A stretch of DNA of 64,000 bases from an uncultured delta proteobacterium. GTDB taxonomy: Bacteria > Desulfobacterota > RBG-13-43-22. The position numbers and the translations under genes are program-made. The first letter of the stretch is position 1; every line of letters starts with the position of its first letter. Under the pieces are notes generated by a model that worked only from the letters and a program-made list of their open reading frames with translations, was not told the origin of the DNA and ran no database searches. The stretch lies in contig CAWDKY010000027.1 in NCBI GenBank assembly GCA_963802945.1, positions 32,001 through 96,000 of the forward strand, read 5' to 3'. Of the stretch, positions 1 through 64,000 are shown in pieces.

Positions 1-2
1 CG

Positions 3-497
3 TCCACCATTTTGGGCTTGATAGTCAGCTTTTTATTGGCTTCCTTCTACTATAAAGATCTGGCCTTCTGGCTGGCTCGCTTTCTCCCCAACCATAAAAT
101 TTTACTGAATTTTTTTGGCTTTATCTTTATTTTTATCCTCGGCATCTTTTTGTTTAATTTTTTGGCTACAATAACCCGGGGGGCCATCCGATTGGTTTTG
201 TTGGGCTGGCTGGATCGGATATTGGGCAGCCTGTTCGGCCTGATAAAAGGAACGATAATTATCTTTATTCTGGTTACCATCCTGACGGTTTTTTATCCGA
301 AAAGCGGCCCTGTGGTTGAAGATTCTCGTTTTTTCCCATCTATCCTTTCCCTGACCGAAAAATTGACTTTGTTGATCCCTTACAAGATCAAAGACGACTT
401 TCTCAAGAAAAAAGAGGGGCTGCAAGACTTTTGGGAAGGCAAGAAAGAAAATATTAAAAAATTACAAAAGATTCCTGATAATGAAAAACTACCTTAA
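3..497 (+). CDS. cvpA: CvpA family membrane protein (5' end outside window)
   Basis: Hydrophobic helices plus LGWLDRILGSLFGLIKG and SRFFP motifs; frame is open to the window edge. Confidence 0.85.
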   Translation, partial: STILGLIVSFLLASFYYKDLAFWLARFLPNHKILLNFFGFIFIFILGIFLFNFLATITRGAIRLVLLGWLDRILGSLFGLIKGTIIIFILVTILTVFYPKSGPVVEDSRFFPSILSLTEKLTLLIPYKIKDDFLKKKEGLQDFWEGKKENIKKLQKIPDNEKLP

Positions 498-1272
498 AGA
501 TCGGACTACTCTGGATGACCTGCGAGATTTAATGGCTCGATTAAGGGGGGAGCAAGGATGTCCCTGGGACCGGAAACAGAATGCCGAGAGCCTAAAGATC
601 TATCTACTTGAAGAAGCTTACGAGCTGGCTGAAGCCTTGGATCGGAAAGCAGGAGATGATGTAAAAGAAGAATTAGGAGACCTTTTATTTCAAATTATTT
701 TTCTCAGCCGTATCTATGAAGAACAGGGAGATTTCGATCTAAGCCAGGTGATGGATGCCATCTACCAGAAAATGGTCCGCCGTCATCCGCATGTTTTCGG
801 CAACGAATCCTGGAACAATCCTGAGCAGGTGGTGCAAGGCTGGCAGGATATCAAAGCCGAGGAGAAGATGGGGCAGGATCCCTTCGAATCCGTTCCAGAG
901 AATTTACCGGCGCTGCTTAAGGCCCATAGGATATCTCAAAGGGCCGCCGGATTGGGTTTTGATTGGCCAGATATGAATGGGGTCTTAGCCAAGGTCCGTG
1001 AGGAATTTAAAGAATTAGAAGAGGCCATCCAGGAAGACGATCTGCCGTCGGCCAAAGAAGAATTGGGAGACCTATTGTTCTCTCTCGTGAATCTGGGACG
1101 GTTTTTAGAGTTCCCGGCAGAAAATGCCCTGCGCCATACTATTCAAAAGTTTCTAAAACGGTTTCGCATTATGGCCGGCGATCCCCGGTTTCGCGACAAA
1201 GGGCTTTCCTTCTTGCCGATTGAGGAATGGGAAGAATTGTGGTTGAGATCAAAAGAATCGGAAAAGGATTAA
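481..1272 (+). CDS. mazG: Nucleoside triphosphate pyrophosphohydrolase MazG
   Basis: LRGEQGCPWDRKQ, EEAYE, EELGDLLF twice, RRHPHVF, GFDW. Confidence 0.95.
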   Translation: MKNYLKDRTTLDDLRDLMARLRGEQGCPWDRKQNAESLKIYLLEEAYELAEALDRKAGDDVKEELGDLLFQIIFLSRIYEEQGDFDLSQVMDAIYQKMVRRHPHVFGNESWNNPEQVVQGWQDIKAEEKMGQDPFESVPENLPALLKAHRISQRAAGLGFDWPDMNGVLAKVREEFKELEEAIQEDDLPSAKEELGDLLFSLVNLGRFLEFPAENALRHTIQKFLKRFRIMAGDPRFRDKGLSFLPIEEWEELWLRSKESEKD

Positions 1273-1887
1273 ACAAAATCACCTAAATCTCTTGCTCTTT
1301 CTACTTAAAATTCTAAGTGACTTTTTCACCCTACTAATCAAATCATAATTCTTAAGATTTTAATGGCATTCATGAGAAGCGGGCAGACCCTTCCTGCTTG
1401 GGGACTACTCCTACTAACTTGTGAACTGTTTAAAAATTAGCGATTTCGGTTTGGAATCAGCAGGCCACTCTATAGTTAAATTTGAGTTTTTCATTTTTCC
1501 GGTTCTATGAAAAAAGGGATAAGGAATTCTTGATTTTCCTTTTGACGAATCCCCCGTGAACCATTACTATAGAAACCGGCCTATGATATTAATTAAGGCA
1601 GGGCAGACAGAAGATAGGTAATAAAAAGAGGGTCGGCACACAAAGGGCAGACTTTCCCTACTTCGGGGATCAGCTCCTTTGGTCTTTAACATTTTCCAAC
1701 CGCTTGGAAATAACAAGCCCATCGAAGAGATCGGGATGTGGGATAAGGGTTTTTCGAGCCTCTTAAACGCAAATATCCTTTTCCTCTTGACAGTGGCCTT
1801 TTAATGGATGGCCTTAAGGTCATGGAGAAAGCCGATAAATCGTTCGACCGGAAGATAAGAACCAAGGTGACAAAACTCCATTGACCC

Positions 1888-3387
1888 TTGAGTAAGAGTC
1901 AAGAGCAGACTCGACCCTTTTCATATCCAATGCCAAATCATCAGCTAGAAGGATCTCAAAAAGGTACCCACAAAAGGATACTGGATTATAAATGGAAAGC
2001 CATGGCCACGGTTGCCCTGGGTACGATCATGGGGGCCATGGATTCCAGTATTACCAATATCTCTTTTCCCATACTGACCAAGACCTTTGGTGTATCGGTT
2101 ACGACGATCGTTTGGGTATCATTGGCCTATATTTTGGCCAGTACGAGCCTGATGCTCATCCTTGGCCGTGTCGGCGACCTGTTGGGGCGAAAAAAAATAT
2201 ATATTGGCGGGACCCTTATTTTCACCTTAGGGTTAACCCTTTGCGCTCTATCCCAAAATGTAACCCAGCTAATCATTTTTCGGATTATTCAGGCCGTAGG
2301 CGCGGCCATGGTCATAGCCTGCGGGGCAGCCATAGTCACCGAAGCCTTTCCACAAAACGAACGAGGTATGGGACTTGGTTTTTTGGCTGTATCGGTCTCC
2401 GCCGGTTTAATAAGCGGTCCGGTTCTGGGTGGATTGCTCCTGGGATGGTTTCATTGGCGTTCCATCTTTTATGTAAGAATACCCATAGGGCTTATGGTAC
2501 TGATGATGGCCCTATTATTTCTTAAAAAAGATCAAAGAAGAGTGGAAAAGATAAAATTTGATTTGTGGGGGACCCTCTTTTCGTCAGGAGGACTTGCCTG
2601 TCTTATGTTCGGAATCAATCAAATCAACCGGTTTGGTTTGAAATCTCCCATGTTTTATTTTTTGATGGGTTTGGGTTTCTTGAGTCTCCTCATTTTTGTT
2701 TTTGTTGAACAACGGGCTGATGACCCCATTGTTGAATTGTCCCTTTTTAAAAATAGGGTTTTTGCCTGCGCCCTGGGGAGCTTATTCCTTATGTTTCTTA
2801 CCTATTCGGCCTATATTCTGTTAATGCCCTTCTATCTTCTCCAGGGGATCGGCCTGACTCCTTCCAAGGCCGGGGTTATGATGACCGTTGTCTCCATGAC
2901 GGCCATCATTGTCGGCCCGATCAGCGGCTGGCTTTCAGATCGGTTCGGTCAGGCCCGGTTTGCTACCCTGGGCGCGGTTTTAACCATCACCTCCTTTTGG
3001 CTCATATTTGGATTTAATCCTGAAAGCCGGATAGTTGATATTGTTCTAGCCTTGGCCTTGGCTGGTTTGGGGATGGGTATGTTTCAATCTCCCAATAACA
3101 GTTCCATTATGGGGGCAGTCCGCGAAGATCGGTATGGGACCGCTTCGGCGATGATCGCCACTTCCAGGCAGGTGGGGATCTCTCTGGGCATGGCTTTGTC
3201 CGGGACTATTTATTCAACCCAACTTGTCTATCACCAGGCCAAATTAATCGGGGGAGGCTTTCAAGGGGCTGTCATTGACAGGCAGGCCGTATCTCTTTCC
3301 TTCAGTGATGCCTTCCTTGTCTCGGCTATTTTGATGTCCTTCGTCGTGGTACTCTCCATCATGACCCGACAAATAAAAACTTCGTAA
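1888..3387 (+). CDS. DHA2 (14-TM) MFS efflux transporter
   Basis: Motif A GRVGDLLGRKK, WRSIFYV, PNNSSIMG; start may be ATG 1930. Confidence 0.92.
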   Translation: MSKSQEQTRPFSYPMPNHQLEGSQKGTHKRILDYKWKAMATVALGTIMGAMDSSITNISFPILTKTFGVSVTTIVWVSLAYILASTSLMLILGRVGDLLGRKKIYIGGTLIFTLGLTLCALSQNVTQLIIFRIIQAVGAAMVIACGAAIVTEAFPQNERGMGLGFLAVSVSAGLISGPVLGGLLLGWFHWRSIFYVRIPIGLMVLMMALLFLKKDQRRVEKIKFDLWGTLFSSGGLACLMFGINQINRFGLKSPMFYFLMGLGFLSLLIFVFVEQRADDPIVELSLFKNRVFACALGSLFLMFLTYSAYILLMPFYLLQGIGLTPSKAGVMMTVVSMTAIIVGPISGWLSDRFGQARFATLGAVLTITSFWLIFGFNPESRIVDIVLALALAGLGMGMFQSPNNSSIMGAVREDRYGTASAMIATSRQVGISLGMALSGTIYSTQLVYHQAKLIGGGFQGAVIDRQAVSLSFSDAFLVSAILMSFVVVLSIMTRQIKTS

Positions 3388-3468
3388 CTGATTAAAACCA
3401 TATCCTTCCGCAAAGACCAAGAATGGTGTACATTTAAGCTGCGATCCCAAAGATTTCAAAAACTAAAA

Positions 3469-3507
3469 TAACCAAAAAATTGTGCATCATGCCCTCCTTT
3501 TTGTGCA
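3469..3507. promoter_or_regulatory. Tandem enhancer-like sites for a sigma54 activator
   Basis: Two 18-bp sites ending in TGTGCA (3469-3486, 3490-3507), resembling those at 27729-27768. Confidence 0.5.
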
Positions 3508-3580
3508 AAGGCATATCCCTTCCCTATTCCTAGTAAAACATAACAAACTAAAATAATTAAACAATAAACTTTCACCTCTT

Positions 3581-3596
3581 TGGCATAGGTTTTGCT
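3581..3596 (+). promoter_or_regulatory. Sigma54 -24/-12 promoter
   Basis: TGGCATAGGTTTTGCT matches TGGCA-N6-TTGC. Confidence 0.75.
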
Positions 3597-3747
3597 TTTA
3601 AAAAGTCATAAAAATCCTATTGCTCTTTGGAACAGGGCGTTTTCTTGGGACAATACTTAAGGTCAGTTTTTAAGGCAGACACCAACTAATCCCTGGTGAG
3701 CCCTAAAGGCATTCAACGTAAATTTTTCATAAAATAAGGAGGTTTTT

Positions 3748-4053
3748 ATGGAAGCTATCGGTATTGGTGGCATAGGGTTTATTTTTGGTTATCTTCTTTA
3801 TTATTCTGTCAGACATACGGAAAAATTCGACATCACTCTCTTGTCTGCCGCGATTGGTGCAGTTGGTAGTCAAGCAGTGATTGGGTTAGAAAAGGTTACG
3901 GGATGGATTGGACCATATGGCATCGGCCTCTTCCTTGGTTTCCTATTCTATTTAATACTTTCTCTCATTTTCATCTCGAAAAATCAATTTGATAATTTAA
4001 CAAGGATTGGATTTCTTAGTAAGATGCTGCTTGGGACACAAATCAAACAATAA
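3748..4053 (+). CDS. Small Gly-rich membrane protein (about 3 TM), unknown function
   Basis: Strong RBS AAGGAGG; hydrophobic segments with GxxxG patterns. Confidence 0.8.
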   Translation: MEAIGIGGIGFIFGYLLYYSVRHTEKFDITLLSAAIGAVGSQAVIGLEKVTGWIGPYGIGLFLGFLFYLILSLIFISKNQFDNLTRIGFLSKMLLGTQIKQ

Positions 4054-4223
4054 AGGCTAAAAAGCAGAAAATCAAACTTGATAATACTTAAATTAATTAT
4101 GCCTGAACCTCCCCCAATTTGACGAATTCTTGGCGAGCCGCTCTGCTGATGCCACCTACACCATTCTGCCAGCATCTGTGTGCCATTGGAAGAGCTTTTG
4201 ATGAGTAGTAATGATACGCAGGG

Positions 4224-4284
4224 TGGCCAAGGCGTTGCAGCCAGTCGCCGATAAATCCGGCTCTGGCTGAAAGCCGCGTTAGGC
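4224..4284 (+). other. Degenerate integron attC-like site
   Basis: caaggcgttgcagccagtcgccg...cggctctggctgaaagccgcGTTAGGC: imperfect palindrome ending in a GTTRRRY core; left RYYYAAC box lost. Confidence 0.55.
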
Positions 4285-4285
4285 G

Positions 4286-4323
4286 AAGCACCAGAAGCGA
4301 CTGGTGCAGGGGCTTTTTGTTTT
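4286..4323 (+). terminator. Possible intrinsic terminator
   Basis: Stem GCACCAG/CTGGTGC followed by GGGGCTTTTTGTTTT. Confidence 0.3.
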
Positions 4324-4417
4324 CCGCTCTTTAAACGAGAAGTTTCGGCCGCCGAGACGGCTGAAACTATTACCGACCTCTATCTCGGGCGAGGTCAAGT
4401 ATTAAGGAGGAAGAATC

Positions 4418-6007
4418 ATGCCCAGAAATCCCAAAAGTTCGCCAGTCATTGGCAGTGATCGTGTCCCCCTTCACGGTGCGCGTTCTGTTGGGCCAGTTCC
4501 CAAGGAAGAGCGATTTGAAGTGACTGTGCGAGTGCGCCGCAAGGCGCCTCTCCAGAGTTTGGCGGCAGATGGCTTCCGAACGGGCCAATTGCCTAAAAAA
4601 CGCCGTTATCTGACCCAGGACGAGTACGCTTCCACACATGGCGCCGATCCGGACGACCTTGCAAAAGTCGAAGCATTTGCGCGAGCACACAACCTGATAG
4701 TGGTCGAAACCAGCGCGTCCCGGCGTAGCGTTTTCTTGTCGGGCACGGCTGCCGACTTTGCCGCAGCGTTCGGAACGACGATCAAGCACTACGAACACGA
4801 CGGTGGCTCATACCGTGGCCGGACCGGTCCGTTGACGGTTCCAGCCGACTTGGCAGATATCGTCGAGGGTGTGTTCGGGATTGACGACCGCCCGATAGCC
4901 AAGCCGCACTTCCAGCAGTATAGGCCTGCACCCAGCATCGGCATCCAGGCTCACGCCGCCGGCACCTCGTTTACCCCGCCACAATTGGAAAAGCTCTACA
5001 ACTTTCCGACCGGCCTGGACGGCACGGGGCAGTGTATTGCCATCGTCGAACTCGGCGGTGGATATCGCACTGCTGATATTAAGGCCTATTTCCAGAAACT
5101 TGGTTTGCCCGTGCCGAATGTCAAGACGGTCCGGGTTGATGGCGCTAATAACCACCCTTCGACCGCCGACGGAGCTGACGGCGAAGTGATGCTTGACATT
5201 GAGGTAGCAGCCGCAATTGCACCGAAGGCGCTGATCGCCGTCTACTTCGCCCCTAACACTGACAAAGGGTTCTTGGATGCCATTACCATGGCGATTCACG
5301 ATACCACCAATAAGCCATCGGTGGTCTCTATCAGTTGGGGTAGCGCAGAGAAGAATTGGACCGGCCAGGCAATGACATCATACGATCAGGCATTTCAGAC
5401 GGCCGCTGCTTTGGGAGTAACGGTCTGTGTTGCGTCAGGTGATAACGGCTCAGGGGACGGCGAAACGGACGGAAAGGCGCACGTGGATTTTCCGGCGTCC
5501 AGCCCGAATGTTCTGGGTTGCGGGGGCACCAAGCTCATTGCCGCCGGGAACACAATCTCCAGTGAGCAGGTCTGGAATGAGGGGCCCAACAGCGCGACGG
5601 GAGGCGGGGTAAGTGACTTCTTCTCCAGACCAGATTACCAGAAGAATACGGCAGGCATCCCGACATCGGCAAAAGCACCCGACAAAAAAGGCCGCGGTGT
5701 TCCCGACGTTGCGGGAGATGCAGACCCTGCGACGGGTTATGTCGTACGTGTCGACGGACAAGAGTTTGTGATCGGCGGTACCAGCGCGGTAGGCCCGTTG
5801 TGGGCCGGGCTGATCGCGTTGTTTAACCAAAAGTTGGGGCATCGCGTCGGATTTCTCAACCCGCTGGCCTACGGATCTCTCGTTGGTACTGGTTCTTTCA
5901 GGGACATTACCATAGGCAATAACGGGGCATACGCAGCCAAGAAAGGCTGGGACGCTTGCACGGGATGGGGGACACCCAATGGGGTAAATCTCCTCAAATT
6001 TCTCTAA
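4418..6007 (+). CDS. S53 peptidase (kumamolisin/sedolisin) with propeptide
   Basis: EVMLDIE, SISWG, ASGDNG, RGVPDVA, GGTSA, GWDACTGWGTP; RBS AAGGAGG; visibly GC-richer than neighbours. Confidence 0.96.
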   Translation: MPRNPKSSPVIGSDRVPLHGARSVGPVPKEERFEVTVRVRRKAPLQSLAADGFRTGQLPKKRRYLTQDEYASTHGADPDDLAKVEAFARAHNLIVVETSASRRSVFLSGTAADFAAAFGTTIKHYEHDGGSYRGRTGPLTVPADLADIVEGVFGIDDRPIAKPHFQQYRPAPSIGIQAHAAGTSFTPPQLEKLYNFPTGLDGTGQCIAIVELGGGYRTADIKAYFQKLGLPVPNVKTVRVDGANNHPSTADGADGEVMLDIEVAAAIAPKALIAVYFAPNTDKGFLDAITMAIHDTTNKPSVVSISWGSAEKNWTGQAMTSYDQAFQTAAALGVTVCVASGDNGSGDGETDGKAHVDFPASSPNVLGCGGTKLIAAGNTISSEQVWNEGPNSATGGGVSDFFSRPDYQKNTAGIPTSAKAPDKKGRGVPDVAGDADPATGYVVRVDGQEFVIGGTSAVGPLWAGLIALFNQKLGHRVGFLNPLAYGSLVGTGSFRDITIGNNGAYAAKKGWDACTGWGTPNGVNLLKFL

Positions 6008-6063
6008 GGTTAAGCAAGAGGACGGCGACTAACGACATTTACCTATTCAACCCAACCACTCTT

Positions 6064-6321
6064 ACCATCGTTGCGGTGGTTTTTCGATAGCCATCACGAA
6101 ATGGACTGCGACTTCGGATGTGACTGCAGTAGTTGGATCTGTTACAGATTTGGTTGGTACTATAATTAGTGCTTTTTAGCGTTCAGCTCGGTTCTGCAGA
6201 AAAAGAGAAAGCAGAGAGTGATCCCAAGGCTGCAGAAGATAAGGCGTTGCGGTTGGCCTCTGCCATAGAGTCAGATGTAGCTGCGAGGATTCTTGACATG
6301 CATAAATGGGGTCAGGCATAA
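6064..6321 (+). pseudogene. Frameshifted remnant of a small membrane protein
   Basis: Stitching frames gives TIVAVVF/IAITKWTATSDVTAVVGSVTDLVGTIISAF/VQLGSAEKEKAESDPKAAEDKALRLASAIE; no start codon. Confidence 0.5.
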
Positions 6322-6384
6322 ATAATAAAGTTTTAAAAGAGGAGGCTTTGAATAACAATAGCGTAAGATTTTTGTCTTGACATT

Positions 6385-6615
6385 GGTGGAATCTTCGGTT
6401 GGTTCGTATGGCTGATATTTTTGGTCGGTGTGATATTGGTTTAAGGTGTCGGAGAAAACAAACTCAAACATCCTGAACTACCCTTTGTTGTTGCCTTTTT
6501 GGCCGGTTTCAGTGAGAGATTCACATTGAAGTTAATCGACAAACTGATGACTGTTTTAACCACCTTTGAAGAAAAACCGGCGAAAGACACATCCAAAAAA
6601 GGGCCGACAAAATAA
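6385..6615 (+). pseudogene. Membrane-protein C-terminal remnant with AFLAGFSER motif
   Basis: GGIFGWFVWLIFLVGVILV*GVGENKLKHPELPFVVAFLAGFSERFTLKLIDKL... one frame with one internal TAA. Confidence 0.6.
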
Positions 6616-6730
6616 AATTATTAAAGGAAATAAAGGATTACACTTTAACGAGGAGCAGCAATTTTATTGAAAAATCTTTTCGAAGACCTTCTGCGGAAGC
6701 AGGGGGAACTTTAGTTTAGGAGGTGGTTAG

Positions 6731-6946
6731 ATGGAATACTTGCTTGTGCATTTTCCAGAGAAGAGAAAAGTAGTGATTGATGGAGAACCCCAAGGTTTTA
6801 CGAATGAAACATTAGAACTTGACAAGGGACACCATCTTGTAAGTCTTATAGCGCCCCCTAACGATTTTAAACCTCCAAAGAGGACGGTTACCCTCAAAAA
6901 TACAACCCCAATAAAACCACGGGAGGTGGGCTTTGAAAAGGCTTAA
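6731..6946 (+). CDS. Small beta-rich PEGA-like protein
   Basis: VVIDGEPQGFTN...LELDKGHHLVSL pattern; RBS GGAGGT; overlaps the patatin start. Confidence 0.7.
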   Translation: MEYLLVHFPEKRKVVIDGEPQGFTNETLELDKGHHLVSLIAPPNDFKPPKRTVTLKNTTPIKPREVGFEKA

Positions 6947-8348
6947 CCAGAAGAGGTTAATTTTAGTTTTTGTCTTTTTCGTTTGTCTTCTTCTCATTAA
7001 CTGTGCCCACTATCCGAAAAACGACCCATTAAAACCAGGGCAGGAGACCATTCAGTACAATTTGGACAGACTTACCGAAGCATCAAATGAGGACAAGACC
7101 TTTGTTGCCCTCGCTTTTTCCGGTGGAGGAACTAGAGCTGCGGCTTTTTCCTATGGGGTTCTCGACAGAATGCGACGGGTTATCCTCCCTGGGACGGCAA
7201 AAACCCTGCTTGACGAGGTTGATGTCGTCTCCACTGTTTCCGGGGGTTCTTTCACTGGTGCGTATTATGCCCTTTTTGGAAACAGGATTTTTAATGACTT
7301 CAAAGATAAATTACTCTACCGAGATATCGAGAAAGAGTTGGCCCTGAAAGTTTTGAATCCCATCAACATCGTTCGTCTTGCCTCCCCCTATTACAACCGA
7401 ATAGACCTGGCGGCAGAACTGTATGACAAGACAATCTTTGAATCGAAAACCTTCCATAGTCTTGTAGAGCAAAGGAAACGTCCTTTTTTGATTATCAATG
7501 CCACAAACCTATTTCAGGGCGCACGATTTGAATTCACCAGCAGGCAATTCAGATATCTAAATTCTAATCTGTTGACTTACCCAATAGCCCGGGCCGTTGC
7601 TGCTTCTTCTGCCTTTCCATTCCTTCTGGCCCCCTTAAGTCTTGTAAATCACTATTATCCTGATGGTGGCTCGCTCAGTGAACAGGACAGGCAGGCTTTG
7701 ATGGACTACGAAATTAACAAGCGGCGATATTACGAGGCGTATAACAACGTAATCTATACAAGGGAGAAGGATGCAAAGAAGCATCCCTATATCCACCTTA
7801 GTGATGGGGGTTTAGCGGACAATCTCGGTCTGCGGGTTATCTTAGACCTCTTTGTCCAGGATGATATTCGAAGGAAGATCAATAATGGCGAGATAAAGAG
7901 GTTTCTCACCATTGTAGTTAATGCCAAGACCACCAAACCTGAAGATCTCGATATGAAAGAGACTCCTCCGGGACTTTTTGCTGTTGGGATTAAAACCTGC
8001 ACAGTTTCCATGGACAATTATACTTTTGAGACTGTAGAGGCTTTTAGAGACCAAGTGGAGGAAAGGGGGAAGGCTCAACGAAGTCTTGACGATTGTCAGG
8101 AAAAGCTCGATAAATATTGTGGAAGGTCTTACCATATCCCTCCACTTTCAGGAGGCTCACTTAAGCCCTATGTAGTCGATCTTTCTTTTGAGAACATCAT
8201 CGATGAGGCGGAAAAAGAATTTTTTAACAACCTTCCCACCACTTTTTCTCTTGAGAAGACAGAGGTAGACAGATTAATCGAAGTAGGCGGAAGGCTCTTA
8301 GTCAGCCACCCCGAATTCCAGCGTTTTTTAAAGGAATATTCCGATTGA
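6933..8348 (+). CDS. Patatin-like phospholipase, probable lipoprotein
   Basis: SGGGTRAA, STVSGG nucleophile elbow, DGG; signal-like N-terminus followed by Cys. Confidence 0.92.
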   Translation: MKRLNQKRLILVFVFFVCLLLINCAHYPKNDPLKPGQETIQYNLDRLTEASNEDKTFVALAFSGGGTRAAAFSYGVLDRMRRVILPGTAKTLLDEVDVVSTVSGGSFTGAYYALFGNRIFNDFKDKLLYRDIEKELALKVLNPINIVRLASPYYNRIDLAAELYDKTIFESKTFHSLVEQRKRPFLIINATNLFQGARFEFTSRQFRYLNSNLLTYPIARAVAASSAFPFLLAPLSLVNHYYPDGGSLSEQDRQALMDYEINKRRYYEAYNNVIYTREKDAKKHPYIHLSDGGLADNLGLRVILDLFVQDDIRRKINNGEIKRFLTIVVNAKTTKPEDLDMKETPPGLFAVGIKTCTVSMDNYTFETVEAFRDQVEERGKAQRSLDDCQEKLDKYCGRSYHIPPLSGGSLKPYVVDLSFENIIDEAEKEFFNNLPTTFSLEKTEVDRLIEVGGRLLVSHPEFQRFLKEYSD

Positions 8349-8452
8349 TCGCAATTGATCCCAAAGTACGGCTTCGTTCCTGCTTGAGGCAGACAGGCAG
8401 CCCGATTTCATTCGAAAATACGATTCACTCCACTCCGAATACAATCTTAATA

Positions 8453-9313
8453 GTTAGCGGAAATTGTCCCCTAAGGACCAATCTTAAAAAAGCTGAAAGG
8501 AGGTATTGAGTATGCCAGTATTTAAAGTAGGCAATTTCAATCAGATTGCTGTTCAATTTGATCAGACCGCGAGGGTATTCAAACCAACACATAAAGATAA
8601 GGTTAAGTTCTCCCGTACTCTCTCTATCGATGCCTTGCCGGAGTTATCTTTTAACATCGAACCCCCTTCAATGGATTTGGCAAAATCTCCGAACAAATGG
8701 GGTCTGTATCTCAAAACACTGACTCTCCATGAAAGTTTTGAAGGGTTCATAGTCAATTTATTCAATCCAGAGAACGAAATATATTTCACCTCCTTGGCTT
8801 GGGATTACAGTGGCAGCCCCCCCTTTGTCTATCCACCGAAAGGCGCTCAAGGCTCTGATTTTATCATTCCAATGAAAGCCCAAACCACGCGGCAGTTTAT
8901 TGGGGATGGCGTCAATATTTGGCCTGCCCGGACCGTCGTTGGTGGGCTTAACGTTGCCATTCTTGTATATGAATGTGATAGTGATGTAAAAGCCGTAGGA
9001 GAAAGGCTGGTGGACATACACGACAAAGTTGGCAAAAGCAAGCTATCCAGTTTGATCGCGGCAATATCTACCAATCCCCCATTAGCGACCGGCATTGCAA
9101 TCGGCGAGGCAGTCAATGAATTAATGGGCACGATTGGAAACATCATGAAAAGGAATGGAGACGACTTTGTCGATTTTTTTGAAGGGTCTTATGGAACCGA
9201 CAAACCCCAAACGGCAAGAGTGGAGAAGTATGATCATCCAGACCTTGCCGGCATCGAGCTGGAGTTCACGGTATCGTAAGATCAGTAGAAAGCAGAGCAT
9301 AACTTCCGCTAAA
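8453..9313 (+). mobile_element. Probable former integron cassette carrying ORF 8506-9279
   Basis: GTTAGCGGAAATT (8453-8465) upstream and near-complementary AACTTCCGCTAAA (9301-9313) just after the stop. Confidence 0.5.
8506..9279 (+). CDS. Hypothetical protein (257 aa)
   Basis: Long ORF with RBS AAGGAGG; start TTG 8506 or ATG 8512; no recognised domain. Confidence 0.8.
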   Translation: MSMPVFKVGNFNQIAVQFDQTARVFKPTHKDKVKFSRTLSIDALPELSFNIEPPSMDLAKSPNKWGLYLKTLTLHESFEGFIVNLFNPENEIYFTSLAWDYSGSPPFVYPPKGAQGSDFIIPMKAQTTRQFIGDGVNIWPARTVVGGLNVAILVYECDSDVKAVGERLVDIHDKVGKSKLSSLIAAISTNPPLATGIAIGEAVNELMGTIGNIMKRNGDDFVDFFEGSYGTDKPQTARVEKYDHPDLAGIELEFTVS

Positions 9314-9704
9314 AATACAAAATCACTTAGACTTCAAACAGGGCAGGAGATGCCGCGCACTAACTAAAAGGGGATCAGGTCATGCCAACTGATGAAAATA
9401 GTTTCACATTATTTAAAAGTTGGGGGCCAATTAGCACCCATATCGTACTTGTTAAGGTCAGAATGAAGGTGTTTGGGAATTCCAACGGAGATCATTTGGA
9501 GGTTAAAAACGAAGATATAGGGGCAAAAAATGCCTATTTCTGGGACATTATTTTTGAATAATCCATTAGTTGATTTGGCCCGACCCCGTAGAATCCGCAA
9601 GAGGTATGAGAAGAACCGACAGATCCTTCCTGCTTGGGGACTTCACAAGTCTTCCCTATAAGATAATTCCGGAGGTCGACGATTACGGGATGAAATCAAG
9701 CCTG

Positions 9705-10922
9705 CTAAATGAATTGAGGTTTGTGTACCACAACACCCGTTTGTGTAATCTCTGCATCGTATAGTTTATAATGCCTTCCAAGAGATCGCATGGCGATTCG
9801 TTTTTCTCTTACGTTTGTTCGGAGGGGGTTATTTTCAAACCAGTTAAAAATCCAACGTCCGGTATCCACAGCTCTATATGCTTTTCCGCTCTCAAAGAAA
9901 GAAATTCGTAATGCGTTATGAACTATTGCGTGGCGAAGATTGCGTGTAGTATTTAATTCCTTTTCGTGTGCCTTTGGCATCTTTCTTCCGCTAAGTTTAA
10001 GGTATTGGCGTAGTCGCCCTGGAAAATCATTTTGGGAGGCCTGTAATTTCTTTTCAACTTCACCAGCAGGGTAGTTTTTCAAAAGCTCTTGTCGAAGGAC
10101 GGACTCCAATTGGGCTTCTATAGCTGTAGTAATCCTTCTAATAGCACCAGAGTAGTCGCCCCGTTCAATAAAGTTCAAAGCGTCCAATAATTCGTATTCT
10201 CCGGCACTAGCATTCGAGTTCATTGCCAGCTGTAATTCGTTTGCATCGATTAATTTATATGTCTCAAACGGACCATTACTATCAACCCGAATTACAGGCT
10301 TTACGTCCCAGGCAGGGTACATAAGTAAATCTACTTTGCTGGGACCAAACTCTTCTGATAGAAGAAACCAAAATGGTACATCCCAGGGATTAACTTCATA
10401 TGCGAAGAAATCATAAGTCGATAGCCTGTAATGCTGTATGATTCGGTTTATTATTTCTATATGAGCTTCACAGAACGACTGGAGATAAAATTGGGCTGGA
10501 CGGGAACGAGCCTTTTCATCGACTGCTCTAAGTACATCTCCGTTGCAAGTCGAATGTACGCGAAAGACGGTTTTGCACTTACGGTCTATAATTGGCAAGT
10601 TACGTTCTTCAATTTGCTTTTTGGTTTCTGTATCTAATTGATTTGGGTCGGGATTAGGAGTGCCAACATAAATCCACCCTGATTGGGAATTACCAACTAG
10701 TCCAGCATACTTCACAATAAAATCATCTCTAATTTCGACATTAAATTTATAATTGTGTACTTCCACTTCTAGAACGCAATTTGGAACCATTATCCAAAAC
10801 GGAACCTCACAAAGCAAAACAACATCAACAGACGATGCTTCCCAATTTAATTCTTGTCCTATCCAATAACTTTTGGGGATATTTGCTTCTTTGGTGGATT
10901 TTGGAGCATCGTTATTCATCAA
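9705..10922 (-). CDS. Hypothetical protein with C-terminal HEPN-like RxxxxH motif
   Basis: Helical C-terminus TAIEAQL...LRHAIVHN; RBS GGAGG. Confidence 0.7.
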   Translation of the reverse strand: MMNNDAPKSTKEANIPKSYWIGQELNWEASSVDVVLLCEVPFWIMVPNCVLEVEVHNYKFNVEIRDDFIVKYAGLVGNSQSGWIYVGTPNPDPNQLDTETKKQIEERNLPIIDRKCKTVFRVHSTCNGDVLRAVDEKARSRPAQFYLQSFCEAHIEIINRIIQHYRLSTYDFFAYEVNPWDVPFWFLLSEEFGPSKVDLLMYPAWDVKPVIRVDSNGPFETYKLIDANELQLAMNSNASAGEYELLDALNFIERGDYSGAIRRITTAIEAQLESVLRQELLKNYPAGEVEKKLQASQNDFPGRLRQYLKLSGRKMPKAHEKELNTTRNLRHAIVHNALRISFFESGKAYRAVDTGRWIFNWFENNPLRTNVREKRIAMRSLGRHYKLYDAEITQTGVVVHKPQFI

Positions 10923-11297
10923 TTACCTCCATTAGGAACATTGAAAGATGGGGTGGACCCAAATAGTTGGACACTCTGAATATGGGAATAAGCACTGAGT
11001 AATGTTTTAGTAAGGGCATCAGGCATCCTGAGTCATTGGAGCAGATAAGCCATACTATATCTCATCCGGGGATAGATGTACAAAGGTTTGATTATGGCGT
11101 TCCTAATTGTAGAGCCGGAGCCATTCTCAAATGGACAATATTGGGGCACCAGAAAAAGGCCCCCCTATTAGCAATCGAAAAACCTAAGAAAATGGTCAAA
11201 AAAATCTTTCTATCCCCCCTAAGACCTCCAAGGGGGTACTTGTCCAGGTTACACTGAGTGGCGTTTTCTACTCAAGGGATTTTTTTCGACTTATAAA

Positions 11298-11679
11298 AGG
11301 CTCAGGCTGTTTGGCTATGGGGCGGCGAACACCGACAGTTCGAGCCTGCCAATAACGAACGTGAAACAGAGAAGCAAGAAAGCGATCAGGTACAGTCGAT
11401 TACGAAGTCGTATAATCCGGCGTTTTGGCCAAATCGTCTTGAGCATATCGATTTTACTAACTTTTCTTGGCAAAGAAGAAGGTTAATGCTCCAGCAATTT
11501 TCAACAATGGGCCTTCCTCCCAGGCGAAAGGCAGGATTATGTATGGTTCCGATTACTACCTACTTATGCTTTTTGCAGACGATCTTGACGGATACCTGAA
11601 GTCGTTCAAAGCTATATTCGCTGAAGATTTCCAATCGATTTCTTTTCCCAACCCCCAGAAATTTCTGTTCAGACGGTGA
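11298..11679 (+). pseudogene. Decayed amidohydrolase-family remnant
   Basis: C-terminal GRIMYGSDYYL...FQSISFPNPQKFLF; upstream LRLCLAHxGG-like trace only across frameshifts. Confidence 0.4.
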
Positions 11680-11692
11680 AAAAATGGGGTGC

Positions 11693-11853
11693 CTAACTTT
11701 TCCCTTGGATCAATTCATCCACCATCCGTCCCACCTGAACGGCCAAGCCCTGTTCTTTTTCAAAAGAGGCCTTGCCTTCCAGGTCGGCCTCAATGATCTG
11801 GTTGTCGTAGTGGTTTTGGCCACCCCTCCTTTTCCGCTGACGGCGATTTTTAT
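11693..11853 (-). pseudogene. cooC: Internally deleted CooC-type ATPase remnant
   Basis: (ATA)KIAVSGKGGVAKTT joined out of frame to YDNQIIEADLEGK...VDELIQGKS*. Confidence 0.7.
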
Positions 11854-11880
11854 CCATCCTCTTTTCTGATCGAGATTAGC

Positions 11881-13249
11881 CTAACGTTGTCGAGTCTTTC
11901 TCCAGCCTTTCTCCTCGTACATCCTTTTGTCCGCTTCGGCAATTAAGTCTTCGATCGAGGCCGGATGTTCCGGATCATAACGCACCACTCCCATAGAGAG
12001 GATGAGGGTATAACGCCGTTTTTCTCGGGCATTAAAGATTCCAAGATTGCGGTTTAAACGGATTCTCAAATTTTCGGCACTGGATTCAGAGGCCCCTTCA
12101 ATGGCCAGGACGACAAACTCATCCCCCCCGATTCGGGCAATGATATCCGGATCACGATAGGTCTCTTTGATGACGCTGGCCATAGCGATTAAAGCCCGGT
12201 CACCTTCCTGGTGGCCGTAAGTATCATTAATGTCCTTCAGTTCGTCCAGATCAGTGAAAAGCAGAAACATACCCCGCTTCAACCTGTTGGCCATCTTCAA
12301 TTCCTGTTCGGCCAAGGTCATGAATCCCCGGCGGTTATAGAGGCCGGTCAGATCGTCCACCAGGCTCAAGGTCAGCAGTCGTTCCTCCCCTCGTTTTTGC
12401 TGGGTTATGTCTCGAAAAGTCCAAACCCGTCCGATACTTTTTCCCTCAATTCGTTGGGGCTTTGAATAACGTTCAATAATTCTTCCATCTTTAAACTCCA
12501 GAGTGTCAAAACCTTCATCATCTGGGTGGGCATACAAGTCAGTAACTTTTTTTATGAATTCATCAGGATCTTTGAGTTGGTTAAGGGCATAGGCGATGGC
12601 CTGGTTATCGTCTCTGGTTTTTAATATCGAGTCGGGTGTTCCCCATAGTTCGACGAATTTTTGATTATATCGGGTGATCTTTCCCTGTCCATCGACAACC
12701 AGGATCCCGTCGGTGGTCGATTCAATCGTGGCTTCAAGAAGAGAAACCGTATTTTTGAGTTCCTCTTCCGTTCGACTCCGCTCGGTCATGTCGTGGGTTA
12801 TACCTCTGAATCCTATGGGTTGTCCCGTTTCATCTTTGATCAGAGCAATGGAGGATTCTACCTCTCTTTGGGAGCCGTCTTTTCAGAGAATTGTCCTAGG
12901 CATGGATTTAGACGGCATTCCCGTCCGAAAAACCGTATTGAAAGATTTGATAGGTTCTTTTGGGATCTTTAACAATCCCTTTATAATTTTTTCCTATTAA
13001 CGCTTCTTTGGGCAACCCAAGTAGTTTAGCATAGGCTTCATTACAAAAGAGATATTTCCCGGTCAAATCCACCTCAAAAAAGCCGTCCTCGATATTCTCC
13101 AGGATGTCCCGGGCCTTTTCCTCTGAATCTTTAAGTGACGTCTCTGCCTGCTTGCGGCGGTCTTCCAGGGCCTCCAATTCAGCCACCCGTCGCCGAAGGG
13201 TTTCTAATTCCTTGAGTAAATCCTCTTTGGATTTTTGGTCGCTGGCCAT
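11881..13249 (-). CDS. PAS-PAS-GGDEF diguanylate cyclase; first PAS disrupted, 11881-12789 intact
   Basis: DDLTGLYNRR, RDPD I-site, RIGGDEF; extra T near 12942 and in-frame TGA at 12883-12885. Confidence 0.88.
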
Positions 13250-13365
13250 GGAACCATTCCCCTTTTTTTAAGAATAAACTCCATAAAATGTTCTAAATTT
13301 AGCAGAATCAAACAGAATGTCCAATTATTTTTTTAGATTAATTTTAAGCAGGAAGTATTTTTTTC

Positions 13366-13404
13366 TTGACAAATTATTCGTATCGCTATACTTACCGGTA
13401 GGTA
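13366..13404 (+). promoter_or_regulatory. Sigma70 promoter with overlapping TetR-type operator
   Basis: TTGACA at 13366; near-palindrome TACTTACCGGTAGGTA at 13389-13404. Confidence 0.65.
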
Positions 13405-13450
13405 TGTTCGATACAAGTAAGACTGGTTGGCTTGAGAAAGGGGAAAGGGC

Positions 13451-14090
13451 ATGTCTGAGAACAAAACCCAGGCGGAATTCATAACCGATCGGACGGTACG
13501 TCAGCGCCTTTTGGCCGGTGCCGCCGAATTGTTCGCCCGCAAAGGATATGACGCCACCACGGTCCGGGAAATCGTTCAGGCCGCCGGGGTGACCAAACCG
13601 GCCCTCTATTATTATTTTCAGAACAAAGAGGGGATTTATCTGGAGTTGATGAGGGAGGCCAAGGCACGTTTTGAGGCCCTTCTCGACAGTAGTCCGAAAA
13701 GAAATCGGGGCGGTCAGAGATAGAGTTTTATCTATTTCAGAGCAAATTTTTCAGCTTTTTTTGGACCAGATCGAAATAGCCCGGTTAGGATTATCCATTC
13801 ATTATGGCCCGGCCCAGGGGGCCCCTTTTATCGATTTTAATGCCTTTAACCTCAAGTTCCAGGCATTGATCGAAAGATTGATCAGGGAAGGGATACGGAA
13901 AGGGGAGTTTCGAAAAGGTAATGTGATGGATATGACCTGGGCCGTTCTTGGAGCCATTAATGTGGCCATAGAATCCCAGCTCTGGCACCCTGAAAAGTCG
14001 CCGGGCCGTAAGGGATTGGTCAGGGTTCTGAAAATGATTTTTGAAGGGCTTTCCAATCGAGGGAGCCAAGAGAAAGGGGAATTAACATGA
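13451..14090 (+). CDS. TetR/AcrR regulator (frameshift near 13694)
   Basis: LFARKGYDATTVREIVQAAGVTKPALYYYF; C-terminus continues in another frame. Confidence 0.9.
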
Positions 14091-15254
14091 AACGGGGACT
14101 ACTCATCGGGGCCGTCTTGACAGCCCTGTGGTTCATATTTTGGGGGTGTTCAAAAGGGAAGGAAGATGCCAAGTCCATTGAAAAAGCCGGGGCGCGCCCT
14201 CCGGTGGCCGTAGAGGCGGTCCAGGTTCAGGCTAGGGACCTCATTGAAGGGATTGAGGTGGTGGGATCTTTAACCCCCAGATTCGAGGCCAAGCTCAAAT
14301 CCGAATATTCCGGGATTGTTACCGAGGTCTATGTGACCGAATGGGTGCGGGTGAAAAAAGGGACTCCTCTGGCCAAGCTGGACACTCGCGAGATTGAGGC
14401 CATTGTTCAAAAGGCCCAGGCCGCCGTGGAAGTCGGAAAGGCCAATCTCCTGCAGGCCGAAGTCGGCGGTAATCGGGCCGAGAGGGAGTTGACCCGGGCC
14501 CAAAACCTTAAAGAAGCCGGACTGATCACCCAGCAGAATCTGGATGATGTCCGGACGGAAAAAGCGGCCTCCGCGGCCCGTATTGCCGCTGCCCAGGCCC
14601 AGGCCCTGGCCGCAGAAAAGGACCTTCGCCAGGCCCAGACCCGGCTGGCCAAGGCGGTCATTCGTTCCCCTTTGGACGGGGTGGTGGCCTCAAAAAATAT
14701 CAACATCGGAGACCTGGTGGGAGAACCCGGAACAACGCGCATTCTATTTCAGATTAACGACAATCGTCTTCTGGACCTGACCGCTACCGTTCCCTCCATA
14801 GATATGGGCCGGCTGAAAATAGGTCAGCCCCTGACCTTTACAGCCGATGCCTTTCCCGGGAAGACCCTTCTCCGGAAAGATCAAATTCATCAACCCCGTT
14901 GTCAATGAGGCCGATCGGTCGGTCAAGGTCATTGCCGAGATTCCGAACAGCCCGGAAATCCTGAAGGCCGGACTTTTTGTCAAAGGCCGGATCATCACCG
15001 GACAGCGCCAGGGAGTACCTCAAATCCCCAGGTCAGCCTTGCTCTCCTGGGATGTCGGGGCCAAGAAAGGGGAAGTTTTTGTTGTCCAAAAGGACTTAGC
15101 TTTGCGCAAAACCATCCAGACCGGAAGTGTTTCCGAGGATTGGGTGGAGGTGGTTTCCGGACTACAGACCGGGGAATCGGTCATAACCCGGGGAGGATTC
15201 AATGTCAAGAACGGCGATCCGGTCAAAATCACCCAGTTAAACGGAGAGAAGTAA
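14087..15254 (+). CDS. RND periplasmic adaptor subunit (frameshift near 14866)
   Basis: Lipoprotein signal, VKKGTPLAKLD, IRSPLDGVV, VEVVSGL. Confidence 0.9.
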
Positions 15255-15257
15255 GTC

Positions 15258-18200
15258 ATGTTCCTTTCCAATTTATCCATCAAACGACCTATATTCGCCA
15301 CGATGATGATGCTGGCCCTGGTCATTCTGGGGATCTTTTCCTACCGCAAACTGGCCATCGATCTGATGCCGGATATTGAAATCCCGATCCTTTCCATTGT
15401 CACCGTATTTCCCGGGGCCTCTCCGGAGACAGTGGAACGGGAAGTGACCAAACGGATTGAAGAGGAGGTCAACCGCATCCCCGGGGCCAAACACGTCACC
15501 TCCGTTTCCCGGGAAAGCGTCTCCCAAGTGGTGGTCGAGTTTCAACTGGAGGTCAAGATCAATGAGGCCTCTCAGGATGCCCGGGCCAAGATCAACACCA
15601 TCCGCAAGGAACTCCCCCAGGATATAGAAGAACCGATTATCCAAAAAATGGATATCGCCTCCCTGCCGGTCGATCTCCCTGGCCGTGCGGTCGGAAAAAC
15701 TTTCTCCCAGAGAGCTGACCACCCTGGTGGAAAAAAAGATCAAACGACCGTTTCGAAAACATCTCCGGCGTCGGCAAGGTAGATCTGGTCGGTACCTCTA
15801 AACGGGAAGTCAACGTCTGGATCGATCCCATCCGCCTCCAGGCCTTGAACATGGGGGTGGACGAGGTCATAGGCGGACTGCAATCGGAAAATGTCAATGT
15901 CCCCTTGGGCAGGCTGAACCGCGACAGTTCCGAATTCACTTTACGGATATCCGGAAAACCGGCGGCCGTGGAACAATTCAAATCCATGGTCATCGGCCAG
16001 AGGGACGGCCGTCCGATTCTATTAAGCGAGGTAGCCGATGTCCGGGACGGCATAGAAGAACAACGCTCCTTGGCCATGATCAACGGCATACCGGCCGTGT
16101 CTCTCGACATCCTCAAACAAACCAAGACCAATACGGTCGAGGTGGCGGACAAGATCAAAAAAACCATCGATCAAGTGCAAAAGGATCTCCCCCCCGGCAC
16201 GATCATCGAAATCGTCCAGGACTCCTCGACCTATATTCGGGATTCGGTCCGTGACGTGAATCAAACCATCCTACTGGGCGGAATTTTAACCATCCTGATC
16301 GTTTTCTGCTTCTTAAATTCCTGGCGTTCCACGGTGATCACCGGTCTGACCCTGCCGATCTCAGTTATTTCGTCCTTCATCATCATGAACTTTTTGGGCA
16401 TGACCATCAATATCATGACCATGATGGCCCTGTCTTTAGCCATCGGTTTATTGATCGACGATGCCATTGTCGTTCGGGAAAATATCGTCCGACATTTGGA
16501 ACGGGGAGAGGATCATATCACCGCCGCTCAGGAAGGGACCAGCGAGATCGGGCTGGCCGTATTGGCCACTTCTCTATCTATCATCGCTGTCTTTGTTCCG
16601 GTGGCCTTTATGAAAGGGATCGCCGGGCGTTTCTTTTTCCAATTCGGGATGACCGTGGCCTTCGCGGTCATGGTTTCCCTCTTTGTCTCTTTCACCCTCG
16701 ACCCAATGCTCTCCTCCCGCTGGATCGATCCGGATATCCGCCGCCTGGGGAAACGGAATTTTTTATATCGAATGCTGGATCACTTCAATCACGGGTTTGA
16801 AAGGGTGGCCGATAACTATCGGTTGATCATCGCTTGGGCCTTGGATCGACGCAAGTTGATGATGGTAATTACCGTTTTGGCCTTTATTGGAGGGCTGGCC
16901 ATTTTTTTAAGCCTGCCGGGCTCTTTTTTCCCTTCCTCAGATGCCGGTGAATTCCGATTGGACTTCCAACCCGCACCGGGGGCCTCCATTGAGGAAAGCC
17001 GGGGAAGGGTAGCCGTCGTCTTATCAGCCTTGAAGCAACTTCCTGAGATCAAGCATACCTACACGACCATCGGGGCCGGAGATACCGGAACGGTCAGGGA
17101 TGTGCACATCTACATCAAATTAAAAGACCGCAGCCAGCGGTCCAGGAGCCAGACTGAGATTCAGGAAGACATCCGGCGCCGCTGTATGAGTATCCCAGGA
17201 ATTATACCGTCGATAACGGAGGCCCATGGGATGGGCGACCGCAAACCCTTGATCGTCAATATCCGCGGAGACAATATCGACCTGCTGAAAAAATATGCCG
17301 CCCAATTAAAGGAGAAGATTCGTTCCATCAAGGGAATCGTGGATTTGGAGGTTACCCTGGAGCATGACATCCCCGAATACCGACTGACCGTCGATCGGGA
17401 GAGGGCTGTGGACAGCGGTCTGATGACCGCCAATATTGTGCGCACCGTCGGTGCCCTGGTGGGAGGCAAGGCCGTGTCCACTTATGAAGATGAGGATGGG
17501 GATGCCGTTAACCTGCGGGTGCGGCTCCCCCAGGACCTTCGACAAGAGCCGGAACAGGTTAACCAGATACGTCTTACTGTTGCGAAGTTTGGTCAGCCTC
17601 CGGCCCTGGTCCCCCTGGGAAATCTGGTTTCCTTTCAAAGGAGTTCGACCCCATCGGAGATCACCCGACAGGACCTCAGCCGGCAGGTGGCCCTCTCAGC
17701 CAATCTGGACAACCTGCCTATCGGAACGGCCATGAGCAAGATCAAGGAGGCCATGAAAGATATTAAAATGGCCCCAGGCTATCAAGTGGTCTTCTCCGGT
17801 GAGGGAGAGACCATGGTGGAAACCTTCGGCTATATGGCCGAGGCCTTGATCCTGGCTATCCTGATGGTCTACCTCATTCTGGCCTCCCAGTTCGAGTCCT
17901 TTATTGACCCTCTGGCCATTATGCTCTCCCTGCCCCTTTCCCTGGTGGGCATGGCCGGGATGCTTTTTCTAACCGGCGATACGATCAATATGATGTCTCT
18001 GATCGGCTTGATCATGCTGATGGGTCTGGTGACCAAGAATGCCATCCTGCTGGTGGATTATACCAAGGTCCTTCGTTCCCGGGGCCTGGAGCGAAAAGAA
18101 GCCATTATCCTCGCCGGCCGGACCAGGCTCAGGCCCATCCTGATGACTACCCTGGCCATGATCTTTGGTATGCTGCCTCTGGCCCTGGCCTTGGGCGCCG

Positions 18201-18362
18201 GTGCAGAGAGTGCGGGCCCCCATGGCCAGGGCCGTGATCGGAGGGCTGATTACCTCAACCTTCCTGACCCTGCTGGTGGTGCCGGTGGTCTATTCCCTGC
18301 TCGATGATTTCAGCGGGTGGGTCAGGCGAAAGAGAGAAAAGAAAAAGGAGGCCCTTTCATGA
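15258..18362 (+). CDS. RND efflux permease (frameshifts near 15670, 15748, 18210)
   Basis: [44 protein letters not shown] across frames. Confidence 0.92.
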
Positions 18363-19759
18363 ACATGAATAGGAGTATTTTGAAGACTAATATTTTTCTC
18401 TTAACTGTTGTTATCATGGCCTTGGGGACCAATGTCTTGGCCCAGTCTTCCGAGGTAAAAAAAGAAGTGATGGTTTTAACCTTGGACCGGGCCTTGCAAA
18501 TAGCTATGGAAAAAAACAAGGATATTCAGAAGGCCCGGGAATATCGAAACCAGGTGGAGGGGCGTTATGTGGAAGAACGGGCCGCGGCCCTGCCCCGATT
18601 TTCAATCACGGCCAGTATGTCCCGCGCCCGGGACGAAAGCATGAAAGCCTTTGGCGGTCTATATCCGTTAGAACAGGAAATCCTCTCGGCCGGCATAGGT
18701 GTTTCTCAAGTCCTCTATTCCTTTGGTCAGGTGAGTGCCGCCATTCGGGCAGCCAAAGTCGGCCTTAAAACCGCTGATGATCAATTGCTGCTCTATCAAC
18801 AGGCGGTCTTAAAGGATGTCTCCTCAGCCTTTTACGACGCCCTGCTTTCCAAGGAGTTAAATGCCCTGGCCCGTCAGAACCTGGAACAAAGGATGCGCCA
18901 TCAGGAAGAGGCCCGCAAAAAATTTGCCGCCGGTACGGCTACCGATTATGATGTCTTAGCGGCTGGAGTGGCTGTGGAAAATGCCCGGCCGGATGTGATT
19001 CGAACCGAAAATCTTATTACTATCACCAGGGATAGGTTGCGTTTTCTTTTGGGATTGGAAAATCAGGAGGTCGATGTCCAGGGCACCCTTTTGCCGACCA
19101 TCAGCACCTATCCCTCTTATGAGGAGAGTATTGCCCTGGCCTGGAATAACCGGCCGGAATTGGCCGGCTATAAACATCGAATCGGGATGGCTGAAGAACT
19201 TTTGACTGTTTACAAGGCCGGCAACAAACCCCGTCTGGATTTAAAAGCCGGGTATGCTTGGAATAGTATGGATTTACCAGGTTGGTCAGCCGGTCCTCTT
19301 CTGGGTGTACAGTCGGGCATGTTCAGCGGGCCGGCTTGGACAGCCGGGGTTTATCTGACTTTTCCTTTTTTTGACGGTCTGCGCACTCAAGGAAAGGTCG
19401 CCCAGGCCAAGAGCGATCTGGCCACCTTAAAAATAGAAGAGGCCAAGCTGATTGACTCCATTGTCTTACAAACCCGTGAAGCGGTCAATGCGGTTTGGGA
19501 ATCGGGAGAAATCGTCAAAGGCCTGGCCGGCACGGTGTCCCAGGCCCAACGGCTTCTGTCTATGGCTGAAAAGGGATATGAGTTCGGGGTCAAGACCAAG
19601 CTGGATGTGGACGACGCCCAGTTGAACCTCATGATGGCCCAAAGCAACCTGGCCAAGGCCCGAAGGGATCATCTGGCGGCCCAGACGAATTTGCAGTGGG
19701 CTATGGGTACTATCCAGGCCCCGGTGATCTCTCCACCCGCTCAATCCAAGATGCCTTAG
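18359..19759 (+). CDS. TolC family outer membrane efflux protein
   Basis: Signal peptide, [19 protein letters not shown]-x-KTKLDV; ATG overlaps the RND stop. Confidence 0.9.
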
Positions 19760-19779
19760 GCCAAAGGCGAGAGAAACCA

Positions 19780-20163
19780 ATGGTCATAAGTCCTGAAAAA
19801 CAACAGGCCTTAAAAGAAGCCCTTTTTAAATTGGGCATCCGGGAAGAAGATGTGATCGAGCGGTTTATACGATCCCAAGGGGCGGGCGGACAAAAGGTCA
19901 ATAAAACTTCCAGCGCCGTTTATCTGAAGCATCTGCCTACTGGTCTCGAGGTCAAGATGCAAAAGGAGCGATCCCAGGCCTTAAACCGCTTCTTGGCCTG
20001 GCGTCTTTTGGCCGAGAAAGTGGAAGAACTTCAAGGCGGGAAATCCCTTCAGCAGCAGAAGGCCGAAAAGATACGCAAGCAAAAGAACCGCCGCTTGAGA
20101 AGGGCCAAATCAGAGGCCGGATCCCGGACAGCCGATCCGGAAGGCCGGATGTCCAAGACATAA
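19780..20163 (+). CDS. Small GGQ peptide-release-factor-like protein
   Basis: GAGGQKVNKTSSAV, RSQALNR, basic C-terminal tail. Confidence 0.88.
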   Translation: MVISPEKQQALKEALFKLGIREEDVIERFIRSQGAGGQKVNKTSSAVYLKHLPTGLEVKMQKERSQALNRFLAWRLLAEKVEELQGGKSLQQQKAEKIRKQKNRRLRRAKSEAGSRTADPEGRMSKT

Positions 20164-20485
20164 CGTCGGATAAAAAATAATTGAAGTTCCCCATTCCAGG
20201 GCACAGTCTCTTTACAGACTTCCAGGCAAGACAAAATCTTTATTGTTGAGGTTCGCTCGCTAATCTCATCAAAGGCGGGACTTTCACGCGGCTGGGGTAT
20301 TGAATGATCCTCTTGCCGTCCCACAAAATATTCACCATCTTGCATCTTGAATACTGCATCCAGCATCCCCACTTTTATTCTTGACACGGAAACATCTAAT
20401 TGATTATAGCTTTAAACTGACCCTTTAGGGGAAGTCCAATGAGAGAGCAATAATTAGTTACTAACAAATAGAAAGGAAAAGTTTT

Positions 20486-21793
20486 ATGAAATTGAGAAAT
20501 GCGGTTATTGTTGATGGTGTGCGATCCCCGTTTTCCTGGGGAGGCCGGGGGATGTATGAGGCCACCCGCTTGGACGAAGTGGCGGCCAAGGTCGTTCGCA
20601 CCTTGATGGAAAGAAATCCCAAAGTGAAACCGACCATGATCGAAGATTTCGGCATCGGCAATGCCGGAGGGACTTCGGATCTGGTCTTCCTGGGTGGCAT
20701 TTCCCGGTTGGCCGGATTGCCGGCGGAAACGACCAACTTTTCTTCCAACAGGCAGTGCGGCTCTTCCATGGAGACCATGCAGCGTATTGCCATGGCCATC
20801 ATGGTCGGCGCTACGGATTGCGGCATCTCCCTGGGGGTGGAACGGATGGGACGCACCCTGATGGGGGGTATGGCCGATGGACCGCCGCCTACCCGGGTGA
20901 CTGGATTGAACCCAAAAATTTTTGAGAAATCCAAACTCCAGCGGGATATGGCCGAAGATCACTCTAAATATTTCTCCGTGCCGATCCCGGATGAAATTCT
21001 GGATGCCCCTCCCTTACAACCCATGACTCAAACCGCCCAGAATGTGGTGGATATGTATAATATGACCCGGGAAGAGCTTGACGCCTACACGGTACGCAGC
21101 CATAAAAAACTGGCGGCAGCCTATGCCAAGGGGGTTTATAAAGATGAGGTGATCCCCATGGAGGTGGAGAAACCGGTTTTCAACGATAAAAAAGAATGGG
21201 TTCCTGAGGAAAAAGGCCCAATGGTCCTCTTTGATCAGGACGAGTGTCTCCGGCCGGGTTGTAATATGGAGGACCTGGGAAAGATGAATCCGGTGAAAGG
21301 GATTATCAGTTTCTGTAACAAACCGATTCACATTACCGCTGGCAATTCCTGCCCGACCAACAGCGGGGCTTCGGCCCTTTTGATCATGGCTGAAGATATG
21401 GCTATCAAACTGGGTATTACCCCCTTGGCCCGCATCGTGGGCATCGGTGTCGGAGGCGTGAAAGGCCAGCTCATGGGCATAGGCCCGATTCCGGCCACGC
21501 ATCGGGCCATGAAACATGCCGGGATCACGGCCGATCAGATCGACCGGGTGGAATTTAACGAAGCCTTTGCCTGCCAGGTTATCGTCTCGATCAAAGAGCT
21601 TGGCATTCCGGAAGAAAAGGTCAACGTGAACGGCGGGGCCCTGGGGATCGGTCACCCCTTAGGGGCAACCGGCGCGCGGCTGGTCATGACCGTGGCCAAG
21701 GAACTGCGCCGCAGCGGCAAACGCTATGGTCTGGCCACCCAGTGCATCGGGGCCGGCGAGGGCATCAGTACCATTTTAGAAGCTATGAATTAA
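20486..21793 (+). CDS. Thiolase family protein
   Basis: NRQCGSS, NEAF, GHPLGATG, CIGAG. Confidence 0.95.
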   Translation: MKLRNAVIVDGVRSPFSWGGRGMYEATRLDEVAAKVVRTLMERNPKVKPTMIEDFGIGNAGGTSDLVFLGGISRLAGLPAETTNFSSNRQCGSSMETMQRIAMAIMVGATDCGISLGVERMGRTLMGGMADGPPPTRVTGLNPKIFEKSKLQRDMAEDHSKYFSVPIPDEILDAPPLQPMTQTAQNVVDMYNMTREELDAYTVRSHKKLAAAYAKGVYKDEVIPMEVEKPVFNDKKEWVPEEKGPMVLFDQDECLRPGCNMEDLGKMNPVKGIISFCNKPIHITAGNSCPTNSGASALLIMAEDMAIKLGITPLARIVGIGVGGVKGQLMGIGPIPATHRAMKHAGITADQIDRVEFNEAFACQVIVSIKELGIPEEKVNVNGGALGIGHPLGATGARLVMTVAKELRRSGKRYGLATQCIGAGEGISTILEAMN

Positions 21794-21805
21794 AATCATT
21801 GCTAT

Positions 21806-21835
21806 CTGCAGGGAGGATGGCCATCCTCCCTGCAG
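21806..21835. terminator. Perfect 30-bp palindrome after the thiolase
   Basis: CTGCAGGGAGGATGGCCATCCTCCCTGCAG; no U-tract on +. Confidence 0.5.
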
Positions 21836-22175
21836 CCGAAAAAGAAGACCCGGGCAAACCTGATCTTCGGGATAACTTTTTACTTTAAATCTTTAAATAA
21901 AGCTTAATTCTCTATAATATTTTCAGTTACCTTCCTTTTGCTAATGGAGTAAAGTTTTTTTCGACCTTGCCTTCAAGTCAGAATACTAATATTATCACCA
22001 TCAATTTAGTCCAAATAACCCTGATTCCAAGGATAACGGTTTAATTCGAAAATAGGGTTTGAGGTTTAAAATTGGCCCAGTCCTATTTTTATGTACCGAC
22101 TTCCGACTGGAAGTCTCCTTTTTAGGTCGACACACGGCATCCAGCCGATCGGTCCGAGCGGCCCGACCTTATCAA

Positions 22176-22205
22176 GGTGCCCGCCCCTGGCGGGGCATGG
22201 TGGTT
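22176..22205. repeat. Short dispersed hairpin repeat (second copy 54033-54064)
   Basis: GGTGCCCGCCCCTGGCGGGGCATGGTGGTT versus GGTGCCCCGCCCCTGGCAGGAGTAGGACGGTT. Confidence 0.5.
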
Positions 22206-22228
22206 CATATACGAAAATAAGGAAATAC

Positions 22229-23464
22229 ATGTCCAGTTCTGTCGTCCCCATACAACCCGGTCGTCCGGAAGCAGAAAGGATTGAAGCCCTGGCTGATCAT
22301 TTGCAACGCCTGCACAAGGTCAATAGTTCCGACATCCGTGTCGTCAGAGCGCCGCTGCGTATTTGTCCGCTTGGCGCGCATATTGACCACCAGCTGGGTC
22401 AGGTAACCGGAACGACCATTGACCGGTCCATCTTGCTTGCCTTTGCGTCCAATGCCGACCGTACGGTCCATATCGTGAGCGAAAATTTTTCCCCGCCGGT
22501 CTTATTCCACCTGGATGATGTGCCGCAGGCCGCTCCCCGTGATTGGGGTAACTACATCAGAGGAGCAGTGCTCGGCCTGCAACAAAAAAATAATCTCAAG
22601 CGCGGATTAACAGCCGTGATCGGCAGCGATATGCCGATTGGAGGTCTAAGTTCTTCCGCCGCGGTAACGATCGCTTACTTGCTTGCTATGGAAGCGGTCA
22701 ACGATCTTGAATTGACGTCAAAGGAAAACATCAATCTGGTAAGGTTTACCGAAAATCAATATATCGGACTTAACAACGGTATCCTCGACCAGTCGGTCAT
22801 TCTTTTTAGTAAGCGCAATCACCTAATCTACATTGACTGCCAAAGCATTGAAGTCAAGCCGATGGTCGGGCCTTTGAAGGACGGCGATTTTGAGATTCTG
22901 GTTGTCTATTCCGGTCTGACAGGCGTTTTGGAAAGCACGGATTACAATAACCGGGTAGCCGAGTGTCGGGAAGCTGCGCGGAGGTTGCTGACCCTTTCAG
23001 GGCAAATTCCCGGGCCGGATACCTGCCTGCGCCAGGTTGATCCTGCCGTTTTCGCCGAAGAAGGCAGGCGCTTGCCGCCAAACCTTCAACGCCGCGCCGG
23101 GCACTATTTTGGGGAAATACAGCGTGTCAACGACGGCCTGGTGGCCTGGCAGCAGGGCGACCTGAACAGGTTGGGAGCCTTGATGACCGCCTCGGGTGAG
23201 AGCTCCATTAACAATTACGAGTGCGGCAGTCCGCAATTGATTACCTTGTATGAGATACTGCGGGAGACACCCGGCGTGTATGGAACCCGTTTCAGCGGCG
23301 CAGGTTTCCGGGGCTGCTGTCTGGCCCTGATTGACCCGAGCCTCCGCGAAACCGTGGCCGAGGCCGTTCACCGCCGCTACCCGGCCGAATATCCGGATCA
23401 GGCGGATGCTTATAACATTCACTTTTGCAGACCGGATGGGAGGGCTGAACTTTGCAAGGCGTAA
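22229..23464 (+). CDS. GHMP sugar kinase, galacturonokinase-like
   Basis: RICPLGAHIDHQ, GLSSSAA, GILDQ, NYECG, RFSGAGFRGCC. Confidence 0.88.
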   Translation: MSSSVVPIQPGRPEAERIEALADHLQRLHKVNSSDIRVVRAPLRICPLGAHIDHQLGQVTGTTIDRSILLAFASNADRTVHIVSENFSPPVLFHLDDVPQAAPRDWGNYIRGAVLGLQQKNNLKRGLTAVIGSDMPIGGLSSSAAVTIAYLLAMEAVNDLELTSKENINLVRFTENQYIGLNNGILDQSVILFSKRNHLIYIDCQSIEVKPMVGPLKDGDFEILVVYSGLTGVLESTDYNNRVAECREAARRLLTLSGQIPGPDTCLRQVDPAVFAEEGRRLPPNLQRRAGHYFGEIQRVNDGLVAWQQGDLNRLGALMTASGESSINNYECGSPQLITLYEILRETPGVYGTRFSGAGFRGCCLALIDPSLRETVAEAVHRRYPAEYPDQADAYNIHFCRPDGRAELCKA

Positions 23465-24402
23465 TTTTAGCCGCCGGGAAAGGGTCGCGGCTGAACCCGA
23501 TCACCTTAAAACGCAGCAAAGCGATGCTGCCGATTTTAGGCAAACCGATTATCGAGCGGGTGATGGAAACGCTCGTCAGGAACGGCATCCGCGAGTTTGT
23601 CATGGTCATCAGCAGTGAAGATGATGAAGTGGGACGTTATTTTCGGGAGCAATCAAAACTGGATGTCGACATCCAATTTGTCGTGCAGAGTGGGCGCAAG
23701 GGAATGGCTGATGCCTTAAGCCTGGCCGCCCCCCTTATCCAGGGAACATTTGTGCTGTCAGCCTGCGATAACCTGACCCCTGAAGAACATGTGGCCGGGC
23801 TCCTGGCGACTCACCGAACCATCGGCGCTAAGGCCACCCTCAGTTTAATGGAGATTGCCCCTTCGCTGGCCGGACGGACCGGTGTGGTAGAGTTGCGCAA
23901 CGGACAGATTACCAAAATTATCGAAAAACCGGCGGCCGGACAGGCGCCGTCCAACATAGCCAGTTTGCCGTTATATGTATTTTCACCGGTTCTGCTTGAT
24001 TATCTGCCCGAAATCAAGCCTTCTATACGTGGTGAGTATGAGTTGCAGGATGCCATCCAGATGCTCATCGAACGCGATGGAGGGGTCACCGGTGTTTTTA
24101 CCCCCAGCCGCCTTCAATTGACCAATGCTGACGATCTTCTGAAGATTAATCTTCATTACCTGACCACCAGGGGAGAAAAGCCACAGCTGGCCCCCCCGAG
24201 CGTTGGTCAGGACACCCAGATGATACCGCCCCTGCGCATAGAGGAGAACACGATCATTGGCCGGGGCTGCGTCATCGGCCCCCGTGTTTACATCGAGCGC
24301 AACTGTAGCATAGGCGTAGATGTACTCATTAAAGACGCCGTCATTTTGCGAAACACCGTCATTGAGGACGGCCGGCGGATTGTGGGAGAGGTCCTGGCTT
24401 AG
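23452..24402 (+). CDS. Sugar-1-phosphate nucleotidyltransferase with C-terminal beta-helix
   Basis: ILAAGKGSRL, KAMLPI, IIEKP, RGEYELQDA; overlaps the kinase stop. Confidence 0.92.
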   Translation: MQGVILAAGKGSRLNPITLKRSKAMLPILGKPIIERVMETLVRNGIREFVMVISSEDDEVGRYFREQSKLDVDIQFVVQSGRKGMADALSLAAPLIQGTFVLSACDNLTPEEHVAGLLATHRTIGAKATLSLMEIAPSLAGRTGVVELRNGQITKIIEKPAAGQAPSNIASLPLYVFSPVLLDYLPEIKPSIRGEYELQDAIQMLIERDGGVTGVFTPSRLQLTNADDLLKINLHYLTTRGEKPQLAPPSVGQDTQMIPPLRIEENTIIGRGCVIGPRVYIERNCSIGVDVLIKDAVILRNTVIEDGRRIVGEVLA

Positions 24403-24463
24403 TTGATCCCCTTGGATCCCGTTGGATCAGGTTCAACCCTGTTGGATCAGGTTGGATCCGGTT
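24403..24463. repeat. Cluster of short TTG(G)ATC repeats
   Basis: ttgatccccttggatcccgttggatcagg...gttggatcaggttggatccgg. Confidence 0.6.
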
Positions 24464-24794
24464 GCTGGTTCAGTATTTCCCAAGAAAAATGAGCCGAGCC
24501 AGGCATGACAAGGTCAAATGCAGGGCCTACGGTGTGATTGTATCTAAGGAGATGAATAAGAGGTTCGGAACCCTGTTGAAAACTCATGAACGTAACATCG
24601 AGGGAACGGTTATGGTATCCTACCCCGGTGGTTGCGCCTTTTGCCAGTTCAAGGTTTCCTGTATGGACTGAAATCCCATGGCCAAGGCGCAAAAGGGGTC
24701 ATGATATGCTATCTGCTTTTGGAAAATGACAAGAGCCTCGGAGGGCCAGCCTAAAAAAGTATGGTGTTTTCCGATTTCGCCCCATAAAGATGAC

Positions 24795-24823
24795 TTGACA
24801 AGAAAATATTTATTTGTTATCCT
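24795..24823 (+). promoter_or_regulatory. Sigma70 promoter for the leader and PheRS
   Basis: TTGACA-17 nt-TATCCT with TG extension. Confidence 0.75.
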
Positions 24824-24832
24824 ACAACCACG

Positions 24833-24898
24833 ATGATTTCATTACTTCCTCAAAATTACTTTTTTACCCTCTTCTTTTTCGCGCCGGCGGCGCGATAA
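24833..24898 (+). CDS. Phe-rich leader peptide MISLLPQNYFFTLFFFAPAAR (pheM-like)
   Basis: 5 Phe codons within 7 positions, directly upstream of a PheRS gene; followed by alternative GC stems. Confidence 0.85.
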   Translation: MISLLPQNYFFTLFFFAPAAR

Positions 24899-25024
24899 TA
24901 CCCCTCTAGCGCCAGTTGGCGCCCAAACAAAATCCAAAATAAGCAACCCCCTAAGACCTCAGAAACATCAGTGGATATTTAGGCCTTAGTCAAAATTTTT
25001 TCATTAGGCATCAAGGAGACAGCT

Positions 25025-26170
25025 ATGAAATATACTCGAAAAAACATGCAGGAGATATTGGATCATTTGGCGTCGCGAACGGACACAGACGCCAATAGAA
25101 TCAAACGGCTCATGCAAATGCCGGATCTTTCCGGACGTCCCAATACCCCTGTTTACCACATTGTTGAAGCCGTCAAGAAGGCTGAGTCTTTAGAAAACCA
25201 TGACCTGGTTGAATTTCCGGAAATCGTTTCAGTCGAAGAGAACTTCGATCTGCTGGGAACACCCCCGGAACATCCCAGCCGAAGACCAAGTGATACTTTC
25301 TATCTAGATGATCATAATCTATTGCGAACCCAGACCACAACCATGTGGTCTTTTTATCTGAAAGATCCTGCCAACCTGAGGAGACTGGAAAAAGACGGGA
25401 GATTGTTGTCCCTTTCCTATGGGAAGGTATACCGCAACGATGAGATCGACCGATATCATTACCCGGTCTGGCACAATCTGGATGGGTTGTGCATCAGTAA
25501 GACCTCTGAAAAGGAGTTCAACCTGGTTGACTTGGTCAGCGTTCTGGTTGATGTCACCAAGAGTATTTACGGACGGGAAATCAAATGGGGAATGGAATAT
25601 AGCTCCTTTCCTTTTACCGACCCAAGTATTGAAATACAGATCGAATGGCAAAATGAACGAGTGGCGGTCCTGGGCGCAGGTATTGTCCATAAAAAAGTGC
25701 TGTCGCTTTTAAATATCGATCCTGACCATTATAACGGCTGGGCCTTTGGATTGGGTCTGGATCGTCTGGCCATGATCAGAATGAATATTCCGGATATCCG
25801 TATTCTCTGGTCCGAAGATGACAGGATAACCAAACAATTCAATAGCATTGACAGCATTTTCAGGGAAGTAAGCCAGTATCCCTCGACGGACAGAGACATC
25901 TCCATGGTGGTGTCGAAAGAAGTTCCGGTGAAGGCGATCTACGGCCTTATTAGAGACTGCGGCCATTATCAGAACGAGGATATCATCGAGGAAGTAAAAC
26001 TCGTTGATACGTATGCGGATGATGAAAAATTCGGAAATGGAAATATAAGCCATACCTTTAGAATTCGATACCGTTCCTTGGCCAGGACCTTAGAAAATTC
26101 GGAAATAAATAATGTTCAGGAGCTTCTCAGGAATAAAGTTAAAACCGAGTTTAATGTGCTTCTTCGATAG
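25025..26170 (+). CDS. Single-chain phenylalanyl-tRNA synthetase (catalytic domain fused to FDX-ACB)
   Basis: NFDLL..HPSR..SDTFY, GKVYRNDEID, FPFTDPS, GWAFGLGLDRLAM, IPDIR, then YPSTDRDIS...FRIRYRSLARTL..EIN. Confidence 0.9.
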   Translation: MKYTRKNMQEILDHLASRTDTDANRIKRLMQMPDLSGRPNTPVYHIVEAVKKAESLENHDLVEFPEIVSVEENFDLLGTPPEHPSRRPSDTFYLDDHNLLRTQTTTMWSFYLKDPANLRRLEKDGRLLSLSYGKVYRNDEIDRYHYPVWHNLDGLCISKTSEKEFNLVDLVSVLVDVTKSIYGREIKWGMEYSSFPFTDPSIEIQIEWQNERVAVLGAGIVHKKVLSLLNIDPDHYNGWAFGLGLDRLAMIRMNIPDIRILWSEDDRITKQFNSIDSIFREVSQYPSTDRDISMVVSKEVPVKAIYGLIRDCGHYQNEDIIEEVKLVDTYADDEKFGNGNISHTFRIRYRSLARTLENSEINNVQELLRNKVKTEFNVLLR

Positions 26171-26251
26171 CGGAGTAAATGAGAGACCTGATTTTGATGG
26201 AATTCTAAAAATAGGGGAAGTGTATCTATTCCCCACGATTCAGAAAATAAC

Positions 26252-26280
26252 TTGACATGCTGACCATTTTCGTATAAAAT
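26252..26280 (+). promoter_or_regulatory. Sigma70 promoter
   Basis: TTGACA-17 nt-TAAAAT; ATG at 26288 follows after 7 nt. Confidence 0.65.
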
Positions 26281-26287
26281 GGCCGCC

Positions 26288-27496
26288 ATGATAACCAGAA
26301 ATCTGCAACAAGAAATTAAAGAATTAATGGCTCAAAAGCGATCTGTTTTCTTGTTTGGACCGAGGCAGACCGGCAAGACCACTCTCTTGACCGAAATCAG
26401 CTCCCTTTATCAAAAGGTCCTGGATTATTCTTTCTTAAATGTTTCCTTAAAATTAAAGGCCGAACAACAGCCCCAGTTTATCCGGCAGGAAGTTGAAGCC
26501 GCCAAGCCGGATCTGGTGATCATCGATGAAATACAGAAGGTCCCGGATATTCTTGATGAGATTCAATGGATGATCGATAAATCCAAGTTCGTTTTTGCCG
26601 TCACCGGATCATCCGCCAGAAAATTAAAAAGAAAAGGGGTCAATTTACTGGCCGGACGGGCCGTGACCTTTCATCTGGACCCGTTTGATATTTCCGAGAG
26701 AAAGCGAGCCATTCCGGATTTAAAAGGTAAGGATCATCTGGAAAAAATATTAACCTATGGGGATTTACCTGAAATCACCCTCCTGGTGACTCAGAAAAAG
26801 ATTAAGCTGGTGGAAAACCTGTTGCGTTCTTATGTAGAAACTTTCCTGGAAGAAGAAATCCGGATGGAAACCTTGGTCAGAAAAATAGGTCTTTTTGGGA
26901 ACTTCCTGCGAATGGCGGCTGAAATGTCCGGGAGGATACTCAGTTTCAGGGAACTTTCGCAGGACATCGGGGCCAGTCATCAGACCATTTCCTCTTTTTA
27001 CAGCATCCTAAACGACTGCTTGGTGGTCGAACCCATTCCCCCTCTGCTGTCGTCTTCCACCCGGCGAAGGCTATCGAAGGCCACTAAATTTATTTTTTTT
27101 GATTTGGGAGTTCGAAATGCCTCAGCGGGTCTACTGACGGATAAGGGTATTACGTCCGAAGAGTGGGGAAACCGCTTTGAACAGTGGGTTGGCCTTTCCC
27201 TGATTCGATATTTCCGGAGCCGAAATCTGAAAGGTGCAGTCTATTACTGGCGGGATCATAACGGTCCGGAAATCGATTGGATTGTAGAAACCCATAACCG
27301 CTGGATCCCGGTGGAAGTGAAGTGGACCGACCGCCTCCTGCCGAAACACTGGAAATATTTAAGTCAGTTTATCCGGGAAAATCCCGGAAAGGCTACTGTT
27401 GGCTACATTATATTTAACGGGGAACGGGCCAGACAAATAGACCGGAATATCATCGCCCTTCCCTGGTTTGAGTTGAATCAAATTTTCAAAGTCTAA
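26288..27496 (+). CDS. AAA_14 / DUF4143 ATPase
   Basis: GPRQTGKT, IDEIQ, TGSSA, FDLGVRN, FEQWV, EIDW..PVEVK. Confidence 0.92.
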   Translation: MITRNLQQEIKELMAQKRSVFLFGPRQTGKTTLLTEISSLYQKVLDYSFLNVSLKLKAEQQPQFIRQEVEAAKPDLVIIDEIQKVPDILDEIQWMIDKSKFVFAVTGSSARKLKRKGVNLLAGRAVTFHLDPFDISERKRAIPDLKGKDHLEKILTYGDLPEITLLVTQKKIKLVENLLRSYVETFLEEEIRMETLVRKIGLFGNFLRMAAEMSGRILSFRELSQDIGASHQTISSFYSILNDCLVVEPIPPLLSSSTRRRLSKATKFIFFDLGVRNASAGLLTDKGITSEEWGNRFEQWVGLSLIRYFRSRNLKGAVYYWRDHNGPEIDWIVETHNRWIPVEVKWTDRLLPKHWKYLSQFIRENPGKATVGYIIFNGERARQIDRNIIALPWFELNQIFKV

Positions 27497-27574
27497 TCCC
27501 CACACCCGGCCATCCGACCCCTTTTCTCTAAACTACTATATGTTGGCCTTTCCGCCCTTTGGTTCTCCCTCCTT

Positions 27575-27712
27575 ACTCCGAACTCTGAGCTCTGAACTGT
27601 CTTTATTCTGATTCTCTCAACTCCGAACTATCCTTTCCTGCCTCATCCCTCACCCCTCGTCTTTCTTGTTTTTTCTTTCCTCCGAACTCCGAACCCTGAA
27701 CGCTGAACGTCT
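27575..27712. repeat. Pyrimidine-rich tract with degenerate heptamer repeats
   Basis: ctccgaactctgagctctgaact; ctccgaactccgaaccctgaacgctgaacg. Confidence 0.55.
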
Positions 27713-27728
27713 TCGACTTTTGCTCAAC

Positions 27729-27847
27729 TGCACAGAAATTTGTGCAGCGGTGACCAAATAATTGTGCAAATGGACCTCCGGCACCATCACAGGGAAAACC
27801 TAATTAGAAGAAAATATTCATTAATTTATCCTGGCATAGATCCTGCT
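27729..27847 (+). promoter_or_regulatory. Sigma54 promoter with tandem enhancer sites
   Basis: TGCACAGAAATTTGTGCA (27729), TGACCAAATAATTGTGCA (27751), TGGCATAGATCCTGCT (27832). Confidence 0.7.
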
Positions 27848-28170
27848 ATATAATTTATTATTTTATATATTTTCAGATTAGGTGAGCAGGATCGATAACC
27901 TTAAATTTTGCAAAATCGGGTACTGCCAGGAATTCAAATCAATTTTATTATTGACATCTTAGCTTCCTTTTGGTTGAATTCTGTCACCTTTCGTATCAAA
28001 GTCCTTTCCATTGTAATTTGTGAAGTTAACATTTCCTTGCTTTTGAAGTAAGTATTCCGGCCAAATAGCCGGTTGAAGTGATAGCTGAACAGATAGTCCT
28101 TTTTTCAAGCAAATAAGTCTTAAATTTAAGTGGGGAAGTATCCCCTTATTTCAGATGGAGTTCTTAAATC

Positions 28171-28740
28171 ATGCAGGAAAATGTGATTAAAATTCCAAGG
28201 GAAAGGATTGAACAAATCATTTTATTGATTCGTGGCCAAAAGATTATCATAGATGCGGATTTGGCGACCCTTTATGATGTTGCAACAAAAGTGCTAAATC
28301 AAGCGGTTAAAAGAAATGCAAAGCGATTTCCGTCTGACTTTATGTTCCAATTGACTCCAAAAGAAAAAAACGAACTGGTCACAATTTGTGACCGGTTCCA
28401 AAAACTAAAACATTCTTCGGTCTTGCCGCGAGCATTCACAGAACAAGGTGTTGCAATGCTTTCTACTGTTCTTAACAGCGACCGGGCCATTGCGGTTAAC
28501 ATTGAGATTATGAGGGCTTTTGTCCGACTAAGGCAGATGCTATTAACCCATGCTGAATTGGCCAGAAAGCTTGAGGTTCTGGAACGAAAGTACGATGCCC
28601 ATTTTAAAATGGTATTTGAGGCCATCCGACAACTCATGATTCCGCCGAAGACCCCGAAACGCAAAATCGGCTTTGATCTGAAGGAGGAACAGGCTAGATA
28701 CGGGAAAAGGAAAGACAACAAGGTGGCGCCAAGAAATTAG
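28171..28740 (+). CDS. ORF6N domain DNA-binding protein
   Basis: [49 protein letters not shown]. Confidence 0.93.
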
Positions 28741-28886
28741 TATGGATGTCCCCGGATTTCTTTTGTGAAATTTTTATTTCAGGAGGTTAAAAACTTGAGG
28801 TTCCAAGTTGTCTCCTCAAGTTCATTCAATTGGGTCGGAACCTGCTTTGACGGGGTTGAGGATTTAGGTTAGGGATGGGAGTTAGG

Positions 28887-28924
28887 AAGTAGAATGCAAA
28901 GAAAATAGGCCTGACCCCCGGCCT
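28887..28924 (+). repeat. Junction repeat upstream of TIR-STAND (direct copy at 32691-32723)
   Basis: AAGTAGAATGCAAAGAAAATAGGCCTGACCCCCGGCCT versus AAGCAGAATGAAAAGAAAATA-----GACCCCCGGCCT. Confidence 0.75.
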
Positions 28925-28972
28925 GCTTATGGACTTATTGTTACGATAAAATAGGCCCTGGAGGATGACGCT

Positions 28973-31900
28973 ATGGAACAGAATATGAAAATAAAGCTTT
29001 TTATTTGCTATTCTCACCAAGATGAGGCTCCTTTTGTTGAGCAATTTAAAAAACATATTTCTCCACTAAAAGACAATGGTTTAGTTGAAGAGTGGTATGA
29101 TCGAAAAATCTTACCTGGTGAAGATTATCAAAATCAGATTGATAATAATTCAGAAGATGCAGATATTATTTGTTTATTTATTTCTGTAAATTTCCTTTTT
29201 TCAGTTAATTGTAAGAAAGAAAAAAAGAAAGCGTTAGAATTAAGAAAAAGGAAAGGAATTTCTGTTATTCCAATCATTTTGTCTCCATGTGGATGGTCAG
29301 ATGATAGGGATATTTCCAAATTGTTGGCCTTGCCCACAGACGGAAAACCGGTCATGAGTTTTCAAAATATGGATGAAGCATGGTATGATGTTTACAATGG
29401 ATTAAAAAAAATAATTAAGAAAGATACAAAGATTAAGCAAATAAAAATAAAAGAAGAATTTGAAAGTTTCTTGCAGGATACAGAAATGCTAACAAAAGCA
29501 CATCCTCAAAAAGAACTGGTTTTTTTAGGTGACATATTTATATATCCTGAGTTAGATAAATTTGATTATTTAAGAGAATACAAAGAAAAAATAAGCTCAG
29601 AAGAATTATTAAAAAACCTTCTTGATTATCCAAAGATTGTTATAGCTGGTGAGACTTTGTCGGGTAAAACGACATTGTGTAAAATGATATTTAAAAAGTT
29701 ACGGAAAATAAATTTTGTCCCTGTTTATGTTTTCGATAATAAAAATCAGTTTAAAGGAAAAATAAAAAATAAAATATTACGCTCATTCCAGGAACAATAT
29801 GAGGGGGTAGAAATAAAGGAAATTGATAGGGAGCGAATAGTTCCGATAATAGATGATTTTCATTTTGCTAAGGATAAAGAAAAGCATATACGAGATTTAT
29901 CCAACTATCTTTACTGTATAATAATTGTTGATGATATTTTTTGTTTGAATATTAAGGATGAAAAACTTATTGGACAATTTAATCCATTTAAAATAAGAGA
30001 ACTAAAACCGTCATTACGGTATGAATTAATTAAAAAATGGGAATTTTTAACAGATAAAAAAACTATTGATAATAATTTCTATGGGGAAATAGACAAAGCC
30101 GTCGAATTAATAGAGTCCACTTTGGGTAAAATCATTGGTAAGGGCGTTATGCCTTCATACCCTTTTTATATTTTATCTGCCATAGTTTCCTATGAGACAT
30201 TTAACACGCCACTTGATCAAGAAATTACATCCCAAGGTTACTGCTATCAGGCTCTTATATATTTTTATTTAAGGAAAGGGGGCGTAAGAAATGATGAGAT
30301 TGATATATACATAAATTTCTTTACAGAAATATCTTTTTACTTCTTTAGAGAAAAGAAAAATGAATTATTGCCCGACGACTTTACCTTATTTATGACGGAG
30401 TATTTAGAGAAATATAACCTTCCAATAAAACAGGAAATACTACTTCAATATTTAAGTCCAATAATTTTGGTAGATAGCTTTAATAATTATTCATTTCGAT
30501 ATAACTACCTTTATTATTTTTTCGTTGCTAAATATCTGGCCGAGCATATTGAGGATCGTGAAATAAAGAACATAATTGAAAAGATAATGCAGAATCTTCA
30601 CATAGATGAAAACGCCTATATTGCGATATTCATAACACATCACTCTAAAAATATCCAGATTTTAGATGAAATTGGACTAAATGCTTTAATTTTTTTCGAT
30701 AAATATAAACCTGCAACTTTGACAAAAGACGAGGTTAAGTTTTTTGATGAACGAGCAGATATTATTATCAAGGCGGCTTTACCTCCTGGCGATACAACAC
30801 CCGAAAAAGAAAGAATGGAAAGATTAAGAATTCAAGATGAGATGGAGCAATCACAAGGAAATGTTGAGAAAAAAGATGATAAAAATAAAAATGATTCTTT
30901 TGGAATAGAATTAAGGGGGGCAATCAGGACAGTTGAAGTTATGGGATATATTATTAAAAACCGAGCCGGGTCATTAGAAAAGACGAAACTTGAAGATATA
31001 TTTAAAGAAGCAATGAATGTTCATTTAAGAATTTTGTCCTCTTTCTTTAAAATTATAGAAAGTGAAGAAAACCAAAAAGGTATAGTTGATTTCATATTAG
31101 AAAGGTTAGATAAAATTATTAAGAAAAAAAAGGGGGAATTATAGTGAACGTCTTAAATAAGTGGACATAAAGATTTTATCTTTTGAGGTTTCCATCGTTG
31201 CGACCTTTTAAAGACAGAGACCTCCAGGGTTTCAAGAGTCTCAAAAAAGGCATTCGTTGTTTCCTCATAGCGCATGGTTCGCCAAAGAGTTTCTTGATAA
31301 TTCAGCTCCGGATGGTAGGGCGGAAGATAGTGAAGATGCACTCGACGGTGTTGACTCCGAAAGTGCTCCACCATCTCTCCCCTGTGCCATGGGGCTCGAT
31401 CTATCCAAAGATCGATACTCTTATCTTTGAAACGTATCATGATGCTTTTGAGAAGCCGCATAAAGCCCTCGGTATTGCCCTTCCTCCATTTCATCATGCC
31501 ATGCAGCCCATCAACGGGAGCGACCCATCCAAAGAGATTAAGCCGCTTCTGATGTTGGCTCCGGGTGGAGACGTACGGTTGCGTTCCTTTCTTTACCCAG
31601 ACACGACCCAGCCTCGGATGAAGACTAAACCCGCTTTCGTCCTCAAACAGAATGATTCTTCTTCCTTCGCTCTTTTCGGCCTGGCGGAGTTTTTTTTAAT
31701 TCCCTCTGAAATGCCTCTACCCCTTCCTGGGAAGCCTGAACAAACCGGTACATCGGCTGCCTCAGGGAATACCCCAACTGACGTATCCACCGTTGGGCAT
31801 GGCGGACATGGATGGTTATGCGATGAAAACGCTTCAAATATTCCGTCAAGACCACCCCATCCCACCGGACCCGGGCAATGCCATAGTCTTTCGGAGACTT

Positions 31901-32659
31901 GGACAAGACCACGTCCAGTTCCCTCTTCAAGCGATCATCCAAGTGGGAAGGCCGGCCAGGGCGAAATCGATCGCGGACAGCCCCAATTCCCTCCTCGTTG
32001 CTCTTATGAATCCATTTCACCACCGTCCACCGGGTCAACCCGAACAGTTCGGCAACAGCCGTGGATTTCCACCCGGCCAAGAGCAGAAGATAACCGGCGA
32101 TCCGCATGCCGATCCAAGCTCCCGGAATTTCATCGGCCATTCGTAACAAGGTCTCTCGCGTCATCTTTGGGTGATCGAGGCTTAGAGCTTTCATGGCTTT
32201 CCTCCCAATGTGATTTTATTGGGAGTCATTATAGCATGGAATGCACATAATGTCTACTTATTTATGGCGTTAACTATAAGTAGAGAAAAACTTAAGGAAA
32301 TCTCAAGAATTATCTTCTGGAATCTGAACTTTTTTGTTGTATATGGTTTTATCTATAAAATTATTCACTCATTAGGTTCTGATAAATTAACAGAAATTGT
32401 TAAAAAAGTATGTAATGAAATTAATACTCCGGCGTCTTTCATAGTGAAACATGGTATTTTAATGTGGTACAATAAAAATTTACAACTTGATGAACTTTTA
32501 GCAAAAATTGAGGAAAAAGACCTTTCTATGATAACAGAAAGAGTTATAAATCGTTTTGTTGTTAATCATTGTGTTTTACATCCAATTAATTATAAAGACC
32601 GACAAAGAATTGAAAACAAATTAGGGATTCGTACAACAAAACTTTTAAATAGAAGTTAA
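28973..32659 (+). pseudogene. TIR domain + STAND-type NTPase protein interrupted by IS630 (849 aa when reconstructed)
   Basis: FICYSHQD..WYDRKILPG..CKKE TIR; Walker A GETLSGKT; IIDDFH; removing the IS and one TA restores ...GELSREKLK in frame; very AT-rich. Confidence 0.88.
31142..32276 (-). mobile_element. IS630-family insertion sequence, copy 1 (1135 bp)
   Basis: Terminal IRs TAGTTAACGCCATAAATAAGTAGACA / TAGTGAACGTCTTAAATAAGTGGACA; TA duplication; HTH ORF plus DDE ORF (FEDES, IDRAPWH, LPPYHPELNYQE). Confidence 0.95.
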
Positions 32660-32754
32660 TAAGTCAGAACAAAATTGGGGTCATTATTGAAAGCAGAATG
32701 AAAAGAAAATAGACCCCCGGCCTAATTAAAAAAAATGATTGTTTAAGGAACCAT

Positions 32755-34221
32755 ATGACAAGCTCCCGTCCTCATATACTTCTCGTTTCGCCCAAGCACC
32801 CTCCAGAAAATTTGATGTGGGATTGTGCATCTATTCGCAAATTTTATGGCGACTCCCAAGGTCGATCTATCAGTTCCCCTTGTTATCCTCTTGCTCTCCC
32901 TCTTATTGCAGCATTAATCAAGAGGGCACAGCCAGATATATCTTTAGACGTAGTAGATGAAGACGTAACACCCATCCCACGAGAAAAGAAATGGGATTTA
33001 GTTTGTATTTCAACCAATACATTGCAGGTCAAGAGAGCTTTTGAGTTATGCAGAGACTTTTCCAACACTGCAAAGGTCATCCTTGGAGGTTCGCATTTTT
33101 CGTTATACACAAAAATCACACTTGCGGAAGCTCAAGGTTATGCTAACAGTGTTGTCTTTGGCAAGACAGACAACATGTGGACCGGGATTCTCGATGATTT
33201 TTTAAACGGCAAACTCCAAACCGCTTACATGTCAGACCCAAATGACGCAGACGATTTTCGTAACCATGTCATTCCCGCCTTCGAGTATTTGAAAATGGAT
33301 TCATACCTTCATCGATTAATCGAAACGAGCAGAGGGTGTATAAGACGGTGTGATTTTTGCTGTGTGTCTGATAAATTACGATTTAAACCAATTGGAAATG
33401 TCATTGAAGAGATCAAGATCCTAAGGAATATTGAGCGGCAACATAATCTCCAGTTTGCATCCATCTTTTTCGCAGATAACTTACTTAATCCCACGGGAAT
33501 ACACTCTGAAAGATCAAGCCAATTGATGGAAGCCCTCATTAAGTATAAAGAGAGCCACTATTTAGGAGACAATCTGAAGTGGAGTGGCCAGGCTGACTTC
33601 TTGATTAAGGACGATGAACCTCTGATACGTCTTATGAGTAAAGCAGGAGCCCGCAGGTTGCTTATAGGCTTTGAGTCTTTTCATAATCATTTCGATAAAG
33701 GGTTGGGCCTAACTAATCCTCGTGAGCGTAAGCGTTTTTTTGCAGAGCTTATAGCAATGCTTCGTAAGCATGGAATAGAAGTAATAGCATCCTTTATTAT
33801 AGGCCATGACAACGACCCTGAAACAGTGTTTATCGAATTAAGTGAATTCATAGAAGACACTAACCTAACTTCAGTTCAAGTATTAGTATTGACGCCGTTT
33901 CCTGGAACAAAAGTCTTCAACGAGCTTTATTCGCAGGGTAGACTAATCTCTTCTGACAATGGTCACATCGATTGGACCAAATTTAATTCACTCACCTTTG
34001 TTTTCAAAACCAAAAAACTAGAAGCGAAATACAGTGAATACATAAAATTTTTGAGGAAAATTTACAACTATGAAAGAATTCTGAAGAGAGTGGATGCTAA
34101 GATGAACGAGTTTCCACTTCACGTTCGCGATGAAGTCAAGAAAAATGATTTGCTTTTTGGAAAACACTGCTCGCAGATTGCAATGACTATCGGAGGGGAA
34201 CAATATGTCGATGATTTTTGA
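32755..34221 (+). CDS. B12-binding radical SAM protein
   Basis: VILGGSH cobalamin-domain motif, TSRGCIRRCDFC, FADN, IGFES, TPFPGT. Confidence 0.92.
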   Translation: MTSSRPHILLVSPKHPPENLMWDCASIRKFYGDSQGRSISSPCYPLALPLIAALIKRAQPDISLDVVDEDVTPIPREKKWDLVCISTNTLQVKRAFELCRDFSNTAKVILGGSHFSLYTKITLAEAQGYANSVVFGKTDNMWTGILDDFLNGKLQTAYMSDPNDADDFRNHVIPAFEYLKMDSYLHRLIETSRGCIRRCDFCCVSDKLRFKPIGNVIEEIKILRNIERQHNLQFASIFFADNLLNPTGIHSERSSQLMEALIKYKESHYLGDNLKWSGQADFLIKDDEPLIRLMSKAGARRLLIGFESFHNHFDKGLGLTNPRERKRFFAELIAMLRKHGIEVIASFIIGHDNDPETVFIELSEFIEDTNLTSVQVLVLTPFPGTKVFNELYSQGRLISSDNGHIDWTKFNSLTFVFKTKKLEAKYSEYIKFLRKIYNYERILKRVDAKMNEFPLHVRDEVKKNDLLFGKHCSQIAMTIGGEQYVDDF

Positions 34222-35680
34222 CCCAAAAAAAATAGATAAAACCCAATTTAATTTATCCGTTAACATCATCAGAGATCATGAAAGTTCTCATCATGTTTGT
34301 TTTAACAAACTCTTCCCTGCCTGCCGGTACAAAAAAGACCAATTACAGGATTATAAGAGATTTCACGTGAGAGTCTACATACCGAAGAAAGCCCTCATGA
34401 ATATAAAAAAAGAAATCGAACGTGCGATAATAATGGTAAATGGCCTCGATGAAACCAAATATTTCACACTGTACGACCAACTTGGTCTCAAGTTGGCAGA
34501 ACATGGCATTGCCTCTGTTCTGATTCCTCTACCTGGCCACCTGAATAGGCATGCAGAATACCGAAATAAGGTCCCCGTATACGAAAAAAGACCAACAGCA
34601 GATTTGTTAGCGAACCCAGCAATTACAAGGCGTTTTTATTTCCAATTCATGGAAGAGTTGGATATTCTCTTAGATCACCTTACAGGGCAAGACTGTTGTG
34701 AAAGAAATGACAATTGTTTTTTCTTTAGAAGCCTTTTTGGTCCAGAAACGCGGGTTTCTATTTTGGGATACTCCATTGGCGCTTTGGCCGCTTTGGCCCA
34801 CTTCATCAAAAGAAAGGACAAATATAATTCATGCTTTGCACTAAACGGTGGCATCCAGATTAGCGATTTACGTTTCCCAGATAAATTCATAGAAAAAAGC
34901 GTATGGAAGGAGTTTACTCTCAAGCTGACAAGCTTTTGGGCGACACAGCACAAACCAACAGATTCACCAGATGAGATCATCGATGATACCCTTTTCTCTC
35001 AATTCTTTCTTGGATCTTATACGGGTCCCCTTAAGGAAATTCTTAAAGCATTATCACGTCGGATCTTGTTCGTTTTTGGAGGGAGCGACCAACTCATCCC
35101 TTTTCAGAGTCTGCAGAAGATTGAACCGGAGGAGCATGGTTTATCTATTTTAAAAATACCAGGCCTAGGCCACTTCCTCCCAAAGGAAAGAGAATGGAGT
35201 AATTGGATTGATACTCTTGTCAACCTAATTGCGAATTTTGAAGAAAATGCTGCCCATGAAATCCTTGGGTTTAAGGAACTCATCGAGACTCTTATAAAGT
35301 TGGATAGGAAACACGAATTTATTTCCAGGAACCCCGAATTTCCTTTCAATGGTGTTTTCTTTGGAACAAATATGGCCCTTGAAAAAATAGAGGACGCCAA
35401 TGTTTACCGCCTAGTACAAAAGCTGATTCAGTGTTCATCTGCATATATTTCTTCCGAGGACCTGTATTCTGAACTCAGCAGAGAAAAATCTAAGTACCTT
35501 CTCGGAAACTTGCTTGTCGAGAGCGGACATGTTCGGGAGGATCATGTTGCGGAATGCCTATTAGTCCAATCTAAATCGGGAACGGCGCTCGGTGAATTAC
35601 TTGTTTCTAAGAAGTATCTAGACGACGGAAGGCTAAACAAAGCTTTGCGGAAACAGGAGGCCTTCTACAAAGAGGGATGA
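34205..35680 (+). CDS. Alpha/beta hydrolase with C-terminal MshEN-like repeats
   Basis: GYSIG, GGSD, LGH triad; LGNLLVESGHV..LLVQ and LGELLVSKKYL..ALRKQ at 35498-35656. Confidence 0.8.
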   Translation: MSMIFDPKKIDKTQFNLSVNIIRDHESSHHVCFNKLFPACRYKKDQLQDYKRFHVRVYIPKKALMNIKKEIERAIIMVNGLDETKYFTLYDQLGLKLAEHGIASVLIPLPGHLNRHAEYRNKVPVYEKRPTADLLANPAITRRFYFQFMEELDILLDHLTGQDCCERNDNCFFFRSLFGPETRVSILGYSIGALAALAHFIKRKDKYNSCFALNGGIQISDLRFPDKFIEKSVWKEFTLKLTSFWATQHKPTDSPDEIIDDTLFSQFFLGSYTGPLKEILKALSRRILFVFGGSDQLIPFQSLQKIEPEEHGLSILKIPGLGHFLPKEREWSNWIDTLVNLIANFEENAAHEILGFKELIETLIKLDRKHEFISRNPEFPFNGVFFGTNMALEKIEDANVYRLVQKLIQCSSAYISSEDLYSELSREKSKYLLGNLLVESGHVREDHVAECLLVQSKSGTALGELLVSKKYLDDGRLNKALRKQEAFYKEG

Positions 35681-35760
35681 ACTGGTCAGCTTTTCGAAGA
35701 GGGAAATAGTGAAGAAATGGGGGACGACCTTAAATAATTGATTCCTGAGAAATAAGTCCC

Positions 35761-35841
35761 GGGGTCGAGGGTCAGGTCTTTTATTTTGGCATAATGAATT
35801 AAAGCAGAACACCGGTAATGGATAGGGATTGGGGGCTTACC
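35761..35841 (+). repeat. Left half of a ~140-bp repeat element (full copy 39726-39864)
   Basis: gggtcgagggtcaggtcttttattttgg..attaaagcagaaca.cggtaatggatagggattgggg.cttacc is shared. Confidence 0.85.
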
Positions 35842-36169
35842 TGATTTTAGGGTCAGGTCTTTTATCTTGGTGTTATTGTCAAAGGAGTCATGTCTACGTT
35901 TGACTTTTGAAACTATTTTAGATTAATTATTGATACTTCTCTTTTTCACATCAAGGATTGCGGGTTAAGATTAAAGAAATCTATAAGGGGCAAACCTTGC
36001 GCCCCGATTTACCACTTGATAAGCATTACAAATTACTCAATACGATGAGCAAATTTACTCAAAAACGACAGCAAACCTTAAGCCTTATTTTCGCCCTCCA
36101 GCTTCTATGGATTTGTAGTCAAATCTTGATCCTTGGAGGTATGGGGCTGGCCGACGTCGGTGATTCTGG

Positions 36170-36203
36170 TTGACAAAATTATAATGGTCAGTATAATGAC
36201 TAT
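36170..36203 (+). promoter_or_regulatory. TA operon promoter/operator
   Basis: TTGACA-16 nt-TATAAT; inverted repeat ATGGTCA/TGACTAT around the -10. Confidence 0.65.
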
Positions 36204-36500
36204 ATGGTAAAAAATAATGGGGGGTTAGATATGGAGATCATTCGGGAGTATATCCCAGTCACCAAGGCCAAAAGCGATCTGCTGAATTTGATTCGAAAGC
36301 TCGAAAATAGCGAAGATGCCGTTGCCATTACGAAAAACGGAACTCCAGAGGCCGTTCTGATCAGCATGAGAAAATTTAAAGGACTCCTGGAGACCATTGA
36401 TATCCTTTCCGATGAGCAGGCCATGAAAAGCATTAGAAAATCCATCCGGGAGGCCAATCGAGGAAAATGGGTTGAGTTCGATAAGGTTTTCGGGCCATGA
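36204..36500 (+). CDS. Phd/YefM antitoxin
   Basis: VTKAK..L..L, ITKNGTPEAVLIS, LLETIDILS; start may be 36231. Confidence 0.92.
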   Translation: MVKNNGGLDMEIIREYIPVTKAKSDLLNLIRKLENSEDAVAITKNGTPEAVLISMRKFKGLLETIDILSDEQAMKSIRKSIREANRGKWVEFDKVFGP

Positions 36501-36787
36501 AGGAATATCATGTTCGTTTCACTCCTGAAGCAGTTCAATGTATCTCCCGGCTGCATCCCGATCACAAGAAGATCATACGAGACGCCTTAGACCAACTGCG
36601 TCGTGAACCCTTTACCGGTGATGACTTGCAGGAGGAACTCGCCGAATTCAAATCCTTTAAGCCCAGGAGATTTCGGATCATCTATACCATTGACCAAAAC
36701 AAACGGCTTATCCAAGTCTATTATGTCGGCCTTCGTAAGGACGTTTATGACCAATTCCGGCTTCTGCTGGACAAACTAAAATCATAG
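36497..36787 (+). CDS. RelE/ParE toxin
   Basis: VRFTPEA, FRIIYTI, VGLRKDVY; ATGA overlap with the antitoxin. Confidence 0.9.
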   Translation: MKEYHVRFTPEAVQCISRLHPDHKKIIRDALDQLRREPFTGDDLQEELAEFKSFKPRRFRIIYTIDQNKRLIQVYYVGLRKDVYDQFRLLLDKLKS

Positions 36788-36863
36788 CCGCACCTTATTT
36801 CAGAAAAAGGGAACTTTCCCGGATTAAAATAAAAAGTCTTGAATTGGGGTCGGACCGGACGAA

Positions 36864-36942
36864 GAGATTGGAGTCTTACCAGACGAAGAAACTGGATTCA
36901 TAGGGAATTGTATGAAAAACTGGGGTAAAAAAGGTCTTAAAC
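36864..36942 (+). repeat. Right half of the ~140-bp repeat element
   Basis: gattggagtcttaccagacgaagaaactggattcatagg...cttaaac matches 39787-39864. Confidence 0.8.
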
Positions 36943-37055
36943 CGACCTTCTTACCCCCCAAAATAAAGCTTTTGATGCCTGTATTTCCTGAGTTTATTCT
37001 GGCTTTATTTTCCGGGGCTGAACACAAGTCCGGAGAAACCGAGCCGGAAATCGGT

Positions 37056-39518
37056 TCAATGTTCGAGAGGACGGCTGCCCTGTTCATGATCCATAATGAT
37101 ATCCTTAGCCCGCAATTCGGCTATTTCCTTTGCGTCTAATCCCAACAGTTCTCCTAAGACATAGTCATTATGCTCTCCAAGGCGCGGAGCGCACACCGCC
37201 GGTATTTCCAGACCGTCAATTCTGAACGGAGGGCCGGGGAGTTCAAGTTTCCCTATTTCAGGATGGCGGATGGTCACAAAGGCTTTTCGTTTCCTAAGAT
37301 GACGATCGGCATACATATCTTCACCATCCCTGGAAGGTGCTGCGGCCAGACCCGCCTGGCAGAATTCATTGACCATCCAATCCCGATCCCGCTGACTTAT
37401 CCAATGGCCGATGATTTCATCCAATTCCTGCTCGTGTTTTTTTCGGGAACTCATATCTGCAAAACGCAAATCTTTCGACATCTCCGGTCGGCCGATTAAT
37501 TTAGCCAGAACGGCGAATTCTTCGTCGGAGTGTATCTCCAAGGCCAGCCAGCGATCCACCCCCCAGCATCGGTAGACGTTGTGCGGTGCGAAAAAAGGAT
37601 GAGCGTTCCCGATTCGTTCCGGTATTTTTCCCGTCATTTGAAAGGCCAACAGAAATTCACCGATCAGCGAAGTGACGGCCTCGCATTGGGAGATATCGAT
37701 GAATTGTCCCTGGCCGGTCTTCCGTCGATGATGGAGAGCGATGACGGCGCTGTAGGCGGCGACCATGCTGTTCATGATATCCGCATCGGCCGAGCCATGG
37801 GTGGGATGATCATCCGGATAACCCGAGACATAAGTAAGCCCGCCAATCGATTGATGGGTTGTGGCAAATCCGAGATAATCGCTTTCAGGACCGCCTAATC
37901 CCCGGCTGGAAAGGGCCACACAGATGATATCCGGCCGTGATTTTTTTAAATCTTCGTATCCCAGACCTAATTTAGCCATGACGCCCGGACGCATGTTATC
38001 CACGATCACATCGCTGATCAAGGCCAATCTTTTGGCCAGGGCCATCCCTTCCGGCTGGCCGAGGTCGAGGGTGAGACTTTTTTTATTTTGATTGATGGTA
38101 TTATAGGCCAGGCCCTGGTTGGGCGGAAGAAGGACGGGATTTGGTTCGGGTAGGGGCCAGATTACGCCCCGCCGCGTCATATCCGATCGCCGGTGACCTT
38201 CGATCTTGATGACCTCGGCCCCAAGCTGGCCGAGAAGCATGCAGGCGTAAGGTCCGGCATAGACCCAGTTAAAATCTAAAACTCGAATCCCTTCCAGCGG
38301 AAGCTTGTCAGGGCCATCCTGGCGGATAGATTCGGGAGAGGACTTAGGACCTTTGCTCGCCTTGGCTAATGCCTTGAGAATCTCATCATTATGCTGACCC
38401 AGCAAAGGGGCGGGTCGGCTGATTTCCGGCTTTATGGAGGTCATTTTGTAGGGCCAGCCAGGATATTGCAATCGGCCAGCGATCGGATGATCCACGGGCA
38501 CAAAATAGTTTCTGGCCGCGTACTGCCGATTTTCCATCACATCTTTGGCCGTATTGACCGGTCCGTTGGGAATGCCCACTTCATCGAACATTCGACCTAA
38601 TTCATCTTTCTTATACTGCCTCATCCAGGCTTCCATTTGAGGAACGATATCCATCATATGAAAACGGCGGTAAACACGATTGTCCCACTCGTCTCCGGCG
38701 ATCCAGTCGGGTTTTCCGGCCAGTTCCCTGAAGGCCCTGAAATGATGGTCGTCGGCAGGGGCGAAAATGATATAGCCGTCGCTGGTCTGCATTCTGCCGC
38801 TGGCCGGCGGCCGGTCCGGCACGCGGGACCAGGTCGTCCTATTGTAACGATTGCCCGTTATGTTTGGAGCAACCGTAGTCATGACCACTTCCTGAAGGGA
38901 GATGTCTACGAGTTTGCCTCCGCCGGTCTTCAATCGGTTCGAAACCACGGCCAGCGTAGCCAGCGCGGCGGCGATGGCCCCGTAATAAGCGACCTGAAAT
39001 CCCCCCAGCTTGACCGGTGGACGGTCAATGTTAGGGGAACGGGTCGGCAATAGATTGCCCAATCCGCCGGCGTGGATAAGGGTTAATTCGTCTCCTTTGA
39101 CCTTAGCCCGCGGGCCTGTACGTCCATAGGGGGTTATTACGGTATAAACCAGTTCCGGGTTTAATTGGTGAATGGTTTCCCAGCCCAGTCCAAAACTCTC
39201 CAGAACGGCAGGGGTATGGTTATCAATCAAAACATCGGCCCAGAGAATAAGCTTCTTGAAGGTCTCAAGGCCCTGGGGAGAGTTCAAGGAGAGTGTAATG
39301 CCCCGCTTGTTGGTATTATTGTACAAGTACAATCCGCTGCATTCCTGATGAGATCCGCTGGTCGGAAAAGGTCCGAAGGAGCGGGCCGGATCACCTTCTG
39401 TGGTTTCAATCTTGACCACATCGGCACCCATATCCGCCATAAGCTTTCCACAGTATGGTCCGGAGACCATGGAGGCAAATTCAATAATCTTGATGTCGTT
39501 CAGCACTTTTTCAGGCAT
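37056..39518 (-). CDS. Family III (CaiB/BaiF) CoA-transferase, two fused domains
   Basis: GADVVKIE and GAEVIKIE; APLLGQHN and APRLGEHN. Confidence 0.93.
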   Translation of the reverse strand: MPEKVLNDIKIIEFASMVSGPYCGKLMADMGADVVKIETTEGDPARSFGPFPTSGSHQECSGLYLYNNTNKRGITLSLNSPQGLETFKKLILWADVLIDNHTPAVLESFGLGWETIHQLNPELVYTVITPYGRTGPRAKVKGDELTLIHAGGLGNLLPTRSPNIDRPPVKLGGFQVAYYGAIAAALATLAVVSNRLKTGGGKLVDISLQEVVMTTVAPNITGNRYNRTTWSRVPDRPPASGRMQTSDGYIIFAPADDHHFRAFRELAGKPDWIAGDEWDNRVYRRFHMMDIVPQMEAWMRQYKKDELGRMFDEVGIPNGPVNTAKDVMENRQYAARNYFVPVDHPIAGRLQYPGWPYKMTSIKPEISRPAPLLGQHNDEILKALAKASKGPKSSPESIRQDGPDKLPLEGIRVLDFNWVYAGPYACMLLGQLGAEVIKIEGHRRSDMTRRGVIWPLPEPNPVLLPPNQGLAYNTINQNKKSLTLDLGQPEGMALAKRLALISDVIVDNMRPGVMAKLGLGYEDLKKSRPDIICVALSSRGLGGPESDYLGFATTHQSIGGLTYVSGYPDDHPTHGSADADIMNSMVAAYSAVIALHHRRKTGQGQFIDISQCEAVTSLIGEFLLAFQMTGKIPERIGNAHPFFAPHNVYRCWGVDRWLALEIHSDEEFAVLAKLIGRPEMSKDLRFADMSSRKKHEQELDEIIGHWISQRDRDWMVNEFCQAGLAAAPSRDGEDMYADRHLRKRKAFVTIRHPEIGKLELPGPPFRIDGLEIPAVCAPRLGEHNDYVLGELLGLDAKEIAELRAKDIIMDHEQGSRPLEH

Positions 39519-39725
39519 AGTTTTCCGTTCCTGTTTCGAATGAATTGCAAGCAGATCTCTTATCCGGAATAAGCTCTCTGGAAGGTAATCATCCCAAGGC
39601 TATTGGTTTGATAAAGCCGCTTTTTCGTGGGAAGAATATAAAATAAAGTCAAGAGAGGATCAAGGGGAAAAATTGAAGGGAAAACCAGGTGACCAAGGGG
39701 ATGGTAGGATTAAGATTGGGGTCGT

Positions 39726-39864
39726 GGGTCGAGGGTCAGGTCTTTTATTTTGGTATAATTAAAGCAGAACATCGGTAATGGATAGGGATTGGGGTCTTAC
39801 CAGACGAAAAAACTGGATTCATAGGAAATGGTTTGATAAATGCAGGGCAAAAATGGGCTTAAAC
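39726..39864 (+). repeat. Full ~140-bp GGGTCAGGTCT-type repeat element
   Basis: Concatenates the halves seen at 35761 and 36864. Confidence 0.85.
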
Positions 39865-39896
39865 TTATTAACTTATTGGCCTGAAGACGGCCTGCG

Positions 39897-39922
39897 AAAA
39901 TAGGGACGGCTGTCCCTATTTT
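39897..39922. terminator. Bidirectional terminator / REP-like hairpin
   Basis: AAAATAGGGACGGCTGTCCCTATTTT downstream of the enoyl-CoA hydratase. Confidence 0.65.
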
Positions 39923-39940
39923 CGTTCTGACTCCGCCTTG

Positions 39941-40747
39941 TCATTTTCCCTTGAAAACAGGAGGACGTTTTTCCAAGAAGGCCTTCGATCCTTCAATATG
40001 ATCTTCTGTTTCCGCACAAACCATGAAGGCCTGGGCATGCCATTCCATATACTCGGGCATGGGCATATTCACTCCTCGGCGAACCCCCTCAATCGCTAAC
40101 TGAACAGATATGGGAGGTTTGCCGGCTATCTTATTGGCAAATTCCAGGGCTTCGCTCATCAACTGCTCATGGGGCACCACTTTGTTTACCAAACCGATCC
40201 GCTCCGCTTCCTTGGCATCGATGATGTCTGTCGTCAGGATCATTTCATAGGTCTTGGCCGTACCTATTAACCTGGGCAGCAGAATCATCGCCGCATCGGG
40301 AAGTAAGCCCACGCGCAGGAACACCTCCCCGAAACGCGCCTTTTCGGAGGCGATCCGCATATGGCACATAAGGCTCATGTCGCATCCGTAACCCACGGCC
40401 GCTCCGTTGACGGCGGCAATGGAAGGCTTATTGATTTCCACCAGGCGATGGGCGCCTCCCATGGAATGTCTTTTTCTTTGCAGGATTTGAAGGCGGGCTT
40501 GCTTTTCCCGCCGGAGGTTATCCTCCGGATCTAAAAATATGTCCCTGACATCATCTCCGGAGCAAAATCCCTTGCCCGCACCAGTCAGTACCACGACCCT
40601 GATGCGATCATCTTTCTCCACCAGGTCGATGGCCTGTTCCAGCTCTCTGTGGGTCAGTATGGTCAGGGCATTCATCCGATCAGGCCGGTTCAGGGTAATT
40701 ACGGCAACGGGCCCTTTCTCCTCGTAAAGGATCTCCTTAAATTCCAT
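39941..40747 (-). CDS. Enoyl-CoA hydratase/isomerase
   Basis: ITLNRPDRMNAL, FCSGDD, AAVNGAAVGYG, FLEKRPPVFKG. Confidence 0.93.
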   Translation of the reverse strand: MEFKEILYEEKGPVAVITLNRPDRMNALTILTHRELEQAIDLVEKDDRIRVVVLTGAGKGFCSGDDVRDIFLDPEDNLRREKQARLQILQRKRHSMGGAHRLVEINKPSIAAVNGAAVGYGCDMSLMCHMRIASEKARFGEVFLRVGLLPDAAMILLPRLIGTAKTYEMILTTDIIDAKEAERIGLVNKVVPHEQLMSEALEFANKIAGKPPISVQLAIEGVRRGVNMPMPEYMEWHAQAFMVCAETEDHIEGSKAFLEKRPPVFKGK

Positions 40748-40896
40748 ATTCTCCTCCTTATTCATTCGAAGTATGGTTAAAAGTTATTTCTTCCTCCCCA
40801 TCAAAAAAGATAACGTTGGAATAGACCTCCTGCCTGAAGGTCCCCAGGGGATAAAGAGAACAAGACCATTTCATTTTGTTTGGCTTTGAAGCAAAA

Positions 40897-41703
40897 CTAT
40901 GAACGCGGGATCAACACCGCCCTGGGATCAATGACCTCTCTGATCAGCCTCAATTCCTCCGGGGTGGGTGCGGGCGTTTCCAAGACCTTCTTCGGTATCC
41001 AGTCATGGGTGAAACCGGTGTTGGCTTTCACCTCCTCCAAAGTCACCCCAGGGTGTATGGACCTCAGCCTGACCTGCTTGGTCTGGGGATCAAAATCGAA
41101 GATGCACTTATCCGTCAAAATCAGACAGGGCCCTCCCCTGGTCAGGCCCGCCTTTTCTCGGGCACCGGGACCGTCCAGATAACCCGCCCCGGATATGAAG
41201 TCCACTTTATCCACAAAATTTCTTTTCTCATGGTCAACGATGATGAACTCCCTTTTGAACAGGGAGAAATGTCCCGGCTGGTTTATGGGGCCGATGAGCC
41301 GGATCTTGGGCCGGTAGTAGTCCCCGATACAAACAATATTGCAGTTGCCGTATTGATCAACCTGGGCCGCCGAGCCGAATCCCACGTCACATTCCCCCCG
41401 GGCGGCCATATAGCCTGTTGCCCTGGATTCGCACCTCCAAAACTGAAGGTCTGTCCCGAATTCCGTTTCCAATTCAGTCGGGATTTCGCTGACGATGGGG
41501 TTCATCAGCCAGCCGCCCACGGCCATAAATGAATTGGGGGCATGGGTCAGTTGGGCCAGGCACATGCCCACTACGGGAACCCTGGAAAGAATCTGAATCG
41601 TGGCATCCCCGGTAGCCAGGCCGATGAACCAATTCTCGTTATCGTTCAGTTCATGGCTGATGGCCACGGCCATCGCTTCGTAAATAGTATAGGTTAAGCT
41701 CAT
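40897..41703 (-). CDS. Family I CoA-transferase-fold beta subunit (GctB-like)
   Basis: AAQVDQYGNCN, FVDKVDFISG, SIHPGVT..V..NTGF. Confidence 0.88.
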   Translation of the reverse strand: MSLTYTIYEAMAVAISHELNDNENWFIGLATGDATIQILSRVPVVGMCLAQLTHAPNSFMAVGGWLMNPIVSEIPTELETEFGTDLQFWRCESRATGYMAARGECDVGFGSAAQVDQYGNCNIVCIGDYYRPKIRLIGPINQPGHFSLFKREFIIVDHEKRNFVDKVDFISGAGYLDGPGAREKAGLTRGGPCLILTDKCIFDFDPQTKQVRLRSIHPGVTLEEVKANTGFTHDWIPKKVLETPAPTPEELRLIREVIDPRAVLIPRS

Positions 41704-42611
41704 AAGAGGGTCCCTCCCACTACTCGGCATTTCAGCAAGTTCTCAAGGCCGATGAGATTCAGGTATTCCAAGTGAGACTTTACACCATAGACATATTTGT
41801 CCAGGTATTCTTTAAATCCCTCCGGCGTTCGGGACATCCGGGCATACATCCCCATATGTTCTCTGTCCTGGTCATAAAGCTTGATACAGGAGGTAGGATG
41901 GCAACCATAAGGGGCCTCGACAATAGCAGTGGTCCTGAATCTGGGCAGGACATTGAGGTGCGACAGCCCCATGACCCGGTCCCGGCTTACAATCTGCTCC
42001 ACGGTTACAATGACATTGGCACAGCATTGCCCGGCCGTCTCATCCAGGCGTTCCGGTAACTGCCTCCGTTCAAAAAACAAAACATTGCCGTATTGATCAG
42101 CCATAGGGGCATGGAGAACAACCCATTCGGGGTCGGCTGCCGGAACCAGATGATATTTTTGCCCGTTATAGGGGCTGATCATTTCCTTGATCTTGGGGTT
42201 GTATTTGGGAAGGTCAGTGCCCAGCATCTCTTGGGTAGTAAAGAAGGACTGCCCCCGGGAACTGCAGGCAAATCTCTCGAAGGCGACAGGCTCACTGTAT
42301 TCTTCCAGCTCGATCCGGCCGCTCTCCACTGCCCGGCGAAAGTTGGGGGCCAGCCCATGCTCCTCCAGGCCGACATAAGAAATCTCGACCTTTTTGACAC
42401 AGCCCGCACCTACCAGGATATCCACCTCGCAGGTGCCGACATGGCCTACCAGGGTGAGGTCCTTGACGCCTCTTCGGATAAGCTCATAGACAAAGGCCAT
42501 GGGATGGTTATGGACTGAAAAGCCCCCGACATGGAGGCGGGTGCCGTCTTTGATGAGACCGGCCGCTTCTGAAAGGGTGCAGACTTTTTCCTTTAATTCA
42601 GGCATGGTCAC
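41700..42611 (-). CDS. Family I CoA-transferase-fold alpha subunit (GctA-like)
   Basis: VGGF..HNHPMAFV, HAPMADQYGN, EAPYGCHPTS. Confidence 0.88.
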   Translation of the reverse strand: MTMPELKEKVCTLSEAAGLIKDGTRLHVGGFSVHNHPMAFVYELIRRGVKDLTLVGHVGTCEVDILVGAGCVKKVEISYVGLEEHGLAPNFRRAVESGRIELEEYSEPVAFERFACSSRGQSFFTTQEMLGTDLPKYNPKIKEMISPYNGQKYHLVPAADPEWVVLHAPMADQYGNVLFFERRQLPERLDETAGQCCANVIVTVEQIVSRDRVMGLSHLNVLPRFRTTAIVEAPYGCHPTSCIKLYDQDREHMGMYARMSRTPEGFKEYLDKYVYGVKSHLEYLNLIGLENLLKCRVVGGTLL

Positions 42612-42776
42612 CTCTTGGTAAGGGCTTTGTGGATAATGGCAAAAGACTCTGGAAATATCTTAGGACAACTATTCTCTTTCCGTCAAGTCAAACCTTACAC
42701 TCGGCCTAAATCGGGGGACATCAAACTTATTTATTTTTCAAGTTAAGAATTATATATTGTGTTCCTAGATTTCAAA

Positions 42777-43602
42777 TTATTTCTCTGTCAGCTTTTTCCT
42801 TGGCCGTTTTGATGTGAGGCGATGGCGGAGGAGGACATAGGTTGCCCCGGAGCCGCCGTCGTAGGACTGGGCGCTGGTGAAGGCGATTACCCATTTTCGC
42901 CAGTGACTGCGCGTCAGCCACTCGCTTACCTTGTTTTTCAAAACCGGTTCACAGGGTGAAGAGATACCGCGTCCGTGGATGATCAGAACAGCCCGTTTAC
43001 CCGACATAATGGCCTCATTGAGGAAGTTTTCGAAGGCATCCTTGGCCTGCGCCGCACCCATACCATGAAGATCGATGTGAGCTTGTATGGAAAAATCACC
43101 CCGGTGCAATCTCTCAGCAAACTCCGGCGGGATATCGCGGCCTGTTCCTTCCATGTATTCGGGCGTTTTGGAGATAATAAATCCCTCACCATATTTTACC
43201 AGGTTATCCAGGTGTTGCATGACATCCTGTTCCGGTTCATTGACGGGTTATCCAGGACGGGATGATCCGGCGGGTTGGCCACATTGTTTTTCTTTGCATG
43301 ATGTTTATCCCTTACTATCGGCTTGACGCCTTCCATGGCTTCCCGAAAGGCGCTTTCTTCGTTAACCGATTGGGCACAGGCTTCAGCAGGCTCTGTATCC
43401 GTTGTACATCTGCGTCTTTCTGTGGACACCCTGGACATCCTGTTTTTCTGTGGACACATCCTGCTTTTTTGCGGCCACATCCGGTTTTGTTGTGGCCAAC
43501 CGTTTTTTGTGGGCACTTCGGACGCACCACTACCTTATCTTTAAGAAGTTTTTCCAATGTTGCGAAGGGGTTATATTTTAGGGGGCTATCAGAATCGTTC
43601 AT
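42777..43602 (-). CDS. Smr/MutS2-domain protein (two frameshifts)
   Basis: FREAMEGVKPI, IDLHGM, IIHGRG, DGGSGATYVLL. Confidence 0.85.
43421..43520. repeat. ~21-bp tandem repeat inside the Smr gene
   Basis: ctgtttttctgtggacacatc / ctgcttttttgcggccacatc / cggttttgttgtggccaac / cgttttttgtgggcacttc. Confidence 0.75.
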
Positions 43603-44013
43603 AGACGGTTACTGTCAGGTTTATATTGTTAACCTTTCCTGGAATATTTTATCATAAATTTGTCCAATAATATAGACCTGACCCCAAGGCCCCGACTCCC
43701 TTCTTTGTTCTTTTCGCCCTTTGGCTTTTTCTCCGAACTTCGAACGTTCTTTCGCTTTTATTTTAAACATTGAACCTTGAACTTTGAACGTTTTGCCCCT
43801 TGGGACAAAAACCCCTTGACTTCCTTCCCTTTACCTTTTATTTTCTTTGCATTATCTGTTGGTTTTCTGCTTTAAACTATTGGGGTTATTTCCCCATCTA
43901 CGCCGAATCCCGCTTTGCGGGACTGAATTACTTTCTTGGCTCCTTTCAGACGGAAAATGGCACAACTGACTTTTTACGTTTTCATCAAAACCAATTTTTA
44001 AAAGGAGATGCAT

Positions 44014-44595
44014 ATGGATTACATGGAAGAAATGGCTAAATATTACACCACACAAAAACAGAAGGATTTTACCCCTGATTTTCTTGATGAAAAGCAGATC
44101 GATAAATATGAATTCTGGGATGAGATACAAATTGGTGAGGAGAGTGAAATACCCACCAAATTTGAAGTGAAAGCCGAAGACCTGAAAGCCTTTGCCGCCT
44201 CGGTCCCTGACGATAATCCCATTTTTTATGATGAGGAATATGCCAAACAATGCGGCCATGACGGGATCGTGGCCCATCCTCTCTTTGTTACTCAGATCAG
44301 ATTTTTTCTTTTAAAGGGAGGAGGACATGGCAGTTGGAATAGGACCCCAGGGGCCAGAAACCCGGGACAAATCATTGAGTATTATGACCCCATAAGGGTG
44401 GGAGATATACTGACCCTTAAATTGACCAGCTATGATAAATGGATCAAGAGAGGGAAATACTATATGAGAGCCTTGTCCCGGATCTATGATCAATATGGAA
44501 ACCTGAAAATGATATACTATAGTACTTTAATTTTGCCCAGGACCAAGGCCGACGTCCTGAGATTTTTAAAGGGAGAGCATGCTCTGGAAGCCTGA
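44014..44595 (+). CDS. MaoC-family dehydratase subunit
   Basis: AFAASVPDDNPIFYDEEYA..IVAHP, PIRVGD. Confidence 0.85.
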   Translation: MDYMEEMAKYYTTQKQKDFTPDFLDEKQIDKYEFWDEIQIGEESEIPTKFEVKAEDLKAFAASVPDDNPIFYDEEYAKQCGHDGIVAHPLFVTQIRFFLLKGGGHGSWNRTPGARNPGQIIEYYDPIRVGDILTLKLTSYDKWIKRGKYYMRALSRIYDQYGNLKMIYYSTLILPRTKADVLRFLKGEHALEA

Positions 44596-44646
44596 GCCAT
44601 AATGGGATTTTCTGCAAAACTCAATCATTCTGGAAGGATCAAAAAA

Positions 44647-45087
44647 ATGGAAAACAAACTTACTTTTGCATCAATAAAATGCGGGGATAAATTACCTACG
44701 GTCCAACAGCATTTGAGTCAGGAAGATATTTGGCACTTTGCGGTAGGTTCCCTCGATATGAATCCGGTTCATTGTTCGCCTGAATGGTGCCAAAAATCAC
44801 AGGTGTTTGGTATTCCTGAAACCGTGCAGCATGGACAAATGACGCTTTCCCTCTTGGCCAAGGTGATTACCAACTGGGCCTATTCTTCCGGCGGAACCAT
44901 GAAGACCTTTGAGGCCAAACTGATTAAGCCCGTACCGGTCAATTCAACTTGTACCTATGGCGGTGAAGTGTCCGAACTCCACCCGGTGAAGAAAGGAAAA
45001 GATTTTGTGGCTGTTGAATTGTGGGCCCATGATCAGGATGGAGATAAAGTAGCTGTGGGTAAAGCCCAGGTGATTATACCTCAATAA
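44647..45087 (+). CDS. MaoC-family dehydratase subunit
   Basis: Hydratase motif DMNPVH; QHGQMT. Confidence 0.88.
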   Translation: MENKLTFASIKCGDKLPTVQQHLSQEDIWHFAVGSLDMNPVHCSPEWCQKSQVFGIPETVQHGQMTLSLLAKVITNWAYSSGGTMKTFEAKLIKPVPVNSTCTYGGEVSELHPVKKGKDFVAVELWAHDQDGDKVAVGKAQVIIPQ

Positions 45088-45200
45088 AATACTTTTTTTA
45101 TCCCCCAAAAGAGGCTTCTAAGCTGAAGGCTTAATTGTTTTCGGGAAGAAGAAATGGGCGCCCCAAAAGCTTTTCGAAATGAAATTAAAGGAGGTAGACT

Positions 45201-45515
45201 ATGAATAAGGATGAACAGATTTACTGGATGGAAAATCTGGCCGGAATATTTATCCGCTGTTTCTTTTACTCGGTGGCCTTATTGCTGATATCGATGATTT
45301 TTTATGCGCTGGCCGAAAATTGGGGTTATTATGTGAGTTATAACTGGTATAAGTACACGATGAGCAGGCATGAATATGATTTGCTCTTTTATTATGGTTT
45401 GGCTTTTATTAAAACCTGCGCCATCGTCTTCTTTCTGATTCCTTATGTGGCCATCAAGATGGTTTTGCGCCAACGGAAAAAAATGGGAATGCAGCCCAGT
45501 GAGACGAAATCGTAG
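45201..45515 (+). CDS. Small two-TM membrane protein (DUF6868-like)
   Basis: RBS AGGAGG; YYGLAFIK..IVFFLIPYVAI. Confidence 0.75.
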   Translation: MNKDEQIYWMENLAGIFIRCFFYSVALLLISMIFYALAENWGYYVSYNWYKYTMSRHEYDLLFYYGLAFIKTCAIVFFLIPYVAIKMVLRQRKKMGMQPSETKS

Positions 45516-45656
45516 CCTAGACTTGGCCTCTTTCCCTTAATTCTATCCCCTGGCTCATATCCTTGTTGATCCAATCAGTAAATAAGTTGACAGGCAAGAA
45601 GCCCTTGTTTATCATTCCGACATGAACGGTGAATAGGCATAAGGCAAAAAGGAGGC

Positions 45657-46802
45657 TTGGAGATGACTGCGCAGGCACAGATAGAAGAGCTGTACAACCA
45701 CAGAGGTATTCGCGCCAGGGAACTGCATGATTCAGGGAAAAAAATAATCGGCTATTTTTGTTGTTTTGTCCCGGATGAAATCATAACCGCCTTCGGGATG
45801 GTTCCCTTTCGTATCCAGGGCAGCCAGAGCGATCCGATCGATCAGGCGGATGCCTTTCTCGAACCGATGGCCTGTCCCTTTGCCCGAAGCTGTTTCAACC
45901 TGGCCCTCAAAGGGGAGTACGCCTTTCTGGACGGCTTCGTCGCTCCTCACAGTTGTGATACGATTGAACGCCTGTACCATATCTGGCATCACAACAAACC
46001 CTCGCCCTTCAACCATATGATCAATGTACCGCACATGATGGGGCCGAGCTCCATTGAATTCTTTCGAAAGGAATTGGGCTATTTTGTCAAGAGCCTGGAG
46101 CAATGGTCCGGTCGAAAACTGGATCCCGGCCAGCTCAAAGAGGCTGTTGTCCTGTATAACCAACGCCGGGCCCTCTTGAGAGAGTTTTATGACTTACGAA
46201 AATCCGATCCACCTCTGGTTTCCGGAACGGAGGTTGTCAAGGTCCTCGTGGCCGGCATGGGCATCCCGGCCACGGAACACATCGAACTGGTCAAAGCATA
46301 TATCGGCGAGGTGAAGCAAAGACAGCAGCCCAAAACGCAAAAATGGCCTCGGATCTTTATCTGGGGCAGCGAAATTGATGATATTGCCTTTATCCAGCTG
46401 GTGGAGGAATCCGGCGCCTGGGTGGTCATGGACGATCTGTGTACCGGTACCCGTTTTTTCTGGGATGATGTCCAGGAAACCCCAGATCCTCTTGACGGCC
46501 TGGCCGATCGTTATCTTCAGGTCCATTGCCCACGCAGTAATGTCCCCCAAACCCAAACCCGGGAGAAAGACCTTGAAAATCGTTTTGGATATATCCGCCG
46601 CTTCATCAAGGACTGGCAGGTGGACGGCGCCATTTTCTATATCGTCCGCTACTGTGATACCTGCGAATTGGAAGGGCCGGACCTTCGCGAGTATTTGAAC
46701 GGAATGAAGATACCCGTCCTCATGATCGAGGATGATTATTCCCAATCAACCATCGGACAACTCCGCACCAGGGTGCAGGCGTTTCTGGAAATGATCGGAT
46801 AA
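45657..46802 (+). CDS. 2-hydroxyacyl-CoA dehydratase / benzoyl-CoA reductase subunit (BzdN/BcrC-like)
   Basis: VPDEII, CPFARS, HSCD, DDLCTG, RYCD, QLRTRVQAFLEM. Confidence 0.9.
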   Translation: MEMTAQAQIEELYNHRGIRARELHDSGKKIIGYFCCFVPDEIITAFGMVPFRIQGSQSDPIDQADAFLEPMACPFARSCFNLALKGEYAFLDGFVAPHSCDTIERLYHIWHHNKPSPFNHMINVPHMMGPSSIEFFRKELGYFVKSLEQWSGRKLDPGQLKEAVVLYNQRRALLREFYDLRKSDPPLVSGTEVVKVLVAGMGIPATEHIELVKAYIGEVKQRQQPKTQKWPRIFIWGSEIDDIAFIQLVEESGAWVVMDDLCTGTRFFWDDVQETPDPLDGLADRYLQVHCPRSNVPQTQTREKDLENRFGYIRRFIKDWQVDGAIFYIVRYCDTCELEGPDLREYLNGMKIPVLMIEDDYSQSTIGQLRTRVQAFLEMIG

Positions 46803-46811
46803 GGAGGAGCC

Positions 46812-48123
46812 TTGGAAGAAAAAGAACAGGTCAAAACGACAGCGATCAAGGGAACGGACATGGCCCGCAAAGTCAGGGGTCTGGTGAAAAATATCTATCA
46901 ATCCGCCCAGGAAGCCAAGGCCAGTGGTAAAAAAGTGGCCTATTTTATGGTGGCTTCTCAATACGATGAAATTGTCCGGGCCATGGACATCGTTCCCCTG
47001 CCCACGGAGAATTATGCCGGGTTGTGTGCGGCCAAACGGGACATGGACCGCTTTCTTTTGAAGGCCGAGGCGGACGGCTATTCCCAGGTGCTCTGCAGCT
47101 ATGCCCGGATCGGCCTCGGCTTCGACAGCTTGCGGAAAGAATTGGGTAGTATCCCGGAAAACGCCCCTGACGGCGGGATGCCTGTGCCGGATATGATGCT
47201 GGGAAGCAGCGCCGTTTGTGATCCCCGTTTTAAATGGTACCAGGCGGCCGGGCGTTACCTGCAGGTGCCCACCTACAGCATTGATTGCGTGGCGCCGCCG
47301 GTTGATGACGACCTGAACGAGGTGCGTGACTATTACATCAAATATCAAAAAGAGCAGTTTGAGGGATTGATCGCTTTTCTTGAAAGGCAGACCGGCAAAA
47401 AAATGGATCGGGAACGTCTCTGGGAGACCATCCGCCTGAGTGATGAAGCCTGGCGTCTGTGGTACGAGATCGATCGGCTGCGTGTGGCTATTCCCTGCCC
47501 GATGCCGACCCAGGACCATTTCAGCATCATGGTGCCCGGCCATTACTACTCTGGCACCCAGGTGGCCGTTGACTTCTATCAGGCGCTTTACGATGAAGTG
47601 AAAACCAAGGTGGAAAATAAGATGGGAGTTATTCCCGATGAGAAATATCGCCTTCTTTACGGCGGTGGTCTTCCGCCCTGGCATACCCTTTGGATTTTTA
47701 ATTATTTTGAAAGCTTCGGAGCAGTGTTCGTGATTGAAAATGTTTATCGCGGCTACGACCCGGTGGAAGTGCCAAGCAAAGTGAAGGACCCGGTGGAATA
47801 TCTGGCCTGGCGGGCCTTTCTTCGTTTTACCCAGCGTCATGAAGCGGCCCAGGCCCACAGCGGTAATCCGGTGGTGGAACGGCTGCTGGGAATACCTCAC
47901 CGACTATCAGATCGACGGCGTGGTCTTTCATGCCTGCCGTTCCTGTCGGGCAACGACTATAGGGCAGGTCCATCTCAAGAATCTCCTGGGCCAATATACG
48001 GACATTCCGATGATGCAGTTGGTTTCCGACATGGTCGATCTTCGGGATTATTCCGAGGCCCAGTGGAAGGCCCAGATCGGCGCTTTTATTGAAGCCCTGG
48101 CAGGACGAGCGGCCGGAAATTAA
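46812..48123 (+). CDS. Second dehydratase/reductase subunit (BzdO/BcrB-like; frameshift near 47889)
   Basis: PTENY, LCSYAR, CDPRFKW, IDGVVFH..SCR, SDMVD. Confidence 0.88.
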
Positions 48124-48163
48124 CCAAGCGGTTATGTTTCTTGCAGACACCAACAACCCTTAA

Positions 48164-48258
48164 AATATTGAATGTCGAATATCGAATACTGAAAGCCGAA
48201 GGAAGAGGAAAACAATCCATTCAGGATTCAAAGTTCGATGTTCAAAGTTCGACATTCT
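48164..48258. repeat. Heptamer-built inverted repeat
   Basis: gaatgtcgaatatcgaatactgaa ... ttcaaagttcgatgttcaaagttcgacattc. Confidence 0.7.
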
Positions 48259-48280
48259 TTTTGTAAACGAAAAGGTTTTT

Positions 48281-49111
48281 ATGCCTTTTGCCGGCATTGA
48301 TATAGGCTCCACCATGACCAAAGTGATCGCGATGGACCAGCAGGAAAAGATTCTCGCCTCCATCATCGGGCCTACTGGCGCCGAACATCGCCATCTGGCC
48401 TTGAAGGTCATGGATGAGGCCCTTCAGAAGGCAGGCCTAACTTTGGAGGAGATTGATTTCATCGTTGCCACGGGCTACGGCCGCATCAACGTGCCTTTTG
48501 CGGACAAGCAGATCACCGAGATCACCTGTCATGCCCGAGGGATCAAGGCCTTATTCCCCCAAGCACGGACCATCATCGATATCGGTGGCCAGGATTCCAA
48601 GGGGATCAAGCTGGATGAAGATGGCAAGGTGGCCAATTTTGTTATGAATGACAAATGTGCTGCCGGTACCGGACGCTTCCTGGAGGTCATTGCCGAAACC
48701 TTGGGCCTTAAGCTGGACCAGTTGGGGGCAATTTCCTTGAAGGCCGAGACCTATGTCAAGATTTCCAATACCTGCACCGTATTTGCAGAGCATGAGGTGA
48801 CCTCCAGACTTTCAGAAGGGGCTTCGATACCGGAAATTGTCGCCGGTCTTCATGAGTCTATTGCCGGTCGTATCGTCAACATGGTTCGCCAATTGGGGAT
48901 CGAGAAGGAGGTGGTGGTCACCGGAGGCGGGGCAAAAAACATCGGTCTGGTGAAGGCGGTTGAAGCAAAGGTGGGATTTCCCGTCTTGGTCCCTCCGGAG
49001 CCTTTACTGACCGGAGCCCTGGGGGCCGCCCTGGTCGGGCATGATTTTGTTAAACGCGGCATGAGGCCTGATCATGAGCGGAGAAGAGATAGAGTGACTT
49101 TCTTCAAATGA
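48281..49111 (+). CDS. Acyl-CoA dehydratase activase (ASKHA ATPase, 4Fe-4S)
   Basis: GIDIGS, ATGYGR, DIGGQDSK, MNDKCAAGTG, CTVFAE. Confidence 0.93.
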   Translation: MPFAGIDIGSTMTKVIAMDQQEKILASIIGPTGAEHRHLALKVMDEALQKAGLTLEEIDFIVATGYGRINVPFADKQITEITCHARGIKALFPQARTIIDIGGQDSKGIKLDEDGKVANFVMNDKCAAGTGRFLEVIAETLGLKLDQLGAISLKAETYVKISNTCTVFAEHEVTSRLSEGASIPEIVAGLHESIAGRIVNMVRQLGIEKEVVVTGGGAKNIGLVKAVEAKVGFPVLVPPEPLLTGALGAALVGHDFVKRGMRPDHERRRDRVTFFK

Positions 49112-49890
49112 ACGAGGACAGGAAATACTATGCCGGGGTAGATATCGGGTCTGTTTCCATCAAGGCGGCGCTGGTCAGCGAACGCCGGCTGATGGCCTAT
49201 GATCTGGTGCCCTCCGGGGGAAATTATAGAGATGCAGCCCGAAAGGTTCTGGACAGCGTTCTGGCCCAGACGGGTCTGAATCCGGAAAGGCTGGGCGGGA
49301 TCGTGGTAACGGGACTGGGCAACGATAGTCTCCCTTTCCCTGCCCGCCAGATTTCCGATATTTCCTGCCAGGCCATGGGCTGCCACTGCCTCTTTCCATC
49401 CGCCCGTACCATAATCGATATCGGGGGACAGTTTACCAAGGTAGGGAAGATAACTTCCCAGGGGAGAATCGCCGATTTCCTCATGAGTGAAAAGTGTGCC
49501 GCCGGATCAGGTCGTTTTTTACAAGTGATCGCTCGTATCCTCCAAGTCAAGCTGGAAGATATCGGCCCCCTTTCCCTGCAATCCCAAAAGCCGGTGGAAT
49601 TTTCCACCAATTGCGCTGTCTTTGCTGAATCGGAAACGGTTTCACGGATTGCCGAAGGCGCCCGAGCAGAAGATATCCTGGCCGGGGTACACCGGGCCAT
49701 GGCCGCCAAGGTGGCCATGCTGGTGAAAAGGGTAAAGATGGAACCTGATGTAGTCCTAACAGGTGGCGGCGGCGAAGATGCCGGTTTGGTCAAGGCCGTC
49801 GGCGAGGCCCTCGGCACTAAGATCCTCGTACCGGAACTGCCTCGTCTTTCAGCTGCCTATGGGGCCGCCTGTCTGGCAGAAATGGGTTAG
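49108..49890 (+). CDS. Second, divergent activase subunit
   Basis: GVDIGS, VTGLG, DIGGQFTK, SEKCAAGSG, CAVFAE. Confidence 0.9.
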   Translation: MNEDRKYYAGVDIGSVSIKAALVSERRLMAYDLVPSGGNYRDAARKVLDSVLAQTGLNPERLGGIVVTGLGNDSLPFPARQISDISCQAMGCHCLFPSARTIIDIGGQFTKVGKITSQGRIADFLMSEKCAAGSGRFLQVIARILQVKLEDIGPLSLQSQKPVEFSTNCAVFAESETVSRIAEGARAEDILAGVHRAMAAKVAMLVKRVKMEPDVVLTGGGGEDAGLVKAVGEALGTKILVPELPRLSAAYGAACLAEMG

Positions 49891-50125
49891 GGGACGACAA
49901 TAATTAATTAAATAATTTCAGAAAAAATATGGCTTGATCCTTCCGAGGAATTTGAGAACTCGGGAAATAGGAAAAGCTGGCCCTCTTATTTTATAACTTA
50001 ACATCATCAATTCTCTAAAGTAAGTATTTTTATCTACCTTCACTTTGATTTATGCTAAGGTGCTAGCAAATCGATGACGGAGCAGGAAATCCGTCACTGA
50101 TCATGCGCAAAGGAGAGAATAATCC

Positions 50126-51124
50126 ATGAAGAAATTGAGGTATGGGCCGGAACATCCCGACATCACCTATATACCCCACAAGTATGACGAACACTTATTT
50201 GACACCGGCGATGCCGTACTTAATTATACCACCACCGGTTCACCCAACAAACCGGCCATTGTACTTATACCCGGGCAAACGGAATCCTGGTGGGGATATG
50301 AGAAGGCCATGGGGATACTGTCGGAGAACTTCCAAGTATTTGGGGTCGATCTGCGTGGGCAGGGTCGATCAAGTCGCACACCGGGACGCTATACATTCGA
50401 CAATTTCGGGAATGATCTCGTCAAGCTCATTACCTTTGTCGTCGCTCGACCGGTGGTGGTCAGCGGGTTGTCATCGGGAGGGGTCATTGCGGCCTGGCTG
50501 TCGGCCTATGCGCCCCCCGGCATGATCCGAGGTGCACATTATGAAGACCCTCCGCTGTTCGCCTGCGAATACACTCCGGCCTTCGGACCTTCGCTTCGGC
50601 AGGGTGTCGGCGCAACCTTTGAATTGTATAGTACCTACCTTGGGGATCAGTGGTGCATCGGCGACTGGGAGGGGATGCTAAAAGCCGCCCCTGATCTATT
50701 GCCGGCCCATCTCCTCCCGCTTTTCGAAGCCAGAATGTATCTAGCAACTGAACCACCTCAGAACCTCAAAGAGTATGATCCCGAATGGGCTAAAGCCTTT
50801 GTGACCGGCAGCGTGGGGGCGTCATGTGACCATGCTCAGATGCTTTCGCGAGTTAAATGCCCGGTGCTCTTCACCCATCACTTTTCGCAAGTAGATGAGA
50901 AGACCGGTAATCTGTTGGGGGCATCAACGGGCCGGCAGGTTGACCAAGTCGAGAGGTTGGTGAAGAAAGCAGGCCAACCTTTCACTCGTCTCTCTTTTCC
51001 TAATAAGGGGCACCAAATGCATGGTGAGGACCCCGAGCTATTCGTCCGCACCCTTGTCGATTGGGTCAAAACCCTGCCGAGTGAGGCCAGGACTCGGGAA
51101 AACGGTGTCTTCGCCAAAAAGTAA
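50126..51124 (+). CDS. Alpha/beta hydrolase, ZenA (zearalenone lactonase)-like
   Basis: PGQTESWWGYE, DLRGQGRS, GLSSGG, LGDQW.IGDW, PQNLKEYDPEW. Confidence 0.85.
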   Translation: MKKLRYGPEHPDITYIPHKYDEHLFDTGDAVLNYTTTGSPNKPAIVLIPGQTESWWGYEKAMGILSENFQVFGVDLRGQGRSSRTPGRYTFDNFGNDLVKLITFVVARPVVVSGLSSGGVIAAWLSAYAPPGMIRGAHYEDPPLFACEYTPAFGPSLRQGVGATFELYSTYLGDQWCIGDWEGMLKAAPDLLPAHLLPLFEARMYLATEPPQNLKEYDPEWAKAFVTGSVGASCDHAQMLSRVKCPVLFTHHFSQVDEKTGNLLGASTGRQVDQVERLVKKAGQPFTRLSFPNKGHQMHGEDPELFVRTLVDWVKTLPSEARTRENGVFAKK

Positions 51125-51128
51125 CAGA

Positions 51129-51565
51129 TTACCATTTTCTTTGTCGATAGGCAGCGTAATTCCAAAGGACGGCATAAGTAGCACAGGCCTGGGCTGGCGA
51201 AAGGAAGGGCGCCGTTCCAGTTTTTCCCGCTATCCGGCTCATGGCATCCAAGATATTGCCCAGGTCGACCGGCATGATCGGGGTCATGACAATCGGTTTG
51301 GGATAACGGTCTCTGATCCGTATGACCTCATCGAAGGAGAGGGTGATATGATTCATGGCACTCTGGGCAAATTTTTCAGTCATCTCCTCTTTGTTTTGGC
51401 TGCCCTCCAAGAAACGCCATAAAGAAGGCATTCCGGCTACAACACTTACGGCGATAAGGCCATCGATGCTGGACCTCAATCAGCTCTTTAAATTCGCCTC
51501 TTACGCCGGCTATGGTGTCCACAGGGTTCCGGGGCGAACAGGTGTTTCAATCTCTCTTTGACTTG
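51129..51565 (-). pseudogene. C-terminal remnant of an ADP-forming acyl-CoA ligase
   Basis: KERLKHLFAP/NPVDTIAG/SIDGLIAV...YPKPIV...FLSPAQA...YAAYR across frames. Confidence 0.5.
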
Positions 51566-51699
51566 GCCGGACATGAACACTCCTTTTAGGTTTATTCGTT
51601 ACTGATCCAAAGAAAAGTTGGGCAACAGGAACTTTCATATTAATAATTGAAAGGCCGGGCAGTAACAACTCATTATTTTCGCTAATGCTCTTTCCTATC

Positions 51700-52815
51700 T
51701 TAGGCAAACCGGCACAGCGGTTGGCGGGTTCCTGTTTTGGTCATGACAATCTGCCATAACTGAATGTTCCGGGCACGGAAGGACCCGGCACACGACAGGA
51801 GGTAATATTCCCATATCCTTTTAAAAACCGGATCATATCTGCCGGAAAGGGCGTTCCAGGCTTTTTGAAAGCGGTCATTCCAAGCCAGGAGGGTTCTGTC
51901 ATAGTGAGGGCCGAGATTGTGGAGGTCCTCGATAGTGAAAAGATCCTCCGCTGCCTTGGCAATCTGAGTGATGCTGGGCAGCATTCCGTTGGGAAAGATA
52001 TAGCGGTTGATCCAGGGATCGCAGTTGATTTGGGAAACATTGCCGCCGATGGTATGGAGGAGAAAGATCCCTTCCTCTTTCAGACAGCGGTGGGCGATTT
52101 TCATAAACGTCCGGTAGTTCTTCTGTCCCACGTGTTCGAACATTCCGACGGATACGATCTTGTCGAAGCGCCCCTCGATCTGCCGGTAATCCTGACAGAG
52201 GATTTTCACCGGCAGATCCTTACAGGACTCGCGGGCGTGCCGGATCTGCTCCTCGGAAATATTGACGGCCGTAACTTGGCAGCCGTAATGTTCGGCGGCA
52301 TAGCGGGCAAAACCGCCCCAGCCGCAGCCAATGTCCAGAATGTGATCCTTGGGGTGCAGGTCGATTTTTTGGCAAATGAGATCGAGTTTTTTCTCCTGGG
52401 CTTTTATCAGATCGTTTGTTCCCTGGAAGTAGGCGCAGCTGTACTGATTGTAGGGGTCTAAAAAGGAAAAGAAAAGATCGTTTCCAAGATCGTAGTGCCT
52501 ATGGGCGACGATCTTGGCCCGGCCTAATGACTGGCGGTTGAAAACCCAAGCCGAGAGGTAAGCCAAAAGCAGTCTGAGATTCCCGCGGACTTTCTCTTCC
52601 AGATTTCCTTTGAGAACCCGCCAGATAAATTCATCTATCCGGGCACAGTCCCACCAGCCCGCCATGTAGGATTCCCCAAGCCCGAGGTTGCCGTCCTTAA
52701 GCACGCGGGCATAAAATCGCTCATCCCGCACCTGAATGTCCCAGGGATCAGGACCGTTGATCCGGACGCCGGCTTCGGAAATCAATTGCTCGACTATTTT
52801 TTTGCTGCCATTCAT
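51700..52815 (-). CDS. cfa: Cyclopropane fatty acyl phospholipid synthase
   Basis: LGLGESYM.GWW, HYDLGNDLF, LDIGCGWG, SVGMFEHVG, YIFPNG. Confidence 0.95.
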   Translation of the reverse strand: MNGSKKIVEQLISEAGVRINGPDPWDIQVRDERFYARVLKDGNLGLGESYMAGWWDCARIDEFIWRVLKGNLEEKVRGNLRLLLAYLSAWVFNRQSLGRAKIVAHRHYDLGNDLFFSFLDPYNQYSCAYFQGTNDLIKAQEKKLDLICQKIDLHPKDHILDIGCGWGGFARYAAEHYGCQVTAVNISEEQIRHARESCKDLPVKILCQDYRQIEGRFDKIVSVGMFEHVGQKNYRTFMKIAHRCLKEEGIFLLHTIGGNVSQINCDPWINRYIFPNGMLPSITQIAKAAEDLFTIEDLHNLGPHYDRTLLAWNDRFQKAWNALSGRYDPVFKRIWEYYLLSCAGSFRARNIQLWQIVMTKTGTRQPLCRFA

Positions 52816-52969
52816 GGCTCGCCTCCCTGTCCTTATCCCTTTTGAAGAGGATGACCTTGCCACCTTGCCAGGCCCCACCCGGCGCCCTGAATCTGCGGCA
52901 GCTTCGTCTCTGGCAGTATCGACCTTCAAGCTTATACTACCCGGCTAATCGGGAATAGATGGACAGAAA

Positions 52970-53476
52970 TTAAATCCCTGCCTCCCTATACTTTTCAAAA
53001 AACGCCAAATAGGATTGATTCCCGGCTTCAAGCCGCTTCATGACACCTGATTTAACTTCACCCTGGATCTTGCCGGGGACGCCCACCACAAAGGAGCGGT
53101 CCGGGATCTTCATGCCTGGGCTGACCACACAGCCTGCGCCGATGACGCAATAATCACCAATCTCGCTGTTATCGAGTATGGTAGCGTTACTGCCGATCAG
53201 GGTATTATTCCCGATCCTTTTCCCATGAAGAACGACGCTGTGCCCGATAATGACCTGATTCCCGATCTCCATGGGCTGGCCGCAATGGACCACGCAATTG
53301 TCTTCAATGATGGTCCGGCAACCAATTTTGATGGAGGCGAAATCTCCTCTGATGACCACTCCGGGCCAGATCCCGGATTGTTGCCCTATTTCTACATCTC
53401 CGATAATATAGGCAGTCTGGCAAATATAGGCCGATTCGGAAATCTTGGGTTCCTTACCGTTAAAAGTCTTGATCAT
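52970..53476 (-). CDS. Gamma-carbonic anhydrase family protein
   Basis: IIGDVEIG, VIRGD, EDNCVVH, IGHSVVLHG. Confidence 0.9.
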   Translation of the reverse strand: MIKTFNGKEPKISESAYICQTAYIIGDVEIGQQSGIWPGVVIRGDFASIKIGCRTIIEDNCVVHCGQPMEIGNQVIIGHSVVLHGKRIGNNTLIGSNATILDNSEIGDYCVIGAGCVVSPGMKIPDRSFVVGVPGKIQGEVKSGVMKRLEAGNQSYLAFFEKYREAGI

Positions 53477-53498
53477 GATATTTTCCTGTTCATAGATT

Positions 53499-53652
53499 AA
53501 CAGGTTGCTGAAAAAAATCTATTTACTGCGTTGCCCTCATCCCTCGTCATTGAGACGTACTCCTTTGTACGACTCATTCCTCGGGATTTCGGGCGCCTTA
53601 TATCTGGACTCTTTTGAGTAACCTGTAAAAATAAGTTTTTCCGCATCCTGTT
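53499..53652. mobile_element. MITE-like element with nested right ends
   Basis: Left AACAGGTTGCTGAAAAA; right ends TTTTGAGTAACCTGT (53612-53626) and TTTTTCCGCATCCTGTT (53636-53652); internal palindromes; no credible gene. Confidence 0.65.
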
Positions 53653-53662
53653 GATTTGAGAT

Positions 53663-53950
53663 TCATCCTCCGGCAAGAATAGCCAGGATGCGAATCTCAT
53701 CGTCAAGCTTGAGAGCCCTATCCAGAAGGCCTTTGGTGTTTAAGTTCAAGATCACTTCATTGTTGATGCCGATTAAAACCCGGAGCAGATCATTCGGATC
53801 AAATAACCAACTTCGAATCTCGGGGTATTGCCGGATAAGATCATCCAGGCCTTCTCCGATGGTTTTCCCGTAAACTTCCACTGTTTCGGGAATCTGCAAA
53901 TGTTCTTGTAAAACCGGGGCTATTTTAACCAGGGTAGTCATTTTTTCCAT
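53663..53950 (-). CDS. MoaD/ThiS family sulfur carrier
   Basis: Beta-grasp size; ends in LAGG. Confidence 0.85.
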   Translation of the reverse strand: MEKMTTLVKIAPVLQEHLQIPETVEVYGKTIGEGLDDLIRQYPEIRSWLFDPNDLLRVLIGINNEVILNLNTKGLLDRALKLDDEIRILAILAGG

Positions 53951-54083
53951 GACGATATTTAAGCGCGAAAAAAAAGAATCCAGAATAAAGGCTCTTGATT
54001 CCTTGATTCAAAATTTTATTTTCATGCTTCGTGGTGCCCCGCCCCTGGCAGGAGTAGGACGGTTTATGGTTTAATCTTGAACC

Positions 54084-56339
54084 TTAATCCTGGTTTTTCT
54101 TTTGTTGCTTAATGCCTTTTAACACTACCTCAGGAGTCAGGGGTAATTCCTTAAACCTTACTCCTGTGGCAGCATAAACGGCGTTGGCCACAGCCGCCAG
54201 GACCGGGATCATGGGCGGCTCACCGGCGTGCCTCAAGCCGTAAACCCCTTTTGAAGAGCCGACCTCGACGATCAAGGTCTCTATCATGGGGACGTCGGTG
54301 GCGGTAGGCATTTTATAATCCAGCAGGGTTGCGTTTTGCATCACCCCTTTTTCAAAAATATAATTCTCCATCAAAGCCCAGCCGATACCCTGGGTGACCG
54401 CACCCTGTATCTGTCCCTCAATGGACAGAGGATTAATGGCCAAACCCACATCCTGGGCCACGGCATAGGCCAGTATCCTGACCTTCCCGGTTTCTTGGTC
54501 TACCTCTACATCGGCAGCCTGAACCGATAAGGTAGGTGCAGGGGGAAGCCCATTTGCAGCGCCTCTGCCCAATACAGGCCCTTGGCCAAAGATCACTGCC
54601 GTTGATCTGGCAAGTTCCGCAAAGGAAATTGATTTCCCGGTATTTCCTTTTACCTGAAAAAGTCCTTGGGCGAATTTAATTTCGGAAGGGTTCACGCCGA
54701 ATCTTTTTGCGGCCAGAGCGCTCATCTGGACCTTAACATCCTGGCAGGCCCGAACCACAGCGGTACTCAAGGAATAAACCGTCAAACTGCCGACCGACAT
54801 GGTCGCCCAGGGAGCAGTCTCCGTATCACCAATGACCACCTTGACTTTATTAATGGGGAGGTTGAGCTCTTCGGCGGCGATCTGGGCAATACTGGTGCGG
54901 CTGCCGGAGATATCGGTCAGGCCAAGCACCAGGTTGATTGACCCGTCGCTGTTGACCTGGATATTAGCTCCGAAACCTGCCGAGGCCCCGCGCCAGAAAC
55001 CGCAGGCAATGCCCCGTCCTCGATTTCTGCCTTCCAAGGGCCCTTTTCTTTCTAAATACCCGGCCATCCTTTCCAGAGTTTCTTTAAAACCGACCCGGGG
55101 CAACACTTCGCCAATAGGCAGCCTATCCCCCTCCTTGGCTGCATTCAGAATACGCAATTGTAATGGGTCCATCTTCAGCTGCTCGGCCATGATATCCAGA
55201 TGGGATTCTATGGCAAAGTGGGCCTGAGGAATGGCCGGTGCGCGGTAAAAGGCCGAGGGTACTTTGTTGGTAAGCACATCTTTGGTATCGATGCACACAT
55301 TGGGGATATGATACTGGCAAAATACGTTGCCGCCGGTGAACATGGCATGGGACATCTCCGGAAAAGCACCGCCATCATAAATGATCTCGGCTGAGGCGGC
55401 TGTAATGAGGCCTTTTTTAGTCAGGCCCATCTTGATGGTGATGATGGAATCGGGAGCCGGACGACTGTCTTTCAGCACTTCCTCCCTGGTCATCTCCATC
55501 CTGACCGGGCGGCCGGATTTCATGGCCAGCAAGGCACAAAGAGGGGCCAGCGGCTGATAGGTTTTTCCTCCAAAGGCGCCGCCGATTTCCACCGGAACGA
55601 TTTTAACCTGACTTCGCGGTACTCCCAAAAAATAGGCGATCATCTGCCGGGCCATAAAGACGCCCTGACTTTGGGTCCATATCGTCACCTGGCCGCTGAC
55701 CGAGACGGCAGCAACGGCGGCAAAAGGTTCAATAAATCCATGGTGGACCTTTTGGGTACGGTAGGTGTTTTCCAGAATAAGGTCCGCTTTCTTGAATCCG
55801 GCCTTTAAATCACCCTTATCTATCTTCGTGTGATAGGCAATATTACTGGGTTTGTCTCTTTTGCCGGGTGTGGGATTAGTGATGACATTGGTATAGAGTT
55901 CGGGATGAATCAAGGGCGAAGAGGGTTGCATGGCCTCCAAAATATCGAGCACTGCTGGCATTGGCTCATAGTCTACCTCGATTAGGTCCAGGGCCTTTTC
56001 CGTTATCTCCAGGCTTAGGGCCGCCACTACGGCCACGGGCTGTCCCGCATAGACGACCTTGCCTTTGGCCAGGTGCGGCAATTCGTTAAAGGTCAGTTCG
56101 TTTCCTTTTTTATAGCCAGGTACGTCCGAAGCGGTAATCACGGCCATGACCCCATCCAAGTCTTGAGCCTTGCGAACATTTAAACGCCGGATAACGGCAT
56201 GGGGCAGAGGGCTCCTGAGCACCTGGCCGTGAAGCATATTGGGCAAAGCAATATCCCCGCTGAAAACGGCCTCTCCGGTAACTTTGCTGATGGCGTCCAC
56301 CCGGGGTAGGCGCTGGCCGACAACAGAATATTTTGCCAT
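54084..56339 (-). CDS. Xanthine dehydrogenase family Mo-binding subunit
   Basis: KVTGEA, RSPLPHA, IGGAFGGK, FYRAP, EGQIQG, GEPP. Confidence 0.93.
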   Translation of the reverse strand: MAKYSVVGQRLPRVDAISKVTGEAVFSGDIALPNMLHGQVLRSPLPHAVIRRLNVRKAQDLDGVMAVITASDVPGYKKGNELTFNELPHLAKGKVVYAGQPVAVVAALSLEITEKALDLIEVDYEPMPAVLDILEAMQPSSPLIHPELYTNVITNPTPGKRDKPSNIAYHTKIDKGDLKAGFKKADLILENTYRTQKVHHGFIEPFAAVAAVSVSGQVTIWTQSQGVFMARQMIAYFLGVPRSQVKIVPVEIGGAFGGKTYQPLAPLCALLAMKSGRPVRMEMTREEVLKDSRPAPDSIITIKMGLTKKGLITAASAEIIYDGGAFPEMSHAMFTGGNVFCQYHIPNVCIDTKDVLTNKVPSAFYRAPAIPQAHFAIESHLDIMAEQLKMDPLQLRILNAAKEGDRLPIGEVLPRVGFKETLERMAGYLERKGPLEGRNRGRGIACGFWRGASAGFGANIQVNSDGSINLVLGLTDISGSRTSIAQIAAEELNLPINKVKVVIGDTETAPWATMSVGSLTVYSLSTAVVRACQDVKVQMSALAAKRFGVNPSEIKFAQGLFQVKGNTGKSISFAELARSTAVIFGQGPVLGRGAANGLPPAPTLSVQAADVEVDQETGKVRILAYAVAQDVGLAINPLSIEGQIQGAVTQGIGWALMENYIFEKGVMQNATLLDYKMPTATDVPMIETLIVEVGSSKGVYGLRHAGEPPMIPVLAAVANAVYAATGVRFKELPLTPEVVLKGIKQQKKNQD

Positions 56340-56806
56340 CAGGCCCTCCCTTTATCCGTGGTCCGAGCAACACTCATGATGGCCCGGATGATTTTATCGT
56401 AGCCGGTGCATCGGCAGAGGTTACCAGCTATGGCCTCTCTGATTTGGGTTTCGGAAGGCATCGGATTTGAATCCAGGAAGGCTTTGGCCGTAAGAATCAT
56501 ACCCGGTGTACAGAATCCGCATTGTACCGCACCTTCATCCATGAAGGCCTGCTGGAGAGGATGGAGTTTACCCTCCTGGGCCAATCCTTCGATGGTGGTG
56601 ATTTCTTTCCCTTTGGCCTCAGCGATAAAGACCAGGCAGGCGTTAACTGCTTGGCCGTCCATCAGAACCGTGCAGGAACCGCAACTCCCGGTGCCGCAGC
56701 CTTCTTTGGTCCCGGTGAATCCCAGTTCATACCGAAGCACCTCTAATAAGGTGCGCCAAGGCTTGGCTGCAATTTTATAGTCTCGGCCATTGACTTTTAT
56801 TTTCAT
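56339..56806 (-). CDS. 2x[2Fe-2S] subunit
   Basis: GCGTGSCGSC, QCGFCTPG, GNLCRCTGY. Confidence 0.95.
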   Translation of the reverse strand: MKIKVNGRDYKIAAKPWRTLLEVLRYELGFTGTKEGCGTGSCGSCTVLMDGQAVNACLVFIAEAKGKEITTIEGLAQEGKLHPLQQAFMDEGAVQCGFCTPGMILTAKAFLDSNPMPSETQIREAIAGNLCRCTGYDKIIRAIMSVARTTDKGRA

Positions 56807-56958
56807 GGTATTTTTGCTCTTAAAAAATTACCAAGGCTATTTGTGAAAATTTTCACTTCAGTCTTACCCGTCGGAGATGAAAGGCTGATTAGGTCCCATT
56901 TAAAGATGCTGGATACTGGATGCTGAATACTGCATTTAGGGTTTTTATCAAGTATCTA

Positions 56959-58093
56959 TAGTTAACGCCATAAATAAGTAGACATTATGTGCATTCCATG
57001 CTATAATGACTCCCAATAAAATCACATTGGGAGGAAAGCCATGAAAGCTCTAAGCCTCGATCACCCAAAGATGACGCGAGAGACCTTGTTACGAATGGCC
57101 GATGAAATTCCGGGAGCTTGGATCGGCATGCGGATCGCCGGTTATCTTCTGCTCTTGGCCGGGTGGAAATCCACGGCTGTTGCCGAACTGTTCGGGTTGA
57201 CCCGGTGGACGGTGGTGAAATGGATTCATAAGAGCAACGAGGAGGGAATTGGGGCTGTCCGCGATCGATTTCGCCCTGGCCGGCCTTCCCACTTGGATGA
57301 TCGCTTGAAGAGGGAACTGGACGTGGTCTTGTCCAAGTCTCCGAAAGACTATGGCATTGCCCGGGTCCGGTGGGATGGGGTGGTCTTGACGGAATATTTG
57401 AAGCGTTTTCATCGCATAACCATCCATGTCCGCCATGCCCAACGGTGGATACGTCAGTTGGGGTATTCCCTGAGGCAGCCGATGTACCGGTTTGTTCAGG
57501 CTTCCCAGGAAGGGGTAGAGGCATTTCAGAGGGAATTAAAAAAAACTCCGCCAGGCCGAAAAGAGCGAAGGAAGAAGAATCATTCTGTTTGAGGACGAAA
57601 GCGGGTTTAGTCTTCATCCGAGGCTGGGTCGTGTCTGGGTAAAGAAAGGAACGCAACCGTACGTCTCCACCCGGAGCCAACATCAGAAGCGGCTTAATCT
57701 CTTTGGATGGGTCGCTCCCGTTGATGGGCTGCATGGCATGATGAAATGGAGGAAGGGCAATACCGAGGGCTTTATGCGGCTTCTCAAAAGCATCATGATA
57801 CGTTTCAAAGATAAGAGTATCGATCTTTGGATAGATCGAGCCCCATGGCACAGGGGAGAGATGGTGGAGCACTTTCGGAGTCAACACCGTCGAGTGCATC
57901 TTCACTATCTTCCGCCCTACCATCCGGAGCTGAATTATCAAGAAACTCTTTGGCGAACCATGCGCTATGAGGAAACAACGAATGCCTTTTTTGAGACTCT
58001 TGAAACCCTGGAGGTCTCTGTCTTTAAAAGGTCGCAACGATGGAAACCTCAAAAGATAAAATCTTTATGTCCACTTATTTAAGACGTTCACTA
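56959..58093 (+). mobile_element. IS630-family insertion sequence, copy 2 (1135 bp)
   Basis: Same IRs and identical ORF translations as copy 1; TA duplication at a CTAG target. Confidence 0.95.
57041..58082 (+). CDS. IS630 transposase (HTH and DDE frames joined at an A8 run)
   Basis: RPGRP, IRQLGYS, then KKLRQ..ILFEDES in the +1 frame. Confidence 0.9.
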
Positions 58094-58208
58094 TAGTATC
58101 GGTCTTTGGTTTTATCCAGTATCTTTCCTTAAGAACTGTTGACTCCGAGACGATAAAATCTTAAAATTAACTTCTTAGATTTAAAATGTAAGAATCTAAT
58201 CTTTTTTC

Positions 58209-59105
58209 CTAAACCTCAATCCCTAGTTCTTTACAGGCTGTTCTCAGTGTCCTTTGAACCAGCACTCTCACTAATTCCCGTCGATATTCCGCAGAACCGC
58301 GTACATCCGAAATCGGGCCGGCCTCTTTGGCAGCCTGCTCCGCGGCCCGTTCAACCAACACCGGCGTCATCTTTTTGCCGACCAGGACGGCTTCGGCTCT
58401 AAGGGCCCTTAGGGGTGTGGGGGCAACGGCCCCCAGGGCGATTCGAGCCGTTTTCAATCGCCCATTTTCTGTTGCTGAAATTAAAAAAGAAGCCACTCCG
58501 GCCACGGCGATATCCATTTCTTCCCGGGTGGTATGCCTCAGGTAGCAACCGGCTGAATGCGCGGGAGGCGTGGGGATTACTATTTCCACCAGGAGTTCGT
58601 CATCGGCTAAAGCGGTTTTTCCCGGGGCCAGGAAAAAACCATTTAAAGCCATGGTGCGGCTGCCCCTGCTGGAAGCCAAGACGACCTTGGCTCCAAGACA
58701 GAGCAAGGGAGGTGCCGAATCGGCTGAAGGGGCGGCATTACAAATATTTCCCCCAATGGTTCCCCGATTTTTTATTGGTATTGACCCAATAAGGAAGCAA
58801 GCCTGCCAGAGGATACCGAATTCTTGAGGCAGCCCGTTGAAGGCCAGCAGCCGACTTAAGGGGACCGCAGCACCGAGCCGCAGTCCCTTCTGTGCGCTCC
58901 ATTCCAATCTATTCAGTTCAGGGACTTGCTTCACATCAACGACAATGGAAGGACAAACCAGCCCCTGCTTCATGAGTAACATCAGGTCCGTGCCTCCGGC
59001 CAGAATTTTAACAATGCGGTCCTTGGTCTCCAGGATCTTTAACACCTCAGGCAATGTATTCGGGGCTCGGTATTGAAATTTACCGATTGAGCGAAAATGG
59101 GTCAT
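58209..59105 (-). CDS. FAD-binding (medium) subunit of the Mo-hydroxylase
   Basis: LAGGTDL, IKNRGTIGGN, PISDVRGSAEYR. Confidence 0.94.
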   Translation of the reverse strand: MTHFRSIGKFQYRAPNTLPEVLKILETKDRIVKILAGGTDLMLLMKQGLVCPSIVVDVKQVPELNRLEWSAQKGLRLGAAVPLSRLLAFNGLPQEFGILWQACFLIGSIPIKNRGTIGGNICNAAPSADSAPPLLCLGAKVVLASSRGSRTMALNGFFLAPGKTALADDELLVEIVIPTPPAHSAGCYLRHTTREEMDIAVAGVASFLISATENGRLKTARIALGAVAPTPLRALRAEAVLVGKKMTPVLVERAAEQAAKEAGPISDVRGSAEYRRELVRVLVQRTLRTACKELGIEV

Positions 59106-59405
59106 AAAACTTCACTATATTTTTTCTTTATCCTGTTAATGAGTGTATAATAAAAAACTCATAAATAGATAGGTTCAATGATGCTTTTTCTGGAGGGATT
59201 GGCGGAAGGGCGCTGCCCTTTCCTGACTTATCAGTGGGGAAAACCGCAGCCCACCTGCATGCTTTTCGCAGGTGGGAATGCGGAGGGGGAAAGGATCCCC
59301 CATGGATAAGTCGGAGAAAAGACCAGCCCGAGAGCCACCACACGGAAGAAAATGCATCTTTGAACCGTCCAGACTATTTTTCTCTTATTGGTAAGTCACC
59401 TTAGG

Positions 59406-61506
59406 TTATTTCAAAATGATCGAGGCGTCAACGGCTATGGGCTTGCCGTCTACGACCAATAGGGGATTGACGTCGATTTCCTGGATCTGATCAAAGGATA
59501 AAGCCATCTCCCCCAAACGGATCAGCCATTGAGCCAGGAGGTCCATGTCCACCGGTTTTGAGCCTCGAAATCCTTTAAACAAGACCTGCCCTTTCAGTTT
59601 GGATACCATCCGATAAACATCCGCCGGGTTTAAAGGGACCAGTCGGAAAACCACATCTTTATAAATCTCGGCCCGGACCCCGCCCAGTCCCAGCATGACA
59701 GCCGGTCCAAACTGGGGGTCTCGAATGATCCCGGCGATCAGCTCCAGGCCTCCCTTAAGCATAGGTTGAACTAAAAACGATGCGGGTCGGCTCCCTTCGA
59801 CCTCCATCTGCCGACAGGCAGAGACTACCTGCTCAGGTGTATTCAAATTCAATTTGACCAGCCCGGCCTCGGTTTTATGGATTAGGCCTTCCTGAAGGCC
59901 TTTGAGAACCACCGGATAGCCTAATTCCTGGGCAGCCGACAAGACTTCCTCCAACCGGCCGGCTGATTTTTTCTTCGACCACGATCAATCCGGCATCCTT
60001 CAGCCACTTTTTGGACTCCTGTTCATCAAGGATCCTGGGACCGGTCTTGGCCCTGTTTTGTATTTCTTCTTTCAAAGCAACGGGAATTTCGGGAAGGGCC
60101 GGCAAAGCGGAAACGGTTATTTTTTGCCGGCCTTCAAAAAGATCGGCCATGATTTTGCTTAGGCGGTGGATTTCAAAATAGACCGGATAACCTAATTCTT
60201 CAAGGGTCAAACGGGTATTTTCATAGCCTTCACCCGATCCGAATACCCAGAAGATTATTGGTTTTTGAGGACCGGAAGCTGGGATTCTCGAAAGCATCTC
60301 GGCCAGTTTCGTGGTCTTGCTTCCTGCCGGGGGGAACATATGAACGATAATCCCGTCCACTTCCGGGGCCTCATGAAGGATAGCGATTCCGGCCTGGTAA
60401 GCCTTCCGCTGGCCCATCTGTTCCATGGTCGGATAAAAGTCCACCGGATTTTTTATCGGCATCCAGGGAGGAGATATTTCTTCCAGACGCCTAAGGGTTT
60501 GGGGTGACAGCTCGGCCAAGGCCAGACCGTATTTCTCCAGATAGTCCGAATTAACGATTCCAGCCGCTCCACTGTAAGTCAAGACGGCAATTTGTGCCTT
60601 TCTCTCCAGGGAGTGCGGAAGGGGGAAGCCCTTATCCAAACAGCGGGCCATATCGACCATTTCAAAAAAATCATCGGACTGGTATACGGCGGCTTGTTCC
60701 AGAGCACCGCGAGCCACTTCATAATTACCGGCCAGGGAGCCGGTGTGACTGGCTGAGGCTCTGGCCCCCGAGGGCATTTTCCCACCCTTAAGAACCACGA
60801 TCGGTTTTTGAGATAAGCGGGCCATCTCGAAAAACCGTTTTCCATTGGGAATGGATTCCAGGTACATGGCTATGACCTTGGTGGCCGGGTCTTTTAAAAA
60901 ATACTCCAACAACTCGGTTTCTTCCACATCACACTTATTGCCGATGGAGCAGGCTTTGGCCAGACCAAGGCTTTTATTGGCCATGAGGGTGGTGATAAAT
61001 CCACCGGACAGGAGTCCGCTCTGAACGATTAGTGATACCCCTCCGGGATTGAAGGTCCCTTCCCAGGATTCAGGCTGGATAAAAGAGAAGACGTATTTTT
61101 TAGAGAGATCGATGAGCCCCATACAATTGGGTCCCCAGAGGCGTAATCCCCCTTTCTGGGCAATTGACAGACAGTGATCCTGAAGGGCCTTCCCTTCGTG
61201 TCCAATCTCGGCAAAACCGCTGCATTCGAGAATGGCCCCTCGAACACCTCGAGCGATGCATTGCTCCAGCACGGCCGGAACGGCCCGGGCCGGGATAAAG
61301 ACCAGGGCCAGGTCAATGGGATCCGGCACATCTAAAATAGAGGGGTAACATTTCTTGTCGAAAAGTTCATCATATTTGGGGTTGATCGGATAGATGGGAC
61401 CGTCATATCCCAGGCAGAGATTGATTAATAGATTACGTCCTCCGCCAAAACGATCAGGTGTAGCGCCGATCACCGCCACCCCCTTGGGCTCGAAGAAAAA
61501 ATCCAT
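59406..61506 (-). CDS. Acetate/acyl-CoA ligase (ADP-forming) family (frameshift near 59968)
   Basis: GPNCMG, QSG, SHTGSLAG, NPVD, GYPVVLK, IHKTEAG, DVNPL. Confidence 0.92.
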
Positions 61507-61880
61507 GGCATCCTTTTCCGGGTCGAATCTCGACCTTTTGATATGTGAACACTTATTGTAAAATAGGTTTTACTTTGATCTTCAAAGGGTGGTGGCTATT
61601 CTAAAAAAGCCTCGATAGGGTGTCAAGAGATTTCGGAAACCTGTTCGCTTCCTCCCTGCCTAACATCAGGTTTCAAGGATATCGATCATAGTCCTGTTTT
61701 GCAACTTTTGTTTAATTCATCTTCGGGGTATAAAATTCAGTGATAATAGGGTCCGAGGATTCCAGGATCGAGAGTTTAATCCCGCCAAAGGCGGGACGTG
61801 GCCCCTTAAATCCTTAGAATAATTTCCAAGCTTCTCGTTGCCCTCCTCGAATGACAATTCTAAAATGGAAGTAGCGTCTG

Positions 61881-62975
61881 TTAAGTTTCCATTTGTTTTT
61901 TTAAGTATTCAATCACCTTTTGATCGGCTCTAGGAAAAGGGAAGCGGTCGAGCTCGTCCAGATATACCCAGCGATAATCCTTGACACCGATGGGAGTAAT
62001 TCGACCCTTCAGCTTGCGGCAGAAAAAGCAATGCAGGGTGATTCGAAAATGGGTGTAAGCATGGCGCACCTGGATAAAACGTTCTCCCACCTTGATTTCA
62101 ATATTCAATTCTTCCTTGATTTCCCGTTTTAAACAGTGCTTCAGGGATTCCTGAAGCTCTTTTTTCCCTCCGGGAAATTCCCATAGACCGCCCAATAGAC
62201 CCTTTTCCGGTCGCTGGGTTATAAGGATTTTTTTCTGGTTTTGTATTACCGCCGCCGTAACATCAAAATGGGGAATCCGTTTCCTGGGCTTTTTGACAGG
62301 AAGCGAAGCCTGCCGGCCTGAATGAAATCCCCGACATCCTTTTTTAAGGGGGCAGAGGGTACAATCCGGATCTTTCGGGCGGCAGAGCAAGGCCCCCAAT
62401 TCCATCAAGGCCTCATTGAACAGGCCGGCATTTCTCTGGGGAATGATGTGTTGGGAAATATTCCAGAGCTGATTAATAGTATCCGTTTTTTGAAGATCCT
62501 TGGTGATATAAAAAAAACGTATCAATACCCTGCGGATATTTCCATCCAAGACGGGAAAGGGTTGGCCGTAAGCCAGACTGAGGATAGCTCCGGCCGTTGA
62601 CCGGCCTATGCCGGGCAGTGTGAGGAGTTCTTGAAAATCGGCGGGAATCTTTCCTTTGAATCGACTGACCATGAGTTTGGCCGCTTGATGGAGATTTCCG
62701 GCCCGGCGATAATAGCCCATTCCCTCCCAGGCCTTAAGTACATCTTGGCTTGAAGCCTTGGCCAGGGATTTTATGGACGGGAACCGGTTTATGAATCGGC
62801 GAAAGTAAGGCTCGACTTGTTGAACCTGGGTCTGCTGAAGCATCATCTCCGAGATCCAGGTGGAATATGGGGTACGACGAATGCGCCAGGGCAGGTCCCT
62901 TTGATGTTTTTGAAACCAAGAAAGGAGTTTTTTTTGAGGAAAAGATTCCATGAGGGGAGGGAAGTGATTAATCAA
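61881..62975 (-). CDS. mutY: A/G-specific adenine glycosylase with C-terminal NUDIX domain
   Basis: RDLPWR, SEMMLQQTQV, WEGMGYY, LPGIGRSTA, C-x6-C-x2-C-x5-C, WEFPGGK..REIKEE; start may be 62951. Confidence 0.95.
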   Translation of the reverse strand: MINHFPPLMESFPQKKLLSWFQKHQRDLPWRIRRTPYSTWISEMMLQQTQVQQVEPYFRRFINRFPSIKSLAKASSQDVLKAWEGMGYYRRAGNLHQAAKLMVSRFKGKIPADFQELLTLPGIGRSTAGAILSLAYGQPFPVLDGNIRRVLIRFFYITKDLQKTDTINQLWNISQHIIPQRNAGLFNEALMELGALLCRPKDPDCTLCPLKKGCRGFHSGRQASLPVKKPRKRIPHFDVTAAVIQNQKKILITQRPEKGLLGGLWEFPGGKKELQESLKHCLKREIKEELNIEIKVGERFIQVRHAYTHFRITLHCFFCRKLKGRITPIGVKDYRWVYLDELDRFPFPRADQKVIEYLKKQMET

Positions 62976-63104
62976 AGAACATTATCTTTTTTGAATCCAG
63001 AATCCAGGAGACAGAATTAAGCATAGAGATGAAGTAGTAAAAAGATTTTTGATTTTTTTCCGGCTTCGAACTTCTGTATTCTGCGCATTACAAATGGAAA
63101 ATAA

Positions 63105-64000
63105 CTATTCCTCGATGAGACTCCCGGGTTGAATGGCTTGATCTCCATATTTATCCTGAATCGTATCCAGGGCACGGTTGAGCCGGCCCCCCTTATTTGA
63201 ACCATCGGTTTGATTAAATAATAACAACTGACCTTCTCCGGGTTTGGTTAAATGGGAAAGATAAATTCCCAGGAGCCGGACAGGTCTCTTTTTGGTCTCA
63301 GTTTTTTCAAGGAGGTCCAGGGCAAGCCGGTAAATGGTTCTTCCATCATCCGTGGCTTCAGGCAGGGTCAGCGCCCTGGTGATCTGGGTAAAATCATGAT
63401 AAGTCACCTTAAGGGTAATAGTCCGGCCGACTTTGCCGTGCCTCCTTAACCGCTTGGCCACCCGTTGACTTAAAATCAAAATCTCTTTTTCGGCTTTTTC
63501 CTTTTCCCGAATGTCTTCCAAAAAAGTTTCTTCCCGTCCCAAAGATTTAATTGTTCTTTCCGGTTGAACCTCCCGGTCGTCGATCCCCTTGGAAAGAAAA
63601 TACAATTGAAGCCCCTGCTGGCCGAATCTCCGTGCGTAATAGATCTTTGGGCAGGCGGCTCAAATCTCCGATGGTTTTTACATTCAACAAGGCCAGGTCC
63701 TTTTGAGTCACCTTTCCAACCCCCCAGAGTTTTTCAATGGGCAGGGGATCCATAAATTCTCGAACTTTCCCTTCGGGTACAATGGTCAAGCCATCCGGTT
63801 TGTTTACATCAGAGGCAATCTTGGCCACTAATTTCGAAGGGGCGACGCCGGCTGAAATCGTCAGGCCGATATCTTCCCGAATCAGGTCTTTAATCTGTTT
63901 GGCGATCTCTTCCGCTGGCCCAAAAAGTTTTACAGAAGCGGTGACATCCAGAAAGGCCTCATCGATGGACAGAGGCTCCACCAGAGGGGTGAATCGAAGA
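63105..64000 (-). CDS. dinB: DNA polymerase IV (partial; frameshift near 63636)
   Basis: SIDEAFLD, AKIASD..KPDG, LWGVG, KSLGREETF, VRLLGI. Confidence 0.93.

Follow-up and report, generated by a model that had tools for sequence, protein, structure and literature searches.

A second, single-chain phenylalanyl-tRNA synthetase of Patescibacteria type with an altered motif 2 and a Phe-rich leader in a Thermodesulfobacteriota genome

The window analyzed here is a 64,000-nucleotide stretch of one contig (CAWDKY010000027.1, positions 32,001 to 96,000) of a metagenome-assembled genome (MAG) of a sulfate-reducer-type bacterium of the Thermodesulfobacteriota, which comprises 72 contigs and 4.37 Mb with 6.7% contamination. 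Its forward strand carries a compact module in which a promoter-like sequence and a Phe-rich leader precede the gene of a predicted single-chain phenylalanyl-tRNA synthetase (PheRS), and homologous modules were identified in the genome of a sister species (G005) and on a metagenome contig (L043). The features of the locus, in window coordinates, are the following.

24784..26218, + strand: conserved promoter-leader-gene module, common to G005 (93.4% nucleotide identity) and L043 (88.6%), with differing flanks (blastn, alignments)
24795..24823, + strand: sigma-70-like promoter, TTGACA-17-(TG)TATCCT, 10/12 match
24833..24898, + strand: leader ORF of 21 codons, MISLLPQNYFFTLFFFAPAAR, with ATG at 24833 and TAA at 24896-24898
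24881..24922, + strand: 13-bp GC-rich hairpin with arms at 24881-24893 and 24909-24922; it takes in the last codons of the leader ORF and its stop
24923..24950, + strand: C/A-rich, G-poor spacer (3 G in 42 nt from 24924), conserved at 23/25 and 24/25 positions
24951..24989, + strand: second hairpin, in which a single pair shows compensatory change (C24957-G24983 in the window, T-A in G005, T-G in L043)
25013..25019, + strand: Shine-Dalgarno sequence AAGGAGA, with the ATG 5 nt further on
25025..26170, + strand: single-chain PheRS gene, 381 aa (Pfam domains, AlphaFold, Foldseek, dN/dS)
25148..25840, + strand: catalytic core of class II PheS type, residues 42-272; motifs 1, 2 and 3 and FPFTDPS are intact
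25469..25477, + strand: codons W149-H150-N151, in place of the invariant motif-2 FHQ (roles of the equivalent Phe213 and Gln215 from PMC8136816)
25871..26167, + strand: FDX-ACB anticodon-binding domain (residues 283-381), with conserved D291, D328, Y330 and C-terminal R381

The 381-aa protein matches PF01409 (tRNA-synt_2d) over residues 42-272 (E 4e-50) and PF03147 (FDX-ACB) over residues 283-381 (E 3.5e-20), which bears out the description given in a first-pass annotation, made from the letters alone, of a PheRS-alpha core fused to a ferredoxin-fold domain. The same annotation had noted that the N-terminal coiled coil is absent and had likened the architecture to that of mitochondrial FARS2; both points hold, as the canonical PheS of the same genome is ~90 residues longer at the N-terminus in the alignment, and motifs and fold (TM 0.8) agree with human mitochondrial PheRS. 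The AlphaFold model is of high quality (pLDDT 94.2, pTM 0.90), and its closest folds in Foldseek are the human mitochondrial structures 5mgw and 3cmq (TM 0.79-0.81). In the family alignment, H83, R86, H145, H150, D153, F195, P196, T198, S201, G217 and R247 are kept in all 147 rows and R137 and G219 in 146/147 each, while on the anticodon side D291 and Y/F330 are kept in 147/147, D328 in 141/147 and R381 in 146/147. The protein has the features of a class II aminoacyl-tRNA synthetase (aaRS) with a PheRS alpha-type core, apart from the replacement of motif-2 FHQ by WHN. It remains below the cut-off of the profiles for canonical PheS (TIGR00468, 153.5 bits versus 237.45), having neither the N-terminal extension nor an adjacent pheT, and for mitochondrial PheRS (TIGR00469, 211.2 bits versus 258.35), outside of whose clade it falls in the tree. 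It is also below the cut-off for SrmL ('PheS-related mystery ligase', NF051887; 235.4 bits versus 300), of which a true member scores 423 bits.

Contig C17 of the genome carries canonical pheS and pheT, both over cut-off (322 and 837 bits, respectively), downstream of rplT (order infC-rpmI-rplT-pheS-pheT; the gap is 55 nt and pheST is leader-less). As the first reading had supposed, the single-chain PheRS is an extra copy and not a replacement, and G005 too has both the canonical and the single-chain form. The genome has one tRNA-Phe gene, and no tRNA genes were found within the window. The gene was said to lack a pheT neighbor and to lie in an accessory region, and it is indeed preceded by a GHMP-kinase/galactokinase-like gene and an NTP-transferase gene and followed by an AAA_14/DUF4143 ATPase gene; the left flank (22800-24402) is found in 0/13 other genomes of the genus, and the conserved core begins again from ~40876. 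Defence-like genes adjoin the single-chain PheRS gene within this region.

A careful IQ-TREE phylogeny of 56 rows recovers a bacterial single-chain PheRS clade (support 99/97) in which every labelled member belongs to the Patescibacteria, and nests the subclade of the query (99/97) among the Patescibacteria rows, while mitochondrial PheRS forms a separate clade (100/97). This agrees with the resemblance to proteins of the CPR (Patescibacteria) suggested in the first reading, which had also proposed such a tree: the query is placed with the CPR clade and apart from the mitochondrial one. All of the best 120 matches contain both PF01409 and PF03147, and the 381-aa protein conforms to the Patescibacteria type in monophyly, length (~380 aa) and possession of both domains, with 47-52% identity to its members. 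An Atlas look-up for the relatives P0003-P0025 returned clusters with a CPR label only. The single-chain form is found in 25/401 Patescibacteria genomes as a match, and in only 3/401 Thermodesulfobacteriota genomes, all of one genus, a spread which, with the nesting among Patescibacteria, fits the suggested horizontal acquisition. We regard it as a genuine, acquired auxiliary PheRS of CPR origin. The GC content of the gene (44.8%, versus 47.4% for the genome) is too close to that of the genome for composition to inform on recent transfer.

The enzyme differs from its Patescibacteria counterparts in several respects. There it is the only PheRS, pheS and pheT over cut-off being absent from 5/5 genomes checked, while the query is a second copy in another phylum; the Patescibacteria proteins have FHQ and their loci are devoid of the Phe-rich ORF in 66/69 cases, whereas the query has WHN and a Phe-rich leader. 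With mitochondrial PheRS (human FARS2, PDB 3CMQ/3TUP; TIGR00469) it has in common the monomer-type architecture, motifs 1-3 and a near-identical GWAFGLGL[DE]RLAMI, but it is bacterial, carries an insertion in the stretch that separates motifs 1 and 2, and does not have the long organellar insert. One-chain PheRS is still described as organelle-only in reviews and in a 2025 paper (PMC12525003), and literature searches found no paper on a bacterial monomeric PheRS. The present data would make one-chain PheRS a bacterial enzyme as well, one that apparently moved from CPR bacteria to a free-living anaerobe with no need of it and was kept there under selection.

Selection is evident from the dN/dS of the gene across the module homologues of G005 and L043 (0.145-0.209), which indicates that it is under purifying selection. 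Intact motifs, conserved anticodon-side residues, this purifying selection and the status of its relatives as sole PheRS lead us to infer that the product forms Phe-tRNA-Phe. Full PheRS activity is however not to be assumed, since the altered Gln of motif 2 touches the substrate.

The change from FHQ to WHN is a new observation of the present analysis. WHN replaces FHQ in the eight closest sequences, and F149W and Q151N are the only two clade-fixed changes at sites conserved in 137/137 other single-chain PheRS. FHQ is kept in the canonical and mitochondrial types too (206/216 motif matches, from 247 sequences). A search for further WHN proteins with residues 128-172 gave 13 proteins, WHN being present in P0001-P0007 alone. 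In the M. tuberculosis enzyme (FRS), the equivalent Phe213 sandwiches the adenine, while Gln215 binds the ribose as well as the carboxyl group and, through a water molecule, the amino group of Phe (PMC8136816). In common with auxiliary resistance aaRSs, the protein has active-site substitutions relative to the housekeeping enzyme, F149W and Q151N lying at ligand-contact positions. WHN may have a kinetic or resistance consequence, and any effect on sensitivity to inhibitors or analogues would be relevant because PheRS is a drug target.

Upstream of the gene, the presence of its own promoter, as first proposed, is made plausible by a promoter-like TTGACA-17-TATCCT with TG, the segment 24784-24829 being identical at 44/46 positions in G005 and 41/46 in L043; the match alone is not above chance, with 3 promoter-type sites in the region versus 3.6 in shuffles. 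The Phe-rich leader seen in the first reading is also there: the short ORF has 5 Phe in 7 codons (24860-24865 and 24872-24880), and ATG-started ORFs of up to 40 codons in which 5 or more of 7 codons specify Phe number 21 in all frames of the 4.37-Mb genome, this being the only one before a Phe-related gene (downstream genes identified by eye). Simple arithmetic from this count gives an expectation of ~6e-4 such ORFs per given 250-nt upstream region, and no second copy of the leader was found elsewhere in the genome. The ORF is kept in all three modules (window, G005, L043) despite a shift of its start codon: in G005 and L043 it starts at an ATG 3 nt further upstream, 6 nt after the -10 element, while in the window this ATG has changed to ACG and the next in-frame codon is now ATG. 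Because the ATG of G005 and L043 follows the -10 element by only 6 nt and no Shine-Dalgarno sequence is visible before the ORF, its mRNA may be leaderless.

The leader ORF and the GC hairpins are the best-conserved part upstream of the gene. The block formed by the Phe tract and the hairpins (24864-24925) is identical at 61/62 positions in G005 (98%) and 57/62 in L043 (92%), for comparison with a synonymous divergence of 0.18 and 0.37, respectively. Each arm of the hairpin at 24881-24922 is itself palindromic, giving four interchangeable segments; the three sequences are near-identical and display no covariation there. With the comparison limited to three leader sequences, all closely related, the conservation of the ORF and the single compensatory pair of the second hairpin carry little weight.

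The leader has the short ORF with a run of regulatory codons that is typical of classical attenuators. In Escherichia coli, the pheST attenuator uses the pheM leader peptide, and the pheA leader is similar, with a Phe-codon run and alternative hairpins. The present leader resembles these in its Phe-codon ORF before the gene and its potential alternative hairpins, but it has no U-tract terminator, and it serves an acquired single-chain gene while the host's own pheST is leader-less. No intrinsic terminator was called between 24823 and 25025, where CCAAACAAAA follows the hairpins. Two other candidates were discarded: for T-boxes or other known RNAs, Rfam models found nothing over 20000-40000 even with E values up to 1 allowed, and for the Phe tract as an anti-Shine-Dalgarno element the duplex energy was reached by 185/200, 153/200 and 47/200 shuffles. 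In constrained folds, the probability that the Shine-Dalgarno sequence of the PheRS gene is unpaired goes from 0.04 to 0.54-0.59 in L043, from 0.50 to 0.83 in G005 and from 0.51 to 0.55-0.71 in the window. The leader is likely to sense Phe, and its predicted mode of action would be a stalling-dependent switch.

The explanation that we favor, and regard as somewhat better than evenly probable, is that of an active CPR-type one-chain PheRS which was acquired, has been selected beside PheST and is controlled by a Phe-codon leader that raises its synthesis when charged tRNA-Phe is scarce. An enzyme type that serves as sole PheRS in a subset of Patescibacteria would have been taken up horizontally by a Thermodesulfobacteriota lineage, where purifying selection would keep it beside the canonical (alpha-beta)2 PheST. 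Without an editing domain of its own, and through an adenylate site carrying the two clade-specific changes F149W and Q151N, the enzyme would aminoacylate the single tRNA-Phe(GAA) of the cell. Its own promoter would drive expression through a leader of ~190 nt, which begins with the short ORF containing five Phe codons, the four interchangeable GC segments coming immediately after it. Scarcity of charged tRNA-Phe, caused either by Phe limitation or by inhibition or damage of the housekeeping PheRS, would make ribosomes stall on the Phe codons, whereupon the leader would refold and more of the spare enzyme would be made. The locus offers a compact (1.4 kb), testable system for auxiliary-synthetase regulation outside the model phyla and for gene flow from CPR to other bacteria.

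The resistance role suggested in the first-pass annotation is possible, and the WHN change in the active site provides one new argument for it. Here, the WHN pocket would be insensitive to a natural PheRS inhibitor (a mimic of Phe-adenylate or a competitor of Phe) or to a Phe analogue by which the canonical enzyme is disabled, and the leader would turn the gene on, making the enzyme a tolerant bypass of the housekeeping PheRS. This possible but unlikely alternative draws on the alteration of two residues that are otherwise invariant (137/137 other single-chain PheRS and the 206/216 FHQ matches of the canonical and mitochondrial types) and whose M. tuberculosis equivalents, Phe213 and Gln215, contact adenine, substrate and ribose (PMC8136816), and a Phe-sensing leader would signal precisely that PheRS is inhibited. 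Against it, no inhibitor is known or implied here, no biosynthetic cluster for one was recognized within the window, a literature search on PheRS self-resistance turned up nothing relevant, and the lack of editing in the enzyme argues against protection from m-Tyr-type analogues.

The same logic is seen in the auxiliary TrpRS of Streptomyces coelicolor, likewise an additional aaRS whose active site is altered and whose leader is rich in the cognate codon, which is reportedly indolmycin-resistant and regulated by ribosome-mediated attenuation. That enzyme is specific for another amino acid and belongs to class I, and resistance and attenuation are experimental there and only predicted here. What sets the present locus apart is that two adenylate-touching residues, otherwise invariant in the PheRS types examined, are both changed in an enzyme whose gene also has a cognate-codon leader. 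More speculatively still, and at odds we would put slightly lower than for the bypass itself, the WHN clade could represent an unrecognized class of inducible bypass PheRS, derived from CPR bacteria, with a re-tuned pocket and wired to a newly evolved Phe-codon sensor. Its members would then escape a natural agent that blocks canonical PheRS, be it an inhibitor, an analogue or a toxin used in microbial or phage conflict, and the spare enzyme would be made solely upon collapse of Phe-tRNA-Phe. SrmL genes too seem to have Phe-codon leaders, and the two together would suggest that 'spare tRNA-Phe charging' is a general, as yet undescribed layer of the accessory genomes of bacteria.

A plainer and rather improbable reading is that of a redundant paralogue, i.e., a constitutive acquired PheRS in which neither the Phe-rich ORF nor the hairpins take part in sensing, and the leader could consist of a T-rich tract together with elements that act as operators or in stability. 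The failure to find either a terminator or significant anti-Shine-Dalgarno pairing would suit it, as would a leader ORF with no preceding Shine-Dalgarno sequence; proteins might bind at the conserved GC palindromes, and duplication of aaRS genes is described as very common (PMC4787780). It does not readily account for the presence of so rare an ORF (expectation ~6e-4 for an upstream region), the preservation of its frame through the replacement of the start codon, or the direct abutment of the Phe codons on the hairpin. A Phe-rich short ORF also lies 133 nt upstream of a jumbo-phage gene for a true SrmL, a protein of an unrelated single-chain branch.

SrmL is likewise a single-chain PheS core with an ACB-like domain, present as an extra copy in accessory DNA, and a literature search for it gave no biological match. 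It raises the alternative of a neofunctionalized ligase that would act on another amino acid or in non-translational acyl transfer, and not provide Phe-tRNA-Phe for translation. Although SrmL is the top NCBIfam score of the query (235 bits), a substrate-contacting Gln is changed and the gene lies in an accessory region beside defence-like genes, we consider this very improbable: ordinary Patescibacteria enzymes are also below the SrmL cut-off of 300 (208-270 bits). True SrmL over cut-off is found in 0 of 401 Patescibacteria genomes. The three true SrmL proteins examined form a separate branch of length 3.0 and have EPHQ in motif 2, and that of the jumbo phage has HYYT (read by eye) where PheRS has FPFT, while the query keeps FPFTDPS, GAG and all anticodon-side residues and has just 3 clade-specific changes in 381 residues.

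Finally, an artefact, arising from a contaminant contig of CPR origin or from chimeric assembly and conceivable in a 72-contig MAG with 6.7% contamination and given a partial 42% copy at a contig edge in another genome (G002) that may well be such a contaminant, can be practically discounted, as the gene lies inside a 212-kb contig and the same module occurs beside the same CoA-transferase genes in G005 (90.8% nucleotide identity), on L043 and on contigs assembled from three peat runs. The misassembly that the first-pass annotation had named as a ground for rejecting its reading is contradicted by these recurrences in a second species-level genome and in metagenome contigs. No terminal repeats or target duplications were found flanking the module, and 0 plasmid or phage records cover at least 80% of the query. 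Contigs of the four runs searched (three peat, one freshwater sediment) contained no new leader variants, coverage in the freshwater-sediment run being limited to 26138-26400. The three peat runs, which come from three studies, have the G005-type allele only, with G005-type flanks, and their contigs break at the same two places as the edges of the module.

The single-chain PheRS gene is an extra copy beside canonical pheS and pheT. The window covers C27:32001-96000 in a genome of 4.37 Mb (72 contigs), which carries on contig C17 a pheS (322 bits, cut-off 237) adjoining a pheT (837 bits, cut-off 403), in the usual order infC-rpmI-rplT-pheS-pheT, with a 55-nt rplT-pheS gap devoid of a leader ORF; finding this pair upheld the earlier proposal of a second PheRS. 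A single tRNA-Phe(GAA) is present among the 50 tRNAs. The extra gene (25025-26170, + strand) encodes 381 residues, in which Pfam places two domains:

Residues 42-272, PheS-type class II core (PF01409, E 4e-50)
Residues 283-381, directly after it, ferredoxin-fold anticodon-binding domain (PF03147, E 3.5e-20), normally the end of PheT

Aligned with the genome's own PheS, the protein is without the ~90-residue N-terminal coiled coil. The architecture described by the first-pass annotation was borne out. A confident AlphaFold model with an input built on 60 relatives (pLDDT 94.2, pTM 0.90) has as its top structural matches closed-state human mitochondrial PheRS (TM 0.79-0.81 over ~390-415 columns), which is also the best solved relative by sequence (E 1.8e-43), with a near-identical motif 3.

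The protein scores under every curated NCBIfam cut-off (SrmL 235/300, pheS_mito 211/258, pheS 153/237). Its relatives in a collection of 5.8 billion proteins all share both domains and a length of ~380 residues; apart from a small close set (68-94% identity), those with a name belong to Patescibacteria, at ~50%. A pattern scan of species-representative genomes gave 28 loci: one Thermodesulfobacteriota MAG at 94% identity, the remaining taxon-labelled ones all Patescibacteria, and a few titled only 'bacterium'. In an even sample, the single-chain form occurs in 25/401 Patescibacteria genomes and in just 3/401 of Thermodesulfobacteriota, all of the window's genus (the window's own, the sister species G005, and G002). 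All of the five Patescibacteria genomes checked (5/5) fall short of the cut-offs for both pheS and pheT, which leaves the single-chain gene as their sole PheRS-like gene. The phylogeny (IQ-TREE, 56 rows, LG+C20 PMSF; same topology in a 141-row FastTree) separates single-chain proteins from canonical PheS (100/100) and resolves a mitochondrial-type branch (100/97) and a bacterial single-chain branch (99/97); within the latter, the query subclade (99/97) has labelled Patescibacteria as its sister group (100/99), others being placed outside it. The gene's GC content (0.448 vs 0.474 for the genome) is not distinctive, so that transfer is argued from distribution and phylogeny. The G002 gene is a partial FHQ-type protein at 42% identity (L007, G002:C4:1-2198; GC 0.425), lying at a contig edge beside phosphoribosyltransferase and zinc-ribbon protein genes; it could stem from Patescibacteria contamination of the MAG or from a separate acquisition.

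Assignment to SrmL ('PheS-related mystery ligase', NF051887) was rejected, since beyond the score of 235 bits against 300 the three true SrmL proteins examined (jumbo phage, 423 bits; Azotobacter and Glutamicibacter plasmids) form a separate, distant branch (length 3.0), all read EPHQ in motif 2 (3/3), and in the phage protein HYYT replaces the FPFT of PheRS (read by eye). The plasmid genes (L120, Azotobacter chroococcum; L121, Glutamicibacter nicotianae) are annotated hypothetical protein, and the latter directly follows a Cmx/CmrA efflux gene.

Among 247 sequences scanned with a motif-2 regular expression, 216 matched the strict pattern (31 fell outside it and are not counted), with FHQ in 206, spanning canonical, mitochondrial-type and Patescibacteria-type proteins, and WHN at residues 149-151 in 10. 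These 10 rows are eight distinct sequences: the window's, P0001 from the sister species, P0002 from metagenome contig L043, and P0003-P0007; a word search of the whole collection with residues 128-172 brought up no WHN protein beyond these. Across 147 aligned bacterial single-chain proteins, just three positions combine fixation in the clade with conservation of 90% or more in the rest: F149W (137/137 of the rest have F), Q151N (137/137 have Q) and E307G (129/137 have E). The remaining catalytic residues are all kept, as are D291, D328, Y330 and R381 on the anticodon side. For the M. tuberculosis FRS, with its F-H-Q-x-E register, PMC8136816 describes His209 and Phe213 as holding the adenine between them. 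Gln215 contacts the Phe carboxyl and the ribose, and reaches the amino group via water. The two substitutions thus fall on residues that touch the aminoacyl-adenylate. Judged from sequence, the FHQ to WHN change is a new, clade-specific finding at predicted adenylate-contact residues, apparently unique to the query clade among the sequences compared. Auxiliary synthetases, resistance synthetases and cognate-codon leaders are already known kinds; in the literature searched, the combination of a CPR-type one-chain second PheRS in another phylum, this change and a Phe leader is undescribed.

The gene lies in a module (24784-26218, starting ~10 nt ahead of the -35 and ending ~50 nt beyond the stop) that is found again with sharp ends in the sister species (93.4% nt) and L043 (88.6% nt); the G005-type allele is also present, with identical breakpoints, on contigs of three peat runs belonging to three studies. 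The three alleles give pairwise dN/dS values of 0.145-0.209, and the gene is therefore maintained. Upstream of it are:

24795-24823, promoter-like match TTGACA-17-TATCCT, TG before the -10
24833 to stop at 24896-24898, leader ORF of 21 codons, MISLLPQNYFFTLFFFAPAAR
24881-24893 paired with 24909-24922, 13-bp GC hairpin
24951-24989, second hairpin, with one compensatory pair

The promoter match, inside the conserved module, agrees with the claim that the gene has its own promoter. The leader ATG of the sister species and L043 is shifted upstream by one codon, to 6 nt past the -10, a spacing that suggests a leaderless start; the window has ACG at that codon, and its next codon has turned into ATG. 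The 5' arm of the GC hairpin is the last five leader codons, and both arms are palindromic, giving four interchangeable segments that resemble those of classical attenuators; a C/A-rich spacer, the second hairpin and the SD follow. Phe tract and hairpins are identical at 61/62 (G005) and 57/62 (L043) positions, vs synonymous divergences of 0.18 and 0.37, the codons ahead of the Phe run being less conserved (24/34 and 27/34). The Phe-rich leader of the first-pass annotation is thus real and conserved as an ORF, and Phe sensing by it is likely. No U-tract terminator was found in the leader, no T-box or other Rfam family matched, and Phe tract-SD pairing was no better than in shuffled controls. 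The genome holds no other copy of the leader. Of its 21 ORFs with an ATG start, at most 40 codons and 5 or more Phe within 7 codons, only this one precedes a phenylalanine-linked gene (downstream products judged by eye). Even a weaker F-rich ORF occurs in just 3/69 Patescibacteria-type loci. A short F-rich ORF (MNTNTTFNFFFSHKMV) stands 133 nt ahead of the phage SrmL (L119, uncultured jumbo phage LR745206.1, 634,780 bp; gene at 1417-2496), and its presence before two distinct branches of single-chain PheRS-like genes makes chance less likely; the 400 nt ahead of each of the two plasmid genes contain none (threshold 3 F in 7 codons). Outside the window, at C17:472861 (-) of the same genome, another Phe-rich short ORF (MFFALFFFLSLSFPCYILILFKSN) precedes by 47 nt the gene for a 389-aa protein resembling, by eye, an AMP-dependent acyl-CoA ligase.

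Most likely the gene provides an active spare PheRS that would be produced as Phe-tRNA-Phe declines. Stalling could be coupled to expression through unmasking of translation, through termination that needs no U tract, or through Rho action at the C-rich spacer. Because the spare enzyme is without an editing domain, the canonical PheRS might edit for it in trans, an activity of PheRS mentioned in PMC4787780. An extra PheRS would be of little help when Phe itself is missing, so that the arrangement would make most sense as a reserve for when the housekeeping enzyme is impaired, a role in which the WHN pocket could matter.

The flanks of the module differ between alleles. The window's left flank occurs in 0/13 other genomes of the genus, and a 10-nt unit (about GTTGGATCNG) is repeated 5-6 times in tandem at 24402-24463, right after the NTP-transferase stop; in the sister species a HicA toxin-domain ORF (E 2.4e-10; L015 338-691), overlapped by an 88-aa ORF, is immediately upstream. 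Conserved CoA-transferase genes follow the module after 1.2 kb there and after ~14.6 kb of lower-GC DNA in the window. Features of the window downstream of the module are:

26279-27496, AAA_14/DUF4143 ATPase
28171-28740, ORF6N protein
28973-31144, 723-aa TIR + STAND-NTPase protein; DNA here of very low GC (0.29)
31183-35680, + strand, four ORFs
32755-34221, + strand, one of these four, B12-binding radical SAM enzyme with DUF4070
37056-39518, - strand, 820-aa protein with two family III CoA-transferase stretches (fused double form)

The region 26279-31144, directly downstream of the module and absent from the sister species, looks like a defence island. The insert also holds unknowns, with no Pfam match for the 355-aa and 149-aa ORFs of 31183-35680 or for the 491-aa protein overlapping the radical SAM gene. 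The 820-aa CoA-transferase gene adjoins enoyl-CoA hydratase and CoA-transferase A/B genes.
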